Positions 1 through 64,000 of a stretch of 64,000 bases of DNA are shown here, piece by piece. The translations under genes and the position numbers were made by a program. This DNA comes from a virus. Location: IMG/VR virus record IMGVR_UViG_3300028394_000001, positions 106,521 to 170,520 of that record; one strand, 5' to 3'. Each line of letters opens with the position of its first letter. Within the stretch, counting starts at the first letter, position 1. Below the pieces are notes generated by a model, which had not been told where the DNA came from, did not search any database, and saw only the letters and a program-made list of their open reading frames with translations.

Positions 1-75
1 TACAAGGCCCATGCGGACCGTATTGACAATGCTATGCTTCTATTTGGTCGTTACTATAGAGGTCTTTGGGACTGA
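1..75 (+). CDS. C-terminal fragment of a hypothetical phage protein (5' truncated)
   Basis: Frame 1 reads YKAHADRIDNAMLLFGRYYRGLWD*. Its TGA overlaps the next ATG (TGATG). Confidence 0.55.
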   Translation, partial: YKAHADRIDNAMLLFGRYYRGLWD

Positions 76-218
76 TGGACTACGATACAATTGGTCGTGA
101 GTTGGTTGAAATGTTTGGTGATAAACTGCCTGATCCCATACATGAACCAATTCGTTTTGCGTACTATATAAAATTATATAACTATGAAAAGGCGGTGAAA
201 GATGAGCCACGAGGATGA
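75..218 (+). CDS. small hypothetical protein (47 aa, not in ORF track)
   Basis: MDYDTIGRELVEMFGDKLPDPIHEPIRFAYYIKLYNYEKAVKDEPRG*. Coupled to the upstream stop and fills the gap in a co-directional gene array. Confidence 0.6.
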   Translation: MDYDTIGRELVEMFGDKLPDPIHEPIRFAYYIKLYNYEKAVKDEPRG

Positions 219-492
219 CAAATTCAAACATAGCAAACGCCTACTCAAAGATGAGAATGCTGTAAACAAGCAGACTAAAATTGCCAAAGCATTTGGTGTA
301 CAGGTTAAAGAACCACATAAATTTGCCAAGAAACATGCAATGAATTGTGGCAATCCAAATTGTGTAATGTGTGGTAATCCGCGCAAAGTGTTTAAAGAAC
401 CAACACAACAAGAAAAGCGCCTGTTTCAGGACGTTGATGCACAAACAAACAAACATAGTAATGGTTTGAATATAAATGAAGAAAACATATGA
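202..492 (+). CDS. hypothetical protein with Cys cluster (possible Zn-binding)
   Basis: HAMNCGNPNCVMCGNPR motif. Its stop overlaps the next start (ATGA). Confidence 0.75.
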   Translation: MSHEDDKFKHSKRLLKDENAVNKQTKIAKAFGVQVKEPHKFAKKHAMNCGNPNCVMCGNPRKVFKEPTQQEKRLFQDVDAQTNKHSNGLNINEENI

Positions 493-995
493 GTAATTTA
501 GTTAAGCACGCTGAGAAAGAGTTGGACCTTCTAGGTTTGACTGATAGTGATGAATACAATGCTTCGATGCGTAAACATGTTCTACACATGGTTAAAGAAT
601 TTGCAGCTGAAGGACATTCTGGTTTCTCTGCGATTTATGCAATTAGTGTTCTGACAAAATTACTAAAGTATGAACCACTAACACCATTGATTGGTGAAGA
701 TTCTGAATGGACTGATGTAACACCTTACGGAGATGGAGGTCCACATTGGCAAAATAACCGACATGGTTCTGTATTTAAAGATGCTGATGGTTTTTGTTAT
801 GATATTGATGGTAAGGTATTCTGGGACTGGGCCAAAGATGGTGACGGTAAACCATATAAATGCCATTACACATGTTTTGAATCTCGTACTCCTGTGACAT
901 TTCCTTATAATATACCTGATGAACCAATCTATGAATATCGACATACCGTTGATGATGGTAGTATTCCTCTGCAAAACGAAGATGGTTTTATCTGA
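489..995 (+). CDS. hypothetical phage protein
   Basis: 168-aa ORF coupled on both sides, with a GHSGFSA...PLTPL motif. Confidence 0.75.
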   Translation: MSNLVKHAEKELDLLGLTDSDEYNASMRKHVLHMVKEFAAEGHSGFSAIYAISVLTKLLKYEPLTPLIGEDSEWTDVTPYGDGGPHWQNNRHGSVFKDADGFCYDIDGKVFWDWAKDGDGKPYKCHYTCFESRTPVTFPYNIPDEPIYEYRHTVDDGSIPLQNEDGFI

Positions 996-1252
996 TGAAA
1001 TCGATATTTAATTATTTTGAGGCAAAGAATAGGTTGCGTGAAGCTAAAAAAACTATCCTAATGATGGGTGGTGAAGATGAATGTCAACCTATGCTTCTAG
1101 GCCAAAGAGACTTCTTGGAATTAGAAGTTGATTATTACCGTGATGAAATGGTATCCTTAGGATATGTGACCTTGACAATCGTTTGTCTTTGTGTTATACT
1201 GTATTTTGTAAATAACTTTTTAGGACTATATGAAAATCCCTTCCACTTTTAA
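995..1252 (+). CDS. hypothetical protein with C-terminal TM segment
   Basis: TGATG coupling; hydrophobic stretch LGYVTLTIVCLCVILYFV. Confidence 0.65.
   Translation: MKSIFNYFEAKNRLREAKKTILMMGGEDECQPMLLGQRDFLELEVDYYRDEMVSLGYVTLTIVCLCVILYFVNNFLGLYENPFHF
1172..1200 (+). promoter_or_regulatory. sigma70-type (early) promoter
   Basis: TTGACA (1172-1177), 17-bp spacer, TATACT (1195-1200). Confidence 0.75.
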
Positions 1253-1409
1253 ACTATCTAAAAGAAACAAGACTATGCTTGCGCTGTTGCCATTCTCAAA
1301 TAGAGAACAACGTGAGGCTATGAAACGAAACATGATTCAAGCTCAATACATTGCATCAACATCTGAACGATATATGATGGGTGTGAATGCTAAGGGCAAA
1401 GACGAATAA
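1230..1409 (+). CDS. small basic hypothetical protein (59 aa, not in ORF track)
   Basis: MKIPSTFKLSKRNKTMLALLPFSNREQREAMKRNMIQAQ... AGGA SD directly upstream; lies downstream of the sigma70 promoter. Confidence 0.65.
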   Translation: MKIPSTFKLSKRNKTMLALLPFSNREQREAMKRNMIQAQYIASTSERYMMGVNAKGKDE

Positions 1410-1441
1410 ATACAACCTAATCACTAACTTGAAAGAATATT

Positions 1442-1741
1442 ATGAGCACATTTATCGAAGTATTTTCTGTTGAAAAAAACACCAAAGTAATTATCAATCT
1501 AGATTCAATTCTAGAAATTGCACCGCTGCGTGATGGTGGATGTAATTTGTTTTTCCCTGATGCTGCGGCCGTCGGTGGTAAAAACTCTATGAAGGTTACA
1601 GATTCTTATTCAATGTTCCAGCAATTTGCATTGCAAACAGTATCAACTGAAGATATTGCAGCACGAATTCAAAGGATGCAACCGCAAGAAGAACGTCGTG
1701 GTCCAGGTCGACCACCAAAAGTAACTTCTAGTGTTGAATAA
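1442..1741 (+). CDS. hypothetical protein
   Basis: 99-aa ORF with a C-terminal RRGPGRPPK (AT-hook-like) motif; ATAAATA upstream. Confidence 0.7.
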   Translation: MSTFIEVFSVEKNTKVIINLDSILEIAPLRDGGCNLFFPDAAAVGGKNSMKVTDSYSMFQQFALQTVSTEDIAARIQRMQPQEERRGPGRPPKVTSSVE

Positions 1742-2013
1742 TGGAAAAAAACCGAGAAGTATTGTTAATTGCACAAGAAGAATGTGCAGAGGTAATACAA
1801 GCGATTAGTAAATGTTTTAGGTTTGGCCTCGATAATATTAAACCAGGTAAACCTAAAACTAATCGTGAACACCTAGAAGAAGAAATTGGCGATGTAATGG
1901 CAATGATTTATATGTGTTATGATTTAAAAATTATTGATCCTGTTAAAGTGCGTGAAGCACAAGAAAACAAAATTGAAAAACTTAAACAATGGTCTACCTT
2001 ATTTGATGAGTAA
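1741..2013 (+). CDS. MazG-like NTP pyrophosphohydrolase
   Basis: EECAEVIQAISK...LEEEIGDV matches the all-alpha NTP-PPase EExxE...EExxD motif. Confidence 0.8.
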   Translation: MEKNREVLLIAQEECAEVIQAISKCFRFGLDNIKPGKPKTNREHLEEEIGDVMAMIYMCYDLKIIDPVKVREAQENKIEKLKQWSTLFDE

Positions 2014-2281
2014 CATTTTAAAATGGATTGGTAATGATTACAAAAGTAATAGAATACGTTTTTGTTTTGAGGTCCTTGCTTGGGCTATATCTATTGGTTG
2101 TTCTATCACTATGGCCCTCACCGTGCCTAATCCCCCCCTTCTTATCATGTACCCAATCTGGATTACAGGTTGTTTTATATACGCTGGGTGCGCTTATAGT
2201 CGGCGTTCCTTTGGTATGCTCGCTAATTATTGCTTATTGGTCACCATCGACTTTATCGGATTACTAAGGATGATACTGTGA
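2006..2281 (+). CDS. small membrane protein
   Basis: Likely start is ATG 2006 (MSNILKW...); about three hydrophobic helices. Confidence 0.7.
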   Translation: MSNILKWIGNDYKSNRIRFCFEVLAWAISIGCSITMALTVPNPPLLIMYPIWITGCFIYAGCAYSRRSFGMLANYCLLVTIDFIGLLRMIL

Positions 2282-2511
2282 AATTAACTACAGGTTCATT
2301 TACTATTCCACCAGTTCAAACACCACCACCATCTCAGGTTTTTGTGATGCCTGATCCAGTCAGTTATGAGTTTCGAGTGGTTGAGTTTATGAAAGATGGA
2401 AAAATAGATAAGGTTGCTTTACAGTTTTGTATGCATACACATGACCAATACGGAAACATTAAACTACACGGAACTTGGGAAGGAGTTCCAAGAATTCAAT
2501 TACCGCTATGA
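2278..2511 (+). CDS. hypothetical protein
   Basis: GTG start overlaps the upstream stop, with AAGGA SD; its stop overlaps the next ATG. Confidence 0.6.
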   Translation: MKLTTGSFTIPPVQTPPPSQVFVMPDPVSYEFRVVEFMKDGKIDKVALQFCMHTHDQYGNIKLHGTWEGVPRIQLPL

Positions 2512-3077
2512 ATATCTTTTACCTCGACCATGATCCAAAAGTGTGTGCAGAAATGCACAATGACAAACATTGTATTAAAATGATTCTTGAATATGCACAA
2601 CTACTCTCAACTGCTCATCGTGTTCTTGACGGGACTATTATCGACCGCCTCAGTTCTTCTGGTCGTAAACAAAAAGCATATGTACTTGCCGATAACCGTG
2701 ACGCCACTCTTTACTCTGCTACTCATATCAATCACCCATCGGCAGTTTGGGTAAGACAATCCCGTGACAATTATGCATGGTTGTGGGATCTTTTAAAAGC
2801 TTTGTGTAAAGAATACACATATCGTTATGGTAAAGTGCATAAAGTTGAGCGTGATGGTCTACTTTGGGAATTATGGCATGTTCCTACAAAAATTCACCAA
2901 CAAGAACATCCTACTTTTACTGAACCAACACCAGCTATGCCTGATGAAGTAAAAATTGCCGGTGATTCTATTGCATCATATCGGAATTATTATATAAATA
3001 ATAAGACGCACCTAGCCTCATGGCGTGGTAAGATTAACTCTCGTAATGTTCCAGGATGGTATAATGCCCAGCTATGA
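2508..3077 (+). CDS. pyrimidine-dimer DNA glycosylase (DenV / endonuclease V-like family)
   Basis: N-terminus MNIFYLDHDPKVCAEMHNDKHCIKMILEYAQLLSTAH, plus THINHPSAVW, YTYRYGKVH and AMPDE...YRNYY. Confidence 0.75.
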   Translation: MNIFYLDHDPKVCAEMHNDKHCIKMILEYAQLLSTAHRVLDGTIIDRLSSSGRKQKAYVLADNRDATLYSATHINHPSAVWVRQSRDNYAWLWDLLKALCKEYTYRYGKVHKVERDGLLWELWHVPTKIHQQEHPTFTEPTPAMPDEVKIAGDSIASYRNYYINNKTHLASWRGKINSRNVPGWYNAQL

Positions 3078-3342
3078 TTTCTTAAACAAAGATACAAACG
3101 AAGTAGAAGAACACCGTATGAGAATTGCGGAACTAGATTCGTTTGTTGAAAACAATCCACATCTTGAACGCTATCACACAGCACATAATCTTCCAATTAT
3201 GTCCGACGGCTCTCGTATGTCTGTTCCTGGTATTGGTCAGGCACATATGGCCTTTGAGCGTGGTGTCATCCAGCGCATGAAAGAATCCATTCCAGGAAAC
3301 ACAATGTCAGGTCATAAAACAAAGTTGCCTAGAGAATGGTAA
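3064..3342 (+). CDS. conserved T4-like hypothetical protein (FmdB-like N-terminus)
   Basis: MPSYDFLNKDTNEVEE...NPHL start; located immediately before phoH. Confidence 0.65.
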   Translation: MPSYDFLNKDTNEVEEHRMRIAELDSFVENNPHLERYHTAHNLPIMSDGSRMSVPGIGQAHMAFERGVIQRMKESIPGNTMSGHKTKLPREW

Positions 3343-3491
3343 TCAATCGTCCTTATCGCATTCCCGCACTTCTTGGTACTGGCTTTTACAAACAGCCACA
3401 AAAACAACAAGCACAACCCAAGAAAGTCCCACAAACCAAAGTAGCTGCTTTACTAAAGAAGGATTCTGCAACAACAAAAACCTCCAAATAA
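3336..3491 (+). CDS. possible small Lys/Gln-rich protein (51 aa)
   Basis: MVINRPYRIPALLGTGFYKQPQKQ... fills the gap before phoH. No recognisable motif. Confidence 0.3.
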   Translation: MVINRPYRIPALLGTGFYKQPQKQQAQPKKVPQTKVAALLKKDSATTKTSK

Positions 3492-3517
3492 TCCCGCAAC
3501 AACAACAAGGATGTTTC

Positions 3518-4282
3518 ATGGCAAGCAATAGAAAAACAGCAATACAAAAACGTGATGATTCAATTGAAGGTGATGAGGTAACACACAGACACCAACCCGT
3601 TTCAAACTCACTAAAAATAAAATTAGACCATTTAAAAACATTTGAAGCACTAACACAAAATCAACAAAAGTTCTTTGACGCATACAAAACAGGTGATTAC
3701 TTTATTGGCCTATTAGGATCACCAGGTGTAGGTAAAACATTCTTAGCATTGTATCGTGCAATCGAAGAAGTATTAAACAAGGATAATCCTTTTACACATA
3801 TTGTAGTTGTTCGTTCCGCTGTACAGGTAAGAGACCAAGGTTTTGTTCCTGGTACATTGGATGAAAAGATGGAGATTTATGAAGTGCCTTACAAAGAAAT
3901 TTGTGAGACACTTTTTGGTCGTTCTGATGCATGGGAAAGATTAAAGGAACAAGGTTACGCTAGATTCATTTCAACTACCGCTATTCGTGGTATCTCTATT
4001 GACAACTCTATCATTATTGTAGATGAATGCCAGTCAATGACATTTCATGAATTGAGTTCGGTTATCTCCCGTGTTGGCCATCGTTCAAAGATTATATTTG
4101 TTGGTGACCTGAAACAGAATGACCTAATTAAGAGTAAACATGATATATCGGGCCTTGCTGAGTTTTTGAATGTTGCAAGACATATGGATGAGTTTACTGA
4201 AATTTTATTTACACCAAACGACATTGTTCGCAGCAGTTTGGTCAAATCATGGATTGTTGCCTGCGATAAATTAGGAATATAA
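3518..4282 (+). CDS. phoH: PhoH-like ATPase
   Basis: Walker A GSPGVGKT, GFVPGTLDEK, RGISIDN, Walker B IIVDECQ, GDLKQND, IVRS. Confidence 0.93.
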   Translation: MASNRKTAIQKRDDSIEGDEVTHRHQPVSNSLKIKLDHLKTFEALTQNQQKFFDAYKTGDYFIGLLGSPGVGKTFLALYRAIEEVLNKDNPFTHIVVVRSAVQVRDQGFVPGTLDEKMEIYEVPYKEICETLFGRSDAWERLKEQGYARFISTTAIRGISIDNSIIIVDECQSMTFHELSSVISRVGHRSKIIFVGDLKQNDLIKSKHDISGLAEFLNVARHMDEFTEILFTPNDIVRSSLVKSWIVACDKLGI

Positions 4283-4878
4283 TGATTGATGATGTGTTAT
4301 GTATTGAAGGTATCTTTGATGATCCGCAAGAAATTATAAATTTGGCGAAGAAACAAAGATACTATTCTTGTGAAGATAATCCTACAGTAAAAAATACAAA
4401 TATCAAGTATAGTGGTGAGAGAACCGACCATTTAGCCAACATATTGAGTGATGGTGAATACTATGAATTAACTAAGAAAATCATAAGTAAAATATTCAAA
4501 AATGTACCATCGTCAAATATAAAGGCTCAAATTATTTGTTTGTTTCACTATCTAACTGAAATGGACATACCGAACAGTTCTTGGATACACAAAGATACAT
4601 CATTGTATTCTGGTGTGATATATTTAAGTGAAGGTTTCAATGATAAATATAATAACCATGGTACCAAAATAATCATAGGCCGTGACGTTTTAAATTACCG
4701 CAATGAATTCAATAAGTTAATCCTATATCGTGGAGACTACTCACATTCGGCTAATTTTGGTTTTGGTCAAACTATAGATAATTCAAGACTAACATTAAAT
4801 TTCTTCATAAATGAAATAATGATTGATATGAAAAATGAAAATAAGGTAAAAGAGAAATACTATGATTACAAAACATGA
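4282..4878 (+). CDS. 2OG-Fe(II) oxygenase-like protein (DUF6445-like)
   Basis: WIHKD (HxD), YSGVIYL, GT, FNKLILYRG..HS, RLTLNFF: the usual DSBH dioxygenase pattern. Confidence 0.7.
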   Translation: MIDDVLCIEGIFDDPQEIINLAKKQRYYSCEDNPTVKNTNIKYSGERTDHLANILSDGEYYELTKKIISKIFKNVPSSNIKAQIICLFHYLTEMDIPNSSWIHKDTSLYSGVIYLSEGFNDKYNNHGTKIIIGRDVLNYRNEFNKLILYRGDYSHSANFGFGQTIDNSRLTLNFFINEIMIDMKNENKVKEKYYDYKT

Positions 4879-5446
4879 ATGGTGGTCAACACCTGTTTGG
4901 GAGATTGAAACAGGATTTGATGAATATTTTAATTTGTGTTTTAGAAATGAATTACTTGATTTGATTTGTGCAAGTGAACATAACAAATATGTCGATATTT
5001 GGACAGTAGATTCCGACTATTGCAGACAATTGAAGAATAAAATATATGAAATGATGGATTTAATTTTACCTGAATATTTTTCAAACTACCACGAATCAAA
5101 ACCCTTTATATCAAATGGATGGGTGAATCAGCAAAAACCAGGACAATCATTTCCACTACACAGTCATGGTGAAAGTGTGGTGGCTTGCGTGTATTATATA
5201 GAAACTTATGAGAATAGTGGTGACCTTCTGATAGTAGATCCAAGGGGTTCTGTTGTTTGGGATTTGAATGTTGAGAATGGTGTAAACTCAGTAAAATATA
5301 AAAGAATTACACCAAAGGCAGGTAAAATGGTCTTATTTCCATCGTATCTATTACATTCAGTTGAAGAAAATAAGTCAGAAAAAACAAGATTTGGCATTGC
5401 TACAAATATACATATTCCCACGAAACACTATATAAATGACAGATAA
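4862..5446 (+). CDS. putative 2OG-Fe(II) oxygenase (TIGR02466-like)
   Basis: W.N...G..FPLHSH, ACVYY, GDLLIVDPRG, G.MVLFPSYLLHSV, R..IA.N. Confidence 0.8.
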   Translation: MITKHEWWSTPVWEIETGFDEYFNLCFRNELLDLICASEHNKYVDIWTVDSDYCRQLKNKIYEMMDLILPEYFSNYHESKPFISNGWVNQQKPGQSFPLHSHGESVVACVYYIETYENSGDLLIVDPRGSVVWDLNVENGVNSVKYKRITPKAGKMVLFPSYLLHSVEENKSEKTRFGIATNIHIPTKHYINDR

Positions 5447-5449
5447 ATA
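5443..5449 (+). promoter_or_regulatory. T4-type late promoter-like motif (ATAAATA)
   Basis: ATAAATA lies 25 nt before the Cys-rich gene; the same motif precedes several structural genes in this window. Confidence 0.5.
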
Positions 5450-5473
5450 GACCATATCTTCGGAGAACAAAAA

Positions 5474-5875
5474 ATGACATTACCAAACACATCTCAAGGA
5501 ATATCTTTTCAAAATATAAGAGATGAAACGGGCCAACCTGCGGGTTTTTCCGCATCTATGCAATGGGTCAAGGACAACAGCAAACTCACAAAAGGCGGCG
5601 CCACTGGTGTTATTAATGACATGGGATCCCTACGCGATAAGGCATATTATAGAGATAATACTTCAGGCAATTGTAGTAATGGTAATTGTACATCTAATTG
5701 TAATTGCGGTAATAAAAATTGCAGTAATTGTATTATTACTGGCACCGTAAATTGTGCAAATTGCGATGCTTCGGCTTTTATCCAACCGAATTGTAATTGC
5801 AATTGTACATATAATTGTACCACTTCGTCAACATCTTTTAACTGTGATTGTTGGATCTGTGCTTGTACTTGGTAA
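5474..5875 (+). CDS. Asn-Cys-repeat Cys-rich protein; putative radical-SAM substrate / precursor
   Basis: GGAG SD. The last 69 aa contain 16 Cys, 13 of them as Asn-Cys, and the protein ends CWICACTW. It lies immediately upstream of the rSAM/SPASM gene. Confidence 0.75.
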   Translation: MTLPNTSQGISFQNIRDETGQPAGFSASMQWVKDNSKLTKGGATGVINDMGSLRDKAYYRDNTSGNCSNGNCTSNCNCGNKNCSNCIITGTVNCANCDASAFIQPNCNCNCTYNCTTSSTSFNCDCWICACTW

Positions 5876-5896
5876 TTTAATAAACTAGGAAAAAAT

Positions 5897-7381
5897 ATGA
5901 TTTTTGAAATTAATGCGGAGCGTAGTGCTTCAGACGTAAAGACTTTTTATTATGATAATGAAAAAAATATACTTTCAGATTCTACTGGATTTGTTTATGA
6001 GTATCCGGAACCACAGATTCCACAACCCGTAACAGGTACAGGCTTGGAGTTATTCCATAAATGTGAAGAGGTTAAACCCTTTGATAAAAATACTCCACTA
6101 AAAAAATCAAAAGATGTTACTGTCATTAAAATCCAATTAGGTTTATCATGCAACTACTCTTGTGATTACTGCTCACAAAGGTTTGTTGAAAGGCCACCAG
6201 AAACTAGTAAAAAGGATATTGAATCTTTCATCTCTAAGTTGGATAATCTAAACATTACAGAAAAAGCTGGACTAAGAGTTGAATTTTGGGGTGGTGAACC
6301 ACTTGTCTATTGGAAAACATTAAAACCTCTCGCTGAAACAATTGCTGAGAAATTTTCTCATTGGAAAAAGAAACCATCTTTTGGCATGGTGACTAATGGA
6401 TCACTATTGACAAGAGAAATATGTTCTTGGTTATATTATATGGGTTTTGGTGTTGGTATTAGTCATGATGGTCCAGGTCAACATGCTCGTGGTCCTGATC
6501 CATTTGAAGATCCAGAAAAAAAGAAAATCATCTTAGAGTTTTATAAAGTAATGCATTCCCAAAATCGTATTAGTTTTAATTCTATGATGAATAGAAAGAA
6601 TACTAGCCGCAAACAAATCCATGATTGGTTTGTTAATTTAACAGGTGATCCTACTGTTCCAATTGGTGAGGGTGGTTTTATTGATGCATATGATGAAGCC
6701 GCTATCAATAGTTCATTAGAAACAAAACAAGAACATTTTGAATACCGAAGAAATGCATTTAATGATATTTATAGTACAGATAATACAGATGAACAAATTA
6801 ATTTTGGTATTATTAATGACAAAACAGACATGTTTGTTCGTGGTGTTTTGAATCACACTGAATCTAAATTTGTTGGTCAAAAATGCGGAATGGACAACGA
6901 AGGAACAATTTCTGTAGACCTCAAAGGTAACATCACAACTTGCCAAAATGTTTCTATAATGGAAACCAGTAAAAACGGTGAGTCACACTTAGGTGGTAAC
7001 TTAGATGATTACGAAAATGTTGAACTGAAATCTGTTACTCATTGGATGAACCGAGCAGGTTGTAAGGATTGTCCTGTGTTGCATTTATGTAAAGGTTCTT
7101 GTATGTACCTTGACGGTAAATTTTGGGATATAACTTGCAATAATGCTTATAGTGATAATGTTGTTTTCTTTGCTTTAGCTCTGGAAAGAATTACAAATGG
7201 TTACATACCAACTAAAATTAAAGGTGATGGATTAGCTTTAGAAAGACAAGACATTTGGGGAACACTATATGAACACAAAGAAGTTGAAAAGAAAAAAATG
7301 ATACCAATTAAAATTATAGCAGAAAAAATTGGTATGTTAAATGATGTTGAAATTTACGGACAATCAAGAGTAGAGGCATAA
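5897..7381 (+). CDS. radical SAM / SPASM-domain enzyme (peptide or protein maturase type)
   Basis: CNYSCDYC (CxxxCxxC), FWGGEP, VTNGSLL, ISHDG. The C-terminal SPASM-type Cys pattern reads KCG...VDLKGNITTC...CKDCPVLHLCKGSC...C. Confidence 0.92.
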   Translation: MIFEINAERSASDVKTFYYDNEKNILSDSTGFVYEYPEPQIPQPVTGTGLELFHKCEEVKPFDKNTPLKKSKDVTVIKIQLGLSCNYSCDYCSQRFVERPPETSKKDIESFISKLDNLNITEKAGLRVEFWGGEPLVYWKTLKPLAETIAEKFSHWKKKPSFGMVTNGSLLTREICSWLYYMGFGVGISHDGPGQHARGPDPFEDPEKKKIILEFYKVMHSQNRISFNSMMNRKNTSRKQIHDWFVNLTGDPTVPIGEGGFIDAYDEAAINSSLETKQEHFEYRRNAFNDIYSTDNTDEQINFGIINDKTDMFVRGVLNHTESKFVGQKCGMDNEGTISVDLKGNITTCQNVSIMETSKNGESHLGGNLDDYENVELKSVTHWMNRAGCKDCPVLHLCKGSCMYLDGKFWDITCNNAYSDNVVFFALALERITNGYIPTKIKGDGLALERQDIWGTLYEHKEVEKKKMIPIKIIAEKIGMLNDVEIYGQSRVEA

Positions 7382-7382
7382 A

Positions 7383-8018
7383 ATGAAAGTTACAATCACA
7401 CAAGAATTGCAGAATTGCATTAACCTTTTAAATTCTATTCCTGCTGTAAAATCAGTTGCAGTATCTGAAGCTTCAGACATTATTAAATCACAAATTAAAA
7501 ATGTAGACTCTTTCGTATTCAGTTTAACTAACGAGATGGGTAATACAATTAAATATATTATTCCTAAAAATGCGATTATTCGTGCAACAACTCATCCAGT
7601 GGAAGATTTTATGGATATTGTTAATGTTATAACACAAAGACTACAATTCTTAGATGAAAATACGAATCCAGATTGGATTGAACCTTGTTATTATAATAAT
7701 ATCGAAACAACTAGAGTTGAAGTGGTCAGAGAAGATATAGCACCAATTGCCGCAAATACTGAATTGCAATTATTAGTGAATAGTTTGGAGGATCTACCTG
7801 GACTATTTAATGTTAATGTTTATTCATTAACATCAGGCAATGCCGATAGTGTATTTTTTACTTGTGATATTATTGAACATCCTCGAGGTGGAAAAATTAA
7901 TTTTGTGGTGCCTTTTAGTACATGCACAAATCTCGAAATGCATTCACAACTGATTGATAATGCAAATGAGTTATTCGAACAAGCAAAAACAGGAAATACA
8001 ACAACTAGTCAATCTTAA
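7383..8018 (+). CDS. hypothetical protein with internal two-fold domain repeat
   Basis: The halves align: ELQNCINLLNSIPAVKSV...DSFVF...IKYIIP versus ELQLLVNSLEDLPGLFNV...DSVFF...INFVVP. Confidence 0.75.
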   Translation: MKVTITQELQNCINLLNSIPAVKSVAVSEASDIIKSQIKNVDSFVFSLTNEMGNTIKYIIPKNAIIRATTHPVEDFMDIVNVITQRLQFLDENTNPDWIEPCYYNNIETTRVEVVREDIAPIAANTELQLLVNSLEDLPGLFNVNVYSLTSGNADSVFFTCDIIEHPRGGKINFVVPFSTCTNLEMHSQLIDNANELFEQAKTGNTTTSQS

Positions 8019-8024
8019 AATATT

Positions 8025-8681
8025 ATGAGAATCGAGAATATTTTTGGTTATAACATAACAAGAATACAATGTACAAATGAATCTCTCTATAGAGATAATG
8101 AAATAACCAAAACGGTTAACAATGTATTTAATTTTCCAAAAGTTCAAAGTAGAGATAGAACACTCAAGGGAGATTCTCATAAAGGTGCAGGTCTAACCAC
8201 GGTTAGTGAATCATACCTTTCTTTAGTAAATCTACCGGGTTTTGGTAATTTAACTGAATGGATTACACAGCAATTTTTATTGGCAAAAGAACCTTTGGGG
8301 CTTGACAATAAAGGAAATATCGTGTATTATAAGAGAAGTTGGGCAAATAGGTTATTTCGTGGCGGCCATGGATTATGCCATAATCACAATAAAGTGGATA
8401 ACTATATTGCGAGTCTTACGGATTATACAAATGAAAATTTTAGACCAGATGCTGTTGGTATTTTTTATCTTGATGTGCCGGAAGCTTCATCAAATTTAGT
8501 CATAGTTAAAGATGGCAAACCTGAGACTTGGATTGATGATTATGTAGAAGAAGATACTCATTGGATACAACCAATAGAAGGAGAGTTATTAATACACTCT
8601 CCTGATGTATATCATGCTGTGAGTGTTCATCACAATAATTTACCTCGTAATGTTTTTGTTTTTGATATTGAATATGTTTAA
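8025..8681 (+). CDS. putative 2OG-Fe(II) oxygenase
   Basis: SWAN...G.CHNH, GIFYL, EGELLIH...YHAV, RNVFVFD. Confidence 0.72.
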   Translation: MRIENIFGYNITRIQCTNESLYRDNEITKTVNNVFNFPKVQSRDRTLKGDSHKGAGLTTVSESYLSLVNLPGFGNLTEWITQQFLLAKEPLGLDNKGNIVYYKRSWANRLFRGGHGLCHNHNKVDNYIASLTDYTNENFRPDAVGIFYLDVPEASSNLVIVKDGKPETWIDDYVEEDTHWIQPIEGELLIHSPDVYHAVSVHHNNLPRNVFVFDIEYV

Positions 8682-9198
8682 AAAGAATCTTTTTGCAACA
8701 CCAATTTGGCAAAGAATATTGCCAATTGAATTGAACAATGGATTATTAGAAGAATCTACTCAATTTGATGGTAATATATTTGATATGAACCTAACATATA
8801 CAAATAAACTAAAAAACATTATTAGAGAATTATACATCAACATCAACTATGAATACATACTTGAAGAACGCACAATTCATGGTAGACTGAATATAATAAA
8901 TTATGGAGAAAATGATACACCACACAGTCACATAGGTAAATCACTTTTAGTTGGTGTCTATTATTTGGATGTTGAGATTGATACGGGTGACCTTTTGTTA
9001 CACGATCCCAGAGGTGGTGTTGTTTGGGATAATTTAGATTTTGAACCGAATGACCCTATAAAAGGAAAAACTTCCAGAACTTATCATAGAATTAAACCTG
9101 TAAACGGATTATTAATTATGTTTCCTGGATATTTGGTACATTCAGTAGAAAACAATATGAATAAAAAACCAAGAAAGTCGATAGTTATTAACATATGA
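8674..9198 (+). CDS. putative 2OG-Fe(II) oxygenase (TIGR02466-like)
   Basis: Likely start ATG 8674 (MFKKNLFATPIW). Motifs PHSH, VGVYY, GDLLLHDPRG, FPGYLVHSV, RKSIVIN. Paralogue of 4862..5446. Confidence 0.8.
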   Translation: MFKKNLFATPIWQRILPIELNNGLLEESTQFDGNIFDMNLTYTNKLKNIIRELYININYEYILEERTIHGRLNIINYGENDTPHSHIGKSLLVGVYYLDVEIDTGDLLLHDPRGGVVWDNLDFEPNDPIKGKTSRTYHRIKPVNGLLIMFPGYLVHSVENNMNKKPRKSIVINI

Positions 9199-10715
9199 AA
9201 TATACAATATTGGGTGGCGGAAGTGCTGGTTGGTTAACTGCATTGTTCATTAGAAAAATTTGTCCAGATGATGAGGTAACTGTCATTGCTAGCTCCGAAA
9301 TTGGAATTTTAGGTGCAGGTGAAGGCACTACACCTCAATTTCCTATGTTTCTTAAAAAGATTGATATATCGGTTCATGATATAATTAAAAACGCTAAAGG
9401 AACATTTAAGAATGGAATTAAATTTACTAATTGGAATGGAGATGGTGAACATTACTATCATAACTTTCAAGATTCATTAGTAAATTTCGAAGATTACAAA
9501 CACATTGATGTTAATCCCTATGCTTTAAATAACATTTCAAACCATGAAAATTTAGATAGCTTGAATTTTACTCCACTCATATCTGAAAAAAATAAAGTAA
9601 AATATATAAAATCTAATGATAAAGAATGTGGATCGGATGCGTTACATTTTGATGCAAATTTATTAGCCAAATATTTTCAAACTGTTGGTTTAGAAAGAAA
9701 TATTAAACTTGTTGATGATGAAGTTATTTCTGTTGATTCAAAGGACAATAAGATTGTTGGATTTAATTTAAAATCAAATAATAAGATAGATACGGATTTT
9801 GTTTTTGATTGTTCTGGTTTTAAAAGATTTCTAATTGGTGGCCACTACAAAGGTAAATGGAATTCTTATAATGACCATTTACCAATGAAACGAGCGATGC
9901 CTTTCTTTGTTCAGAACGACACTAAAGAGATTCCACCATACACAGAAAGTATTGCTATGAAGTATGGTTGGGTTTGGAAGATTCCGGTACAAGGTCGATT
10001 TGGTTGTGGTTATGTGTTTGATTCGGATTTGGTGTCTGATGAAGAAATCAAAAAAGAGTTGGAGGAATATTTTGGACATGAAATTATAAGTCCAAGAACA
10101 TTCACTTTTAATCCAGGTTGTTTTGAAGAGGTGTGTATAGGTAACTGTATTGCTATTGGTTTATCAGCCGCTTTTATTGAACCACTTGAAGCGACAAGCA
10201 TATGGGTTACCATTATGCAATTGACTGAATTTGAAGCGAATAAAAACAAAATCTTAAACGACTCTGGTGATTCTATTGAATCATATAATCAAACTATTAA
10301 GGCAATAAACAGAGACATTTTAAACTTTATACAATTACACTATTTAACTAATCGTAATGATAGTGTTTTTTGGAATACTTTTAAAGTAAAAAACAAGGTA
10401 TTACCGCAAATAGAAGGTCTTAAAGAATTGTGTCAAGATAAAATTCCAGAATCTCACAATTTAAAATACCTTACATTAACAGAAAATATTAACATAGGTT
10501 GTTCGCGTAGTAACCATCGGGGTATTTTTTCCGAAACAAGTTGGCATCAAGTTGGTGCCGGCATAAAATTCTTTAAAGAAGATATTGCAAGAAAAGTTTT
10601 GGATACTGAATATCCAAATTTTAAAAATGAGGTTATATTTCAGGACTTTTTTGAAAAAAATAGTGAACTGTTATATGACCATTACGATTACATAGAGAAA
10701 TTAAAAAATGTTTAA
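9195..10715 (+). CDS. flavin-dependent tryptophan halogenase-like protein (PrnA/RebH family)
   Basis: GGGSAGW FAD motif, GAGEGT, K.GIKF..W, HFDA, DCSGF, GWVWKIP (WxWxIP), AIGLSAAFIEPLEATSI. Confidence 0.9.
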   Translation: MKYTILGGGSAGWLTALFIRKICPDDEVTVIASSEIGILGAGEGTTPQFPMFLKKIDISVHDIIKNAKGTFKNGIKFTNWNGDGEHYYHNFQDSLVNFEDYKHIDVNPYALNNISNHENLDSLNFTPLISEKNKVKYIKSNDKECGSDALHFDANLLAKYFQTVGLERNIKLVDDEVISVDSKDNKIVGFNLKSNNKIDTDFVFDCSGFKRFLIGGHYKGKWNSYNDHLPMKRAMPFFVQNDTKEIPPYTESIAMKYGWVWKIPVQGRFGCGYVFDSDLVSDEEIKKELEEYFGHEIISPRTFTFNPGCFEEVCIGNCIAIGLSAAFIEPLEATSIWVTIMQLTEFEANKNKILNDSGDSIESYNQTIKAINRDILNFIQLHYLTNRNDSVFWNTFKVKNKVLPQIEGLKELCQDKIPESHNLKYLTLTENINIGCSRSNHRGIFSETSWHQVGAGIKFFKEDIARKVLDTEYPNFKNEVIFQDFFEKNSELLYDHYDYIEKLKNV

Positions 10716-11373
10716 CTATTGCGCTGTACCTACACTAAAAGATATTAAGGCTGAGACTTTCCCAGATGGCCGATACTATGTAATGGAAGACGGTGCAAGA
10801 TTGCCGTCAATTACGACTGTACTGGGTGCTTTAAGTAAGGCTGACATACTTGCATGGCGTAAGCGTGTTGGTTATGAAGAAGCCAATAAAATCTCACGCA
10901 AAGCATCTGGTCGTGGTACCAATATGCATAGCATCTGTGAAGCATATCTAAACAACAATATAGAGTATTCAAAGAAGGCTATGCCTGATGCATTGGAAAT
11001 GTTCAAGAGCCTCAAACCAATTATAGATGCAAATGTGTCTGATATTTGGTACCAAGAATGTGCATTGTTTTCCAAAAAACTTGGTGTTGCAGGTCGTGTT
11101 GACTTGATTGCACATTGGGACGGAAAACTATCTATCATTGATTTCAAGACCAGTAGCAGGATTAAAACCAGAGATAAGGTTATGTCCTATTTTTGGCAAG
11201 AAACTGCATATGCATTGATGTTAGAAGAAATGATTGATATACCTGTTGACCAGATTGTTACCGTTATGGCAGTAGATGGTTCTGAACCATTGGTGTTCAT
11301 TGAAAAGACTCAAGACCATATCGATGGACTAGTAAAAGCCATACAATTCTATAAAGATTCTTTGGTGGCTTGA
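10708..11373 (+). CDS. PD-(D/E)XK exonuclease (T4-like, Cas4-like)
   Basis: PSITTVL, WRKRVG.EEA, RGT.MH...E, AGRVDLI, IIDFKTS, Q..AYA. Confidence 0.87.
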   Translation: MFNYCAVPTLKDIKAETFPDGRYYVMEDGARLPSITTVLGALSKADILAWRKRVGYEEANKISRKASGRGTNMHSICEAYLNNNIEYSKKAMPDALEMFKSLKPIIDANVSDIWYQECALFSKKLGVAGRVDLIAHWDGKLSIIDFKTSSRIKTRDKVMSYFWQETAYALMLEEMIDIPVDQIVTVMAVDGSEPLVFIEKTQDHIDGLVKAIQFYKDSLVA

Positions 11374-11398
11374 CAAGTCTCTAATCCTGTGATACAAT
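11370..11398 (+). promoter_or_regulatory. sigma70-type promoter (extended -10) for the RNA operon
   Basis: TTGACA (11370-75), 17 bp, TG-n-TACAAT (11393-98). Predicted +1 is about 11405. Confidence 0.8.
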
Positions 11399-11406
11399 AT
11401 ATAATT

Positions 11407-11499
11407 AACACACTTATGAACTGGGACATGGCTCGGCTGTGCAATTAGACTAAGTTCCCACTTTGTGGGTACGGGAGGGTGGATCTCCCTGAGTGTGTT
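11407..11499 (+). ncRNA. candidate structured ncRNA 1 (unknown family)
   Basis: A 10-bp closing stem AACACACTTA/TGAGTGTGTT encloses hairpins CCCAC-TTT-GTGGG and GGGAG-7nt-CTCCC. It starts at the predicted TSS and is followed by a U-tract. Confidence 0.55.
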
Positions 11500-11503
11500 T
11501 TTT

Positions 11504-11597
11504 AACACTATAGAAGATTAGATAATATCAAATCTCAGGGCTGGTACACCAGATTACTCTAGGGAAACCTAAAAGTGCAGATAGACCGTATAGTGTT
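11504..11597 (+). ncRNA. candidate structured ncRNA 2 (unknown family)
   Basis: A perfect 9-bp closing stem AACACTATA/TATAGTGTT encloses hairpins AGATTAGAT-AAT-ATCAAATCT, CTGG-TACA-CCAG and TAGG-GAAA-CCTA (GNRA loop). A U-tract follows. Confidence 0.55.
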
Positions 11598-11601
11598 TTT
11601 T

Positions 11602-11915
11602 ATTGCTGTATGAAGCAAAGAGAAAAGTGTTCTGGACGGGGGTGCGAATCCCCCCAGGTCCACCATAAGGATTGTAATGAAAGAAAAAATATTAACTGCT
11701 ATTGAAATGATTGCAGAGTTCCTAAAAGGAATAGCACAATCTTTATGATGGGCCTGCATAGTTTCGACAGGGCAAAGAGTAACAGAGTGGACAGCACGGT
11801 AGGCGATGACCGTTAATCAAGCAAAAAACGTAAATGCAAACGACTCCGCATATCGCCTAGCTGCTTAAGCTAAGCTGAGGTTTCGCCGACTGTCCTTATT
11901 ATCCAATCAGTCGGC
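11602..11915 (+). ncRNA. ssrA: circularly permuted (two-piece) tmRNA
   Basis: The acceptor piece has a T-arm and ends CAGGTCC-A-CCA (11655-11665). It precedes the coding piece, which starts GGGCCTG (11750) and continues ...TTTCGACAGG. The acceptor stem has the G3.U pair. The tag ORF at 11836-11868 reads ANDSAYRLAA*. A 3' hairpin lies at 11885-11915. The outer ends are approximate. Confidence 0.9.
11677..11748 (+). CDS. possible 23-aa amphipathic peptide in the tmRNA intervening segment
   Basis: TAAGGA SD right after the CCA end; MKEKILTAIEMIAEFLKGIAQSL* ends 1 nt before the tmRNA 5' G. Confidence 0.4.
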   Translation: MKEKILTAIEMIAEFLKGIAQSL

Positions 11916-11941
11916 AATTTGTTCAACAAAAGGAGAAAATT

Positions 11942-12385
11942 TTGATTAAAAAACTCGTACTTATCGCATCCCTTATGGGTGTATTTGCAAGCGCACAGGC
12001 TTTAGAAGTTGGTATCAATGATGGTACTAATCTTAGCTCAACGCAAAATGTTTGGGGTGTTACAGTAGGTGAAACTGTGAAAGGTTATAACTTAACCGCA
12101 GGCTTCAATCGTTCTACAACTGCCGACTCTTATAGTTTGGTAAATGCTGTAGAGGTAGCAAAATTTGGACCTGTATCACTTGATGCTAAATTTGGTGCTG
12201 TCTTTGTTGACAGTCAATCAGGTTCAGCTTATGATGGTTATGCCGCTACGGTTGGTGTCGGTGCTCGTATGCCTATCACTAAATCAGTTTCAGCAGGCCT
12301 TGATTACAGTTACCAAGCTGGTCAAGACCGTGTTGTTGCAGAAAACGGTAGCCGTATCACTGCTGGCGTTAAATTTAGTTTCTAA
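11942..12385 (+). CDS. outer-membrane beta-barrel protein (small OmpA-TM/Ail/Lom-like)
   Basis: AAGGAG SD with TTG start; Sec signal peptide ending AQA; alternating beta strands; C-terminal AGVKFSF (terminal Phe, BAM signal). Confidence 0.78.
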   Translation: MIKKLVLIASLMGVFASAQALEVGINDGTNLSSTQNVWGVTVGETVKGYNLTAGFNRSTTADSYSLVNAVEVAKFGPVSLDAKFGAVFVDSQSGSAYDGYAATVGVGARMPITKSVSAGLDYSYQAGQDRVVAENGSRITAGVKFSF

Positions 12386-12461
12386 ACTAAAAAGGGTTTA
12401 ATAGGTTTTCCCTGGCGGCCGACCCGTCCAAATAACCTATCAATTTTTCGAAAGGAAACCC

Positions 12462-13013
12462 ATGCGAAGTAAAGCAATACTTTTCAGCATAGTAGTTTCC
12501 GCAATAGTTCTTTGCCTCTCCATGGTAAACATTAATTTTAGGATGCCCCTAAAAGCTGATTACCAAAATCTTACTGAGGCAACAAAAAGGCAGGTTACAT
12601 GCCTTGCAGAGAACATTTACTTTGAGGCTGGACATGAACCATTGAGTGGTAAACAAGCTGTTGCTTTTGTTACCATGAATCGTGTACAAGCCGGTTACAG
12701 TAAAGATATTTGCGGAGTTGTTCATCAGAAGACGGGGGATACCTGTCAGTTTTCCTGGTTGTGTGACAAAAACATTACCAGTAAACGCTTGACAATTAGA
12801 GATAGTTCATTGTATAATGAAGTTCGTGAGTTGGCTGTGGACATGATTCTAAATCGTGACCTCAAGGAAGATGTTACACAAGGTGCAACATACTACCATG
12901 CCGACTATGTAAATCCACAGTGGAAATTAGAAAAAGTGAAGAAAATAGGTCATCACATTTTCTATAGAAGCCGTGTGGATAATATTGACAGAAATAGGAA
13001 TTTTTATGAATAA
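12462..13013 (+). CDS. cell wall hydrolase (SleB / Hydrolase_2 family)
   Basis: CLAENIYFEAG.E...G..AVA.V..NRV, ICGVV.Q, CQFSW, GATYYHADYV.P.W, IGHHIFY; N-terminal TM anchor. Confidence 0.9.
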   Translation: MRSKAILFSIVVSAIVLCLSMVNINFRMPLKADYQNLTEATKRQVTCLAENIYFEAGHEPLSGKQAVAFVTMNRVQAGYSKDICGVVHQKTGDTCQFSWLCDKNITSKRLTIRDSSLYNEVRELAVDMILNRDLKEDVTQGATYYHADYVNPQWKLEKVKKIGHHIFYRSRVDNIDRNRNFYE

Positions 13014-13221
13014 AGAATTAGTGACATATATTGTTTGTGTGAGCATTTTAATTGGTTCTGCTATTGCAGGTTTCACCGTTTACAACCTAAATGAACGCAA
13101 CAACTTTGCAAAGAACATGGAATCAGCAATCGCCAAAGGTGTTGATCCATTGTCGGTGAAGTGTGCTTATGAACAATTACCCACTGCAACCTGCATCACA
13201 TTTGCACTAGGTAAACGATAA
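13006..13221 (+). CDS. small membrane protein
   Basis: Start ATG 13006; N-terminal TM helix; coupled between the hydrolase and gp33. Confidence 0.7.
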   Translation: MNKELVTYIVCVSILIGSAIAGFTVYNLNERNNFAKNMESAIAKGVDPLSVKCAYEQLPTATCITFALGKR

Positions 13222-13442
13222 TGGCAACTAGAGAAGAAATATCTGATTTCTCCACTAGAATATTGGAGATGGCTGATGAACAAGGTCAACCTTGTATGGA
13301 TGTCATTATCCAATATTGTGATGAAACAGGTATCGAGGTAGAAATTGCAGCAACAATGATTTCTTCATTTCTAAAAGCTCGTATCCGTGAAGAAGCACAG
13401 TCGGTTAATCTAATCAAGAAGGCCGCAAAGCTACCGTTATGA
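13221..13442 (+). CDS. 33: late-transcription coactivator gp33
   Basis: MDVIIQYCDETGIEVE...ISSFLKARIREEAQSVNLI; located before gp59 and gp32. Confidence 0.8.
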   Translation: MATREEISDFSTRILEMADEQGQPCMDVIIQYCDETGIEVEIAATMISSFLKARIREEAQSVNLIKKAAKLPL

Positions 13443-14041
13443 ATGAAGGTACAGGCTTTGCGGCCTTTGCGTTATATAATGCATTGAAGTTACATTTCAC
13501 ATCTTCCTATGATTACTTTAAGTATCATGGGAAGACTAATGTGAGTAAAGATACCTTTTTGAGGCGTAAAGATAAATATAGCTTCTACAAGTTATCACGC
13601 AAATACTCGTTGGATGAACTCAGGAACTTCTTTGTGGCTAATTTTGTATACGGTGACTCAACTTGGGTTGGTGAAATGACTGGACCGAATGGTGAAGATG
13701 TATATAAAAAGTGGCAAAAGATTTCTCAGAGCTTGACATATAATTTTGAATCTGATATAGTACGCATCTTAGAACAGGTAAATAGTCCTGATGAATTGAT
13801 GAAGGTAAGGTCTGGTGAGTATCCTGACCTACTAGTTGGTGCGATGCAGAATTCAATTTCGATTGAAACACTGGTGATACTGAATGATATGATGAACTTC
13901 TTTTCCATGTGGGACAAAAAGATAAGTGATGACATTATTTGGCCGTCCTGGAAATTGAAGTGTGAAAAGTATGCACCATTTATTACATACGATAAAGTTA
14001 AGTTTAAGAATATTTTAAAAGAGGCAATTACAAATGAGTAA
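13439..14041 (+). CDS. 59: helicase loader gp59
   Basis: YNALKLHFTSSYDYFKYHGK...F..RKDKY.F.KLSRKY, ISIETLVIL, KYAPF; synteny. Confidence 0.87.
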   Translation: MNEGTGFAAFALYNALKLHFTSSYDYFKYHGKTNVSKDTFLRRKDKYSFYKLSRKYSLDELRNFFVANFVYGDSTWVGEMTGPNGEDVYKKWQKISQSLTYNFESDIVRILEQVNSPDELMKVRSGEYPDLLVGAMQNSISIETLVILNDMMNFFSMWDKKISDDIIWPSWKLKCEKYAPFITYDKVKFKNILKEAITNE

Positions 14042-14525
14042 ATATACAAAAATCTATTTGGACATGGACGGCGTAATTGCTGACTTTGCCAAGAGATATA
14101 AGGAATTGTTCCTTATTACACCTGAACAAGCAGATAGGAGCCGCAATTTTGCTGGTTACTTTAAGTCTTTTATTGATACTAAACAATTCGCAAACCTTGA
14201 TATGATGCCAGATGCAAGGATGCTATTGGATCATTTGAACACATTAGATATTCCTGTAGAGATTCTTTCTTCTACAGCAAAACAAGATTCACATGTGGAC
14301 ATTTCAGACCAAAAAAGAGTATGGTTGATTTCACAAGGTATCAATTATCCACGCAATTTTGTACCAGGTAAAAGCCTGAAGTACACCTTTGCGGCACCAG
14401 AATCCATTATCATTGATGACACACTTTCTGTTATTAGTGACTGGGTTGAGGCAGGTGGTACAGCAATCCATCACACGGATGCTGCATCTACTATTGCTTC
14501 ATTAGACGCTTTATTGAGCGCCTAA
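14034..14525 (+). CDS. HAD-family 5'(3')-deoxyribonucleotidase-like phosphatase
   Basis: IYLDMDGVIADF, ILSS, K..W, IIIDD...W..AGG..IHH. Confidence 0.82.
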   Translation: MSKYTKIYLDMDGVIADFAKRYKELFLITPEQADRSRNFAGYFKSFIDTKQFANLDMMPDARMLLDHLNTLDIPVEILSSTAKQDSHVDISDQKRVWLISQGINYPRNFVPGKSLKYTFAAPESIIIDDTLSVISDWVEAGGTAIHHTDAASTIASLDALLSA

Positions 14526-14597
14526 ATACACTTATATTATGTATAAAGTGGATAATCCGTTTTAATTTTTTACACTCCGTTATATAAAGGAAAAATC

Positions 14598-15488
14598 ATG
14601 GTAGATTTCGCAAATCTTAAACGCTCTTCGGGCAATCTTGACAAACTCTCTAAAGCTATTGAAGCTTTAAACACTACAGAGGGTTCTGACAACAAAGACA
14701 ATTATTGGAAACCTGAAGTAGACAAAGCTGGTAACGGCATGGCTGTTATTCGTTTTCTTCCAGCTCCGGCTGTAGATGGTGATGACGCACTTCCGTGGGT
14801 CAAACTATTCTCACACGGCTTTCAAGGTCCTGGTGGTTGGCTTATTGACAACTGCTTGACAACCAAGAACCAACAATGTCCTGTGTGTGAACACAATTCT
14901 TCATTGTGGAATACTGGTATCGAAGCCAACAAAGACATTGTACGCAAACAAAAGCGTAAACTGAACTACATTGCAAATGTCTATATCGTTTCGGATCCAA
15001 AACATCCTGAGAACGAAGGACAAATCAAGTTGTTCCGTTTCGGTAAGAAAATCTTTGACAAAATCTCAGAAGCAATGAACCCACAGTTTGCTGATGAACA
15101 GGCAATCAACCCATTCGACCTGTGGGCTGGCGCTAACTTCAAGTTGAAGATTCGTAAAGTTGAGGGTTACCAAAACTATGACAAGTCTGAATTTGAATCT
15201 CCTGCACCATTGTCTACAGATGATGCAAAGCTTGAGAAAATCTGGAAATCAGAACACTCTTTGAAAGAGATGACTGCTGATAAGGAATTCAAGACATATG
15301 ATGAACTATCGACTCGCTTGAATCGTGTTCTTGGTTTGAATGGTGAGACTATTAAACCTAAGACTACTGTTGAACAAATGAAGGCAACACCTGAGGCATT
15401 TAGACCTAAGGCTGTTGAACCTGAATTGTCACTGTCTGGTGATGATGACGATATGGCCTACTTCTCAAAGTTGGCTGAAGAAGACTAA
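14598..15488 (+). CDS. 32: single-stranded DNA-binding protein gp32
   Basis: WK...DKAGNG.AVIRFLP, HGFQGPGGW.I.NC.TT...CPVCE, FGKKIFDKI, GANFKLK, NYDKSEF; acidic tail. Confidence 0.95.
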   Translation: MVDFANLKRSSGNLDKLSKAIEALNTTEGSDNKDNYWKPEVDKAGNGMAVIRFLPAPAVDGDDALPWVKLFSHGFQGPGGWLIDNCLTTKNQQCPVCEHNSSLWNTGIEANKDIVRKQKRKLNYIANVYIVSDPKHPENEGQIKLFRFGKKIFDKISEAMNPQFADEQAINPFDLWAGANFKLKIRKVEGYQNYDKSEFESPAPLSTDDAKLEKIWKSEHSLKEMTADKEFKTYDELSTRLNRVLGLNGETIKPKTTVEQMKATPEAFRPKAVEPELSLSGDDDDMAYFSKLAEED

Positions 15489-15513
15489 AATTCTTTCTTT
15501 CATGGAACTTGAT

Positions 15514-15538
15514 ACCCCGCCTAGTGCGGGGTTTTTTA
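15514..15538 (+). terminator. rho-independent terminator after gp32
   Basis: ACCCCGC-CTAGT-GCGGGGT followed by a T-tract, at the convergence with the minus-strand block. Confidence 0.85.
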
Positions 15539-17314
15539 TGCCATCGCAATAGGTGGTCCACTAAATCTACGATTAGCTTTAAGTATTGCTACTAGAGTTT
15601 CATTTGTTGTTCGGACAGGAGTTGACACAGCAAAATCAATGCCGCCGGTGCCAGTTTTTACAACATTCTTACTTGCATCAATTATAGTAGGCTTTGTACT
15701 TCCACCACTATCATTTAAATTTAAACTAGCATAAAGATTTTGATTTTGTAAAAAACTTTGAGCCGCTCTACTGGCTGCCGGCATTGTTGGAGAAAAACTA
15801 CTTTTACCACTTTGATTTGGTACTAAGTTTAAGTCTGTTCCAGCAGGTTTATCTACACTTCTTAGAGGCATACTTTCACCAATAGGAGGTGGAAGACCTA
15901 CTGTACCACTGGCCGACCCAAACTCGCGGGTTGCTGTTGTCGCACCACCACTAGAATTAGATGTACCTATTGTTGATGTACGAGAACCACTCCTATCAAC
16001 TGCGACAGCTGTAGAACCTGGTGATTGTGCAGTTACTGGTCTCACAGAAACTGATGATGTATCTGGTTGGCTTGACATTTGATTTGCCTCTGCGCCGCCC
16101 GGAGCAATCTGAACCTGTGTCGGATCAGGTGGTCCTGCATTAGTAATGACCGGTACAGGCGCCGGTGGTGCAACATATTTTGGACTTCTTGGATTTGTGT
16201 TAGGAACAACTAAATTTTCACCTACACCACCAGAAAGAATAACCAATTTTCCAGCTCTATTTGTAACTTCACCTTGAAATTGAGCCCTTTGATTACCCTG
16301 CGTTCTCGCTAACCAATCTGTCACTTGTTGTAAATTTTGAACAGATAACTCTTGCTTTTTTTCTGCTTCAGTAAAAAGAGGATTAGTCATTATTGATTCG
16401 ACTAAATCTCTAGGTTTTTGTTTTCCTATTTTTTGAGCGTTTAATGCTCCAGCTTCAGTATTATTGGAAGCTTCACCCCTCTGAATCATTGCGTATGGAT
16501 CACTTAAATACTCCGCTTTGTAAGGATTAATCCTTACAGCGGCTTGACGTTCTTCAACTTCTCTTGTTGTTACCACTACTGCGCCAATGGCTGCTGCACC
16601 TAAAAAAGTTAAAGGATTTGCTAAAGCTAATGATGCAATACTTCGCAAGGTGCTCAAGTCTTTACCCATGGCAATCGATTTTATCATCGTTTTCAAAAAT
16701 TTTAATAAAGGTTTTAGTTTTAGAAATACCGCGGCCAACATTTTTTTGACTATTTCAATTATTCTTTCCAGGAATCCTTTACCTTTATCTTGTTTAGTTG
16801 CAGTACCTCCACCTAAATGACCAAGTGCATCAATCAATTCTTTATGTCTTAATTCTCTTTCAAATTCTCGTTCTTCTTCAAAATTTGCAGTAATTTCATT
16901 CTGCTTCTTTTCATCCAATATTTGTTTTTTTAACAAATTGAAAATACGAGCCATAATGGTAGAAAGACCTTCACCTCTCCTTACTGGCCTGTTTTCGCCG
17001 TCAGATACTTTTGAAATTAATGGATTGTTTTTAATTGCTGTTATAGCCGAATTTCTTTTGCCGGTAAAGTAATCAATGTCTTCCTGACTTCTGCCTGCAA
17101 TTTTACCATAAGCATATGCACCTAATCTTCCTCCAATTGCTCTAGAGATATTCATTGGATCAAATTTCTCTTTGAGGCCTGTTAGTTTGGCTTTAGTCTT
17201 ATCTTTTATTGAACTGGAAATAGATTTACCAAAACCTTGGCCATCTAAAGTTCTATCGATAATTAGAGTTTTGAGGCTTTGATTTCTTATTCCTCTTGCT
17301 GATCTGTAGTCCAT
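15536..17314 (-). CDS. putative tail/baseplate-hub-associated protein (tape-measure-associated)
   Basis: 592 aa with a helical N-half and a Ser/Thr/Pro-rich C-half. Shares the RxGxG...RHKELxxAL motif with the upstream ORF. Confidence 0.6.
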   Translation of the reverse strand: MDYRSARGIRNQSLKTLIIDRTLDGQGFGKSISSSIKDKTKAKLTGLKEKFDPMNISRAIGGRLGAYAYGKIAGRSQEDIDYFTGKRNSAITAIKNNPLISKVSDGENRPVRRGEGLSTIMARIFNLLKKQILDEKKQNEITANFEEEREFERELRHKELIDALGHLGGGTATKQDKGKGFLERIIEIVKKMLAAVFLKLKPLLKFLKTMIKSIAMGKDLSTLRSIASLALANPLTFLGAAAIGAVVVTTREVEERQAAVRINPYKAEYLSDPYAMIQRGEASNNTEAGALNAQKIGKQKPRDLVESIMTNPLFTEAEKKQELSVQNLQQVTDWLARTQGNQRAQFQGEVTNRAGKLVILSGGVGENLVVPNTNPRSPKYVAPPAPVPVITNAGPPDPTQVQIAPGGAEANQMSSQPDTSSVSVRPVTAQSPGSTAVAVDRSGSRTSTIGTSNSSGGATTATREFGSASGTVGLPPPIGESMPLRSVDKPAGTDLNLVPNQSGKSSFSPTMPAASRAAQSFLQNQNLYASLNLNDSGGSTKPTIIDASKNVVKTGTGGIDFAVSTPVRTTNETLVAILKANRRFSGPPIAMA

Positions 17315-17329
17315 TTTTATTCTCTTTGG

Positions 17330-20266
17330 TTAAGCATACGCATAGTATACATTGTGGTCAGGATCGGTTGGTATTGAAATGGTTTCTCTCTTGTTTGATC
17401 CTATTATAGTTGTACTATTATTTACAAAGATAATAGATGCCATATTTTTACTTTTCTTCATCGATGAATTTAACGATGACATTTGATTTAAAGCCAAACC
17501 ATCTAAAATATTTTCCGAATTTAAACTAGAACTTCTGCGTGGTGTTTGTTGTATTATTATTTTATCTTTTCTATCTTTTGTTTCTTGTTCAGATAAATCT
17601 TTTAATGTTTGTAAAGGAATAAGTTTTCTTGATAAATATCCCAATTCATTTTTATATTCACCTATAGTTTTTGGAAAATTTTCATCATTATTCTTATAAA
17701 CAAGGTAATGGTTTGCTCTAATTTCAGCAGGTGTAAGAAAGTCTTTTAAAAGCTTATCATCTTCACCTTCATCAAATGCTTTTTTTATTGCCTTAGCATA
17801 AGTTATTCCGTTAAAGTGAGCCAGTCTTAGAGTTAATTCGGAAATGCTGGATCCTAAATTTTTAGCATTTTCAATCGTATGTTCATTCATCAACAATTCT
17901 TGGACATCTTCAGAATATACTGTGTCCATGTAATTTGGTCCTAAAACATCTCTAGCTCTAAATAAAAGTGTATCTGGCATGAATTGATATTTACCCATGG
18001 CTGAGCCAGCACCTTTTGCATTGAAGTATCTACTTCTACTTTTTTGTAGTTCATTAACTTCTCGTATTGTCATGTCAGTTAAGTCTTTTTCAAAATTAAC
18101 TCTTTTTTCCCAAACCAATTTTCCTTTAGGATATTTTTTATAATTATCAGGATCTGTTCTTTTATCAAATGTTATTAATTTTAATTTTGAACCAGGATCA
18201 CTTATGTCACCCTCACCTTTTTTAATTATACTTGTAAGAATAGGTTCTTGGGAATTTTCATTAGACCACACAAAACGGTCTTTTGAAGCTTGATTTGCAC
18301 CTAAATATTCATCGGGAACTTTAGCGGATTCACCTCTTGAGATATTGGCTTTTGCTGCTTTTAATACATCTGAAGACTGTTCTTCAACTCTAGGAACAGG
18401 CACTGCGGTTTGTTCTCTTGGTGGAATTGGTGTAACAGTAACAGGTCTCGCTGGTTGAGGCCTTGGTGCTACCGGCGCAGGTTCAGGAACAGGTTGCGCT
18501 GTTACTGGTTGACCATGACGATTCTTTAATGACTCATCATTGGATGCACTTCTTTCAGCTATTTTTTGTTCTTCTTGGCGTTTTCTTTCAGCTGCAGCTT
18601 CAGTGACTTGACGCCTCCTCTCAATTTCAGCCTCACGAGCAGCTTCAAAATCTTGGCGTCTTCTCTCAGCCAAAGCCGCCGCTTCATCATCTTTACGTTT
18701 TTTCTCAGTTTCAGCTGCTATACGAGCTTTTTCAGCTTCAATAGCTGCAGTTTCTTCTCTCTGTCTTCTATCATCATCTTCTTTTTGTTTTCTTCTTCGA
18801 GCAACCTCAGCTGCATTTTGTTCCGTTTGTTGCCTTTGATTGTCTTCTCTTTGCTTTCTTTCCGTTTCTTCCCTCTGTCTTTTTTCATCATCTTGACGTT
18901 TTTTGTCAGCTTCTTCTTTTTGTTTTATTTCTTGTAAACGACGAGCTTCAGCTTTTGCAGATTCAGCTGCAGCTTGTTCTCTTTGTTGCCTTATTTGATT
19001 TTCTGCGGCCGCACGTTTTTCTTCTTCTGCTCGAGCAGCATCACTCTCTCTTTCTTTTTGTCTACTTTCAGACTTAGCTTTTTCTCTGTTTCTTTCATCT
19101 TCAGCGGCTTTTTCTTCTTTCAACTTTCTTTCTTGTCTTGCTTTATCTTCTATTTCCCTTTGTCGTTCAGCTTCAGCGTTGGTTCTTTGTATTCTTCTTT
19201 CTTCAACAATAGCCTCCGATTTAGCATCAGCTTCATTTTTTAGCCTTAATCTATCAGCTTCTCTTTGTTTTTCTTCTTGTTCAGCTCGTCTTCTTTCAAC
19301 ATCTTCTCTTGCTTTTTTTTCTTTTTCTTGTTCAGCTTTTAAACGTATCCTTTCTTCAAACGCTGCGCTTTGTCTTTCCAATTCATCTTGTTCTTTTTGT
19401 GCTTGTTCTCTGTTAGGTGGTGTTGGAGAAGGTGCTGGTGGCGGTGCTGGAGGAGGTGTTGGAGTTGTTTGAGCAGCTGCGGCACCAGCCATACCAAGTG
19501 CAGCTGCACCTAAACCTAATGCAAGTATTAACTCTTTTGCACCTTTAGAAACAATATCATCATCTTTTTCATTTGATTTAACATTTTTATTTCCACCAGT
19601 ATGGCTTAATGCCTCCATCAATTCTTTATGTCTTCTTTTTTCATTCTCTAGCTTGGTGTCACCAAAGTTTTCCTTTAAATCTTTGATTAATTTTTTTTCT
19701 GCTATATCATTTTTTAGAATAGAATAGATTTTAGCAGCCACGGTGGCTGGGCCATCACCCTTACGCAGTTTAGGCCTTGTAGATAATCCAACCTTAGTAT
19801 ATAACTCTGCATTAACTTTAGATGTTATTGATTTAGCTGTATTTGTTTTATTACCCAAAAACATCTTATTCATTCTTTTGGGAGCAAACTTCTTAGCTAT
19901 TTTGTTAGATTTATTAGACATTGGTCCTATGTTTGGACCTTCATTGTCTTGTTCATCGTCCTGTTCTTCAGGTTTTTCTTTTTTTACATAACGACCAGTT
20001 TTTGGATCACGAGCACGACCTTGTTCAGCAAGAATCTTTTGAATTAAGGGAACAAGTATATGCTCTCTATAACCAGGTTGTTTAGATAATTCCAGTTGCC
20101 TTTTCTTTAGCTCACTCTTTGACATTTTTTTACCGAGGTCAACAAGTTGGTCTACCTGTTTTTTAGACAAATTTCCAACACTCAACAATTCGTTGATTTT
20201 ATTTTCGTTGAACATCTGCTCAAATTCTCCCGATTTAAGCATACTGTCGAAGACTTTTTGTTCCAT
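17330..20266 (-). CDS. tape-measure-like / hub protein with lysozyme-like domain
   Basis: About 300 aa of E/R/K/Q/A-rich helix flanked by Pro-rich linkers. C-terminal ES...SAMGKYQFMPDTL...Q..L...LAHFNG is a lysozyme/lytic-transglycosylase-like pattern. Located downstream of gp26/gp51. Confidence 0.6.
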   Translation of the reverse strand: MEQKVFDSMLKSGEFEQMFNENKINELLSVGNLSKKQVDQLVDLGKKMSKSELKKRQLELSKQPGYREHILVPLIQKILAEQGRARDPKTGRYVKKEKPEEQDDEQDNEGPNIGPMSNKSNKIAKKFAPKRMNKMFLGNKTNTAKSITSKVNAELYTKVGLSTRPKLRKGDGPATVAAKIYSILKNDIAEKKLIKDLKENFGDTKLENEKRRHKELMEALSHTGGNKNVKSNEKDDDIVSKGAKELILALGLGAAALGMAGAAAAQTTPTPPPAPPPAPSPTPPNREQAQKEQDELERQSAAFEERIRLKAEQEKEKKAREDVERRRAEQEEKQREADRLRLKNEADAKSEAIVEERRIQRTNAEAERQREIEDKARQERKLKEEKAAEDERNREKAKSESRQKERESDAARAEEEKRAAAENQIRQQREQAAAESAKAEARRLQEIKQKEEADKKRQDDEKRQREETERKQREDNQRQQTEQNAAEVARRRKQKEDDDRRQREETAAIEAEKARIAAETEKKRKDDEAAALAERRRQDFEAAREAEIERRRQVTEAAAERKRQEEQKIAERSASNDESLKNRHGQPVTAQPVPEPAPVAPRPQPARPVTVTPIPPREQTAVPVPRVEEQSSDVLKAAKANISRGESAKVPDEYLGANQASKDRFVWSNENSQEPILTSIIKKGEGDISDPGSKLKLITFDKRTDPDNYKKYPKGKLVWEKRVNFEKDLTDMTIREVNELQKSRSRYFNAKGAGSAMGKYQFMPDTLLFRARDVLGPNYMDTVYSEDVQELLMNEHTIENAKNLGSSISELTLRLAHFNGITYAKAIKKAFDEGEDDKLLKDFLTPAEIRANHYLVYKNNDENFPKTIGEYKNELGYLSRKLIPLQTLKDLSEQETKDRKDKIIIQQTPRRSSSLNSENILDGLALNQMSSLNSSMKKSKNMASIIFVNNSTTIIGSNKRETISIPTDPDHNVYYAYA

Positions 20267-20268
20267 TT

Positions 20269-20457
20269 TTATTTCTTAGTTGCGTTTCGTTGTTTTATTT
20301 TCTCATTTTCTTCTTCAATATATTGTGTAAGCAAAGTAATATAAATGTCTCTTTCCCAAGGTAACATGGTTTCTAGTTCGGTTAGACTGTATTTGTGATG
20401 CTGCATCAATGCAAAATTGGTTGTATAATAATTTCGCAGAGTATCATGCCGCATCAC
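20269..20457 (-). CDS. 51: baseplate hub assembly catalyst gp51-like
   Basis: YYTTNFALMQHHKYSLTELETMLPWERDIYI.LL signature; follows gp26. Confidence 0.8.
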   Translation of the reverse strand: MMRHDTLRNYYTTNFALMQHHKYSLTELETMLPWERDIYITLLTQYIEEENEKIKQRNATKK

Positions 20458-21182
20458 TACCCGAAAAAATTTTCAAGGCCCTCCACATCAATGGTATGAT
20501 GGAAACCACATTTCTTACAGTCCATTTCAATCTTCTTATTCAATACAGGAAGATTGTCAAAAAAGTCTTCAATTCTTGAAAACTGTTCTTGATTCAAAGA
20601 TTCAATAAATTCAACCATTTCTTCTTTTGAACTTTCATTTGCATAATAGAATTGTTCACCGTCAAAAATGTATTCAACACTATTGACAATCATTTCAAAA
20701 GCCATATCGGTAGAACTTTGTGTGTCCTTCACTAAATCGAGTGCAGAAAACTTTGGATAAGATAGTTTAATCATAATCTTATCTGTAAGTTGAATTTCAG
20801 ATTTACTTTCTTGTGTTTCAGTAATTTGAATATCTAATAAGTTTATACTAACTTCCATCAAATTACCACAAGCTTTTTCTTCTACTATGTTCTCGCAGCG
20901 GTATTTGTTTTCTACTACTTCACCGACGGATCGTGCTCGCAGTTGGATAAAGTAGTATTCAATATCAATGATTGGTAAATTATCAATATCAATGTTCTCT
21001 GTCAGGGTACAATTGTGTAGAACTTGCTTAATGTTCTTTTCAATTGTTTCTCTTTCATTTGCCTCCATAGCCATCATTAGGTTCCTCTGTTCTTTCACTA
21101 AGAAAGGACGGAAGCGCACCAGTTTCTTGCTCATAGGTAAAGTCAATTCAAAGATTGGTGAATCTATTTTAGGTAAAGCCAT
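20457..21182 (-). CDS. 26: baseplate hub assembly protein gp26
   Basis: MALPKI..P.FEL.LP, FRPFLVKE, DIEY.F.QLRARSVGE, CxxC, GLENFF end. Confidence 0.88.
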   Translation of the reverse strand: MALPKIDSPIFELTLPMSKKLVRFRPFLVKEQRNLMMAMEANERETIEKNIKQVLHNCTLTENIDIDNLPIIDIEYYFIQLRARSVGEVVENKYRCENIVEEKACGNLMEVSINLLDIQITETQESKSEIQLTDKIMIKLSYPKFSALDLVKDTQSSTDMAFEMIVNSVEYIFDGEQFYYANESSKEEMVEFIESLNQEQFSRIEDFFDNLPVLNKKIEMDCKKCGFHHTIDVEGLENFFG

Positions 21183-21212
21183 AGTTTATTTCCTTTTCAT
21201 TAATTATATAAG

Positions 21213-21800
21213 TTAACGGGTTCTCCAGCGAGTGAAAGCGAAAGTTACATTTAATTTGTGGTAACCATCATTTGACCAATCTAAATCTAGTTGGTTGACT
21301 GAAATTGGAAAAGCATCTAATAATTCACAGGTAAAAACTCTTTGACCGGAATTTGAAATTTGGTTAATTTTTATGTCACTAACATAATCTTTTTTATATC
21401 TAAAATCGTAAGAATCTACTGGATTAATCCAATTCATCCATTCATCAAATAATCTTTTTTCTTTTAGGCCAAATTCTTCGAAGCTCGGCAGATTTCGTTT
21501 CATGTTGGGAATGAGTCTAGAATCCTCTGTAATAATAAAAGTCATATCAACATCATTATATGTGGTGTGATATGCATGTTTTTCAGCCGGGTTAGATCCA
21601 AATTTTTGTTCTGTGGTTGCAAATGTTCTTCCTGGTATATTTGTAGATTCACATTTGAAATTTAATTTTAAATTATCTAACACAGAATCATTTTTTTGCA
21701 AATATGTACTAAATCCAACAGGAAGGATAATTCCAACATCAAAAAGTTTAGGTCTTGCGACATCTTTAATATTGTATAAAAAGTCGGTTATTGATGCCAT
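21213..21800 (-). CDS. tail tube initiator / tube-like protein (gp54-like)
   Basis: Likely start MASITDF at 21800. ARP..F.V, CES..IPGR, F..WM..I, AFP.S...L.LDW, L.VTFAF..W match the tube fold pattern. Confidence 0.72.
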   Translation of the reverse strand: MASITDFLYNIKDVARPKLFDVGIILPVGFSTYLQKNDSVLDNLKLNFKCESTNIPGRTFATTEQKFGSNPAEKHAYHTTYNDVDMTFIITEDSRLIPNMKRNLPSFEEFGLKEKRLFDEWMNWINPVDSYDFRYKKDYVSDIKINQISNSGQRVFTCELLDAFPISVNQLDLDWSNDGYHKLNVTFAFTRWRTR

Positions 21801-21801
21801 T

Positions 21802-22425
21802 TTATTCTTCTTCCTGATTAAAGTGTGCCATATGGTCTTTGTAATGTTGCATAGAATCTTTCCACACTGTAGAGGTTCTAGCCCCCTTAAATTGTTGTAG
21901 AGGTAACATCGATGCCACATCCCATTCGTTTGGTTGAACCATTAGTAATTTAGACCTAAGGCGACCAAATAGGTATCTTTTTAACATTGGTTTGAACTCC
22001 GCATATCTCTTGGCAGAGTTTAGAATCTCATAGGATATACGCAGGCGTTTAATATCATCTTCTGGTGTCAGTTGTGCAAACTTCATCAATTTGGATAGAA
22101 ATAACATCCTGAACTTTACCGGCAGATAATGCAGGTTTAATCCTAGGAAACCATCACTATACTTCTCTAACACCAAAACTACCGGAAATTTATCCCAATA
22201 TGGTAAATCTGCCTTTGTTTTTGGATCATAGAAAAAACAATACATCATTCCTACTCTGAATTGATTAGCTTTTCTAAAAGTCTCACCCCTAATGGCCGCA
22301 GATATTTTATCTGGTCTTTTGATTTCGACAATCTTTTCTCTTAACCAAGCGATAGAATCCCTCGACATGGTCTTATGACCTGCCTGTTTCTTTTCTTCTG
22401 CCAATGTTGTTAATTTAGATTCCAT
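21802..22425 (-). CDS. 2: DNA end protector protein gp2
   Basis: G.MY.F.YDPKTK..LPYWD.FP, GF.GLNLHYLP, KRYL...RS, W..A..LP.Q.F. Confidence 0.9.
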   Translation of the reverse strand: MESKLTTLAEEKKQAGHKTMSRDSIAWLREKIVEIKRPDKISAAIRGETFRKANQFRVGMMYCFFYDPKTKADLPYWDKFPVVLVLEKYSDGFLGLNLHYLPVKFRMLFLSKLMKFAQLTPEDDIKRLRISYEILNSAKRYAEFKPMLKRYLFGRLRSKLLMVQPNEWDVASMLPLQQFKGARTSTVWKDSMQHYKDHMAHFNQEEE

Positions 22426-22436
22426 GTACTATTTAG

Positions 22437-22871
22437 TTAGAGGCCTAAATGGTCTTCCGTTATCACCATAAATTCCCAACCTCGATCCAGTGCATATTCT
22501 GTTGCGGCTTTCCATTTAGCTTGATTTACACCCCATGTCATAACTTCTTGAATGTACTGCTTTGTGACCTTTTTCTTTTTTTCAGGTTCAATAGATTGTT
22601 TTTTTGGTTTAACTTCAATGATAATCGTCTTTAGTTTATTATCTTTTGTCTTAGATTTAACTATGAAATCCGGAAAATACCTGTGTTTTCTGCCATCCAC
22701 CGGTGATATATAAGGGATAATAAGTTCTTCTGAAGCCCATGAGACAATATTTGGGTTTGAATCTAACCAATACATCACCTTACACTCCCAAGAAGAGCGA
22801 TAAATAATATTGGTGTAATCACCCACATACTTCTGTGGATATTTGGGGATAAATTTGCCTGAGTATGCCAT
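22437..22871 (-). CDS. 4: head completion nuclease gp4
   Basis: MAYSGKF.P..P.KY.GD...I.YRSSWE, WASEE..IPY.SP.D...HRYFPDF, EVKPKKQ, NQAKW.AA. Confidence 0.93.
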   Translation of the reverse strand: MAYSGKFIPKYPQKYVGDYTNIIYRSSWECKVMYWLDSNPNIVSWASEELIIPYISPVDGRKHRYFPDFIVKSKTKDNKLKTIIIEVKPKKQSIEPEKKKKVTKQYIQEVMTWGVNQAKWKAATEYALDRGWEFMVITEDHLGL

Positions 22872-22876
22872 AAATA
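22870..22876 (+). promoter_or_regulatory. T4-type late promoter-like motif (ATAAATA) upstream of gp48
   Basis: The motif recurs before structural genes at 28912, about 35081, 48896, 54966 and 62012. CTAAATA occurs on the minus strand before gp2. Confidence 0.55.
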
Positions 22877-22903
22877 GTATGTATATTCTTTTTAGGAAAA
22901 TAA

Positions 22904-23971
22904 ATGGCAGAAGTAATTATAGCGCCGGCATCGACACCAAGCACTAAAGGTAGTGGTCCATTGGCCGTTTTAAAAGACGCTAACGGGAGAGGCGGCGCCA
23001 AAACAATCAATTATCCATTAAAGTTGGGTGATAAAAATTTAAACCATTATGTGATATTTTTTATTAAAGACATTGCATCACAAGATTTCGATAAAAAATT
23101 ACAAGCACAAATTAGTTCAGCTTCAAATGCTTACAATAACATCACTAGAGAAGCTCAATTGAAAGAAACAGAAATACCAGATCCAATGACATTAGGCCAA
23201 AGTGATTTTGGTACATCTATTCGAGCTGTAACTGAAAACTTGTCAATACAGCACAACAGACAAGAAGCTAAAGCATATATCGGTTTATATATGCCAGATT
23301 CTTTGAAAGATTCCTATCAATCCGACTATGCTTCAATTAGTATAAGGGATGAATTGGGTTCAACATTGGGTGCAATAAGAACAGCCGCGTCAGTAGCTGA
23401 TACAATTAAAACATCAGGTGAACCCTTTGCTCAAGCCATAGCATCCGATCCAGCAGCCATAAAATTTACAATTGATACTTTTGTTAACGCTCTGGGTGGT
23501 GGAGGTGGAATAGGTGAAGCTTTATTGCAAGCTCAAGGATATACATCGAATCCACAATTACAGATGATTTATAGGGGATCACATTTTAGACAATTTTCTT
23601 TGGAATTTTTATTTACACCCACATCAGCTCCCGAAGCGGAAGTAGTAAGGGAAATTATATATTTGTTCAAATTTTTTGCAGCACCTACATTAAGTGTAGG
23701 TCAAAAAGCAAAAGGTGCTATGTTTTTAACTCCACCCAGTCTTTTTGAAATTAAATTCATGAATGGTAAGTATGAAAACATAAATCTGCCAAAATATACA
23801 GATTGTGTGTTAGAAGATGTTTCTGTGGATTATGCACCTAATGGTTTTGCTGCACATAGTGATGGTGCTCCAGTACAAACACATCTAACATTGACATTCC
23901 AAGAGGTTGAAATATTAGATAGAGATAGATTGACATCTGGTTTTGAAGGCAAAGATGGGGGATTAAGATAA
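22904..23971 (+). CDS. 48: baseplate tail-tube cap gp48
   Basis: YP......YVIF, I.LYMP, NP..Q..Y.G..FR.F...F.F.P.S..EA..V..II..FK, C.L..V.VDYAP, LTL.FQE.E. Confidence 0.82.
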   Translation: MAEVIIAPASTPSTKGSGPLAVLKDANGRGGAKTINYPLKLGDKNLNHYVIFFIKDIASQDFDKKLQAQISSASNAYNNITREAQLKETEIPDPMTLGQSDFGTSIRAVTENLSIQHNRQEAKAYIGLYMPDSLKDSYQSDYASISIRDELGSTLGAIRTAASVADTIKTSGEPFAQAIASDPAAIKFTIDTFVNALGGGGGIGEALLQAQGYTSNPQLQMIYRGSHFRQFSLEFLFTPTSAPEAEVVREIIYLFKFFAAPTLSVGQKAKGAMFLTPPSLFEIKFMNGKYENINLPKYTDCVLEDVSVDYAPNGFAAHSDGAPVQTHLTLTFQEVEILDRDRLTSGFEGKDGGLR

Positions 23972-24630
23972 TGAACTATTTTGAAACTTTACCTAAAGTA
24001 ACAACCATTGATTATAATGGAAATAATATATTAATGACAAATCTGATGGTTAGGTCTGAAATCCTACCTAGTTTATTGAAAAATCCTTTGTTATTTTATT
24101 CTTATGATATACAAGATGGTGATTCACCTGAAATAATTGCAACCAAATACTATGATAATCCTTATCGTTATTGGATTGTTCTGTTTGCAAATCAAATGAT
24201 TGACCCACAATGGGATTGGCCGATGAATTCTAGTGTATTCGGTAGTTATATTAAAAATAAATATACTTCAGATTGTGCGACATTTTATAATGTTTCAGAA
24301 AGTTCAGTAACTTCTGCTCAAATTTTATCATATACACAAGGCCAGATAAAATATTATGTTAAATCAATTTCAACCCTAGACAATAGCACAAACAAAAAAA
24401 ATATATTGAATTACCGAATTGATTTCGATGAATATCAATCCACTCAAGAGAATACTATAGTAAAAACTTTTACAACTGGTGCTCAGGTAACACAAACGGT
24501 TAGTAAGTATACAGAATCATATTATGATTATGAAATGAATTTAAATGAGTCTCGAAGGTCAATTTATTTGGTGAACGCAATATATGTTTCAGAATTTGAA
24601 TTGCAGTTTTATAATTTAATGAAGATGTGA
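23971..24630 (+). CDS. 53: baseplate wedge protein gp53
   Basis: YFE.LP, Y.I.DGD.PE.IA.KYY..P..YWIVL..N...DP..DWP (LysM-like), YDYE..LNE.RR.I.L. Confidence 0.88.
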   Translation: MNYFETLPKVTTIDYNGNNILMTNLMVRSEILPSLLKNPLLFYSYDIQDGDSPEIIATKYYDNPYRYWIVLFANQMIDPQWDWPMNSSVFGSYIKNKYTSDCATFYNVSESSVTSAQILSYTQGQIKYYVKSISTLDNSTNKKNILNYRIDFDEYQSTQENTIVKTFTTGAQVTQTVSKYTESYYDYEMNLNESRRSIYLVNAIYVSEFELQFYNLMKM

Positions 24631-24631
24631 T

Positions 24632-25990
24632 ATGGCAACAGGTATAAAATATTCAGGTGATTTTAAATTAATTAGTGTAATTGTCCATTCGGCGGCAGGC
24701 GATGTTGATTTATCTTTCAATGTTAAAGAAATCTCTTATAATGAAGACCTGTTTAATAACACAACGTCTGGTTATGTAATGATTGAAGATTCTATGGGAT
24801 ATATTAATAAACTTAGTTTGTCCGGCAATGAATTTATGTATTTACATATTGGTAAAGATAATAACACCACAAATATCATTAAAAAGAGTTTTCGCATCTT
24901 CACAATAAAGAAAAGAGAACCGTTAATTGATGGAAATACAGAAACGTATTCAATTTACTTTTGTTCTGAAGAACTATTTCTTTCCGAACAATACAAAATA
25001 AGTAAATCATATAAAAATTCAGACATTACCACAAATATAAAAGACATATTAAAAACATATTTGAAGGTGCCGGCCAATAGAATGGCGCAAATAGATAAAA
25101 CATATGGTGTTTACGATTTCATAATTCCATTCTTAAAACCTTTTGATGCTATCAATTGGTTGTCTTCATATGCAAGACCTGGTGCCTTTGGTTCCACTAC
25201 TATGGTTGGAGCTGATATGTTGTTCTATGAAAATAAATTTGGATATAATTTTAGGTCTTTGCAGAATTTATATGAACAAAGTCCAATGAGGGAGTATAGT
25301 TATTCTCCTAAAAATATGGACATTACAGACATGGCTAATAACCTAACGAATGCTCTTTCATATGAGATAATGGACTCTTTCGATACATTGGCTGGAGTTA
25401 ATCAAGGTATTTTTGCAAATCGTTTATTGTCTCTTGATCCTTTATTGAGAAGATATAAAGTAACAGATTTTAATTATGCTAGTTACAGCAATAAAGTTGA
25501 AAAATTAAACTCTTGGCCAATAACAAATAATTATAAGAATCGTATGGGTGACAACTTATATGAAACCCCGGAAGCAGCTTTCAAGATGGCTTTCTCAAAT
25601 TCAAACCAAAACGATTCTGCTCTCATTAAAAATAGTCCAGGTTCAGTTGCACATGACATATTTGCAGAGACCTACATACCAAATAGAACCGCACAAATAC
25701 CTTTGGCAAATTATAATAGAATGAAAATTTCAGTTTGGGGTGATCCTGCATTGACTGTTGGCACTGTCATTAAGTTCAATTTACTTTCAAAAGATCCAGT
25801 TGAAGAAAAAAAAGGTCTTGATGATTTTTATTCTGGTAATTATTTGGTTACCGCGGTAAGACACATATTAAATCCTCCATTTCAATATAGAACTATTTTG
25901 GAAATATGCAAAGAAAGTGTTCCTACACCATATGCTGATCCAAAAAATGATAAAGTTGGTTGGAGTAATGCGGTTAAAGGAGTTATATAA
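24632..25990 (+). CDS. baseplate hub protein (gp27-like)
   Basis: Lies between gp53 and gp5; P.DAINWL, FYE...G..F.SL, V.GD..L..G..I, SG.YLVTAVRH. Confidence 0.65.
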   Translation: MATGIKYSGDFKLISVIVHSAAGDVDLSFNVKEISYNEDLFNNTTSGYVMIEDSMGYINKLSLSGNEFMYLHIGKDNNTTNIIKKSFRIFTIKKREPLIDGNTETYSIYFCSEELFLSEQYKISKSYKNSDITTNIKDILKTYLKVPANRMAQIDKTYGVYDFIIPFLKPFDAINWLSSYARPGAFGSTTMVGADMLFYENKFGYNFRSLQNLYEQSPMREYSYSPKNMDITDMANNLTNALSYEIMDSFDTLAGVNQGIFANRLLSLDPLLRRYKVTDFNYASYSNKVEKLNSWPITNNYKNRMGDNLYETPEAAFKMAFSNSNQNDSALIKNSPGSVAHDIFAETYIPNRTAQIPLANYNRMKISVWGDPALTVGTVIKFNLLSKDPVEEKKGLDDFYSGNYLVTAVRHILNPPFQYRTILEICKESVPTPYADPKNDKVGWSNAVKGVI

Positions 25991-26319
25991 TGTCTAAGAT
26001 GACTAGTAATTTTGCAGGTTTGAATGGATTCGTTTGGTGGGTAGGTGTTATTAAAGACCGAACCGACCCATTAGGTCTTGGAAGATGTAGGGTTAGAATA
26101 TTTGGTTGGCATACAGATAATGTTACCTTGATACCAGATGACCATTTACCTTGGGCCACGCCGATGAACGCCATAAATGCTTCAAAAACATTTGGTGTAC
26201 CTGAACTTAATGATTGGGTTGTTGGTTTCTTTTTGGATGGTGAGAGTGGCCAATACCCTGTAATGATGGGTGTTATGCCGGGAATAACACCAGAACAAAA
26301 AGCTGGATATTCAACTTAA
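25990..26319 (+). CDS. 5: gp5 N-terminal OB-fold domain as a stand-alone ORF
   Basis: F.WWVGV..DR.DPL.LGRCRVRIFG.H, LPWA, WV.GFFLDGE..Q.PV.MG. Confidence 0.85.
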   Translation: MSKMTSNFAGLNGFVWWVGVIKDRTDPLGLGRCRVRIFGWHTDNVTLIPDDHLPWATPMNAINASKTFGVPELNDWVVGFFLDGESGQYPVMMGVMPGITPEQKAGYST

Positions 26320-26330
26320 TAGGAGGAAGT

Positions 26331-27206
26331 ATGGCGATTCAAGCTCAATTTGCGTTAGATTATGTCAACAGTGCTCCTGGATCATATGATCCTGTTACTA
26401 GAACAATTAATGCACCAATACAAGCTGAATGGAAATGGGGAGGAGAGTTTTTAACTAAAGGAGTTCAAACTACTCCAGGTATTGCTAGAGGTGCGTTACT
26501 AAACACAGGTGTTTATATCACCAATAGTCAAGTCGCCCACGTTTGTGATTTCACATTTAATTTGAATACAGACTTTTCACTTACAGCTTTGATTCCAAAT
26601 TTAGGTCTAATAACAGGTGCAATTAAGAATGGTAAAAATGCAGCTGCTAATATCATGCGAGCCGCAATCGCTCAACTAAACAGAATATTTAGAATTGCAA
26701 TTGATGCCATTTTAGGTGCATTAAATTTTGATGCAACAGGAACATTATCATTTGCATTTTCTGCACTAAAAAACATAGCAAGAAAAATTAACGAGAAACT
26801 GGAAGAAGCCGCTCAAATTATAGCCGACATTGCAATGGTCTATTTTCTTATTGAAGAATTGAAACAAATTGAAGAATGGATTAATTCACTTGAGGGTAGA
26901 GTAAAGCAAATATTATTAAATTGTTTATTCAATTTTCAACAAGTAGGAGAATCCGTTTCAAATCAATTTAAAACTAGTTTAGCGGCCGCACAAGCTGCTG
27001 CAACAGTTAATTTAGAAACTGAAGAACAAGCACCACAAGCAAATACAAAAGAAGTAGAAAAATTTATCGAAAGTTTGGTTTATGAACCTGCCAATTTAGA
27101 TACTGCTCAGGTAACGGGACAAATTGACGCGAATGTTGCTGAGTCTCAAGTTGCCACAGCAGATGTTAGTTTTGCTGATAAAATAGATAATTCAGAAAGT
27201 GTATGA
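26331..27206 (+). CDS. hypothetical helical protein between the gp5 halves
   Basis: Strong AGGAGG SD; 291 aa, Ala/Ile/Leu-rich and helical. Confidence 0.75.
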   Translation: MAIQAQFALDYVNSAPGSYDPVTRTINAPIQAEWKWGGEFLTKGVQTTPGIARGALLNTGVYITNSQVAHVCDFTFNLNTDFSLTALIPNLGLITGAIKNGKNAAANIMRAAIAQLNRIFRIAIDAILGALNFDATGTLSFAFSALKNIARKINEKLEEAAQIIADIAMVYFLIEELKQIEEWINSLEGRVKQILLNCLFNFQQVGESVSNQFKTSLAAAQAAATVNLETEEQAPQANTKEVEKFIESLVYEPANLDTAQVTGQIDANVAESQVATADVSFADKIDNSESV

Positions 27207-27219
27207 GGAATAATTTATA

Positions 27220-28074
27220 ATGACAATACAAAAACCAGAATTTGTTCGACTGTGGAATGAACCTTTTTCTCCCGCTGACCTAGAGAATGGAACTCCACCC
27301 ATTTACCCATTTAACAATGCAACATCAACACCTAGTGGTCATGCATTTGAGTTGGATGACACTCCAACAAGAGAAAGAATCAGATTACAACATCGTACAG
27401 GTACATTTATCGAAATGCATCCTAATGGTGATGAGGTTCATAAGGTATACGGTGATGGTTATGAGATTACAATCAAAGATAAAAACATACTGATTGGCGC
27501 ATCAGGTAAAGGAAATTTAACTGTAGAAATCAAAGGTGATGTATACATGAACGTACATGGTAATTACATTCATAATGTTGGAGGTGACTATGAACTTTCT
27601 GTAAAAGGACATTATACAACAGCAGTCGAAGGCCAAATCAGTACAAATTCAAAAGGTAAACAAGTTATTTCATCAGCTGGTCGTCTTGAATTAAATACAG
27701 GAGAAGGTGTTATTCCTGGCCAAGGAGGTTATATCAATATTAATGGTGATTTGGCGGTACGCGGTGAATTTGTTGCTGATAAAATAACATCGACCGGTAG
27801 AATCGATTCCGCACTTGGAATAACCAGTCAAAAAATTGGTTTTTCAACTCCATTTGGTGGTTTAGCTGTCGGTTTAGCGTACCCAATTCCATTGTCTATC
27901 AATTGTACAGGTCCGATTAATTCACAAACTATGGTCTCTGCGCCATACATAACATCATCTTTATCATCTACGATGTTAGGATTAGATACAATCAATGGTA
28001 ATTTGCGTAATATGCAATTCCATATTGCACCAAACGGCGCAACAAGTCCACCAATACCATCTGAAATAGCTTAA
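27220..28074 (+). CDS. 5: gp5 C-terminal portion (beta-helix spike)
   Basis: YPFNN...T.SGH.FE.DDTP..ERI...HRTGTFIEMHPNG..V.KV.GD.YEI followed by V.G....V.G repeats. Confidence 0.82.
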   Translation: MTIQKPEFVRLWNEPFSPADLENGTPPIYPFNNATSTPSGHAFELDDTPTRERIRLQHRTGTFIEMHPNGDEVHKVYGDGYEITIKDKNILIGASGKGNLTVEIKGDVYMNVHGNYIHNVGGDYELSVKGHYTTAVEGQISTNSKGKQVISSAGRLELNTGEGVIPGQGGYININGDLAVRGEFVADKITSTGRIDSALGITSQKIGFSTPFGGLAVGLAYPIPLSINCTGPINSQTMVSAPYITSSLSSTMLGLDTINGNLRNMQFHIAPNGATSPPIPSEIA

Positions 28075-28084
28075 GGATTATATT

Positions 28085-28906
28085 ATGAGTATTTACGGAA
28101 GACTAGGGTTTAATTCATCAGACCCAACCACAAATGCAACAATTACAAATTACAGTAGTGCTGTTGCCAATAATGTTGCTTTGATGCCACCACTATTAAA
28201 AAAATGGCAAACTCAAGATATTGGAGATTCGAATGTTGGTGGTTATTTTGTTAATCCGGTTGCAGCCGTGACCGCAACAATATCTTCTACTATGAATTCC
28301 ATTAATAGTGCAACTATTGGTGTTAATGTACAATCAACCATTTCAGGTACAGTAACACAAGCTTTGCGAGATTTAGGTAATAGTGCGGCTTCATGTGTAT
28401 CGACTGCTGCAAATTATTTGTATGTGACAAATAGAGAATCTAATGTTGTTGATCCAGGTACTGATACAACAACAGTTCACTATAAAATGGCCATGGGCTA
28501 TGGAAAAATTCTATCTTACTTAACATATCAATCCGATGGGGTGCAAAACAATTCTCCAATTATGGGTAATTTTACCAGTATAACTTTAGGTAATACATTA
28601 AGTACCCTGAGTAGTTCACTGTCCTCACAACAAACTGCACTTTCATCTAGTATAACAATGGGTTCACCCAATACATCCTCTTTCTCTTTAGCACAAACAC
28701 AAGCTCTACAAACTACTGTCAGTTCAATTAATACTTTAATGACCACTTATCCTGCACAAGATAATGCTTTTTTTACAAATTCTAAAGCGGTAATAAGTGA
28801 CTATTCGACCGTTTCTCCTCTAGGTGAATTGGGATCCGCAGAAAAAACACTGGTCAATAACTATATTGGAACCGAGAAGTTAAAAACCAGAATAAACTCC
28901 CAATAA
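28085..28906 (+). CDS. hypothetical virion protein
   Basis: 273-aa Ser/Thr-rich ORF between gp5 and gp25. Confidence 0.7.
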   Translation: MSIYGRLGFNSSDPTTNATITNYSSAVANNVALMPPLLKKWQTQDIGDSNVGGYFVNPVAAVTATISSTMNSINSATIGVNVQSTISGTVTQALRDLGNSAASCVSTAANYLYVTNRESNVVDPGTDTTTVHYKMAMGYGKILSYLTYQSDGVQNNSPIMGNFTSITLGNTLSTLSSSLSSQQTALSSSITMGSPNTSSFSLAQTQALQTTVSSINTLMTTYPAQDNAFFTNSKAVISDYSTVSPLGELGSAEKTLVNNYIGTEKLKTRINSQ

Positions 28907-28922
28907 GAGTAATAAATAGAAG

Positions 28923-29315
28923 ATGGCAACATTAAAGAAATTATATTCAGATTTAGACCTCACATTCAAACGTGTGCCAGGTACGAATGATGTTGCGCTC
29001 CGTTATGATGAAAATGCCGTAATAGCCTCAATTAGAAATCTGTTGTTGACTAATTTTTACGAGAGGCCTTTTCAACCAGATGTTGGTTCCAATTTAACCC
29101 AATTACTGTTTGAACCAGCAACAGCAATTACCGCATCAATTTTAGATATGGAAATAAGAAATACCATTAAAAATTATGAACCAAGGGTTGCGATTAATGA
29201 ATTGACAGTAACACTTAATGAAGATGGAAATGCATTTTCAGTATATTTGAGTTTTTATGTTGGAAACAATTCAGTACCAACGGCAGTTAACCTAATTCTT
29301 CAAAGGTCCAGATAA
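28923..29315 (+). CDS. 25: baseplate wedge subunit gp25
   Basis: YSDLDL.F, AV..SIRNL.LT...ERPFQP..GS....LFE, I.NYEPRV. Confidence 0.93.
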   Translation: MATLKKLYSDLDLTFKRVPGTNDVALRYDENAVIASIRNLLLTNFYERPFQPDVGSNLTQLLFEPATAITASILDMEIRNTIKNYEPRVAINELTVTLNEDGNAFSVYLSFYVGNNSVPTAVNLILQRSR

Positions 29316-31390
29316 TGGCATCAAATACAAACATACAAATAGCTAATCTAGATTTTGCTGATATTAAGCAAAATTTCATTACCTATTTGAAATCACAAGA
29401 TACATTTAAAGACTACAACTTTACAGGTTCAGCTCTTTCCACACTAATGGACGTTCTTGCATATAATACACAGTACAACGCTTTCTATTTAAATATGGTT
29501 GCAAATGAAATGTTTTTAGATTCAGCCTTGCAGCGTTCTTCAGTTGTATCTCATGCAAAATTAATGAATTATGTTCCAAGGTCAGCGATTGGACCCATTG
29601 CAGAAATAAATGTTATTTTTAGTGGTGTAACAACTACAAACTTTACAATTCCAAAATATACAAACTTTCTTTCAGAACCAATGGATGGTGTAAATTATAA
29701 TTATGTAACAACCTCAGAAACGACAGTTGGTGTAATTGGTACTGTTGCAAAATTTCCACTTATTGAATTGAAACAAGGAAGTATTTCATCATATAGTTTC
29801 ACTGTAAACTCAACAAACAATCCAAATTATACATACGAAATTCCAGATTCCAACATTGATTTATCCACAATTGAAGTATTAGTCCAACAGTCCAGTACAA
29901 ATACCTATTATGATATTTACAATAGTCAAACCAGTTATTTGGAATTAGGTCCAACAGACAAAGTATATTTTGTTCAAGAAGCTGTAAATGGAAATTATCA
30001 GATTTATTTTGGTGATGGTGTTTTAGGAAATAAACTGTCTGATGGAAATATTATAAGTGTTACTTATCTGACAACATCGGGAACTGCTGGTGGATTAGCT
30101 AATAATTTCGTACTTATGGATAATATTGGTTCTTATTCCGCTTTAACCATAAATCCAATCATGGCGGCAACACAAGGTACAGAAAAAGAATCAATTGCTT
30201 CTATTAAATTTCAAGCACCAAAGGCCTTTGCATCACAAGGTCGTGCAGTAAGTAAAAATGATTATATTACAGCAGTTCAACAAAACTCCTTAGGTATTTC
30301 TTTTGATGCTGTTTCGGTTTGGGGCGGTCAGGAAAATAAACCGCCTGTTTATGGTCAAGTGTTTATTGCATTAAAACCAGCCGGTGCTTATGATTTGACA
30401 ACAACACAAAAAGAATTAATCATGTCTCAGGTTCTCAAACCAATCAGTATGATGACGGTTGAACCTGTGATTGTAAATCCTGATTATACTTACATTCAAG
30501 TATCTGCAAATGTACTCTACAATTCAGCGCAAACCACTTTGTCTTCAGGTACAATGCAAACAGGAATACAAACTGCAATTTACAATTATGCATCTACAAA
30601 ATTAAACACTTTCAATTCAACATTTAGTTCTTATGACGTTTTGAATACAATAAACTCATACAATAAATCTATTCTTTCTTCCGATTTCACTATTAAGGTT
30701 CAAAAGAAGTTTTATCCCACAATAGGTACTGCAACAACTTATAATCTTTATTTTAACAGTTCATTGAAACGAGGAATGTTTGGTAGTTCTTTGACCACTT
30801 ATCCAGGAATAACAATTGTAAATCCTAGTAACATTACAACAAATTTAACAGGTATTTACTTTGAGGAAGTACCAACTCTAACCGTTGGTGTAGATTCCAT
30901 TTCAGTAATTAACACAGGTTATAATTATACCAAAACACCAACCGTTGTAATTAATGGTGACGGAACAGGTGCAACAGCTACTGCCAAAATCGTCAACAAC
31001 AAGTTATATTCTGTCACCGTAACAAATGCAGGCGTTGGTTATACAACTGCATTGGCCACAATTGTTCCCGCTACTGGAGACGCAACAGGAACAGGAGCTG
31101 GTGTGGTTTTAAAACTACAAGGTCAATATGGTACAATTAGAAGTTACTATAATGATACAGTAAAAGGTAAGATTGTGGTTTCTGAAAATGCTGGTACAAT
31201 TGATTATGAGAATGGAGTAATTTCTCTAGTGAATATGAATCCAGTAGCTATTGAAAATGATTTAGGACAATTAACTGTTTCAATTGAACCAACGACAACC
31301 ATCATTTCTTCTTCGTTAAATAGAATAATTACAATTGATCCATACGACCCATCTGCGGTAACTATTTCTATTACAGCTAAGAGAAGTTAA
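29315..31390 (+). CDS. 6: baseplate wedge subunit gp6
   Basis: LDF..IK..F..YL..Q..F.DYNF.GS.LS.L.DVLAYNT, NE.FLDSA..RSSVVS.AK, FGDGV.G, Q.RAV...DY. Confidence 0.93.
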   Translation: MASNTNIQIANLDFADIKQNFITYLKSQDTFKDYNFTGSALSTLMDVLAYNTQYNAFYLNMVANEMFLDSALQRSSVVSHAKLMNYVPRSAIGPIAEINVIFSGVTTTNFTIPKYTNFLSEPMDGVNYNYVTTSETTVGVIGTVAKFPLIELKQGSISSYSFTVNSTNNPNYTYEIPDSNIDLSTIEVLVQQSSTNTYYDIYNSQTSYLELGPTDKVYFVQEAVNGNYQIYFGDGVLGNKLSDGNIISVTYLTTSGTAGGLANNFVLMDNIGSYSALTINPIMAATQGTEKESIASIKFQAPKAFASQGRAVSKNDYITAVQQNSLGISFDAVSVWGGQENKPPVYGQVFIALKPAGAYDLTTTQKELIMSQVLKPISMMTVEPVIVNPDYTYIQVSANVLYNSAQTTLSSGTMQTGIQTAIYNYASTKLNTFNSTFSSYDVLNTINSYNKSILSSDFTIKVQKKFYPTIGTATTYNLYFNSSLKRGMFGSSLTTYPGITIVNPSNITTNLTGIYFEEVPTLTVGVDSISVINTGYNYTKTPTVVINGDGTGATATAKIVNNKLYSVTVTNAGVGYTTALATIVPATGDATGTGAGVVLKLQGQYGTIRSYYNDTVKGKIVVSENAGTIDYENGVISLVNMNPVAIENDLGQLTVSIEPTTTIISSSLNRIITIDPYDPSAVTISITAKRS

Positions 31391-31394
31391 TTAA

Positions 31395-34300
31395 ATGTTA
31401 CAAAGTACCAATAAAACATCGTTACTGGTTCCCTTTCAGCTTCCTAAATTCATTAGTGAGGACCCAAACTACGCCAATTTTGTTCTATTCATACAGGCAT
31501 ACTATGAATGGTTAGAGGAACAAAATAACACATTAGATTTTTCCAAAAATTTACTCAATTACATGGATGTGGACACAACCACAGAACAGTTTTTACAGTA
31601 TTATGTGAATGATTTTATGTCATATTTCCCACAGGAAATATTGGCAGATAAAACAAAAGCAATCAAGATAGCAAAGGAATTGTATCAAAGTAAAGGTACA
31701 CCTGCATCCTATAAGTTTTTATTTAGGACACTTTACAATACTGATGTGGATTTTTTCTACACAAAAGACGCCGTTCTTAAAGCTTCCTCAGGTAAATGGT
31801 ATGTTTCTAAAAGTTTGAAATTGGCGACCAGTGATAAAAACTTTTTATCCATTCAGAATCTTAGATTGTTTGGTCAAACCTCGAAATCTATAGGAACAGT
31901 TGAATCTGCAATATATGATGGTCTTAAAACTGAAGTATTCATTTCAAATATCGAAAGACTTTTCGAATCAGGTGAAAAAGTAATAGTTGTAAATTCTTCA
32001 AATCAGCCTGTATATTTCTTGAACGGTGAAATTGTACCGGCAGGAACAGCAGGATCCGAAACATTAACAGCACAGATTGTTGGCCAAATTAGTCAAGTTA
32101 AGATTGATCCAAAAAATAGGGGCCTTTCATATCAAACAAAAGACCCAGTTGTTGTTTATGGTGGATTAAATTCAAATGTAGCAAATCCTCTTGGAGCTAC
32201 TGTTGAAGTTGGTTCAGTTACTTCAGGTTCCATACAAAGGGTTACTGTTATCACAGAAGGTTATGGTTACACAACCAGTGAAGCTAACACACAAGTGGGT
32301 GGATCAAATACCTATATCAATATAACAAATTTGGTAGGTACAAGTCCGCAAGCACCTATTATTGTTGTTGGTTCTCTAAATCCTGTAGGTATTGCAAATG
32401 TGACATTTATACCTAAAGATAGTATTCAATTAAAACGATACCACTATCTAGGTAACATTGCAGGTAGCTCAGGTGCAAATACTTTTAATTCATCCACAGG
32501 ACTTTGGACACAACAATCTTATCAGTTTGCTAATTTAGCTTTTTCAAATGCAAACACAACTTTAGTTAATGCATTTAGTTTTGGTAGTTTTTCTACATTT
32601 CCACTATCTTCTGTTATTGTTCAAAATCAAGGTGGTGGTATCACAGTTCCACCAGATATTCAAGCAATTTCAGAATATACTACCGATGTATACTCTCAAA
32701 CAACCCTATCAAACTTGGCAATTCTTGCACCAATTCAAATTATTAAACCGGGTTCAGGTTATTCTAATAATGACCAGATTGTATTTATTGGTGGTACCGG
32801 TTATGGTGCGTTTGCGAATGTAACTGTCAATGGTACAGGATCAATTATTTCTGTTGATTATGTAAGCAATTCAACAAACAAAATGACATTAGGTGGAATG
32901 GGTTATTTTAATTTACCTAAAGTTGTAGTTGGCCGAACAGGTGGTGGTAATGTGACCGTTTCGACCACAAGCAATGTAGTTACAGGAAACGGAACAAGCT
33001 TCACCACACAATTTAGTAATGGTGCTTTACTGGTGTCTAATACTAATATTATTATTGGAACAGTTCAATCTATTGTAAATTCTAATTCAATGATATTGAC
33101 TGCTAATTCTAATTATACGTTAAATGCAAATTCATACTATCTGGGAACAGCAATATTATCAGTTGATAGTATTTTAGGAACAGGCGCAACATTTTCCCAA
33201 GTATTGAATCGTGTTGGTTCAATTACATCATTTAATATTATAGAAAACGGTGAAGATTATATTGGTGCACCTAAAGTATCTCTTAAAGTACAAGATTTAA
33301 TTGTATCTAATGTTTCTCCTTCAATAATTCCTTCAATCGGTGACATTATTTACCAAGGTGCAAACACTAATACAGCAACATATACAGCTTTAGTAGACTC
33401 TATTAATGTTTTGGAAAATTCCATTCCTGCAACCAATAGCATCTATCAGCTAAGAGTATATAATTATAATTCAATACCACAAAAATCATTACCTTTGAAA
33501 ATTGATTCAAAAGGCGCGTCAGTTAAATTAGTTGGAGGTTATACAAATAATTTTAATACAACTTTCGATAACTCAGTTGATAACAAAAGATTTGATTCAG
33601 CTAACGGTGTTATTACTTACGGTGACGGTTTTGCAAAAGCGAATGCAACTTTCTTGTCAGGTTTAGTCATAGGAAACGGTCAATACTTAGACAAAACGGG
33701 CCAACCGAGTTCGTTTGATGTATTGCAAAGTGAAGATTATAATAACTATACCTATCAAATTACTTTATCAAAAGAGATAGAAAAATATCGTGATGTACTA
33801 TTAAACCTATTACATCCATCTGGAACAAAAGTTCTTGGTCGAGTTGTTATGACTTCAAATAATAATATGGACTTTGAGACAAAATATGCATTGGATACAG
33901 GATATACACTAGGTTATTATGCAGGAAATACTGCTACCGTAACAATTCCAGCTGGCACTTCAACGAGTACAAGTAACAATATTATCAAATTTAACAATTT
34001 GTATGGTGCAAATGTTTCAGATTTTATTACCGCAAATTCTACAGAATTAGTCTTCACATACGGAACAGAAGTTAATGATGTCTTTCATGGTTTAGTTGTT
34101 AAGGTAGATAATGCATCCAATACTGTAACAATGGAAGATAATGTTTGGACATATTTTGCTAATGTGGCTATCGGTTCATCAGCAAATGGTAATAACCAAG
34201 TCATAAATATACAGTCATTGACATGGAGTTATAACATTATCAACAATGGCCATTACAGCAACACCGCATATCCTGTAAAGGATATTATTCGTGTTGGAGA

Positions 34301-34547
34301 TAAGATTACAGTTAATGGAGTGGCTCAAACAGTAACAGCATTTGGTTCACCTTTTACTTCAGCTACTCTAAGTGGTCCTCTGACAAGTGGTGCAAACGGT
34401 TACATTTCAGTGGGAAGAAGTATAACTTCATTATACAATCAAGTCCAAATTATTGGACCAGTGGGAACACAATATCTCTCGGAACTAGGAACAGAAAACG
34501 GTGATATATTAACTTCAGAAACAGGCGCATGGTTATTAATAGGATAA
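31395..34547 (+). CDS. baseplate wedge initiator gp7-like
   Basis: QLP.FI, F..FIQAYYEWLE, Y.SKGT..SYKFLFR.LY, LQ..DY..YTY, L..LLHPSG.K; lies between gp6 and gp8. Confidence 0.75.
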   Translation: MLQSTNKTSLLVPFQLPKFISEDPNYANFVLFIQAYYEWLEEQNNTLDFSKNLLNYMDVDTTTEQFLQYYVNDFMSYFPQEILADKTKAIKIAKELYQSKGTPASYKFLFRTLYNTDVDFFYTKDAVLKASSGKWYVSKSLKLATSDKNFLSIQNLRLFGQTSKSIGTVESAIYDGLKTEVFISNIERLFESGEKVIVVNSSNQPVYFLNGEIVPAGTAGSETLTAQIVGQISQVKIDPKNRGLSYQTKDPVVVYGGLNSNVANPLGATVEVGSVTSGSIQRVTVITEGYGYTTSEANTQVGGSNTYINITNLVGTSPQAPIIVVGSLNPVGIANVTFIPKDSIQLKRYHYLGNIAGSSGANTFNSSTGLWTQQSYQFANLAFSNANTTLVNAFSFGSFSTFPLSSVIVQNQGGGITVPPDIQAISEYTTDVYSQTTLSNLAILAPIQIIKPGSGYSNNDQIVFIGGTGYGAFANVTVNGTGSIISVDYVSNSTNKMTLGGMGYFNLPKVVVGRTGGGNVTVSTTSNVVTGNGTSFTTQFSNGALLVSNTNIIIGTVQSIVNSNSMILTANSNYTLNANSYYLGTAILSVDSILGTGATFSQVLNRVGSITSFNIIENGEDYIGAPKVSLKVQDLIVSNVSPSIIPSIGDIIYQGANTNTATYTALVDSINVLENSIPATNSIYQLRVYNYNSIPQKSLPLKIDSKGASVKLVGGYTNNFNTTFDNSVDNKRFDSANGVITYGDGFAKANATFLSGLVIGNGQYLDKTGQPSSFDVLQSEDYNNYTYQITLSKEIEKYRDVLLNLLHPSGTKVLGRVVMTSNNNMDFETKYALDTGYTLGYYAGNTATVTIPAGTSTSTSNNIIKFNNLYGANVSDFITANSTELVFTYGTEVNDVFHGLVVKVDNASNTVTMEDNVWTYFANVAIGSSANGNNQVINIQSLTWSYNIINNGHYSNTAYPVKDIIRVGDKITVNGVAQTVTAFGSPFTSATLSGPLTSGANGYISVGRSITSLYNQVQIIGPVGTQYLSELGTENGDILTSETGAWLLIG

Positions 34548-34550
34548 AAA

Positions 34551-35081
34551 ATGTCAACAATTAAAATTTCAGAATTACCTAAATTCAATACAATCAATGC
34601 AAACACAGCAAACACTTTGTTTGTTGGTGTTGATATACCGTCTGCACAAACATTCCATTATACTGCTGGAACATTAGCAGCTGGTCTATTTGCGAATACT
34701 GAATTGGTTGTTGGTAACAGCAAGAACTTAACTATTACAGGCAATACATTTCCACAAAAAGGATTCATTTTTACACCTAGAATTTTACAAGGTGCTCAGA
34801 CAGCTATCACAATCGATTTTGCAACAGATTCTGTGATCCGTGCTACTTTTGCAGCTACAGTAACAAATACATTATCAAATTATGTTGCAGGTAAGGTTGT
34901 TGAAGTGTGGTTAACAAACACAGCAGGCAATACCCAAAGTTTGACACACGGTTGTTTGGCAAATAATTCAACAACAGGAACAACTTCAACAAATGTCTCA
35001 GCTGGACACACTATCTATTTAAAATACTTTAGTATTGCTGGAGACCTTGCAAATACTTTTGTTTCTGTTGTAAAATCATAA
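34551..35081 (+). CDS. hypothetical virion / fibre-associated protein
   Basis: N-terminal KISELP motif; beta-rich; within the baseplate operon. Confidence 0.65.
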   Translation: MSTIKISELPKFNTINANTANTLFVGVDIPSAQTFHYTAGTLAAGLFANTELVVGNSKNLTITGNTFPQKGFIFTPRILQGAQTAITIDFATDSVIRATFAATVTNTLSNYVAGKVVEVWLTNTAGNTQSLTHGCLANNSTTGTTSTNVSAGHTIYLKYFSIAGDLANTFVSVVKS

Positions 35082-35091
35082 TAAATAAATC

Positions 35092-36516
35092 ATGGCTACA
35101 AATAAAAACATTCTTACAAATCAAGCAAAAGTAATCAGAGTCAAGACGGATTATTATAATCCGTCCTTAGAACTTAATGGCGATTCAATTAATTCAACTT
35201 ATATATTTCTTAGCCAAGAAGATACATGGCCAACAATATCTTCCGTAGAAACTCCGACACAACCACAAGAAGACCAATTATCATTAAAGAAAATATTTAA
35301 GAATATGTTTGCGGTTAAATTGATAAATTCCAGCAATATTCATCCAGTAATCCAAAGAATCAATTGGAAAAATAACACGAATTTTTTTGCCTATTCCGAC
35401 ACTGTGAATTTGAATGCAAAAGATGCAAATGGCTTTCCACTGTATAATTTTTATGTAAAAAATAGATATGACCAAGTATTTAAATGCTTAGCAAATAACA
35501 ACGGTGGTTTGTCCACATCTGAACCATATTTTGAACCTGGTTCATATGGAACAAATAATATTTACCAAGGCAATGACTTATACAAGTGGAAATATATTTA
35601 TACCATTGATGCAGGCCTCAAGAAAACCTTCTTGGATACTGTTTGGATGCCTATTCCTGTCGGTGTAAACACACCACAACCATACTTGACTGATGCAGGT
35701 GTTGGAGACATTCAGGTAATTAATGTAACAAATGGTGGTACAGGTTATGATGCAGTAAACACATTCATTGTTGTTTCCGTCACCGGAGATGGTACAGGAT
35801 GTGTTGCTAATATAACCAGTTCTGAAATAACATCTGGTGTAATTAAAGATATTGTGGTAAAACCTGGTTTTTCAGGTAAAAACTACACTAACGCAAATGT
35901 CACAATAACTGCATATACTTCCGCAAATATGGTTGTGGTTTCTTCCTCAGGCACAGGAGCAACAGCAGTTGCACCAATTTCACCAGTAGGGGGACATGCA
36001 TATGATCCAATATCTGAATTGGGATGTAACCATGTTATGTACGCAGCTGAATTTAACGGAACAGAAAATGGAATTTTACCTACAACTGGTGTAAACTATC
36101 ATCAAGTTGGTATACTTGTCAATCCACAAACTTATGGAACATCAGGTCCTGTGTTAGCAAATGGCGCAATTTATAATACAACTACACAATTTTTACTTTC
36201 TTCTGGTCAAGGAAATGTATATACATCCGGTGAGATTGTGCAACAAAAAGATGCAAATGGTAATGTAACTTACTATGGAACAGTTTTAAATTTTAACACA
36301 TCAAGTAATATTTTACAGTTGATAAATACAAGTGGAAATTATACTGTTGGCCAAACAATTCTTGGTGTAACCACAGGCGCTTCTAGGGTTGTTTTCAATG
36401 TAACTGAACCTTCTCTCATTCCATTCTCAGGATATATAACCTATGTTGATAATAGAGTTGGTGTTCAAAGAAGTAATGATGGCATCGAACAATTTAAATT
36501 TGTACTAGGATACTAA
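35092..36516 (+). CDS. 8: baseplate wedge subunit gp8
   Basis: R.NW, FYV.N....VFKCL.NN, D.YKWKYIYTI, GGH..D...ELG, SG.I.YVDNR...RS.D..E..K.VL. Confidence 0.85.
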   Translation: MATNKNILTNQAKVIRVKTDYYNPSLELNGDSINSTYIFLSQEDTWPTISSVETPTQPQEDQLSLKKIFKNMFAVKLINSSNIHPVIQRINWKNNTNFFAYSDTVNLNAKDANGFPLYNFYVKNRYDQVFKCLANNNGGLSTSEPYFEPGSYGTNNIYQGNDLYKWKYIYTIDAGLKKTFLDTVWMPIPVGVNTPQPYLTDAGVGDIQVINVTNGGTGYDAVNTFIVVSVTGDGTGCVANITSSEITSGVIKDIVVKPGFSGKNYTNANVTITAYTSANMVVVSSSGTGATAVAPISPVGGHAYDPISELGCNHVMYAAEFNGTENGILPTTGVNYHQVGILVNPQTYGTSGPVLANGAIYNTTTQFLLSSGQGNVYTSGEIVQQKDANGNVTYYGTVLNFNTSSNILQLINTSGNYTVGQTILGVTTGASRVVFNVTEPSLIPFSGYITYVDNRVGVQRSNDGIEQFKFVLGY

Positions 36517-36525
36517 AGGAAAAAA

Positions 36526-39500
36526 ATGTCTTTAAATTTCAATGTTAGCCCATATTTTGACGATTTTGATCCATCAAAAAACTTTCACCGTATACTTTTC
36601 AAACCAGGTTCTGCGGTCCAAGCTCGTGAATTAACGCAATCTCAAACCATTCTGCAAAATCAAATTTCAAATTTTGCATCATCGATCTTTTCCACAAATA
36701 CTCCAGTTTCTGGTGGCCAAGTAACGGTTAACCAAAATTGTTATTTTATTAAATTGAATAACACATATAATGGAATAACTGTTGTTGCAGAAAATTTTGC
36801 AGGTCAATTAATTCAAGATGCAAGTGGAACAATTCTCGCTAGAGTTTTAGCCACATCCGAGTCAACAGCCAGTGGTTCCGTTGCTGGTGATCCTCCAACA
36901 TTAATCATATCATATCTGTCGGGTGCTAAATTTACAGATGAAGTTGTTCTTACAACAGCAAGTGGTCCAACATATTTCGCTTCTGTTATAACATCTACAA
37001 CAACAAATATATCAACAGGATCATCTTCTGTTGCCTCAATTTCTAGTGGTGTTTTCTATGTAGTTAATGGTTATTCCGTTTCAGACACCACAGGTATTAA
37101 ATATTCAATTGGTAATTTTGTTCAAGTTGATCCACAAACAATCATACTAAACAAATATGATAATACACCATCTTATAGAATTGGTCTGCAAATTACAGAA
37201 ACAATTTATGATTATATAAATGATTCTTCTCTATTAGATCCGGCGGTTGGTGCTTCAAATTATCAAGCGCCAGGTGCAGACCGTTATGTTATTACCTTAA
37301 CACTCGTAACACTGCCATTAACACTAGGTAATGATGACAATTTTATTGAATTGGTTCGTATTGAAAATGGTAAAATCTCAAAACAAGTTGATGGTACAGT
37401 ATATTCAACCATCGATGATTACTTTGCAAAACGTGATTATGAAACAAACGGTGATTATATCGTTAATGATTTTAAACTGACACCATCAGCAAACTCAATA
37501 TCACCAACGGAATATGATTTAAACATTAGTAAAGGTGTTGCATATGTTCACGGTTATAGAGTTGAGAGCCAATCTGATATTAAATTAACAAACGACAGAG
37601 CTCAATCTGTTGCAAATATTAGTAATAATCCCGTCTTTATTGATTATGGAAATTATTTTGTTGTCGATACTGCAAATGGCGTTTTCGACATTTCAACAAT
37701 GCCGCAAGTTGATTTGCATTGTGTTCCTGCAGCTAACGTCATTTCGACCAATACCAAAACTTATTCAGCCACTTTGGCGGGTACAGCTTTTATTCGCAAT
37801 CTAAAATACGCTTCAGGAACTGGAACAAATACAAAATCTTATGTTTACAATGCATATATTTCAGATTTTTCCGCAAACAAATTAACCGGAAATGTTACTT
37901 CAGGTACCACAAATACATTTACCATTACAGATACAACTGGTTCTTTTTCACCTGTTGCAAATGCATATTATGATATGACCGTCAGTATGAATACAGGTGG
38001 TCTAATTGATGTTAGAAATATTGTTAGTTATAATGGTTCCACCAAAACAGCAACTGTTGATTATCCGTTTACAGTTTCACCTACAGCAAGTTCAATATTT
38101 TCATTAATATTCAGAGGCACTGATGTTGAGTCTATTATTAAAACCGCAGGTTCAGGTTCATATGCAACAACTGCAAATGTTAATATTAACTCCACCAGTG
38201 GAAAAGTTAACGGCCTTGCAAATTCTCAAACAATATTATTCTCTCAAGTATCACCTGAAGTAATATATCAAATTGGATATCCTTATGTTGCTCAGTTGAT
38301 TACAACATCATATTACACACAAAGAGTATACCGATCAAAAACATTTACTGGTACAACATTAACGCTACAATCTACTTCCGGAAATGCAAGCAATCCATTA
38401 AAATTTACAGGTTCTGGAACCTTAGACAGTTCATCAGCTCAACAACTGTTCATGGTTATTGATAATTCAACAGGAAGTGTTATGGATTTTACCACATCAG
38501 GTAATACAATTTCCATTTCAGGCGATAAAACCACAGCAACCTTCACTGTTGGATCAGGCGTTGGAACAAATAAAAATGTTACAATTATCGCACAAGTTCA
38601 AGTGAGTAGTGGTGATTCTTCGAGTTATGTTTTAAAATCTAAGAGTTTAGTTACAGGAAATACCACAATTGTTGGTACACTCGCATCAATTGCGGGTACA
38701 AATTCTTATCAGGACTTAACAAAAGGTCAAATTACAATTAAAAATTCAGATGTTACCACAACTGGAAAAATATCTTTATATGTAAATGACGTTAAGAAAA
38801 TTACAAAAGTTTTTGATTCGGGTGTAGCAGGAACAAACCCAACTGGTTCATTGTCAAATTACACAGATGTTACTTCCTACTATAAATTAGACAACGGCCA
38901 AAGAGACAATTTTTATGACCATGCATCTGTATCATTAATTCCAGGTGCACCTCGCCCAGTAGGCAACATCTTAGTTGTTGTGGACTACTATTCACATAGT
39001 CAAGCTTCATCTGGTGATGGTTACTTTAGCATTCAATCATACAATACTTCAGGATCAACATACGGTGGCGTATCGAGTTCAGCTGAAGCTTATGCACAAA
39101 TTGGAACATACACAGCTAATGACGGTGTTAAATATACATTAGGTGATTGTATTGATTTCAGGCCTTGCCGTGTAAATAGCCAGACTGCCTATATTTGGGA
39201 ATATTCAGGATCTCAAACTTCCAGTAATGATATTGGTATGTTAATACCGAATAATTTATCAAATTTTTCAGGATTCTATCAATATTATTTGGCTAGAAAA
39301 GATAAATTGGTATTAACAAAAGATAAGAGTTTCAATATTATTCAAGGAACACCTTCTGTCAATCCTTCTTTTCCAAATCAACCTGCCGGTTCTCTAGTAA
39401 TAGCAAATCTCTCACATGACGCTTATACAGCTTTTGTTCCAGGTGAAGGTACTCCAGGTACAATTTCTAACCTATCTATTAATAAGATTATTCACAAGCG

Positions 39501-42500
39501 TTGGGCTAAAGAAGACATTACAGATTTAGAAACCCGTATTAATAATTTGGAATACTATACATCTTTAAGTATTTTAGAATCGAAAGCAAGTTCTCAACAA
39601 ATTCCTGATGCTAATGGTTTGAATAGATTTAAAAATGGTATTTTAGTTGATGATTTTTCATCATTTGGAACAGCAGATACTTATAATCCAGACTACGCTG
39701 CAAACATTAATGTACGCAAAAATCAAATGTCGGCGTTGCAAACTGTTGAAAATTTTCAATTACAAAATCCTGTCGTTCTTGCTGGTTTAGGTACGATAGC
39801 AAATACAGGCAGTTATAGCATTAGTGGCATCAATAATGCTCAAACTAATCTATTCACATTACCATTTACAACTGAAAATGTTGCATATCAACCACTTGCA
39901 AGCAGTACAGTTTCGGTTAATCCTTTCAATGTTTCAGTAACTGAAGGTATTCTAAATTTAAATCCTCCAATGGATAATTGGGTAGATAACAACGAATCTC
40001 CTGCAATTCTAATAACTGATCCTAATTTCCAAGTTTATCAATCCAGTAATGGCGTTAACTTATTAAGTTCAGGTGACTATCAAACAATACCAGGAACAAC
40101 AACCTTTAAAAGCACTACATCAACAAGTACAACAGGAAATCAAGTTGTGGGGTCAGCAACAACAACCATAGTAACCGACACTTATGTTAATCAGATAAAA
40201 AATACTCTTTCAGGTGCTTATAATCCATCATCTTCAACTTTTGCAATGAATAATGGTTATTTGACAAATGTTGCAATATTACCATACATTAGAAGTCAAA
40301 GAATTGTTATTAGTGCAACAAATATGTTAGTTAATTCAAATGTATCAACATATTTTGATGGTGTAGATGTATCTAAATATTTGTCTAATCCAAATACCAT
40401 CGAATTAACTGCTGTATCTGGAACATTCAACAAAGATGATATTGTTGGTTTCTACATAGCAAATGTTTTTTATCCAGTTGCTCGAGTAATTAACGTATAT
40501 TATTATCCAAATACATCAAAAGTTCGTTTATATGTTGCAGATATAGTTGGCGCACCAAATGCAGTAGGATCAACAATATTAAGAAATGCATTTTTCGACG
40601 TTAGTGGTAATTATGTTTCTTCTTCTGCATCAGGAACCGTGCCGGCTGGAGCAATAGTAAACATAAGTCAATCAGGATCAATCAGTGGTGTTGGAGGAGG
40701 TTGGTCTAACACATTAAATAGTGGAACAACAACTCAATTATATGGAACACCAGTAGTACAAAACTATTCAACTCTACTTAACAATTATGGTATTTGGGGT
40801 GATGCAACTAACGGAACAACATTTAATTTCACTTCGCCGGTAACATTCACAACGGCAGGAACATATACCATAGAAGTTGGTGCATCTGGCAGCGCTTTTG
40901 TTTATGCAAATGGAACAAGTATTGGTGCATCCTTATCAAGCACACCCGCATCTACGACAACATTCACATATACAGTCGCAACTGCTCCAGCTACAGTAAG
41001 AATTGGTTTTTCTGCGACAAGTTCAGGTACAACAACCTCAGCTTTTGGTATGACGATCAAAGATTCTGGAAGTAATATTGTTTATTCAACAATCAATCCA
41101 CCAATCTCATATGTAAATGCAGGTACAAAATCTATATTGCCTGGTGGTGGTGAATGGTTCATTGATGCCACACAATTAAGATTAGATCCATCAACTGCGT
41201 CCAATATTTCAGATTATTATGTAGGCTCAACTATAAGTGTAACTTCAAAATATGTTTATATATTCAATAACAGATATTACAGTAAAACTCAGACATTCAA
41301 TTCAACTATTACCGCCTACAGTAACGCAACAAAATTAGTCACATTATCCACACCTGTTAATTTATCATTAGGAACAAATTCACAAATAGGTGGAGATATA
41401 ACTTCTGTTTATTCAATTAGTGGTAATTTAAGTAAAATTAATGCTGCAGTTCAAGCAGGAACTTCACTAGCTAAACCATCCACAGATGAAGCTGGTAATT
41501 TTGTTGCTGTTTTCAATATACCACCTGGAGTATTCAAAACAGGTAGCAGAGTGTTTCGTATAGATAACAGAACTGTTGCAACTCAGCCATCAACCGCAAC
41601 AACAATAGCTGAAGCTACATTTGTTGCTTCCGGTTTATCGACAGTATCACAACAAGTAAATTTTGCACCTTCATTAGATTCATCCAGCTCAGTGTTTACA
41701 CAGGTGAGTGAGTTATCAAATCAATTTATTAGTTCAAATAGAAGTAGCACCACAAGAAGTTGGGACTTGACGCCTCCACCGCCGCCGCCACCACCACCGC
41801 CACCGCCGCCACAGAATTCAGATCCACTTGCCCAGACTTTTATTGTTTCTAAAGAAAATTATCCTAATGGAATTTTCTTATATTCAGTTAAATTATTTTT
41901 CTATTCAAAAGCTACAGATAATTCTCCAGTCAGACTTACTGTTGTTCCCACACTTAATGGTTATCCAACAGGAGATACGTTGGACTATTCAACTGTATAC
42001 CTAGAACCAAGTAAGGTTAATGTTTCAACTACACCACATTATTTGGATCCATCTTCTTATACTGAATTTATTTTCCCTGCACCTGTTTATATTCAATCGG
42101 GTGTTATGTATGCTTTCATTGTAAAATCTTCTTCGAAAGATTATTTGGTTTATTACGGTCAACAAAATCAAATTGCTATACCTTCTACAGCGAAGGCTAA
42201 AGTGTCTGATCCAAATCCAGCCAGTCCGACAAAAATTACGGCTTCACCTTATATTGGTTCTCTATTTGAATCACAAAATAGTATAACATGGTCAGCAGAC
42301 CAAACTAAATCTATGATGTTTGTTATGGAAAAATGTGTATTCTCAACTGACAGAGTTTCAATACCTTTTATTATTCCTAAAAATCTACCATATAGAAAAA
42401 TGGGAAGTCAAGAAATTTTGAATAAGTTAGATGCAAATAGTGCTTCAAACCTATTTGGAAACTATTCACTAGATAAAAATTATCATGCATTAAACATCAC

Positions 42501-43497
42501 TACAACAGATTTCACACCTTCAGGAACTGATATTAATTATACATATGCTACAACATTAAGTACCGGAAATGTTCCGACAGGTGTTAAATCAGTCAATCCT
42601 GGAAAATTAGGAAGTCCCACATATGAAGACATTTATCTGTCCGATGGTAATGGAGAAAGAGTCCTATTGAGATCCTCAAATAGTTCATTCTCTTTGTATG
42701 CATCATTAGTTACAAATGATTCCGATGTGTCTCCAATCATTTCCGATGATGGTCTTACACTGTATACTGTTTCCTATAACATTAACAACATGGGTATTGG
42801 TAATAACATTATTTCAATTAGCAATCCAGGTTATGGTTATAATGTTAATACAACAACAATATCAATTTCAAGTCCTGATATTGGTTCCAATACTGCATCA
42901 TTAGGATTTACTGCAAATGCAAATGGTGCAATTACTTCAGTTTATACCATCACATCAGGAGCTGGTTACATTAACACACCAACAATTACAATTTCCGATG
43001 CTGCAACTCGCGGCGGAAATGCAAATGTTGTTATAACTGTTGCAGGTGAAACCTCACCTTCAGGTGGTAATTCAATTGCAAAATACTTCACAAAGAAAGT
43101 TGTACTTGCACCAGGAAATGATTCAGGTGATTTGCGTGTATACTATACAGCTTATAAACCACCTGGGACAGCTGTTTATGTTTACTACAAAATTCTAAAC
43201 GCTGACGATACTTCAACATTTGAATCTGGAAATTGGCAATTAATGACCACTCTCCAAAATCCAAATACATACTCCAAATCTAGGACTGACCTATATGAAT
43301 ATGAGTGTGCTCCTGGAATTTTTGCAAGTAATCAAGCTGATAACAGTATAAGTTACACCAATTCCACAACAGGCCAGACGTATAATTCATTCATCCAATT
43401 TGCAATCAAGGTAGTTTTGGCAACAAGTGATAATACCATTGTTCCATTCCTAACAGATATTCGCGCATTAGCATTACCGGCAGGAACAGGAATCTAA
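36526..43497 (+). CDS. giant virion structural protein (DUF4815 / VrlC-like)
   Basis: FNVSPYFDDFD..KNFHRILFKPG.AVQARELTQ.Q.ILQNQI, APGADR, RI.NLEYYTSL, RFKNG..VDDF, DPLAQTF. Confidence 0.82.
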   Translation: MSLNFNVSPYFDDFDPSKNFHRILFKPGSAVQARELTQSQTILQNQISNFASSIFSTNTPVSGGQVTVNQNCYFIKLNNTYNGITVVAENFAGQLIQDASGTILARVLATSESTASGSVAGDPPTLIISYLSGAKFTDEVVLTTASGPTYFASVITSTTTNISTGSSSVASISSGVFYVVNGYSVSDTTGIKYSIGNFVQVDPQTIILNKYDNTPSYRIGLQITETIYDYINDSSLLDPAVGASNYQAPGADRYVITLTLVTLPLTLGNDDNFIELVRIENGKISKQVDGTVYSTIDDYFAKRDYETNGDYIVNDFKLTPSANSISPTEYDLNISKGVAYVHGYRVESQSDIKLTNDRAQSVANISNNPVFIDYGNYFVVDTANGVFDISTMPQVDLHCVPAANVISTNTKTYSATLAGTAFIRNLKYASGTGTNTKSYVYNAYISDFSANKLTGNVTSGTTNTFTITDTTGSFSPVANAYYDMTVSMNTGGLIDVRNIVSYNGSTKTATVDYPFTVSPTASSIFSLIFRGTDVESIIKTAGSGSYATTANVNINSTSGKVNGLANSQTILFSQVSPEVIYQIGYPYVAQLITTSYYTQRVYRSKTFTGTTLTLQSTSGNASNPLKFTGSGTLDSSSAQQLFMVIDNSTGSVMDFTTSGNTISISGDKTTATFTVGSGVGTNKNVTIIAQVQVSSGDSSSYVLKSKSLVTGNTTIVGTLASIAGTNSYQDLTKGQITIKNSDVTTTGKISLYVNDVKKITKVFDSGVAGTNPTGSLSNYTDVTSYYKLDNGQRDNFYDHASVSLIPGAPRPVGNILVVVDYYSHSQASSGDGYFSIQSYNTSGSTYGGVSSSAEAYAQIGTYTANDGVKYTLGDCIDFRPCRVNSQTAYIWEYSGSQTSSNDIGMLIPNNLSNFSGFYQYYLARKDKLVLTKDKSFNIIQGTPSVNPSFPNQPAGSLVIANLSHDAYTAFVPGEGTPGTISNLSINKIIHKRWAKEDITDLETRINNLEYYTSLSILESKASSQQIPDANGLNRFKNGILVDDFSSFGTADTYNPDYAANINVRKNQMSALQTVENFQLQNPVVLAGLGTIANTGSYSISGINNAQTNLFTLPFTTENVAYQPLASSTVSVNPFNVSVTEGILNLNPPMDNWVDNNESPAILITDPNFQVYQSSNGVNLLSSGDYQTIPGTTTFKSTTSTSTTGNQVVGSATTTIVTDTYVNQIKNTLSGAYNPSSSTFAMNNGYLTNVAILPYIRSQRIVISATNMLVNSNVSTYFDGVDVSKYLSNPNTIELTAVSGTFNKDDIVGFYIANVFYPVARVINVYYYPNTSKVRLYVADIVGAPNAVGSTILRNAFFDVSGNYVSSSASGTVPAGAIVNISQSGSISGVGGGWSNTLNSGTTTQLYGTPVVQNYSTLLNNYGIWGDATNGTTFNFTSPVTFTTAGTYTIEVGASGSAFVYANGTSIGASLSSTPASTTTFTYTVATAPATVRIGFSATSSGTTTSAFGMTIKDSGSNIVYSTINPPISYVNAGTKSILPGGGEWFIDATQLRLDPSTASNISDYYVGSTISVTSKYVYIFNNRYYSKTQTFNSTITAYSNATKLVTLSTPVNLSLGTNSQIGGDITSVYSISGNLSKINAAVQAGTSLAKPSTDEAGNFVAVFNIPPGVFKTGSRVFRIDNRTVATQPSTATTIAEATFVASGLSTVSQQVNFAPSLDSSSSVFTQVSELSNQFISSNRSSTTRSWDLTPPPPPPPPPPPPPQNSDPLAQTFIVSKENYPNGIFLYSVKLFFYSKATDNSPVRLTVVPTLNGYPTGDTLDYSTVYLEPSKVNVSTTPHYLDPSSYTEFIFPAPVYIQSGVMYAFIVKSSSKDYLVYYGQQNQIAIPSTAKAKVSDPNPASPTKITASPYIGSLFESQNSITWSADQTKSMMFVMEKCVFSTDRVSIPFIIPKNLPYRKMGSQEILNKLDANSASNLFGNYSLDKNYHALNITTTDFTPSGTDINYTYATTLSTGNVPTGVKSVNPGKLGSPTYEDIYLSDGNGERVLLRSSNSSFSLYASLVTNDSDVSPIISDDGLTLYTVSYNINNMGIGNNIISISNPGYGYNVNTTTISISSPDIGSNTASLGFTANANGAITSVYTITSGAGYINTPTITISDAATRGGNANVVITVAGETSPSGGNSIAKYFTKKVVLAPGNDSGDLRVYYTAYKPPGTAVYVYYKILNADDTSTFESGNWQLMTTLQNPNTYSKSRTDLYEYECAPGIFASNQADNSISYTNSTTGQTYNSFIQFAIKVVLATSDNTIVPFLTDIRALALPAGTGI
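41773..41811 (+). repeat. poly-proline tract (13 Pro, CCN repeat)
   Basis: cct cca ccg ccg ccg cca cca cca ccg cca ccg ccg cca, just before NSDPLAQTF. Confidence 0.95.
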
Positions 43498-43498
43498 C

Positions 43499-43720
43499 AT
43501 GCAACTAGTAAAAGTTACCAATACAAATTTTGTTCGTGATATTGAAAGTAGAGCTCTAATGCCTACTGATAATACAGAAAAAAATGAGTATTATGCTAAG
43601 CTTAGGTTGGTTAAGATGCAAAAAGATGAAATAAATAAAGTAAAGTCAGAAATAGATTGCATCAAATCGGATATGTGTGAAATAAAATCCCTGTTGCAAC
43701 AATTACTAATAAAAGGTTAA
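43499..43720 (+). CDS. small coiled-coil protein
   Basis: LVKV....FVRD..S.A...T...EY followed by a heptad C-terminus; follows the DUF4815-like gene. Confidence 0.75.
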   Translation: MQLVKVTNTNFVRDIESRALMPTDNTEKNEYYAKLRLVKMQKDEINKVKSEIDCIKSDMCEIKSLLQQLLIKG

Positions 43721-43721
43721 G

Positions 43722-46700
43722 ATGGCAAATACAGTTAATATTTTAGGCTACGCCAACACATTTGGTGATTGGATCGTTGCAACTAATGCAGGTTCCAATG
43801 AAATCAATTCTATTGGTAAATACGATTGGACCAAAGATTCTGGCACATTGACTTTAAATGGTACAGGTACTGCTTTAACTGTTGCTAATAATGTCATTGT
43901 TGCAGGTCAATTACTGGTTACAGGTACAGCTTCTTCAGCAACTATCGACAATAATTTAACTGTAGGTAAACAAGTATATTTTACAAACACTACACAAAGC
44001 TTGGTTGCAAGTGGTTCTGTTACTGCAAATGGTACAGTTTATGCTAGCAATACAGGAACAAGTTTAGCCGTTGCAAACAATACTACAATTGGAGGTTCTT
44101 TAACGGTAGGTGGTGTAACATTAATCTCAAATACATTAACTGTTACTAAATCAACAGTTCTTCAAAATACTTTGAGTGTTGGTAAAGACACAATAATTAC
44201 AGGTAATTTAAATGCAACATTAGAAACTTATACTAACTTATTAGTATCTAATACGGCTATCAGAGCAGCAGTTTTATCAGTTCTTGGTACCACTTATACT
44301 AACACACTTCAGGCCAATACAAACATTTTAACTGGGGTAATTCAATCTAACACTTCAGTAAATACCGCAACACTATCTGTAACAGGCACATCCTTTACAG
44401 ATAAACTACAATCTAACACCGCAGTTAATACTGCCACAATATCCGTTACTGGTGCAAGTTTTACCAATACTTTACAAGCTAACACCGCCGTAAATACAGC
44501 CACGTCTTCAGTAACAGGCGCAAGTTTTACCAATACTTTACAAGCTAACACCGCTGTAAATACAGCCACACTATCTGTTACCAATATTTCATATACCGAT
44601 AAACTACAAGCTAATGCCGTTGTAAATACTGCGACTTCTTCGGTGACAGGTATTTCTTACACAGATAAGTTACAATCTAATACAGCAGTTAATACTGCCA
44701 CAATATCCGTTACTGGTGCAAGTTTTACTAACACACTTCAATCTAATACGGCAGTTAATACTGCGACTTCTTCAGTGACTGGTATTTCTCATACTGATAG
44801 ATTACAAGCTAATAGTTCAGTTAATACGGCTACAATATCTGTTACTAATATTTCTCACACAGATAGATTACAGGCTAATAGTTCAGTAAATACCGCAACA
44901 CTATCTGTTACCAATATTTCTCATATCGATAAAGTGCAAGCTAATAGCGTTGTAAATACAGCCACATTATCTGTTACCAACATTGCTTATACTGATAAGT
45001 TACAAGCTAATAGTGTTGTAAATACCGCCACACTATCGGTCACAGGTGTTTCGTATACTAACACACTTCAGGCCAATACGAATGTTTTAACTGGAGTAAT
45101 TCAGTCTAATACTGCTGTTAATACGGCTACAATATCTGTTACTAATATTTCTCATACAGATAGATTACAGGCTAATAGTTCAGTTAATACTGCTATTTTA
45201 TCTGTTACCAATATTTCTCATATCGATAAAGTACAAGCTAATAGCGTTGTTAATACAGCCACATTATCGGTTACCAATATTTCGTTTACAGATAAGTTAC
45301 AGGCTAATAGCGTTGTAAATACAGCCACATTATCTGTTACTAACATTGCTTATACCGATAAGTTACAAGCTAATAGCGTTGTAAATACAGCCACATTATC
45401 CGTGGTTGGCAATACTTGGACTAATAGAGTTCAAGCTAATGCTTCCGTAAATACAGCCACATTATCCGTGGTTGGCAATACTTGGACTAATGCATTACAA
45501 GCTAACGCGACAGTTAATACGGTTACAATGTCTGTGGTTGGCACTAGTTACACAGGATATTTGCAATCTAATAATACTGTAAACACTACTACAATTTCAG
45601 CAACAGGAAATACATATACTAGTTATCTTATTGCAAATAATGATATTTCTGTATCTAAACTGTATGTTACGAGTACACTTCTTTCGGCAACAAATGCTGT
45701 AGGTGCATTCCAATCTCTAACAACATCGGCCGGTTTGACTGTTGGTGGTACGTTTACAATTAACGGAACAACAGTTTATACAACAAATAATTTTGTAATA
45801 AACGCAAACACTTATACACCAATCACAAGTTATTTTAGTGTTAATAGGGGTACTGCAAATAATCAACCCACTGGTATTCCAAATGCAAATGCATCCATTC
45901 GTTGGAACGAATCAAACAAATATTGGGATATTTTAGATTCAAATAATGGCATTTACTATTCGCAAATTATGACTGCGAATATGATTTCTGATAGTGCAAC
46001 ATCTACAAGTATTTCAACTGTTCCAACAAGTAAAATTTCAACCGCAATTTATGCTCATGCGAACGCGGCCTTTGAGCAAGCTAATGTAGCAATACCAGCT
46101 AGCTCGTATGCTAACTCAGCTTACCTGCAAGCTAATTCAGCCTATGTGTCACAGAATACAACCGGTCAATATGCTAACTCGGCCTATGGTGTATCCAATT
46201 CAGCTAGTTCGTATGCTAATTCAGCTTACCGTGGCGCAAATTCAGCCAGTTCGTATGCTAATTCAGCATTTATTACTGCTAACAATGCTTTAGCTAATGT
46301 TGGTTCCATGGTTACGTCTAATAGCAGTACCATGTATACTTTTGCCAACAATTCGGCATCCACTTCGAATGTCACAGGTTCCGTTGTTATTGCGGGCGGC
46401 CTTGGTGTAGGTGGTAGTGTATACACTGGCAATGTTGTGATTAGAGGTTCTGGTAATGGTATTACCTTTGTTGATGGTTCGGTTCAATTCACAGCAGGTT
46501 CACCTGCAGCATCTGTATATGCTAATGCCGGTTTTGCACAGGCTAATACAGGTACTCTAAATGCAGCGTCAGCCAGTTCATACGCTAATGGTGCATTCTT
46601 AGTAGCTAATACAGGTACTTTAAATGCTGCAGCAGGAAGTTCATATGCCAACTCAGCTTATGGTGTAGCTAATAATGCATTGGCTAATACTGGCACATCA

Positions 46701-48893
46701 GTAACAGCTAACAGCTTAACAGTATACACTTTCTCAAATGCAACAGCATCTTCTTCAAACACAACTGGTGCTGTTGTTATTGCAGGCGGTCTTGGTGTAA
46801 GTGGCAGTGTGTATTCTGGTAATGTTGTTATTAGAGGTACTGGCAATGGTATCACCTTTACTGATGGTTCAGTTCAATTTACGGCAGGTTCACCTGCAGC
46901 ATCCGTATATGCTAATGCCGCTTTTGCTGCAGCTAATACAGGTACTTTAAATGCAGCATCAGCCAGTTCATATGCTAATTCAGGTTACCGTGATGCAAAT
47001 TCAGCCAGTACCTATGCCAACTCTGCATTTGCTGGAGCTAATACAAGTACTCTAAATGCGGCTTCTGCTAGTTCTTATGCTAATTCAGGATACCGTGATG
47101 CCAATTCAGCTAGTTCATATGCTAACTCTGCTTTTGCTGGAGCTAATACAAGTACTCTAAATGCGGCTTCTGCTAGTTCTTATGCTAACTCTGCATTTGG
47201 TATTGCTAATACATCCATTTTAAATGCTGCATCTGCTAGTTCCTATGCTAATGGTGCATTTGCTAGAGCTAATACAACTGGCCTTTACGCTAATGCTGCG
47301 TATGTACAAGCTAATACAGGTACATTAAATGCTGCATCTGCTAGTTCCTATGCTAACTCTGCATATGGTAAAGCAAATACTGCACTAACCACTGCGGGTG
47401 GTCAAATCATAGGTGATTTGGGTATTACTGGTAGTTTAACTGTTAATGGTCCATTAACTTACATAAATGTTGCAACATACCAAACAGTCGATTCTCTAAT
47501 TGAATTAGCTGCAAACAATTTAGGAGATGTGGTTGATATTGGTTTTTATGGCCAATATGTAAACTCAGGTACAAAATATACAGGACTAGTAAGAACAGCT
47601 TCGAGTGATTGGACTCTATTCCAAGGAATAACAACGAATCCAACAAGTAATAGCATTGGTGCTATATCGTTTGCAAATTATGGAACATTAAACACAAATA
47701 TTGCTGCAGGACAAATAACCAGTTCACAGGCAATTCCGGTTGCTTCCGGTGGTACTGGCGTCAAAACATCTACAGGATCAGGTTCAGTTGTATTGAGTGC
47801 TTCACCTTCATTAACATCACCTTCATTTACAGGCAACATTGGTGGTGATATTGGATTTAATGGCGTAGGGGTATCTCAGTGGAATCTTACTCTTGGTAAA
47901 ACAGTTACAGGTACGAACACGGGTGGTGGTATATTGGCGCAAGGAACCGCCGGTGGTGGTATGACTGGTTGGTATACAAGTTTCTATAGTAATATAAACA
48001 CCGCCGCCGGTTTACTTATGGATAACGCTTATCATTTCATAGCCGGAAGTGTAGCTGCAGGTGGTGGAAGTGTTGTATCTAATACTACGGGTTTATATAT
48101 TTCCGATTTGTCCACAGGAACAGTATCTAATCACGGTATTAAAGGACTTGTTTCAGCTGGCGCAGGTAAATATAATCTATATCTCTCAGGAACCGCAGAC
48201 AATTATTTACAAGGCAACGTAGCAATTGGTGGAACAACACCTGCGTCTGCTCCTAAATTGTCTTTATATGGCAGTATGCGATTCTTGACTAATCAAGCGC
48301 CATCTGCAACTTATACAGGTATTGGTTCTGTTAGAACTGATGAAGTTTCTATATCTACATCAGGCAACGAAAGATTTAGAATTACCTCTACCGGCGCAGT
48401 ATATTTTGGAACAAATGGAAATGGTAGTGGAAGTGTTAATCCTGATAATATATTCCAAAGTGATTTAACGAACACGGTCCAGAATGCAACTTCAGGTATA
48501 TTTCATCGAATAAACGGAGCAGATAGGCTCGTTACAGCTAATGCAGGTGTAACTGCTACAGGTGTCCTAACAGCTACAGGTAACGTCGTTGCATTCTCTG
48601 ACATAAAGCTTAAAACAAATATAACAAATATTGATAATGCATTGCAAAAAACTTTACAATTGCGTGGTGTTTATTACAACAAAAAAGACGATATTGAAAC
48701 GAAAAAGGTCGGTGTAATTGCACAAGAAGTTTTAGAAGTATTGCCTGAAGTTGTAATGTCACATGTGGATCAGACAACGAAAGAAGAAACACTAACTGTT
48801 GACTATGGTAATATAGTAGGATTGTTAATCGAGGCTATTAAAGAATTGAACGAAGAAGTTCAATACTTAAAATCAAAAATACCAAACCAATAA
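43722..48893 (+). CDS. long tail fibre with C-terminal intramolecular chaperone (peptidase S74)
   Basis: NTF.DW...TN N-terminus; 22-aa and 14-aa repeats; C-terminal SDIKLKTNI..I.NAL.....LRGVYY...GVIAQEV..VLPEVV...VDYG.IVGLLIEAIKEL. Confidence 0.87.
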   Translation: MANTVNILGYANTFGDWIVATNAGSNEINSIGKYDWTKDSGTLTLNGTGTALTVANNVIVAGQLLVTGTASSATIDNNLTVGKQVYFTNTTQSLVASGSVTANGTVYASNTGTSLAVANNTTIGGSLTVGGVTLISNTLTVTKSTVLQNTLSVGKDTIITGNLNATLETYTNLLVSNTAIRAAVLSVLGTTYTNTLQANTNILTGVIQSNTSVNTATLSVTGTSFTDKLQSNTAVNTATISVTGASFTNTLQANTAVNTATSSVTGASFTNTLQANTAVNTATLSVTNISYTDKLQANAVVNTATSSVTGISYTDKLQSNTAVNTATISVTGASFTNTLQSNTAVNTATSSVTGISHTDRLQANSSVNTATISVTNISHTDRLQANSSVNTATLSVTNISHIDKVQANSVVNTATLSVTNIAYTDKLQANSVVNTATLSVTGVSYTNTLQANTNVLTGVIQSNTAVNTATISVTNISHTDRLQANSSVNTAILSVTNISHIDKVQANSVVNTATLSVTNISFTDKLQANSVVNTATLSVTNIAYTDKLQANSVVNTATLSVVGNTWTNRVQANASVNTATLSVVGNTWTNALQANATVNTVTMSVVGTSYTGYLQSNNTVNTTTISATGNTYTSYLIANNDISVSKLYVTSTLLSATNAVGAFQSLTTSAGLTVGGTFTINGTTVYTTNNFVINANTYTPITSYFSVNRGTANNQPTGIPNANASIRWNESNKYWDILDSNNGIYYSQIMTANMISDSATSTSISTVPTSKISTAIYAHANAAFEQANVAIPASSYANSAYLQANSAYVSQNTTGQYANSAYGVSNSASSYANSAYRGANSASSYANSAFITANNALANVGSMVTSNSSTMYTFANNSASTSNVTGSVVIAGGLGVGGSVYTGNVVIRGSGNGITFVDGSVQFTAGSPAASVYANAGFAQANTGTLNAASASSYANGAFLVANTGTLNAAAGSSYANSAYGVANNALANTGTSVTANSLTVYTFSNATASSSNTTGAVVIAGGLGVSGSVYSGNVVIRGTGNGITFTDGSVQFTAGSPAASVYANAAFAAANTGTLNAASASSYANSGYRDANSASTYANSAFAGANTSTLNAASASSYANSGYRDANSASSYANSAFAGANTSTLNAASASSYANSAFGIANTSILNAASASSYANGAFARANTTGLYANAAYVQANTGTLNAASASSYANSAYGKANTALTTAGGQIIGDLGITGSLTVNGPLTYINVATYQTVDSLIELAANNLGDVVDIGFYGQYVNSGTKYTGLVRTASSDWTLFQGITTNPTSNSIGAISFANYGTLNTNIAAGQITSSQAIPVASGGTGVKTSTGSGSVVLSASPSLTSPSFTGNIGGDIGFNGVGVSQWNLTLGKTVTGTNTGGGILAQGTAGGGMTGWYTSFYSNINTAAGLLMDNAYHFIAGSVAAGGGSVVSNTTGLYISDLSTGTVSNHGIKGLVSAGAGKYNLYLSGTADNYLQGNVAIGGTTPASAPKLSLYGSMRFLTNQAPSATYTGIGSVRTDEVSISTSGNERFRITSTGAVYFGTNGNGSGSVNPDNIFQSDLTNTVQNATSGIFHRINGADRLVTANAGVTATGVLTATGNVVAFSDIKLKTNITNIDNALQKTLQLRGVYYNKKDDIETKKVGVIAQEVLEVLPEVVMSHVDQTTKEETLTVDYGNIVGLLIEAIKELNEEVQYLKSKIPNQ
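44230..45620 (+). repeat. about 20 tandem 66-bp (22-aa) coding repeats
   Basis: Unit approximately ISYTDKLQANSVVNTATLSVTN, with occasional extra 11-aa half units. Confidence 0.9.
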
Positions 48894-48933
48894 ACATAAA
48901 TATGGTTAACGAATCAAATAAAAGGTACACAAA

Positions 48934-49302
48934 ATGGCCGCAGGATATTCAGACCAATACATGGAACAAGGGTCATCCTTTAATGCCCGTCTGGCGTTAA
49001 CAGATGATTCTGGAGTTCCATATGACTTAACAACCTTCACTATAAATTCCAGAGCAAAGAAATCTTACACAACAGCTAATGTTGCTTTCACTTTTACTGC
49101 ACAAATCAGTACGGAAGAAGAAGGTGTAATATTCCTCTCGTTGCCTGCAGCAAATACTGCAAATGTACCTTATGGAAAATACGTCTACGATGTAAATATT
49201 AAAGATTCAGTAACTAATTTGGTAACTCGCGTATTGGAAGGACAAATATATGTTTCTCCTGGTGTGACCGGAGTAATTAATTCCAATGGTCCTAACGCAT
49301 AA
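48934..49302 (+). CDS. conserved virion protein (fibre attachment / BppU-like)
   Basis: EQG..F...L...D..G...DLT, G.I.LSL.A..TA....G.YVYDV.I......VTRVLEG.I.VSPGVT. Confidence 0.7.
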   Translation: MAAGYSDQYMEQGSSFNARLALTDDSGVPYDLTTFTINSRAKKSYTTANVAFTFTAQISTEEEGVIFLSLPAANTANVPYGKYVYDVNIKDSVTNLVTRVLEGQIYVSPGVTGVINSNGPNA

Positions 49303-52300
49303 TGGCAACTATAGTAAATCCAGTAAATCAGATTAGTGTACGAGTTGGTCCAGGTTCTCCTGCGGCCGTGCAATCAATTACGCAATTCACAGGACCAACT
49401 CAAACGTCCAATATTGCAAATCTGCAAATTCAAATTACCACTAATGAAGTGGTTGCCAGAGTTTCTTCAAATACGGTGGGGATGTTCGCTAATGCGGCCT
49501 TCAGATTAGCAAATACAATTGCGAATGGAGGTGTTGATGTATTTGCAAGAGAAAATTCAAACAATGCATTATCCGCAGTAATAACAACTGGATCATACGC
49601 CAATTCAGCTTTTGCTTTAGCTAATTCATTGATAGTATCTGTAACAGATACAGAAGCTAGAGCGAACGCAAATCTTGCTTTTGCTCGAGCAAATGCTTCA
49701 TACAATCTAGCTAATATTGTATTTGCACAAGCTAATACTGCATACACACAGGCTAATGCTGCGTTTGCACAAGCTAACAATGTAATACCAGCAGCTTCTT
49801 ATGCCAACGGTGCTTTCGCTAGGTCCAATACAGCATTCAATTTAGCTGGTACTAAATTGAGTAAAAATGGCGATACAATGCTTGGTGATTTGGTTATAAC
49901 TGGTAATATTATTCCATCAACAGCCAATACTTATTTCTTGGGATCTAAATTAAAACCATTCAAATCATTGTTTGTTGGTCCAGGGTCTGTTGACATTGAC
50001 GGTATTATTTTGAGTAATTCAGGTGGTAGTTTGATTATTACCTCAAACACAGGTGATTCTATTGACCTTACTTCGAGTGCCAATGGTTCCTTTTTACAAG
50101 CTAACGCAGCTTATGATTCACAAAATACAACTGGAGTATATGCGAATGCCGCGTATCTACATGCTAATTCGGCATATGTATCGCAGAATTCAACCGGTCA
50201 ATATGCTAACTCAGCATACATTCACGCCAATTCTTCTTATGTGTCTCAGAATTCAACGGGTCAATACACTAACTCAGCTTATATTCATGCCAATTCAGCA
50301 TATGTGTCACAGAATTCATCCGGTAATTATGCAAACTCAGCTTATTTTCAGGCCAACACAGCTTATGAATCACAGAATACAACAGGTCAATATGCAAATA
50401 CAGCATTTACTAAGGCCAATTCGGCATATGTATCACAGAATACAACAGGTGTATATGCAAATACAGCACATATTCACGCCAATGCATCTTACATAGCACA
50501 GAATACAACAGGCATATATGCAAACACAGCATTTACTCAGGCCAATGCGGCTTTCGCAGCAGCTAATGGAGGTGCTAGTGTAATTGTTGCAGGATCATAT
50601 GCAAACTCAGCTTATCTGCAAGCGAATGCATCTTTTATTCGTGCAAATAATTCACTGAATGTACAAACAGGTGGTACAATTACAGGTGACATAACAGTTA
50701 CTGGAAATTTGTTCATCAATGGCACAACAACAACAGTTAACACAACGGTTGTGCAAACAACAGATTCATTAATTAAATTAGCAAACAATAATGTCCTTAG
50801 TGATACCTTGGACATAGGTTTTTATGGTAGTTCATTGACAGCTGGATCAGCTGTACCAACTTATCATGGATTAGTTCGCCAAGCTGGTTCCAATAATTTC
50901 TTGTTGTTTAGGGATATAACACAGGACCCATCATCGAATATACTTTCTCCTGGATCAGCAACTGTTTCAAATGTTGGAACACTTATAGCAAATGTTGCCG
51001 GTTATACAATAACTAGTTATGGTACAGATTTATTAAAGTTTTCAAGTTCATCTTATATTCAAGCTAATGCAGCTTTTGATGCAGCTAATTCTGGTAGTGG
51101 TGTAGTTGCTGCTGGATCATATGCCAATTCAGCATACGGTGCCGCAAATTCAGCCAGTTCTTATGCCAATTCAGCATATACACATGCCAATTCGGCTTAT
51201 GTATCACAGAATACAACAGGTCAATATGCCAATTCATCATATACACATGCCAATTCAGCGTACGGTGCGGCTAACTTAGTTGGTTCATATGCCAATTCAG
51301 CTTACATACAAGCCAATTCAGCATACGACACCGCGAACTCAGCAGGTTCATATGCAAACTCAGGTTACATACAAGCTAATTCAGCATACGGCGCAGCTAA
51401 CTTAGTTGGTTCATATGCCAATTCAGCTTACGGTACTGCAAATTCAGCAGGTTCATATGCTAACTCAGCTTACATACAAGCCAATTCGGCCTATGTATCA
51501 CAGAATTCAACCGGTCAATATGCTAACTCAGCATACGGTACTGCAAATTCAGCCAGTTCATATGCCAATGGTTCTTTCATAACAGCAAACACATCTAGTT
51601 TATATGCAAACTCAGCATATGTTCACGCCAATTCATCATATGATAGTGCCAATTCAGCCAGTTCCTATGCTAATGGTGCATTTACTGGATCTAATACGGC
51701 AAGTTCCTATGCTAATGGTGCTTTTGCTGGTGCTAATACAGGTATTTTAAATGCTGCTTCAGCTAGTTCCTATGCTAATTCAGGTTACCGTGATGCTAAT
51801 TCAGCTAGTTCTTATGCAAATTCGGCATATTTTCACACTAATTCAGCTTTTATTATAGCAAATTCAGCCAGTTCATATGCCAATGGTGCATTCACTGTAG
51901 CCAATACAGCCAGTTCTTATTCTAATAGTGCTTTTGTTCAAGCAAATGCAGCGTTCGAAATGGCTAACACATCGGCTAATACTACGGCGTCCGTAGCCTC
52001 CGTTGCTTCATATGCTAATGGTGCATTTGGTGCTGCGAATAATGCTAGTTCTTATGCCAATGGTGCTTTCGTATTAGCATTTTCAGCTTTATCTGTTGGC
52101 AATTCAGCGAGTATTTATGCTAATGCTGCTTTCGATGCAACAAATACATCCAGTTCCAATGCAGCATCAGCTAGCTTTTATTCTAATACTGCTTACATAC
52201 AAGCCAATGCAGCATATAGCACAGCCAACTCAGCTAGTTCTTATGCCAATGGTGCATTTGCTGGTGCTAATACGGCCAGTTCTTATGCTAACTCCGCTAG

Positions 52301-54962
52301 TTACTATGCAAACTCCGCTTATGTACATGCCAATGCGGCTTTCGCAGCAGCTAATGCAGGTGTTGGTGTAATTATTGCAGGATCATATGCTAACTCAGCT
52401 TACATACAAGCCAATGCATCTTATGGTGCAGTTAACTCAGTAAGTTCATATGCTAATAGTGCTTTTGCTGGTGCTAATGTATCCAGTTTGTATGCAAACT
52501 CAGCCTACATTAATTCAAACACCAAAGTAAGTAAATCCGGTGATACAATGATTGGATCATTGATACTTTCTGGTGTGGGTAGTGATGTAAAATTTACTGG
52601 TGGTGCTGCATTAGTAGGAAATGAAGCTAACAATTTAATAAAAATTACAGCAAATGCCAATAATGATATAACTGGTGTTGCTGCTCAGAGCGGTGATGGA
52701 GGCCTTGCACAAGTATATTCCAATGGTCGTGTAGAGATAATTACAGATACGGGTGCGGCAGGTGCTCTTTGGACTTTTGCTAAAGATGGTTCATTAACAT
52801 TACCGGGAATAATAGGACAAGTTGGACGTAGTGGTTATACTAACGGATTAGATTTATATAATGGTGAAGCTGGTGTTGGGTATGTACGATTAAACAATGC
52901 CGACCAATCTTTTGTATGGGTTGATCCATCTGGCGCACATATTCAAACTACCGGCGGTACATGGAACTTTGATGCAAATGGCAATATAACATTCCCAGAT
53001 AGTACAATACAAGCTACCGGTTTTAGAGGTTATGGTATTGATAATGTTGCACGTTATTCAGCAAACTCATCAGGTTCATATGCTAATGGTGCTTTTGCTG
53101 CATCGAATACGGCTAGTTCATATGCCAATTCATCGTATGTTCAAGCTAATGCAGCATATGGTACTGCAAATTCAGCAAGTTCATATGCTAATGGTGCTTT
53201 TGCTGCATCGAATACGGCTAGTTCCAATGCATCTTCAGCAAGTTCATATGCTAATGGTGCATTTGAAGCTGCAAATACTGGTTCTGGTGTAGCATCAGCT
53301 GGTTCTTTTGCCAACTCAGCTTATGGTGTAGCTAATTCATCCAGTTCATATGCTAATGGTGCTTATGTTACTGCCAATTCATCTAGTTCATATGCAAATG
53401 GTGCTTTTGCACAATCTAATTTATCTTTCAATTCGGCTAATAGTGCTTCTAATTATGCTAATGCATCTTTCATTCGGGCAAATAATTCACTAAATGTACA
53501 ATCAGGTGGTACAATTACAGGTGATGTGACTGTAACGGGTAATCTTTTCATTAATGGAACAACTACCTCCGTAAATACAACGGTCATACAAACAACAGAT
53601 TCGTTAATCAAGTTAGCTAATAACAACTTATACAGTGATACTTTAGATATAGGGTTCTATGGTACCTCATTAACAACTGGTTCTGGTGTACCAACTTATC
53701 ATGGTCTTGTGAGGCAAGCTGGTTCCAATAATTTCTTGTTGTTTAGGGATATAACACAGGACCCATCATCGAATGTAATGCCGGCAGGATCGGCAAGTGT
53801 ATCCAATGTTGGCACACTTATAGCAAATGTTGCCGGTTATAAGATAACCAGTTATGGTACCGACTTGTTACAATTTGCTAATGCAGCCTTTATGCAAGCT
53901 AATGCTGCGTTTGATTCATCCAATTCTGGTACCGGTGTATTATCAACTGGATCTTATGCCAATTCAGCTTTTCTACACGCTAATGCATCTTATATCACTG
54001 CCAATTCAGCCAGTTCATATGCTAATGGTGCTTTTGCTGGTGCCAATTCAGCCAGTTCGTATGCCAATGGTGCTTTCACTGGAGCTAATACAGCCAGTTC
54101 CAATGCTGCATCATCAAGTTCGTATGCTAATAGTGCTTTTGGTATTGCAAACTCATCTAGTTCATATGCCAACTCAGCATTCTTAACAGCTAATACGGCC
54201 AGTTTGAATTCGGATTCAGCAAGTTCATATGCCAATGGTGCATTCTTAGCAGCTAATACGGCCAGTTCCAACGCAGCATCAGCAAGTTCATATGCTAACT
54301 CTGCATTTGCTGGAGCTAATACAGCCAGTTCCAATGCTGCTTCAGCAAGTTCGTATGCTAACTCATCCTATGGTTCCGCAAATTCAGCAAGTTCATATGC
54401 CAACTCTGCATTTGCTGGAGCTAATACAGCCAGTTCCAATGCTGCTTCAGCAAGTTCATATGCTAACTCTGCCTACATTCAAGCTAATGCATCTTATGGT
54501 GTATCCAATTCAGCCAGTTCATATGCTAATGGTGCATTTTCTGTAGCAAATACAGCAATACCAGCAGGTTCATATGCTAATGGTGCTTTTACTGGAGCTA
54601 ATACGGCAAGTTCTAATGCTGCTTCAGCCAGTTCTTATGCTAACTCTGGATTTGTAGCAGCTAATACGGCCAGTTCCAACGCAGCATCAGCCAGTTCTTA
54701 TGCTAATTCTGCATTTTTAATAGCTAATACATCTAGTTCCAATGCATCATCAGTAAGTTCTTATGCTAACTCTGCATTTGCTGGAGCTAATACGGCCAGT
54801 TCTAATGCTGCTTCAGCCAGTTCATATGCTAATGGCGCATTCTTAACAGCCAATACAGGTACTTTAAATGCTGCTTCATCTAGTTCATACGCTAATGGTG
54901 CATTTTTGCGAGCTAACACTGCAATATCCGATGCATTAGCATATTCTATAGCTTTAGGTTAA
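49302..54962 (+). CDS. repetitive tail fibre protein (SYAN coiled-coil repeats)
   Basis: 1886 aa. Dozens of 14/21-aa ASSYAN(S/G)A(F/Y)xxAN repeats, two copies of a ~140-aa beta domain, KxGDTM.G.L motifs, ends ALAYSIALG. Confidence 0.8.
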   Translation: MATIVNPVNQISVRVGPGSPAAVQSITQFTGPTQTSNIANLQIQITTNEVVARVSSNTVGMFANAAFRLANTIANGGVDVFARENSNNALSAVITTGSYANSAFALANSLIVSVTDTEARANANLAFARANASYNLANIVFAQANTAYTQANAAFAQANNVIPAASYANGAFARSNTAFNLAGTKLSKNGDTMLGDLVITGNIIPSTANTYFLGSKLKPFKSLFVGPGSVDIDGIILSNSGGSLIITSNTGDSIDLTSSANGSFLQANAAYDSQNTTGVYANAAYLHANSAYVSQNSTGQYANSAYIHANSSYVSQNSTGQYTNSAYIHANSAYVSQNSSGNYANSAYFQANTAYESQNTTGQYANTAFTKANSAYVSQNTTGVYANTAHIHANASYIAQNTTGIYANTAFTQANAAFAAANGGASVIVAGSYANSAYLQANASFIRANNSLNVQTGGTITGDITVTGNLFINGTTTTVNTTVVQTTDSLIKLANNNVLSDTLDIGFYGSSLTAGSAVPTYHGLVRQAGSNNFLLFRDITQDPSSNILSPGSATVSNVGTLIANVAGYTITSYGTDLLKFSSSSYIQANAAFDAANSGSGVVAAGSYANSAYGAANSASSYANSAYTHANSAYVSQNTTGQYANSSYTHANSAYGAANLVGSYANSAYIQANSAYDTANSAGSYANSGYIQANSAYGAANLVGSYANSAYGTANSAGSYANSAYIQANSAYVSQNSTGQYANSAYGTANSASSYANGSFITANTSSLYANSAYVHANSSYDSANSASSYANGAFTGSNTASSYANGAFAGANTGILNAASASSYANSGYRDANSASSYANSAYFHTNSAFIIANSASSYANGAFTVANTASSYSNSAFVQANAAFEMANTSANTTASVASVASYANGAFGAANNASSYANGAFVLAFSALSVGNSASIYANAAFDATNTSSSNAASASFYSNTAYIQANAAYSTANSASSYANGAFAGANTASSYANSASYYANSAYVHANAAFAAANAGVGVIIAGSYANSAYIQANASYGAVNSVSSYANSAFAGANVSSLYANSAYINSNTKVSKSGDTMIGSLILSGVGSDVKFTGGAALVGNEANNLIKITANANNDITGVAAQSGDGGLAQVYSNGRVEIITDTGAAGALWTFAKDGSLTLPGIIGQVGRSGYTNGLDLYNGEAGVGYVRLNNADQSFVWVDPSGAHIQTTGGTWNFDANGNITFPDSTIQATGFRGYGIDNVARYSANSSGSYANGAFAASNTASSYANSSYVQANAAYGTANSASSYANGAFAASNTASSNASSASSYANGAFEAANTGSGVASAGSFANSAYGVANSSSSYANGAYVTANSSSSYANGAFAQSNLSFNSANSASNYANASFIRANNSLNVQSGGTITGDVTVTGNLFINGTTTSVNTTVIQTTDSLIKLANNNLYSDTLDIGFYGTSLTTGSGVPTYHGLVRQAGSNNFLLFRDITQDPSSNVMPAGSASVSNVGTLIANVAGYKITSYGTDLLQFANAAFMQANAAFDSSNSGTGVLSTGSYANSAFLHANASYITANSASSYANGAFAGANSASSYANGAFTGANTASSNAASSSSYANSAFGIANSSSSYANSAFLTANTASLNSDSASSYANGAFLAANTASSNAASASSYANSAFAGANTASSNAASASSYANSSYGSANSASSYANSAFAGANTASSNAASASSYANSAYIQANASYGVSNSASSYANGAFSVANTAIPAGSYANGAFTGANTASSNAASASSYANSGFVAANTASSNAASASSYANSAFLIANTSSSNASSVSSYANSAFAGANTASSNAASASSYANGAFLTANTGTLNAASSSSYANGAFLRANTAISDALAYSIALG

Positions 54963-54992
54963 CACATAAATAAAAAATACTAGGAATTACAA

Positions 54993-55319
54993 ATGGCAAA
55001 CAATTTTAAAAACTATGCTCAATCAGCTGTAGGAATAAGTCCTACCACAATATATACAGCTGGCGCGGGTGTACAAACTACTGTTATTGGTTTTACAGTA
55101 TCTAATAATTTAGAAACTTCAATAACGGCAAATGTTATTGTGAACATAGGCGGTTCAAACTATTATATGGCTAGAAAAGTACCAATAGATCCAGGAAATT
55201 CTTTAGTTCCAATTGGGGGTGACCAAAAATTGGTACTAGAATCTGGAGATTATATTTCCGTTTCGACCAGTGATGCATCTTCATCAGATGTTATAATGAG
55301 TGCATTAGAAATAAGTTAA
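54993..55319 (+). CDS. small conserved virion protein
   Basis: MANNFKN...G....TIYT......T.VIG..V.N, KLVLESGD.I.V, DV.MS.LEI; ATAAATA upstream. Confidence 0.72.
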   Translation: MANNFKNYAQSAVGISPTTIYTAGAGVQTTVIGFTVSNNLETSITANVIVNIGGSNYYMARKVPIDPGNSLVPIGGDQKLVLESGDYISVSTSDASSSDVIMSALEIS

Positions 55320-55320
55320 A

Positions 55321-58300
55321 ATGACATATTCATACATTGGCAATCAAGAAAATAAAAATGTAAAAATAGTAGGAGGATATGCCAATTCAGCATATATCCA
55401 AGCTAATTCAGCACATGGAACAGCCAACTCAGCCAGTTCTTATGCTAATGGTGCCTTCATTGTATCCAACTCAGCCAGTTCTTATGCCAACTCTGCATTC
55501 ACACAAGCTAATACATCAATACCGGCTGGGTCATATGCTAATGGTGCTTTTGGCATTGCTAACTCAGCCAGTTCCTATGCTAATGGTGCATTTACTGGAT
55601 CTAATACGGCAAGTTCCTATGCTAATGGTGCTTTTGCTTCTTCCAATTCAGCCAGTTCCTATGCCAACTCAGCATATACAGTAGCTAATACAGCAATACC
55701 GGCTGGGTCATATGCTAATGGTGCTTTTGGCATTGCTAACTCAGCCAGTTCATATGCTAATGGTGCTTTTGATGGAGCTAATACGGCAAGTTCTTATGCT
55801 AATTCAGCTAGTTCATATGCTAATGGTGCATTTGTTTCTTCGAATACGGCCAGTTCTAATGCTGCTTCAGCTAGTTCTTATGCCAACTCCGCATATAATA
55901 TTGCTAATTCAGCTAGTTCCTATGCTAATGGTGCATTCTTAACAGCCAATACAGCCAGTTCTAATACAGTTTCAATTAGTTCCTATGCTAATGGTGCTTT
56001 TGGTATAGCTAACTCAGCCAGTTCATATGCCAATGGTGCTTTTGCTGTAGCCAACACAGCAATACCAGCTGGGTCATATGCTAATGGTGCTTTTGTTTCT
56101 TCAAATACGGCCATCACTAATGCAGGATCAGCCAGTTCATATGCTAATGGTGCATTCACACAAGCTAACACAGCAATACCAGCAGGTTCATATGCTAATG
56201 GTGCTTTTGTTTCTTCGAATACGGCCATCACTAATGCAGGATCAGCCAGTTCATATGCCAATGGTGCATTCACTGTAGCAAATACAGCAATACCAGCAGG
56301 TTCATATGCTAATGGTGCATTTGTGGCAGCTAATACGGCCATTACTAGTGTAGGATTAGCGAGTTTGTATGCTAATGGTGCTTTTGCTGGAGCTAATACA
56401 GCAAGTTCTTTTGCTAATGGTGCTTTTGGTATTGCTAATACGGCCAGTTCCAATACAGTTTCAATTAGTTCCTATGCCAACTCTGCTTTTGGTATAGCTA
56501 ATACAGCAACACCAGCAGGTTCTTATGCCAACTCAGCATTCTTAACAGCTAATACAGCCAGTTCCAATACAGTTTCAATCAGTTCTTATGCTAATGGTGC
56601 TTTTGATATATCTAATTCAGCTAGTTCATATGCCAACTCTGCATTCACTATAGCTAATACAGCAACACCAGCAGGTTCTTATGCTAATGGTGCTTTTGGT
56701 ATTGCTAATTCAGCCAGTTCCTATGCTAATGGTGCATTTGCTTCTTCCAATTCAGCCAGTTCCTATGCCAACTCGGCATTCTTAGTAGCTAATACAGCAA
56801 TACCAGCAGGTTCATATGCCAATTCTGCCTATGTGAGAGCAAATAATTCTTTAAATGTTCAATCTGGTGGTACAATTACAGGTGATGTTACAGTTACTGG
56901 AAATTTGTTTATTAATGGAACGACAATATCCGTAAATACAACGGTCATACAAACAACTGATTCATTAATTAAGTTAGCCAACAATAATGTTCTTAGTGAT
57001 ACTTTAGATATAGGTTTTTATGGTACTTCATTAACTGCCGGTTCAGCTGTACCAACTTATCACGGATTAGTTCGCCAAGCTGGTTCCAATAATTTCTTGT
57101 TGTTTAGAGATATAGCAGAAGACCCATCATCGAATATATTAAGTCCAGGTTCAGCCACAGAATCCAATGTTGGTACACTTATAGCAAATGTTGCTGGTTA
57201 CAAAATAACCAGTTACGGCACCGACTTGTTGCAATTTGCTAACGCAGCTTTCAACCAAGCTAATGTTGCGTTTGAATCATCTAACACATTTACAGGTGCT
57301 GCATATGCGCGGCGTCAAGCAAACGCTGCTTTTAGCCAAGCTAATGCAGCATATGGTACTGCAAATTCAGCAAGTTCATATGCTAATGGTGCTTTTGATG
57401 GAGCTAATACGGCCAGTTCTAATGCTGCTTCAGCCAGTTCCTATGCCAACTCTGCTTTTGGTATTGCTAATACAGCAATACCAGCAGGTTCATATGCCAA
57501 TGGTGCTTTTGCTGGTGCTAATACAGCCAGTTCTAATGCTGCATCAGCTAGTTCCTATGCCAACTCAGCATTCAATGTAGCTAATACAGCAACACCAGCA
57601 GGTTCTTATGCTAATGGTGCTTTTGCTGGTGCTAATACAGCCAGTTCCAATACAGTTTCAATTAGTTCCTATGCCAACTCTGCATTCGATGTAGCTAATA
57701 CAGCGATACCAGCAGGTTCATATGCCAATGGTGCTTTTGCTGGCGCTAACTCAGCCAGTTCTAATGCAGCAATAGCCAGTTCTAATGCTGCATCAGCTAG
57801 TTCCTATGCCAACTCAGCATTCAATGTAGCTAATACAGCAATACCAGCAAGTTCCTATGCCAACTCAGCATTCGCTATAGCTAATACAGCCAGTTCTAAT
57901 ACAGTTTCAATCAGTTCATATGCCAACTCTGCTTTTGGTATAGCTAATACAGCAATACCAGCAGGTTCCTATGCTAATGGTGCTTTTGCTGGTGCTAATA
58001 CAGCCAGTTCTAATGCAGCAATAGCCAGTTCCTATGCCAACTCCGCATTCGCTATAGCTAATACATCGATACCAGCAGGTTCATATGCTAATGGTGCATT
58101 CTTAACAGCCAATACAGCCAGTTCCAATACAGTTTCAATCAGTTCTTATGCTAATGGTGCTTTTGGTATTGCTAACTCAGCCAATTTTAATGCAGGATCA
58201 GCTAGTTCATATGCTAATTCTGCTTTTGCTGGAGCTAATACAGCCAGTTCCTATGCTGCATCATCCAGTTCATATGCCAACTCAGCTTTTGGTATAGCTA

Positions 58301-59241
58301 ATACAGCGATACCAGCAGGTTCTTATGCTAATGGTGCTTTTGGTGGAGCTAATACAGCCAGTTCATATGCCAATGGTGCATTCTTAACAGCTAACTCAGC
58401 CAGTTCTAATACGGTTTCAATCAGTTCCTATGCTAATGGTGCTTTTGGTATAGCTAATTCAGCTAGTTCATATGCTAATGGTGCATTCTTAATAGCCAAC
58501 ACAGCAATACCAGCAGGTTCATATGCTAATGGTGCATTTGTTTCTTCAAATACAGCCATCACTAATGCAACAATAGCCAGTTCATATGCTAACTCAGCAT
58601 TCACTGTAGCCAATACAGCGATACCGGCTGGTTCATATGCTAATGGTGCATTTGTTTCTTCAAATACAGCCATCACTAATGCAGGATCAGCCAGTTCTTA
58701 TGCTAATGGTGCTTTTGCTGCTGCTAATACTGGTTCTGCTGTAACAGCAGCCGGTTCCTATGCCAACTCAGCATTCGCTATAGCTAATACAGCCAGTTCT
58801 AATACAGTTTCAATCAGTTCATATGCTAATTCTGCTTTTGGTATTGCTAATACGGCCAGTTCGAATACGGTTTCAATCAGTTCTTATGCTAATGGTGCTT
58901 TTGATATAGCTAATACATCGATACCAGCAGGTTCATATGCTAATGGTGCTTTTGCACAAGCCAACTCTGCTTATACAAGAGCAAACAATACAGTCAATGC
59001 AAATACTGGTGGTACAATTACCGGTAATGTAACAATTACTGGTAATTTAATAATAACAAATACAACCACATCTATATCAAATACTACAGGTGCATTACAA
59101 GTTACTGGTGGAATTGGCGTAACAGGAAATGTTTATGTTGGTTATACTGGTGTTGTTGGTTTTTCAAACACAATTAGTAGCAGTGTTGTATATGTAACCT
59201 ACAATGCTGCAAATAATAGTCTAGATACAATATTTGGATAA
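55321..59241 (+). CDS. repetitive tail fibre protein (SYAN repeats)
   Basis: 1306 aa, mostly SYAN repeats, with one copy of the shared beta domain and a C-terminal S.TTGALQVTGGIGVTGNVY motif. Confidence 0.8.
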   Translation: MTYSYIGNQENKNVKIVGGYANSAYIQANSAHGTANSASSYANGAFIVSNSASSYANSAFTQANTSIPAGSYANGAFGIANSASSYANGAFTGSNTASSYANGAFASSNSASSYANSAYTVANTAIPAGSYANGAFGIANSASSYANGAFDGANTASSYANSASSYANGAFVSSNTASSNAASASSYANSAYNIANSASSYANGAFLTANTASSNTVSISSYANGAFGIANSASSYANGAFAVANTAIPAGSYANGAFVSSNTAITNAGSASSYANGAFTQANTAIPAGSYANGAFVSSNTAITNAGSASSYANGAFTVANTAIPAGSYANGAFVAANTAITSVGLASLYANGAFAGANTASSFANGAFGIANTASSNTVSISSYANSAFGIANTATPAGSYANSAFLTANTASSNTVSISSYANGAFDISNSASSYANSAFTIANTATPAGSYANGAFGIANSASSYANGAFASSNSASSYANSAFLVANTAIPAGSYANSAYVRANNSLNVQSGGTITGDVTVTGNLFINGTTISVNTTVIQTTDSLIKLANNNVLSDTLDIGFYGTSLTAGSAVPTYHGLVRQAGSNNFLLFRDIAEDPSSNILSPGSATESNVGTLIANVAGYKITSYGTDLLQFANAAFNQANVAFESSNTFTGAAYARRQANAAFSQANAAYGTANSASSYANGAFDGANTASSNAASASSYANSAFGIANTAIPAGSYANGAFAGANTASSNAASASSYANSAFNVANTATPAGSYANGAFAGANTASSNTVSISSYANSAFDVANTAIPAGSYANGAFAGANSASSNAAIASSNAASASSYANSAFNVANTAIPASSYANSAFAIANTASSNTVSISSYANSAFGIANTAIPAGSYANGAFAGANTASSNAAIASSYANSAFAIANTSIPAGSYANGAFLTANTASSNTVSISSYANGAFGIANSANFNAGSASSYANSAFAGANTASSYAASSSSYANSAFGIANTAIPAGSYANGAFGGANTASSYANGAFLTANSASSNTVSISSYANGAFGIANSASSYANGAFLIANTAIPAGSYANGAFVSSNTAITNATIASSYANSAFTVANTAIPAGSYANGAFVSSNTAITNAGSASSYANGAFAAANTGSAVTAAGSYANSAFAIANTASSNTVSISSYANSAFGIANTASSNTVSISSYANGAFDIANTSIPAGSYANGAFAQANSAYTRANNTVNANTGGTITGNVTITGNLIITNTTTSISNTTGALQVTGGIGVTGNVYVGYTGVVGFSNTISSSVVYVTYNAANNSLDTIFG

Positions 59242-59253
59242 TAAGAGATTAAT

Positions 59254-59418
59254 ATGATAAGTATTTATTTTGAATTTGATAGTCCCTACGGCAAATACGC
59301 AGACGCTATTGTTTTGCTAGACGGTCAAACCATGACTGACGCTGAAATTGAAATAATGAAGCAAGACCGCTACAACAGGTGGCTTGCGGCTGTAGCCTCA
59401 CCTCCTACTGAGGAGTAA
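59254..59418 (+). CDS. small hypothetical protein (54 aa, not in ORF track)
   Basis: MISIYFEFDSPYGKYADAIVLLDGQTMTDAEIEIMKQDRYNRWLAAVASPPTEE*. Its 3' end supplies the GAGGAG SD for the next gene. Confidence 0.7.
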   Translation: MISIYFEFDSPYGKYADAIVLLDGQTMTDAEIEIMKQDRYNRWLAAVASPPTEE

Positions 59419-59420
59419 GC

Positions 59421-62012
59421 ATGGCCAATAGATACTGGGTAGGCGGCACAGGCACATGGGATGCAACAACCACAACCAACTGGAGTGCTGCCTCAGGTGG
59501 CGCGGGTGGTGCATCGGCGCCTACATCTGCGGATAATGTGATCTTTGACACGGCATCTAATGCCACAGCCTATGCTGTGACTGTGGGAACCAATGCTGTT
59601 GCAGCAGACATAACCATTGCTGGCCCTGCTGCGGGCAATGTCACCATCACCTCTGGAGCCACGGCGGTAATCAACTGCTATGGTAGTTGGTTAAATTCCG
59701 CCACAGGTGTTGTTTTTACCACCACAACCGGTGCAGCCATAAACTTCTTGGCTACCACGACCGGTAAAACTGTTACCACAAATAACGTGACGCTGGGAGC
59801 GATGGCAGTCACCTTTAACGGAGTAGGTGGCGGTTGGACTCTTGGCAGTGCTTTTACCAATATTACTAATGTAATTACTGTAACTGCGGGTGCATTTAGT
59901 ACTGGAAATTTTGCCGTTAGTAGCGCGGGTATGGCTTCTAGTGGAACCGGTGTTAGGTCAGTTACTTTAGGAAGTTCTACGCTTACCTTATCTGTGCAGG
60001 CTGCATGGACATTTACCACCACAACCAATCTGACGTTCAGCGCAGGCACATCCACAATCATTTGTAGCGTCATAAACCCTATATTTGCTGGTGGTGGATT
60101 GACATACTACAACGTGAGTTTTACAGGTACATCGGCTAACACAGTTACTATTTCAGGACCAAATACTTTTAATAATTTATCTAGTGCCACATCGGCTAGT
60201 GTAGGTATTCGGCCTATTGTCCTTGCGGATAACCAAACAGTCAATGGAACTTTGACTTTAAGCAACGCCGCATCAGCGACCCGCCGTATATTTATTAGTA
60301 GCAGTGTTTTAGGCACTCCCCGCACATTGACTGTTGCTACTCTTGCCGCACTGGTTGATGTGGACTTTCAGGACATTGTTGCTGCGGGTGCAAGTGCCGC
60401 TAGTCCTTGGTCCGGCACTCGCTTGGGTAACTGCCTGGGCAACACCAACATCACATTTGCTGCAGGTGTAAACAAATACTTTCGCAGCGTGAGTGGCGCA
60501 AGCGCAAACTGGGGCGGCACTGTATGGTCAACATCTTCGGCTGATACTGCAACACCGGCTGTGAACGATTTTCCCTTGGCACAAGACACCGCCATTATTG
60601 ATGATGCAGGGGCCATTGCAAACAACGGCTTGCGTACTGGCAACACTATCACGATAAGCGATAACTGGAACATGGGTACTCTGAACTTTAGTGGACGCAC
60701 CACAGCATTCACTTGGAATCAAGGCAATCAAGACCCAACCATATACGGAAACGTGACGCTCACTTCGTCCATGACCATGACTGGTGCAACAAGCCCCACT
60801 TGGACTTTTTCCGGGCAGGGTCTAACGCAAACAGTAGACTCAGCAGGCATAACTCTATTCCTTAATAATTTTATAGTTGACTCATTTAACGGCACAGTTT
60901 CTTTGGCTAGAAATACCACTGTAGAATTAGTTGCCGGAACTTCAGGCAACTACACCCTGACCAGCGGCACATTAGATTTGAATGGGTACACAGCCACTTG
61001 TAATGGATTTAGTTCATCAAATACCAATGTGAGAACACTGGCTTTTGGTTCAACAGGCAAATTGGTTATAACTAATAGCACCGGTGCTACTTGTTTTAGT
61101 GGTGCTACTTCAACAAATGCATCAGTTTCAGGCACTAACCCACTTGTGCAATTCACCTATTCTGGTGGTACAGGCACTAGAAATATCGTAATGTGGGCTT
61201 TGCCAGAGGCTCAATCCATCAGCGTTGAGTTTTTGAACAACGCAACTGATGTAGTTGTTATACAAGGCACTTCCGGCGGTTATAGAAATATTGATTTTAC
61301 CAATTTTAATGGAACAGTTAATCCTGCAAACACTCCACGTTGTTTTGGTAATTTTACGCTGGGGGCTAATGTCATTTCTACATCAGGAACCAACACCCTT
61401 ACATTCGCGTCAACTAGCGGTACAAAAACCATTACTTCCAATGGCAAAACAATAGTTTTTCCTATTGCATTTAATGGTGTTGGTGGCGCATGGGCGTGTC
61501 AGGATTCTTTGAATATGACGGGCGCACTAACATTTTCTAACGGCACGCTGCAACTCAAATCAGGCGTGACCAGCACTGTGGGTTCTTTCGTAACATCAGG
61601 CACAACACTCAAGTACCTGCAAAGCACAACCCCCGGAACACGAGCGACAATCAGTCAAGTCAGTGGTACAGTTTCAATTTCTAATACCTTTATCAAAGAT
61701 ATTAATGTAACAGGCGGAGCAACATGGAACGCTAATGGTTCAGGTAACACAAACGCTGGTAATAATAGTGGCTGGACAATATTACCTGCTTGGTTTATTT
61801 CAAGAATCAATAGTAATGGTGTCTTGTTCGTTCCAATAGGTTCTCAATTTGATGAAACAACTTTAAATCAAATTAGTATATCACCAACAGTAACGCATGC
61901 ATCAAATTTAGATGAAATTACATTACAAGGCCAAAACATAGCTAAACGTGAAAATTCTGATGGTACATTAATGGTTAACGGTTATTTTGATGAAGTGACT
62001 GGAATACTATGA
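59421..62012 (+). CDS. beta-rich tail fibre / receptor-binding-like protein
   Basis: MANRYWVGGTGTWD...NWS..SGGAGGAS.PTSAD.V.FD N-terminus; G/T/S/N-rich beta-solenoid repeats; C-terminal FDEV motifs. Confidence 0.75.
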   Translation: MANRYWVGGTGTWDATTTTNWSAASGGAGGASAPTSADNVIFDTASNATAYAVTVGTNAVAADITIAGPAAGNVTITSGATAVINCYGSWLNSATGVVFTTTTGAAINFLATTTGKTVTTNNVTLGAMAVTFNGVGGGWTLGSAFTNITNVITVTAGAFSTGNFAVSSAGMASSGTGVRSVTLGSSTLTLSVQAAWTFTTTTNLTFSAGTSTIICSVINPIFAGGGLTYYNVSFTGTSANTVTISGPNTFNNLSSATSASVGIRPIVLADNQTVNGTLTLSNAASATRRIFISSSVLGTPRTLTVATLAALVDVDFQDIVAAGASAASPWSGTRLGNCLGNTNITFAAGVNKYFRSVSGASANWGGTVWSTSSADTATPAVNDFPLAQDTAIIDDAGAIANNGLRTGNTITISDNWNMGTLNFSGRTTAFTWNQGNQDPTIYGNVTLTSSMTMTGATSPTWTFSGQGLTQTVDSAGITLFLNNFIVDSFNGTVSLARNTTVELVAGTSGNYTLTSGTLDLNGYTATCNGFSSSNTNVRTLAFGSTGKLVITNSTGATCFSGATSTNASVSGTNPLVQFTYSGGTGTRNIVMWALPEAQSISVEFLNNATDVVVIQGTSGGYRNIDFTNFNGTVNPANTPRCFGNFTLGANVISTSGTNTLTFASTSGTKTITSNGKTIVFPIAFNGVGGAWACQDSLNMTGALTFSNGTLQLKSGVTSTVGSFVTSGTTLKYLQSTTPGTRATISQVSGTVSISNTFIKDINVTGGATWNANGSGNTNAGNNSGWTILPAWFISRINSNGVLFVPIGSQFDETTLNQISISPTVTHASNLDEITLQGQNIAKRENSDGTLMVNGYFDEVTGIL

Positions 62013-62042
62013 TAAATAGCATATCAATCAAAAAATAAAAAT

Positions 62043-64000
62043 ATGGCAAAACTTCTAAGTGGAACAAGAATATACGGAAATACATCAGTAGATACCTTTA
62101 TAACGGTAGGCTCAAATGTTTCTATTTCTGGAGCAAATAATTCTACATCAAATTTAACTGGCGCGCTTGTCATATCGACTGGTGGTTTGGGTGTTGTTGG
62201 TAATGTATATACCGGAAGTCATGTAATTACAGGTACAGGTAATGGTATAACATTTGTCGATGGTACAACACAAACAACATCACCTGCAGCGACAGCATCA
62301 TATGCCAACTCAGCATTTTTAGCAGCTAATACAGCAGATTCCAAAGCAGTATCAGCTGGTTCATATGCCAACTCAGCATTCACTGTAGCCAACACAGCGA
62401 TACCGGCTGGTTCATATGCTAATGGTGCTTTTGTTTCTTCAAATACGGCCATCACTAATGCAGGATCAGCTAGTTCATATGCTAATGGTGCTTTTGCTGC
62501 TGCTAATACAGCCAGTTCCAATACAGTTTCAATCAGTTCATATGCTAATTCTGCTTTTGGTATAGCTAATACGGCCAGTTCGAATACGGTTTCAATCAGT
62601 TCCTACGCCAACTCTGCATTCGCTATAGCTAATACAGCAACACCAGCGGGTTTCTATGCTAATGGTGCATTCTTAGCAGCTAATTCAGCAAGTTCCAATG
62701 CAGCAATAGCCAGTTCATATGCCAACTCTGCTTTTGGTATAGCTAACTCAGCCAGTTCCTATGCCAACTCTGCTTTTGATATAGCTAATACAGCAACACC
62801 AGCAGGTTCTTATGCCAACTCTGCTTTTGGTATAGCTAATACGGCCAGTTCTAATACAGTTTCAATTAGTTCCTATGCCAACTCTGCTTTTGGTATTGCT
62901 AATACAAGTACTTTAAATGCTGCATCAGCTAGTTCGTATGCTAATGGTGCCTTTGCACAATCTAATTTATCTTTTGATTCAGCCAATAGTGCTTCAAATT
63001 ATGCCAATGCTTCTTTTGTCCGTGCAAATAATTCATTTGCACAAACAGGTGGTACAGTTTCAGGTGATGTATTTGTAACGGGTAACCTTTACATTCAAGG
63101 AACAACAACATCAGTCAATATGACTGTGATACAAACGGAAGATTCGTTAATCAAGTTAGCTAATAATAACTTATTCAGTGATACCTTGGACATAGGTTTT
63201 TATGGTAGTTCATTGACAGCTGGATCAGCTATACCAACTTATCATGGTCTTGTGAGGCAAGCTGGTTCCAATAATTTCTTGTTGTTTAGGGATATAACAC
63301 AGGACCCAGGTACAAATAATACATTAAGTCCGGGTTCAGCGTCAGAATCTAATGTTGGCACACTTATAGCAAATGTTGCCGGTTATACAATAACCAGTTA
63401 TGGTACAGACTTGTTGAAATTTTCTAACGCATCTTTTATTCAAGCTAATGCATCTTTTAATTCTTCGAATTCAGCCAGTTCATATGCTAATGGTGCTTTT
63501 GGTGGATCTAATACGGCAAGTTCTTATGCTAATGGTGCTTTTGGTGGATCTAATACGGCAAGTTCTTATGCTAATGGTGCTTTTGATGGAGCTAATACAG
63601 CCAGTTCATATGCCAACTCTGCTTTTGGTGGAGCTAATACAGCCAGTTCATATGCCAACTCTGCTTTTGGTATAGCTAATACAGCAACACCAGCAGGTTC
63701 TTATGCCAACTCAGCATTCACTGTAGCTAATACAGCCAGTTCCAATACGGTTTCAATTAGTTCATATGCTAATTCTGCTTTTGGTATTGCTAATACAGCG
63801 ATACCAGCAGGTTCATATGCCAATGGTGCTTTTGGTGGAGCTAATACAGCCAGTTCATATGCCAACTCTGCTTTTGGTATAGCTAATACAGCAACACCAG
63901 CAGGTTCTTATGCCAACTCTGCTTTTGGTATAGCTAATACGGCCAGTTCTAATACAGTTTCAATCAGTTCTTATGCTAATGGTGCTTTTGATATAGCTAA
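62043..64000 (+). CDS. repetitive tail fibre protein (SYAN repeats), 3' truncated by window
   Basis: ATG 62043 MAKLLSGTRIYG..., then SYAN repeats and another copy of the shared beta domain, apparently open to the window end. ATAAATA at 62012. Confidence 0.8.
   Translation, partial: MAKLLSGTRIYGNTSVDTFITVGSNVSISGANNSTSNLTGALVISTGGLGVVGNVYTGSHVITGTGNGITFVDGTTQTTSPAATASYANSAFLAANTADSKAVSAGSYANSAFTVANTAIPAGSYANGAFVSSNTAITNAGSASSYANGAFAAANTASSNTVSISSYANSAFGIANTASSNTVSISSYANSAFAIANTATPAGFYANGAFLAANSASSNAAIASSYANSAFGIANSASSYANSAFDIANTATPAGSYANSAFGIANTASSNTVSISSYANSAFGIANTSTLNAASASSYANGAFAQSNLSFDSANSASNYANASFVRANNSFAQTGGTVSGDVFVTGNLYIQGTTTSVNMTVIQTEDSLIKLANNNLFSDTLDIGFYGSSLTAGSAIPTYHGLVRQAGSNNFLLFRDITQDPGTNNTLSPGSASESNVGTLIANVAGYTITSYGTDLLKFSNASFIQANASFNSSNSASSYANGAFGGSNTASSYANGAFGGSNTASSYANGAFDGANTASSYANSAFGGANTASSYANSAFGIANTATPAGSYANSAFTVANTASSNTVSISSYANSAFGIANTAIPAGSYANGAFGGANTASSYANSAFGIANTATPAGSYANSAFGIANTASSNTVSISSYANGAFDIA

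Follow-up and report, generated by a model that had tools for sequence, protein, structure and literature searches.

Which molecule is made or modified by the radical SAM (rSAM), oxygenase and halogenase genes that an uncultured T4-like phage carries next to a small Asn- and Cys-rich protein? The cassette comes from a T4-like virus whose record is complete (170.5 kb) and bears terminal repeats; all coordinates refer to the window, i. e. the whole 64,000-nt stretch of DNA that was analysed. Eight ORFs on the + strand, flanked by phoH (3518-4282) and an exonuclease gene (10708-11373), overlap or are separated by gaps of 1-27 nt. An earlier note had described eight tightly coupled, co-directional genes without a protease or exporter; all eight prove to be real and intact, and profile searches matched no protease or exporter family among them. 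Scans for sigma-70 promoters and terminators remained at chance level, and a whole-genome search revealed no second rSAM, halogenase or related oxygenase gene elsewhere. The relevant features are:

4282-4878, + strand: DSBH oxygenase 1, HKD103...H...R, DUF6445-like, accessory (weak DUF6445 match, motif)
4862-5446, + strand: DSBH oxygenase 2, PF13759/TIGR02466-like, HxH...H...R (profile, motif)
5443-5450, + strand: T4-type late-promoter motif GATAAATA, 31 nt ahead of the start codon of the NC gene (motif scan)
5474-5875, + strand: NC gene
5474-5659, + strand: folded module at the N-terminus of the NC protein (residues 1-62), predicted fibre-tip docking domain (AF2, profile matches)
5666-5875, + strand: NC protein residues 65-133, Asn-Cys core, predicted rSAM and halogenase substrate (sequence)
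5897-7381, + strand: radical SAM/SPASM enzyme (PF04055, TIGR04085, motif Cys)
7383-8018, + strand: 211-aa accessory protein, tandem alpha/beta domain of ~105 aa (predicted structure, gene order)
8025-8681, + strand: DSBH oxygenase 3, HNH...H...R, under the Pfam cut-off (sub-threshold profile, motif)
8674-9198, + strand: DSBH oxygenase 4, HSH...H...R, PF13759 (profile, motif)
9195-10715, + strand: flavin-dependent Trp halogenase, predicted to act on W133 (PF04820, motifs)
43722-48893, + strand: the genome's sole tail fibre with an S74 chaperone (1723 aa), candidate partner for docking in trans

The NC protein comprises 133 aa and has the Cys-free N-terminal half and 16-Cys C-terminal half described before: the first Cys occurs at or after residue 67, and residues 65-133 contain all 16. 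Asn directly precedes 13 of these, compared with a mean of 3.5 and a maximum of 10 NC dipeptides in 100,000 shuffles of the core; the shuffles and 119 homologue clusters exclude an artefact or chance origin of the repeats. The core contains six N/DxxC motifs, and the Asn residues preceding Cys are mostly 75-100% conserved among homologues, with Asp as the commonest tolerated replacement. Trp is found at positions 31, 127 and 133, the latter being the terminal residue. Searches with the NC protein in Pfam, NCBIfam, PHROG, PDB sequences, Foldseek PDB, VIA and cultured phages gave no informative match, and the ESM Atlas returned unnamed viral clusters only. As half of the model is of low confidence, the absent structural matches say nothing about the fold.

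The co-occurrence check proposed in the earlier note reveals a near-obligate pair: the rSAM gene adjoins an NC gene in 79 of 80 viral loci, the remaining locus being truncated, and the NC gene adjoins an rSAM gene in 78 of 82, with three of the four exceptions truncated. One fully flanked rSAM locus without an NC gene (L002) lies on a contig that is 12% complete. Both proteins also co-diverge (partial r 0.46, exonuclease controlled for). At the sequence level, the NC protein as putative cognate substrate of the adjoining rSAM is thus supported. The proposal of a single complete pathway has to be given up, since only the NC and rSAM genes are invariant across loci and the eight genes hence do not form one fixed pathway: oxygenases number 0-4, and other enzymes (PF05118 Asp/Asn hydroxylase, B12-rSAM, Asn-synthase-like protein) substitute in related cassettes.

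A clue to the nature of the NC protein comes from its N-terminal half, which folds in the AF2 model (pLDDT about 80) and which, according to profile searches, is a module common to gp38-type, polyglycine and lectin-tipped phage proteins. Its profile retrieves proteins with Gly_rich_2, fibrinogen-C and LamG payloads, as well as proteins with a GP38-like payload below cut-off (E 0.006-0.008); links to proteins with sub-threshold GP38 matches reach E 1.6e-5 and 5e-6, and Foldseek gave weak matches only to Gp38-domain models (E 1.1 and 2.1). A folded module common to adhesin-like proteins speaks against a reading of this half as a RiPP-style leader. It rather recalls gp38, which is mounted on gp37 in T2/T6/S16-type phages (PMC12032242); like gp38, the NC protein is small, has a late promoter and starts with a putative attachment module. 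The beta-helix and polyglycine II sandwich receptor-binding domain of gp38 is absent from the NC protein and replaced by an Asn-Cys core needing a dedicated enzyme; among homologues, only L003/L004 carry a polyglycine insert. In 20 related loci the NC gene lies directly 3' of an S74 tail fibre gene, as is typical of gp38, whereas in this genome 33 kb separate the S74 tail fibre gene from the cassette with its phoH and exonuclease neighbours; autocleavage of the fibre is predicted after residue 1625 (at 48596). Some NC homologues are fused to self-cleaving S74 or Hint domains or carry a 'KIIC' C-terminal domain. Since the self-cleaving domains are C-terminal, cleavage would leave the N-half attached. 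Fusion to S74 points to a trimeric protein, in contrast to the monomeric gp38.

For prophages, 62 loci have sufficient flanking sequence, and in 61 of these an (xC)n-tailed ORF precedes the rSAM gene; of 10 such ORFs tested, 8 match PHROG tail-fibre families. Here, as in two cultured phages, the rSAM partner is a tail fibre of 180-620 aa that ends in (NC)n. The cultured examples are gp028 of phage JWF, a fibre ending in NC repeats and Hint, and gp048 of phage RSP15, a side tail fibre, each encoded just before the rSAM gene in the tail module. The late-promoter motif is found upstream of the NC gene in 71 of 105 loci and almost never before other genes (1/133 oxygenase, 1/31 halogenase, 0/20 phoH, 0/50 exonuclease); enrichment concerns the relaxed ATAAATA and is not observed for the strict consensus TATAAATA. 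ATAAATA also occurs upstream of the neck, sheath, tube, capsid and baseplate genes of this genome, as assigned from sequence and gene order. A dedicated T4-type promoter would drive late expression of the NC gene.

Docking was modelled with three fibre tips and NC residues 1-62. The complex scored 0.50 against 0.30 for the best control, which is a weak result: the score mark is reached by 58/80 solved complexes and 2/110 mismatches, and scores of 0.60 or under account for only 7/80 solved complexes and for both mismatches. Contacts agree to at least 95% between runs at a partner pLDDT of at least 61, using author-built alignments, and as a comparable gp37-gp38 complex has already been solved, the model may reflect memory. 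The NC protein thus looks like a virion protein instead of a RiPP precursor and probably caps the tail fibre, and the earlier suggestion that the product is not a secreted peptide is probably correct. That the cassette serves to mature a virion protein at the fibre tip is considered quite probable.

The chemistry of this maturation would start with the rSAM enzyme, which is intact as stated before and passes the PF04055 and TIGR04085 cut-offs. It carries a CxxxCxxC motif at residues 85/89/92 and a SPASM domain with seven invariant Cys (330, 349, 389, 392, 398, 402, 414), without the extra anSME Cys, a pattern as in CteB and CrpC with an open site at AuxI. This likeness makes thioether formation on the NC core plausible, as judged from sequence. 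The best family matches of the rSAM (PapB E 8e-22; CteB 5WGG E 2e-13) relate it to the NxxcB/NxxcA, PapB/freyrasin and CteB/SCIFF ranthipeptide systems, and the six N/DxxC motifs fit the Cys-to-Asn beta-thioether precedent of NxxcB (PMC9389541). Unlike these systems, the cassette has many more Cys, no leader-removal or export genes and a substrate that is probably retained in the virion. CrpC/CrpA from Methanococcus voltae (PMC13692751) and QhpD/QhpC likewise combine an rSAM/SPASM enzyme, with seven SPASM Cys and an open AuxI site, with an adjacent Cys-rich protein that has a Cys-free N-part and remains unreleased after modification. These are archaeal/bacterial cellular proteins with C-X-X-Q/D motifs and an RRE, whereas the phage cassette features Asn-Cys repeats, a halogenase and oxygenases, and PqqD/RRE profiles matched neither the rSAM N-terminus nor the 211-aa protein; the main text of the CrpC/CrpA paper does not mention phages (PMC13692751). 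Conceivably, substrate Cys are bound at the open auxiliary-cluster site and several Cys sulfurs are joined to Asn C-beta, which would afford a rigid, reduction-proof domain; such cross-linking of the NxxC-rich core is slightly favoured.

Alternatively, the NC protein could be a fibre-tip adhesin on which the rSAM performs another reaction (C-C cross-links, epimerisation or Cys/Asn backbone chemistry), or its Cys could be kept free for metal or be the target of the oxygenases. This would agree with NCBIfam scores far under every thioether-maturase equivalog cut-off (PapB 78 vs 340 bits, SCIFF 45/425), with active-site-proximal residues S93, W131, T166, S189, Q350 and N351 instead of F/F/T/S/H/Q in CteB, with 8VPO and not CteB as top PDB match and with the 3-His-type site of three oxygenases discussed below. 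Yet, a seven-Cys SPASM domain with an open site is the pattern of thioether enzymes, and the strict conservation of Asn before Cys agrees with NxxcB chemistry, which leaves this alternative unlikely, if with some weight.

Following thioether cross-linking, the matured tip may be halogenated. The flavin Trp halogenase recognised in the earlier note is borne out by PF04820 (E 1.6e-92) and retains the GxGxxG, catalytic-Lys, WxWxIP and EPLE motifs. Among dereplicated loci, a halogenase is present in 21/22 with a predicted mature terminal Trp vs 2/50 others, or 21/22 vs 0/50 for motif-complete halogenases. On the rSAM tree, this association amounts to no more than 1-2 independent contrasts, so that many independent co-gains are rejected. 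The two loci with a halogenase and no terminal Trp (L148/L154) are discounted, as the halogenase motifs are missing. A perfect correlation is weakened by L089 and L251/L252, members of an S74-fused Trp-ending lineage in which the halogenase is missing. The earlier note had assumed halogenation of both tail Trp; conservation favours W133 (55% vs 24% for W127 in the homologue alignment), and because the halogenase in addition tracks the terminal Trp, W133 is the predicted site. The sequence data hence point to terminal W133 as the likely target rather than both Trp. For peptides, Trp halogenases that chlorinate the C-terminal Trp only have been described (PMC9775415), and SrpI brominates a C-terminal Trp (PMC12615548). 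The cassette contains no cognate flavin reductase. Chlorination or bromination of W133, with use of a host flavin reductase, appears fairly likely. The enzyme belongs to the same family as MibH, SrpI and phage VirX1, with all catalytic motifs, but its predicted substrate is a virion protein. No natural substrate is known for VirX1.

Further oxidation of the core by the oxygenases is put forward tentatively. Of the four DSBH oxygenases claimed before, two pass PF13759, while 8025-8681 falls below the cut-off and 4282-4878 shows a weak DUF6445 match only; none passes TIGR02466, the search suggested in the earlier note, and none matches PF05118 in a Pfam search. An HxD/E...H iron triad with 2OG-binding Arg is found in 4282-4878 only, and the other three have HxH...H...R, which is also seen in uncharacterised PF13759/TIGR02466 proteins. 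The proposed Asn hydroxylation is unsupported for these three because they are without the carboxylate ligand; their three-His-type site is reminiscent of thiol dioxygenases. Oxygenase 1, which occurs in few related cassettes only, is encoded ahead of the late promoter (5443). Oxygenase 4 starts at ATG 8674, its longest ORF beginning at GTG 8623. The 211-aa protein has no family match in profile searches, and genes of its own family almost always start 0-4 nt past the rSAM stop. Its model (pLDDT 89) gave no structural match above Z 5.9, and none that would back an RRE, protease or chaperone; it is a candidate substrate-binding scaffold or chaperone.

The variable enzymes might also be unrelated auxiliary metabolic genes in a phoH-exonuclease hot spot, with NC and rSAM alone forming a system. 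Similar halogenases and oxygenases are indeed common in cyanophages and pelagiphages without a match to this rSAM, oxygenase number and order vary, and oxygenases 1 and 2 precede the late promoter. Against this, the additional genes move with NC and rSAM into unrelated backbones and tail modules, 2OG genes occur within the cassette region at 58 loci (57 bacterial), the present genome has no 2OG oxygenase genes beyond the cassette, and the halogenases, which form one clade down to 42% identity, are never found without a terminal Trp; this explanation is rather improbable.

Maturation of a fibre-tip protein would conclude with docking of the unprocessed N-terminal module on the cleaved long tail fibre tip, as gp38 on gp37, a step based on homology, gene order and the weak model. 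The modified core could then touch the host surface or shield the tip, and no protease or exporter is required because nothing is released. A true RiPP, in which a host or phage protease cuts off the N-half as leader and a cross-linked, halogenated peptide of ~70 aa acts intracellularly or post-lysis (toxin, superinfection exclusion, anti-defence), would suit the leader/core-like layout, the RiPP-like variation of tailoring enzymes and the locus outside the structural region, but is very unlikely given the folded adhesin-type N-half, the NC-tailed fibres of prophages and cultured phages, the late promoter, the missing protease and exporter matches and the C-terminal position of the homologues' self-cleaving domains.

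Taken together, the cassette most likely represents a system in which a radical SAM enzyme matures a protein of the phage fibre tip. Literature searches retrieved no account of this system or of such reactions on virions; a phage rSAM has been treated solely as an antibiotic gene (PMC12801897). Among 8,000 scored rSAM clusters, 2,507 have E below 1e-60, and NC-protein clusters exceed 450. Possibly, the receptor-binding tips of many freshwater phages and Burkholderiales prophages consist of an rSAM-stapled Asn-Cys domain elaborated by swappable tailoring enzymes, i. e. halogenase, oxygenases, B12 methylase and lactam-forming enzymes that add non-proteinogenic groups, although this broader reading is slightly less than an even bet. 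The NC protein would be a candidate substrate of Trp halogenases and PF13759 oxygenases from phages, which have long been classed as auxiliary metabolic genes, and an rSAM able to staple numerous Cys-Asn pairs within a folded protein, as well as a halogenase directed at protein C-terminal Trp, would be of value as biocatalysts. If true, orphan phage halogenases and oxygenases of the TIGR02466 type would gain natural substrates, receptor-binding proteins would carry enzyme-made cross-links and halogens that are ignored by sequence- and structure-based host prediction, and enzyme cassettes, besides sequence, would diversify host range.

The window is taken from the record of a T4-like virus, complete at 170.5 kb, of which it forms the final 64 kb. 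The cassette consists of eight tightly spaced genes on the plus strand, filling the interval from phoH to the exonuclease:

4282-4878 (+), double-stranded beta-helix oxygenase
4862-5446 (+), double-stranded beta-helix oxygenase
5474-5875 (+), 133-aa Asn-Cys (NC) protein, putative substrate
5897-7381 (+), 494-aa radical SAM/SPASM enzyme (rSAM)
7383-8018 (+), 211-aa unknown
8025-8681 (+), double-stranded beta-helix oxygenase
8674-9198 (+), double-stranded beta-helix oxygenase
9195-10715 (+), Trp halogenase

The block has a GC content of 32% (genome, 37%), and no further rSAM, halogenase or related oxygenase was found in the whole genome. In the NC protein, 13 of 16 Cys directly follow Asn, compared with a maximum of 10 in shuffled sequences. 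The window also carries a two-piece (permuted) tmRNA (11573-11959, tag ANDSAYRLAA), a type known from alpha- and some betaproteobacteria and from cyanobacteria, which fits a Burkholderiales-type host. A 147-aa ORF (11942-12385), with a signal-peptide-like start and Phe at its end, resembles a small outer-membrane beta-barrel.

The NC gene and the rSAM travel together. Among the best-scoring viral loci, which were not dereplicated, 79 of 80 retrieved by NC alignment contain the rSAM, the remaining sequence stopping 156 nt past the NC gene; conversely, 78 of 82 retrieved by the rSAM, whose family comprises at least 2,507 clusters, have an NC gene no more than 1.5 kb away (of the others, three loci are truncated and one lacks it). 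Distances of the two proteins correlate (Spearman 0.46), and the value stays the same once the exonuclease is controlled for; between NC and exonuclease distances there is no such correlation (0.08). Bacterial loci, most of them in Burkholderiales prophage regions, were scored where the flank was long enough: in 61 of 62, an ORF with an (xC)n end lies ahead of the rSAM. JWF and RSP15, two cultured phages, repeat this arrangement. A conserved unknown of ~275 aa, a possible counterpart of the 211-aa protein, sits between (NC)n fibre and rSAM in RSP15 (gp047) and in prophages (L171:5128-5955 and 55 loci). The 211-aa protein itself is a tandem of a ~105-aa domain with a confident fold prediction that matched nothing in the structure searches run; its family begins right after the rSAM stop.

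The SPASM domain of the rSAM contains seven Cys, all invariant, without the additional one found in anSME. CteB and CrpC share this pattern, which in CrpC leaves an iron site free for substrate Cys (PMC13692751), whereas the active-site-proximal residues of CteB differ. The enzyme missed the NCBIfam cut-offs for maturases and falls in no curated maturase family.

Five lines of evidence point to the NC protein being a virion fibre-tip protein. The (xC)n-ending ORFs before prophage rSAM genes were tail fibres in 8 of 10 cases tested, and in 20 loci a tail fibre with an S74 chaperone lies immediately 5' of the NC gene, matching the order of gp37 and gp38, the fibre and its tip adhesin in T2/T6/S16-type phages. 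Residues 1-62 are predicted by AF2 to fold, and many matches of their profile among 1.84 billion proteins have, where the NC core would be, a polyglycine/GP38-like, fibrinogen-C or LamG payload, with GP38 Pfam matches under cut-off and weak Foldseek matches of the NC protein to Gp38 models. A T4-type late-promoter motif, ATAAATA, lies 31 nt upstream of the NC gene, recurs before 71 of 105 homologues (oxygenase genes, 1 of 133) and precedes structural genes of this genome, as named from sequence and gene order. The fifth line is the C-terminal fusion of NC homologues to S74, Hint or a 'KIIC' domain, described below. Only one S74 fibre is encoded in this genome (43722-48893), and the N-terminal module of the NC protein recurs in none of its other proteins. 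Residues 1-62 were also modelled in complex with three fibre tips, using our own alignments. The score of 0.50 (best control, 0.30) is a weak support that adds little alone: 58 of 80 solved complexes score at least as high, as do 2 of 110 mismatches, but among those that do, only 7 of the solved complexes and both mismatches lie at 0.60 or below. Contacts in the model agree to at least 95% between runs, partner pLDDT is at least 61, and a like complex has already been solved. Classical gp38 carries a polyglycine sandwich that the NC protein lacks; hence, it is not a classical gp38. The fibre-tip reading also leaves unexplained the trimer suggested by S74 fusions, whereas gp38 is monomeric.

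C-terminal fusions of NC homologues comprise S74 and Hint, both self-cleaving domains, and an unnamed domain of ~170 aa that starts with 'KIIC' (L012:2328-3227 and about 70 other loci) and has no Pfam or PHROG match, which may be a third self-cleaving domain since it occupies the same position. Two homologues (L003:6876-7979, L004:311-1405) are gp38-like/NC hybrids with a ~230-aa polyglycine insert within the N-terminal module. At L253:6492-10120, an S74-fused NC gene is flanked by two radical SAM genes.

The halogenase retains every catalytic motif. Across 72 dereplicated loci, it accompanies 21 of 22 substrates with a predicted mature Trp end, including Trp just before the S74 cleavage site, vs 2 of 50 others. 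In these two exceptions, whose substrates end in Cys, the proteins at the halogenase position are distant flavoproteins, 22-25% identical and without halogenase motifs:

L148:10409-11620, distant flavoprotein
L154:10495-11682, distant flavoprotein

Further look-ups found the halogenase with two free Trp-ending proteins, and neither with a Cys-ending nor with an S74-fused Trp-ending one. Its presence hence implies a terminal Trp, while the latter case shows that such a Trp is not sufficient. With only 1-2 independent contrasts on the rSAM tree, the link is suggestive and not significant. Known halogenases prefer the C-terminal Trp of peptides (PMC9775415, PMC12615548), which favours W133 over W127 as the predicted site; W133 is conserved in 55% and W127 in 24%. 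One related cassette has two halogenases (L092:13928-16871). On another phage contig, a Trp-ending NC cassette without halogenase is followed, a few kb on, by genes for TctC and for both subunits, alpha and beta, of a Rieske ring-hydroxylating dioxygenase (L089:15918-18562). In the cultured marine phages HTVC008M and P-SSM2, halogenases lie without this rSAM, amid 2OG oxygenases and genes for the neck/tail or for fibre assembly; these halogenases may act on other virion proteins.

Oxygenases number 0-4 per cassette in our searches. Three further enzyme types occur in related cassettes, as judged from a single representative of each: PF05118 Asp/Asn hydroxylase, B12-rSAM and Asn-synthase-like protein. 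Asn hydroxylation, which the earlier note had proposed, amounts to a guess, since three of the four window oxygenases have HxH...H...R and only uncharacterised structures resemble them.

The system does not belong to the ranthipeptides, as it lacks a removable leader, gave no protease or exporter hit among the eight genes and missed the family cut-offs; in the literature searched, whose coverage excludes most subscription papers, no description of it was found. Its working mode would be comparable to those of CrpC/CrpA and QhpD/QhpC, here on a gp38-like carrier. The genes with their motifs, their linkage and homology and the promoter motif are shown by the sequence data, while all chemistry, the place on the virion and the function are inferred. 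We consider the following course likely: the NC gene would be expressed late, and the rSAM would cross-link the core, probably from Cys-S to Asn-C-beta as in NxxcB (PMC9389541). The terminal Trp could then be halogenated and the core oxidised, before the modified protein would dock on the tail fibre tip.

Follow-up and report, generated by a model that had tools for sequence, protein, structure and literature searches.

The window analyzed here (GC content, 36.6%) makes up the last 64 kb of a T4-like virus record that is complete, 170.5 kb long, and carries terminal repeats. A plus-strand open reading frame at 5474..5875 encodes a 133-aa Cys-rich protein. Residues 1–62 (5474..5659, +) form an N-terminal domain that is a putative tail-fibre docking module based on profile and hhalign comparisons. 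Residues 63–133 and the stop codon (5660..5875, +) make up an Asn/Cys-rich domain with 16 Cys and 15 Asn, a putative radical SAM substrate and distal tip. The 16 Cys are confined to residues 67–131 and 13 of them are preceded by Asn; the NCxxxNC, NCNC, NCxNC, and NCNCNC patterns described in the first-pass annotation are each present. AF2 gave no usable model of this domain (pLDDT < 50).

A SPASM-domain radical SAM enzyme, the putative maturase of the NC-rich domain, is encoded at 5897..7381 (+). The gap between the two genes is only 21 nt, so they are probably co-transcribed. The third cassette gene (7383..8018, +) encodes a 211-aa companion that alignment resolves into a tandem pair of a ~100-aa domain. 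The companion has no Pfam match, and a profile search of PDB sequences gave chance matches only. Upstream, a 2OG-Fe(II) oxygenase identified by Pfam (PF13759; 4862..5446, +) is a frequent but facultative neighbour of the pair. No more than 2.5 kb away and on the same strand, a PF13759-like gene is present in 41 of 79 and 47 of 77 viral loci and in 25 of 80 bacterial loci; in Limnohabitans loci L184 and L205, for example, it is immediately 5′ of the radical SAM gene. We considered the region 4282–10715 as a single RiPP island and rejected this reading. The Trp halogenase and the majority of the oxygenases are not constant members of the cassette: they occur with the pair in T4-like loci alone, and other phage types and most bacterial loci lack them.

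A late-promoter-like motif, ATAAATA, precedes the Cys-rich gene (5443..5449, +). It lies within GATAAATA and fits NATAAATA, the late-promoter consensus reported for T4-like cyanophages (PMC2984593). The motif ends 25 nt before the ATG, as first measured, and a NATAAATA-type motif at this promoter distance suggests a T4-type late gene. Of 60 distinct homologous upstream regions, 30 have ATAAATA at 27–42 nt from the ATG, and one further region has it only at −47. The conserved cases include loci with the radical SAM gene upstream, where the motif falls within the 3′ end of the enzyme gene. In non-T4-like relatives, the Cys-rich gene is instead coupled to a fibre gene.

Other copies of ATAAATA in the window precede a gp48-like gene (22870, gene at 22904), a gp25-like gene (28912, gene at 28923), a gp8-like gene (35081, gene at 35092), and two small fibre-associated genes (48896, gene at 48934; 54966, gene at 54993). 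The first-pass annotation had described one motif shared by gp48, gp25, gp8, and the fibre genes. Its presence there holds, but it is not a plausible promoter for gp25 or gp8 because it ends only ~5 nt before the ATG. Across the whole window, ATAAATA is no commoner than expected (23 copies versus 33.6 expected). Its significance comes from its position, with 8 of 17 plus-strand copies intergenic, and not from its overall frequency.

Pairing of the NC-rich domain with a SPASM enzyme

The Cys-rich protein belongs to a large family in uncultured viruses, with 119 matches in a word-indexed search and relatives on 132 viral contigs. A tblastn search of 50,697 cultured phage records returned a single chance-level match, and its low-complexity filter may mask the NC-rich part. 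Composition of the NC-rich domain was compared across 181 distinct relatives. Asn occupies position −1 of ~70–71% of Cys, versus 22% expected from domain composition, and is also enriched at −3 (36%). The domains average 17.7 Cys and 16.5 Asn, which is near parity.

The radical SAM enzyme scores above the Pfam Radical_SAM cutoff (PF04055; 32.4 versus 29.5) and the TIGR04085 SPASM cutoff (32.2 versus 27). Its CxxxCxxC triad (C85/C89/C92) is invariant in 14 sequences. Seven SPASM Cys are also invariant (C330, C349, C389-x2-C392-x5-C398-x3-C402, and C414) and include the CX2CX5CX3C motif. The nearest named NCBIfam families are the geopeptide, PapB, QhpD, and CcpM maturases, all below cutoff; bit scores are 83.8 of the required 400 for geopeptide (the best), 77.8 of 340 for PapB, and 73 of 453 for QhpD. 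As no curated NCBIfam cutoff for a named thioether maturase (PapB, QhpD, CcpM, SCIFF, or geopeptide) is reached and the shortfalls are large, the reaction type is a guess.

An enzyme homologue is encoded on the same strand, adjacent or close and in either order, in all 80 Cys-rich-protein loci. Relatives of the enzyme are encoded on 366 viral contigs. In the reverse test, seeded with the enzyme, an NC-rich ORF was present in 72 of the 77 new viral loci kept and the N-terminal domain in 71. Only L101 clearly has no partner; the remaining misses come from truncated contigs or a frameshift. For the Cys-rich protein, a radical SAM partner is thus near-obligate.

The same enzyme clade also occurs beside full-length tail fibres. 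Homologues with 44–46% identity lie within the tail modules of two cultured phages, Achromobacter phage JWF and Ralstonia phage RSP15. The JWF tail fibre gp028 carries NCNCDCNCNCS followed by a Hint domain, and the radical SAM gene (46% identity) is two genes downstream. The RSP15 side tail fibre terminates in NCQCGN near the enzyme gene. Among bacterial enzyme loci, 51 of 80 contain an (NC)n-ending ORF 1–3 kb upstream of the enzyme. These loci are mostly from Limnohabitans, Polynucleobacter, Burkholderiaceae, and Comamonadaceae, and several are prophage-like, with tail and lysis genes nearby. The ORFs are 190–620 aa long and end in (NC)n, as in RYNFNCNCNCACDCCC, or in (NC)n plus Hint. Tail-fibre PHROGs were matched by 7 of 10 such ORFs tested, two of them at E < 1e-80. 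By sequence comparison, these full-length tail fibres carry the NC repeat as a tip element at their C-terminus, and the repeat travels with the enzyme clade.

N-terminal domain, fibre genes, and C-terminal add-ons

A word-based search for longer proteins sharing residues 1–60 found nothing; a profile of residues 1–62 succeeded. In an exhaustive profile search it matched 429 protein clusters, almost all at the extreme N-terminus. Many of these relatives have no Cys-rich part and instead carry Gly_rich_2, PA14/GLEYA, fibrinogen_C, or unknown domains. The N-terminal domain of the Cys-rich family aligns with that of the non-Cys relatives at 99.1% in hhalign (E 4.8e-19). One relative of the Cys-rich protein, P0220, combines Gly-rich and NC-rich domains.

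In cultured phages, genes for the non-Cys relatives begin at or over the tail-fibre stop codon. Families with this arrangement include Schitoviridae (Vibrio phage PhiImVa-1), Autographiviridae (Rhizobium phage Pasto), Kyanoviridae, and others. The gene likewise follows the 'long tail fiber protein p37' of Yersinia phage fHe-Yen9-04, a fibre gene in Erwinia and Serratia jumbo phages, and a 1,068-aa baseplate/fibre protein in Pelagibacter phage HTVC008M. No radical SAM gene is annotated beside the non-Cys genes in the three cultured-phage regions inspected, so the enzyme appears to track the NC-rich domain and not the adaptor. By these comparisons, the N-terminal domain behaves as a fibre-associated adaptor that is itself conserved and to which interchangeable distal domains are attached.

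The N-terminus had previously been likened to the docking segment of gp38-like tail-tip proteins. The pattern is well founded: the domain is widespread, its genes follow fibre genes, and the consensus of the non-Cys relatives (MTLPASGxISxSDVNxELG...SMSxLYGKS) is nearly identical to the one first described. Homology to gp38 was not recovered. AF2 models the domain at pLDDT ~85 inside the full-length protein and at only 61 when folded alone. Fold searches of the PDB with Foldseek and VIA-align (wide, run twice) matched no solved structure, none with Z ≥ 2. A BFVD fold search returned a family member and chance-level rows, with weak rows (E ~2.5) to 'Gp38 domain' proteins. The N-domain profile gave chance matches only against PDB sequences, and the gp38 chain of 6F45 was not among them. 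Pfam GP38 was not matched at E ≤ 0.1 by the window protein or by 10 N-domain relatives.

Relatives of the Cys-rich gene also sit beside fibre genes. The gene abuts or overlaps the tail-fibre stop codon in four T4-like loci (L008, L032, L044, and L052) and in L022, L041, L061, and L073, and the last four represent three further phage backgrounds (L022/L061, L041, and L073) with the same fibre-then-Cys-rich order. Peptidase_S74 forms the end of the upstream fibre in all five loci tested (L008, L022, L041, L061, and L073). Gene order in the four T4-like loci is a gp8-like gene, a phrog_358 giant protein, a ~363-aa fibre, the Cys-rich gene overlapping the stop of this fibre, the radical SAM gene, and companions. 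In the window, the gp8-like and phrog_358 genes are followed by a 73-aa ORF and then by a 1,723-aa tail fibre with a C-terminal S74 domain (43722..48893, +; S74 E 7.6e-16; tail-fibre PHROGs). This fibre is the best guess for the docking partner because the gp8-like/phrog_358 order is equivalent to that of the T4-like relatives. Sequence comparison did not confirm the partner; the fibre resembles those preceding the gene in relatives only across the S74 region.

Four C-terminal forms of the Cys-rich protein were distinguished. The short form (n = 178), like the window protein, ends where the other forms continue. A second form adds a Peptidase_S74 chaperone (n = 30; junction CFW/SDDRLK). A third adds a Hint domain (at least 10 members, e.g., L041 with junction CDC/CFPADALV; Hom_end_hint E 1.6e-6). 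A fourth, ~300 aa in total, adds a ~170-aa extension that ends in a hydrophobic helix (~40 members; junction NCNC/SKIICAKL, conserved as NCNC/SKI(I/V)C), for which Pfam and NCBIfam gave no match and an Atlas search gave no lead. The S74, Hint, and ~170-aa add-ons start exactly at the end point of the window protein. S74 and Hint are self-cleaving modules, so the mature product of those forms should end where the window protein ends. The S74-bearing relatives have an SDxxLK cleavage-site motif, and their S74 portion matches the S16 gp37 chaperone (PDB 6F45_A, E 1.6e-7) and the MYRF chaperone. In this they resemble S74 fibres and spikes such as endosialidase, T5 pb1, and S16 gp37, with S74 directly after the NC-rich domain. 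The window protein differs in that it has no S74 domain by Pfam and ends where the S74 forms would be cleaved. The companion gene, with one or two domain copies, is found after the enzyme gene in 32 loci. The Cys-rich protein of these loci is always of the short or S74 form, and no locus with the membrane-anchored extension has the companion.

Proposed role and alternatives

We propose that the product of 5474–5875 is an accessory or tip protein of a tail fibre, small in size and made late. A docking module common to many small phage proteins encoded after tail-fibre genes would occupy its first ~60 residues. Its last ~70 residues would form an NC-repeat domain at the mature C-terminal end. 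The SPASM enzyme, probably co-transcribed, would act on this domain and most probably form Cys-to-Asn thioether cross-links. Such thioethers could hold the tip together covalently in the cytoplasm, a reducing compartment in which disulfides do not form. A role as a disulfide substitute is plausible because Cys and Asn counts are nearly equal and the particle is assembled in the cytoplasm. The companion may assist in some way. We place the probability of a late-made fibre-tip piece, docked by its N-terminal domain and cross-linked at its NC end, at about 0.6. The comparisons show domain homologies, gene linkage, tail-fibre contexts, and a conserved promoter-like motif; the virion location, docking partner, cross-linking chemistry, and oligomeric state of the Cys-rich protein are what we infer from them.

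The first-pass annotation had read the protein as a tail-tip component and not as a leader peptide. Comparative evidence from the N-terminal domain, the S74 and Hint relatives, and the fibre modules favours that idea but does not support the gp38 homology attached to it. Likeness to gp38 of T2 and S16 (PDB 6F45) is one of arrangement. Both are small proteins with an N-terminal attachment part, putative in the window protein, and a compositionally odd distal domain, and gp38 is encoded right after a fibre gene with a cleaved S74-type C-terminal chaperone. That gene position is matched by relatives in L008, L022, L041, L061, and L073, whereas the window gene is ~38 kb from the S74 fibre. The distal domain is polyglycine in gp38 and Asn/Cys-rich in the window protein; P0220, with a Gly-rich domain beside an NC-rich domain, shares features of both. 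No sequence or fold similarity was found between gp38 and the Cys-rich protein, and only the latter is predicted to need a dedicated radical SAM enzyme. The S74 fusions of relatives suggest a trimer, whereas gp38 has been reported as a monomer.

Precedents exist for the proposed chemistry. CrpC puts thioethers on a Cys-rich protein (PMC13692751), and CrpA/CrpC and QhpC/QhpD resemble the present pair in that a SPASM enzyme is encoded beside a Cys-rich substrate of protein size, as opposed to a short peptide. The best NCBIfam matches of the window enzyme include QhpD and PapB, both far below their cutoffs. The substrate here would differ in being a phage tail-fibre element, and its likely acceptor is predicted to be Asn in place of the Asp/Glu of CrpA/CrpC and QhpC/QhpD. 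NxxcB forms a Cys-Asn beta-thioether (PMC9389541) by joining Cys sulfur to Asn C-beta, and Asn is enriched near Cys in the window family. NxxcA is a short, quorum-regulated streptococcal peptide with one cross-link, whereas here ~16 Cys lie within 70 aa of a structural-type protein. Among the NCBIfam matches reported for the window enzyme, there was no NxxcB model.

Three observations fit the tip reading poorly or sit oddly with it. The NC-rich core is the best-conserved region of the family, with variation in the final ~7 residues and some loops, which is unusual for a receptor-binding surface. In the window, the gene is ~38 kb from the fibre genes, within an island of auxiliary-type genes, and this distance does not fit well. 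The membrane-anchor-like extension of ~40 relatives would be unexpected in a virion part, unless it is removed by cleavage.

A different tip chemistry was considered, in which alternating CxC residues from three chains are directed toward the axis of the fibre and ligate metal ions or an iron-sulfur cluster while the enzyme performs another reaction. The analogy is with the T4 gp37 needle, whose HxH motifs bind iron. Within the family, CxC is the most frequent Cys spacing (1,228 of ~3,000 nearest-neighbour gaps), the S74 fusions imply a trimer, and the (NC)n tails are at the extreme fibre C-terminus, where three chains meet. Metal binding alone, however, does not explain a near-obligate radical SAM partner. 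Asn at −1 is conserved to the same degree as Cys, as would be expected more of an acceptor residue than of a metal ligand. We consider a metal-binding tip unlikely.

A classical RiPP would use the 60 N-terminal residues as a leader recognised by the enzyme and release the Cys-rich core as a toxin, signal, or host-directed effector outside the virion. Tight precursor-enzyme adjacency, a SPASM enzyme that resembles RiPP maturases, a conserved N-terminus with a variable C-terminal tail, and the membrane-anchored extensions of some relatives would all suit such a product. The 'leader', however, is homologous to fibre-adjacent proteins whose genes, in the three regions inspected, lack a radical SAM neighbour. 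No conserved protease, exporter, or transporter was found beside the pair in 80 plus 77 loci. The add-ons are C-terminal and of tail-fibre type (S74 and Hint), and enzymes of this clade are also encoded beside full-length fibres with (NC)n ends. Release as a RiPP is therefore improbable.

An assembly chaperone that aids fibre folding like T4 gp38 or lambda Tfa and is then not retained in the particle is equally improbable: genes right after tail-fibre genes often encode chaperones and some Gly-rich relatives match PHROGs named 'tail fiber assembly', but the lectin-like PA14/GLEYA and fibrinogen_C domains of non-Cys relatives suit binding better, (NC)n is integral to the C-termini of full-length fibres, and fusion to S74 and Hint points to the NC-rich part as the product that is matured.

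Implications for phage tail fibres

The enzyme clade that accompanies the Cys-rich protein would also serve full-length fibres ending in (NC)n, and the window protein would therefore be the separate-adaptor version of a general module of NC tip plus radical SAM enzyme. More broadly, a class of phage and prophage tail fibres may end in an (Asn-Cys)n tip, either their own or on an adaptor, that is cross-linked before assembly by a dedicated SPASM enzyme; we put this wider proposal at somewhat less than even odds. The module is widespread, with 366 viral contigs, 87 bacterial loci, and 429 N-domain protein clusters. Literature searches found no published account of a module of Cys-rich protein and radical SAM enzyme. 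Its presence in the cultured phages JWF and RSP15 makes the idea directly testable.

If the wider proposal holds, this would be the first RiPP-type radical chemistry used for building a virion part, and a cytoplasmically made protein would have a replacement for disulfides that does not depend on redox conditions. A correct fibre-tip reading would link RiPP enzymology to virion assembly, two separate fields, and would explain what is done by a radical SAM family whose phage members are annotated as 'anaerobic sulfatase maturase' or as an 'auxiliary/antibiotic' gene. Phages would then modify their host-recognition apparatus post-translationally with a radical SAM enzyme, adding a layer to tail fibres that is invisible to sequence-based receptor-binding predictions.

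C-terminal extension and companion domain

Long forms of the Cys-rich protein in about 40 loci carry a conserved C-terminal extension that ends in a hydrophobic helix. At the junction, NCNC is followed by SKIICAKLYEFG, with the motifs RGYIRWA and PWSEHMAY further along. Examples are found in the related loci L005 (2328-3227), L024 (3719-4618), and L070 (10001-10984). The extension gave no lead in Pfam, NCBIfam, or Atlas. The radical SAM gene lies upstream of the Cys-rich gene in these loci. In 32 loci, the radical SAM gene is followed by a domain of ~100 aa in single or tandem copy, as in the window (7383-8018), L008 (11863-12482), and L044 (11863-12507). This companion domain and the membrane-anchored extension (~170 aa) borne by long Cys-rich proteins are mutually exclusive, as if one took the place of the other.

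Neighbors of the radical SAM gene

The Cys-rich/radical SAM pair is often adjoined by a PF13759-type 2OG-Fe(II) oxygenase, encoded at 4862-5446 in the window, 4362-4919 in L184, 4258-4815 in L205, and 5935-6546 in L022. The Limnohabitans loci L184 and L205, with prophage-like neighbors, are among those where it directly precedes the radical SAM gene. The oxygenase could be an accessory enzyme, perhaps hydroxylating Asn. Its position could also reflect mere commonness of such genes in T4-like phages. L101 is the sole viral locus where the 5 kb around the radical SAM homolog (5001-6449) contain neither an NC-rich ORF nor one with the N-domain; the homolog has replication-type genes as neighbors.

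Giant fiber proteins

Two giant fiber proteins in the window (49302-54962 and 55321-59241) contain many SYANSAY(I/V)QAN-like repeats, with weak Alanine_zipper matches. A small gene bearing the ATAAATA motif is found ahead of each.

Variants of the N-domain

The N-domain profile has nine internal matches in P0147, of 1154 aa, and four in P0215, of 823 aa. Both proteins are large and Cys-free, and a segment akin to part of the N-domain may be repeated in them. P0220 (337 aa), also matched by the profile, has a Gly-rich (GGxGG-type) domain of ~230 aa inserted within the N-domain, splitting it, and the NC-rich domain comes after both. A gp38-like polyglycine module and an NC module therefore coexist in a single protein.
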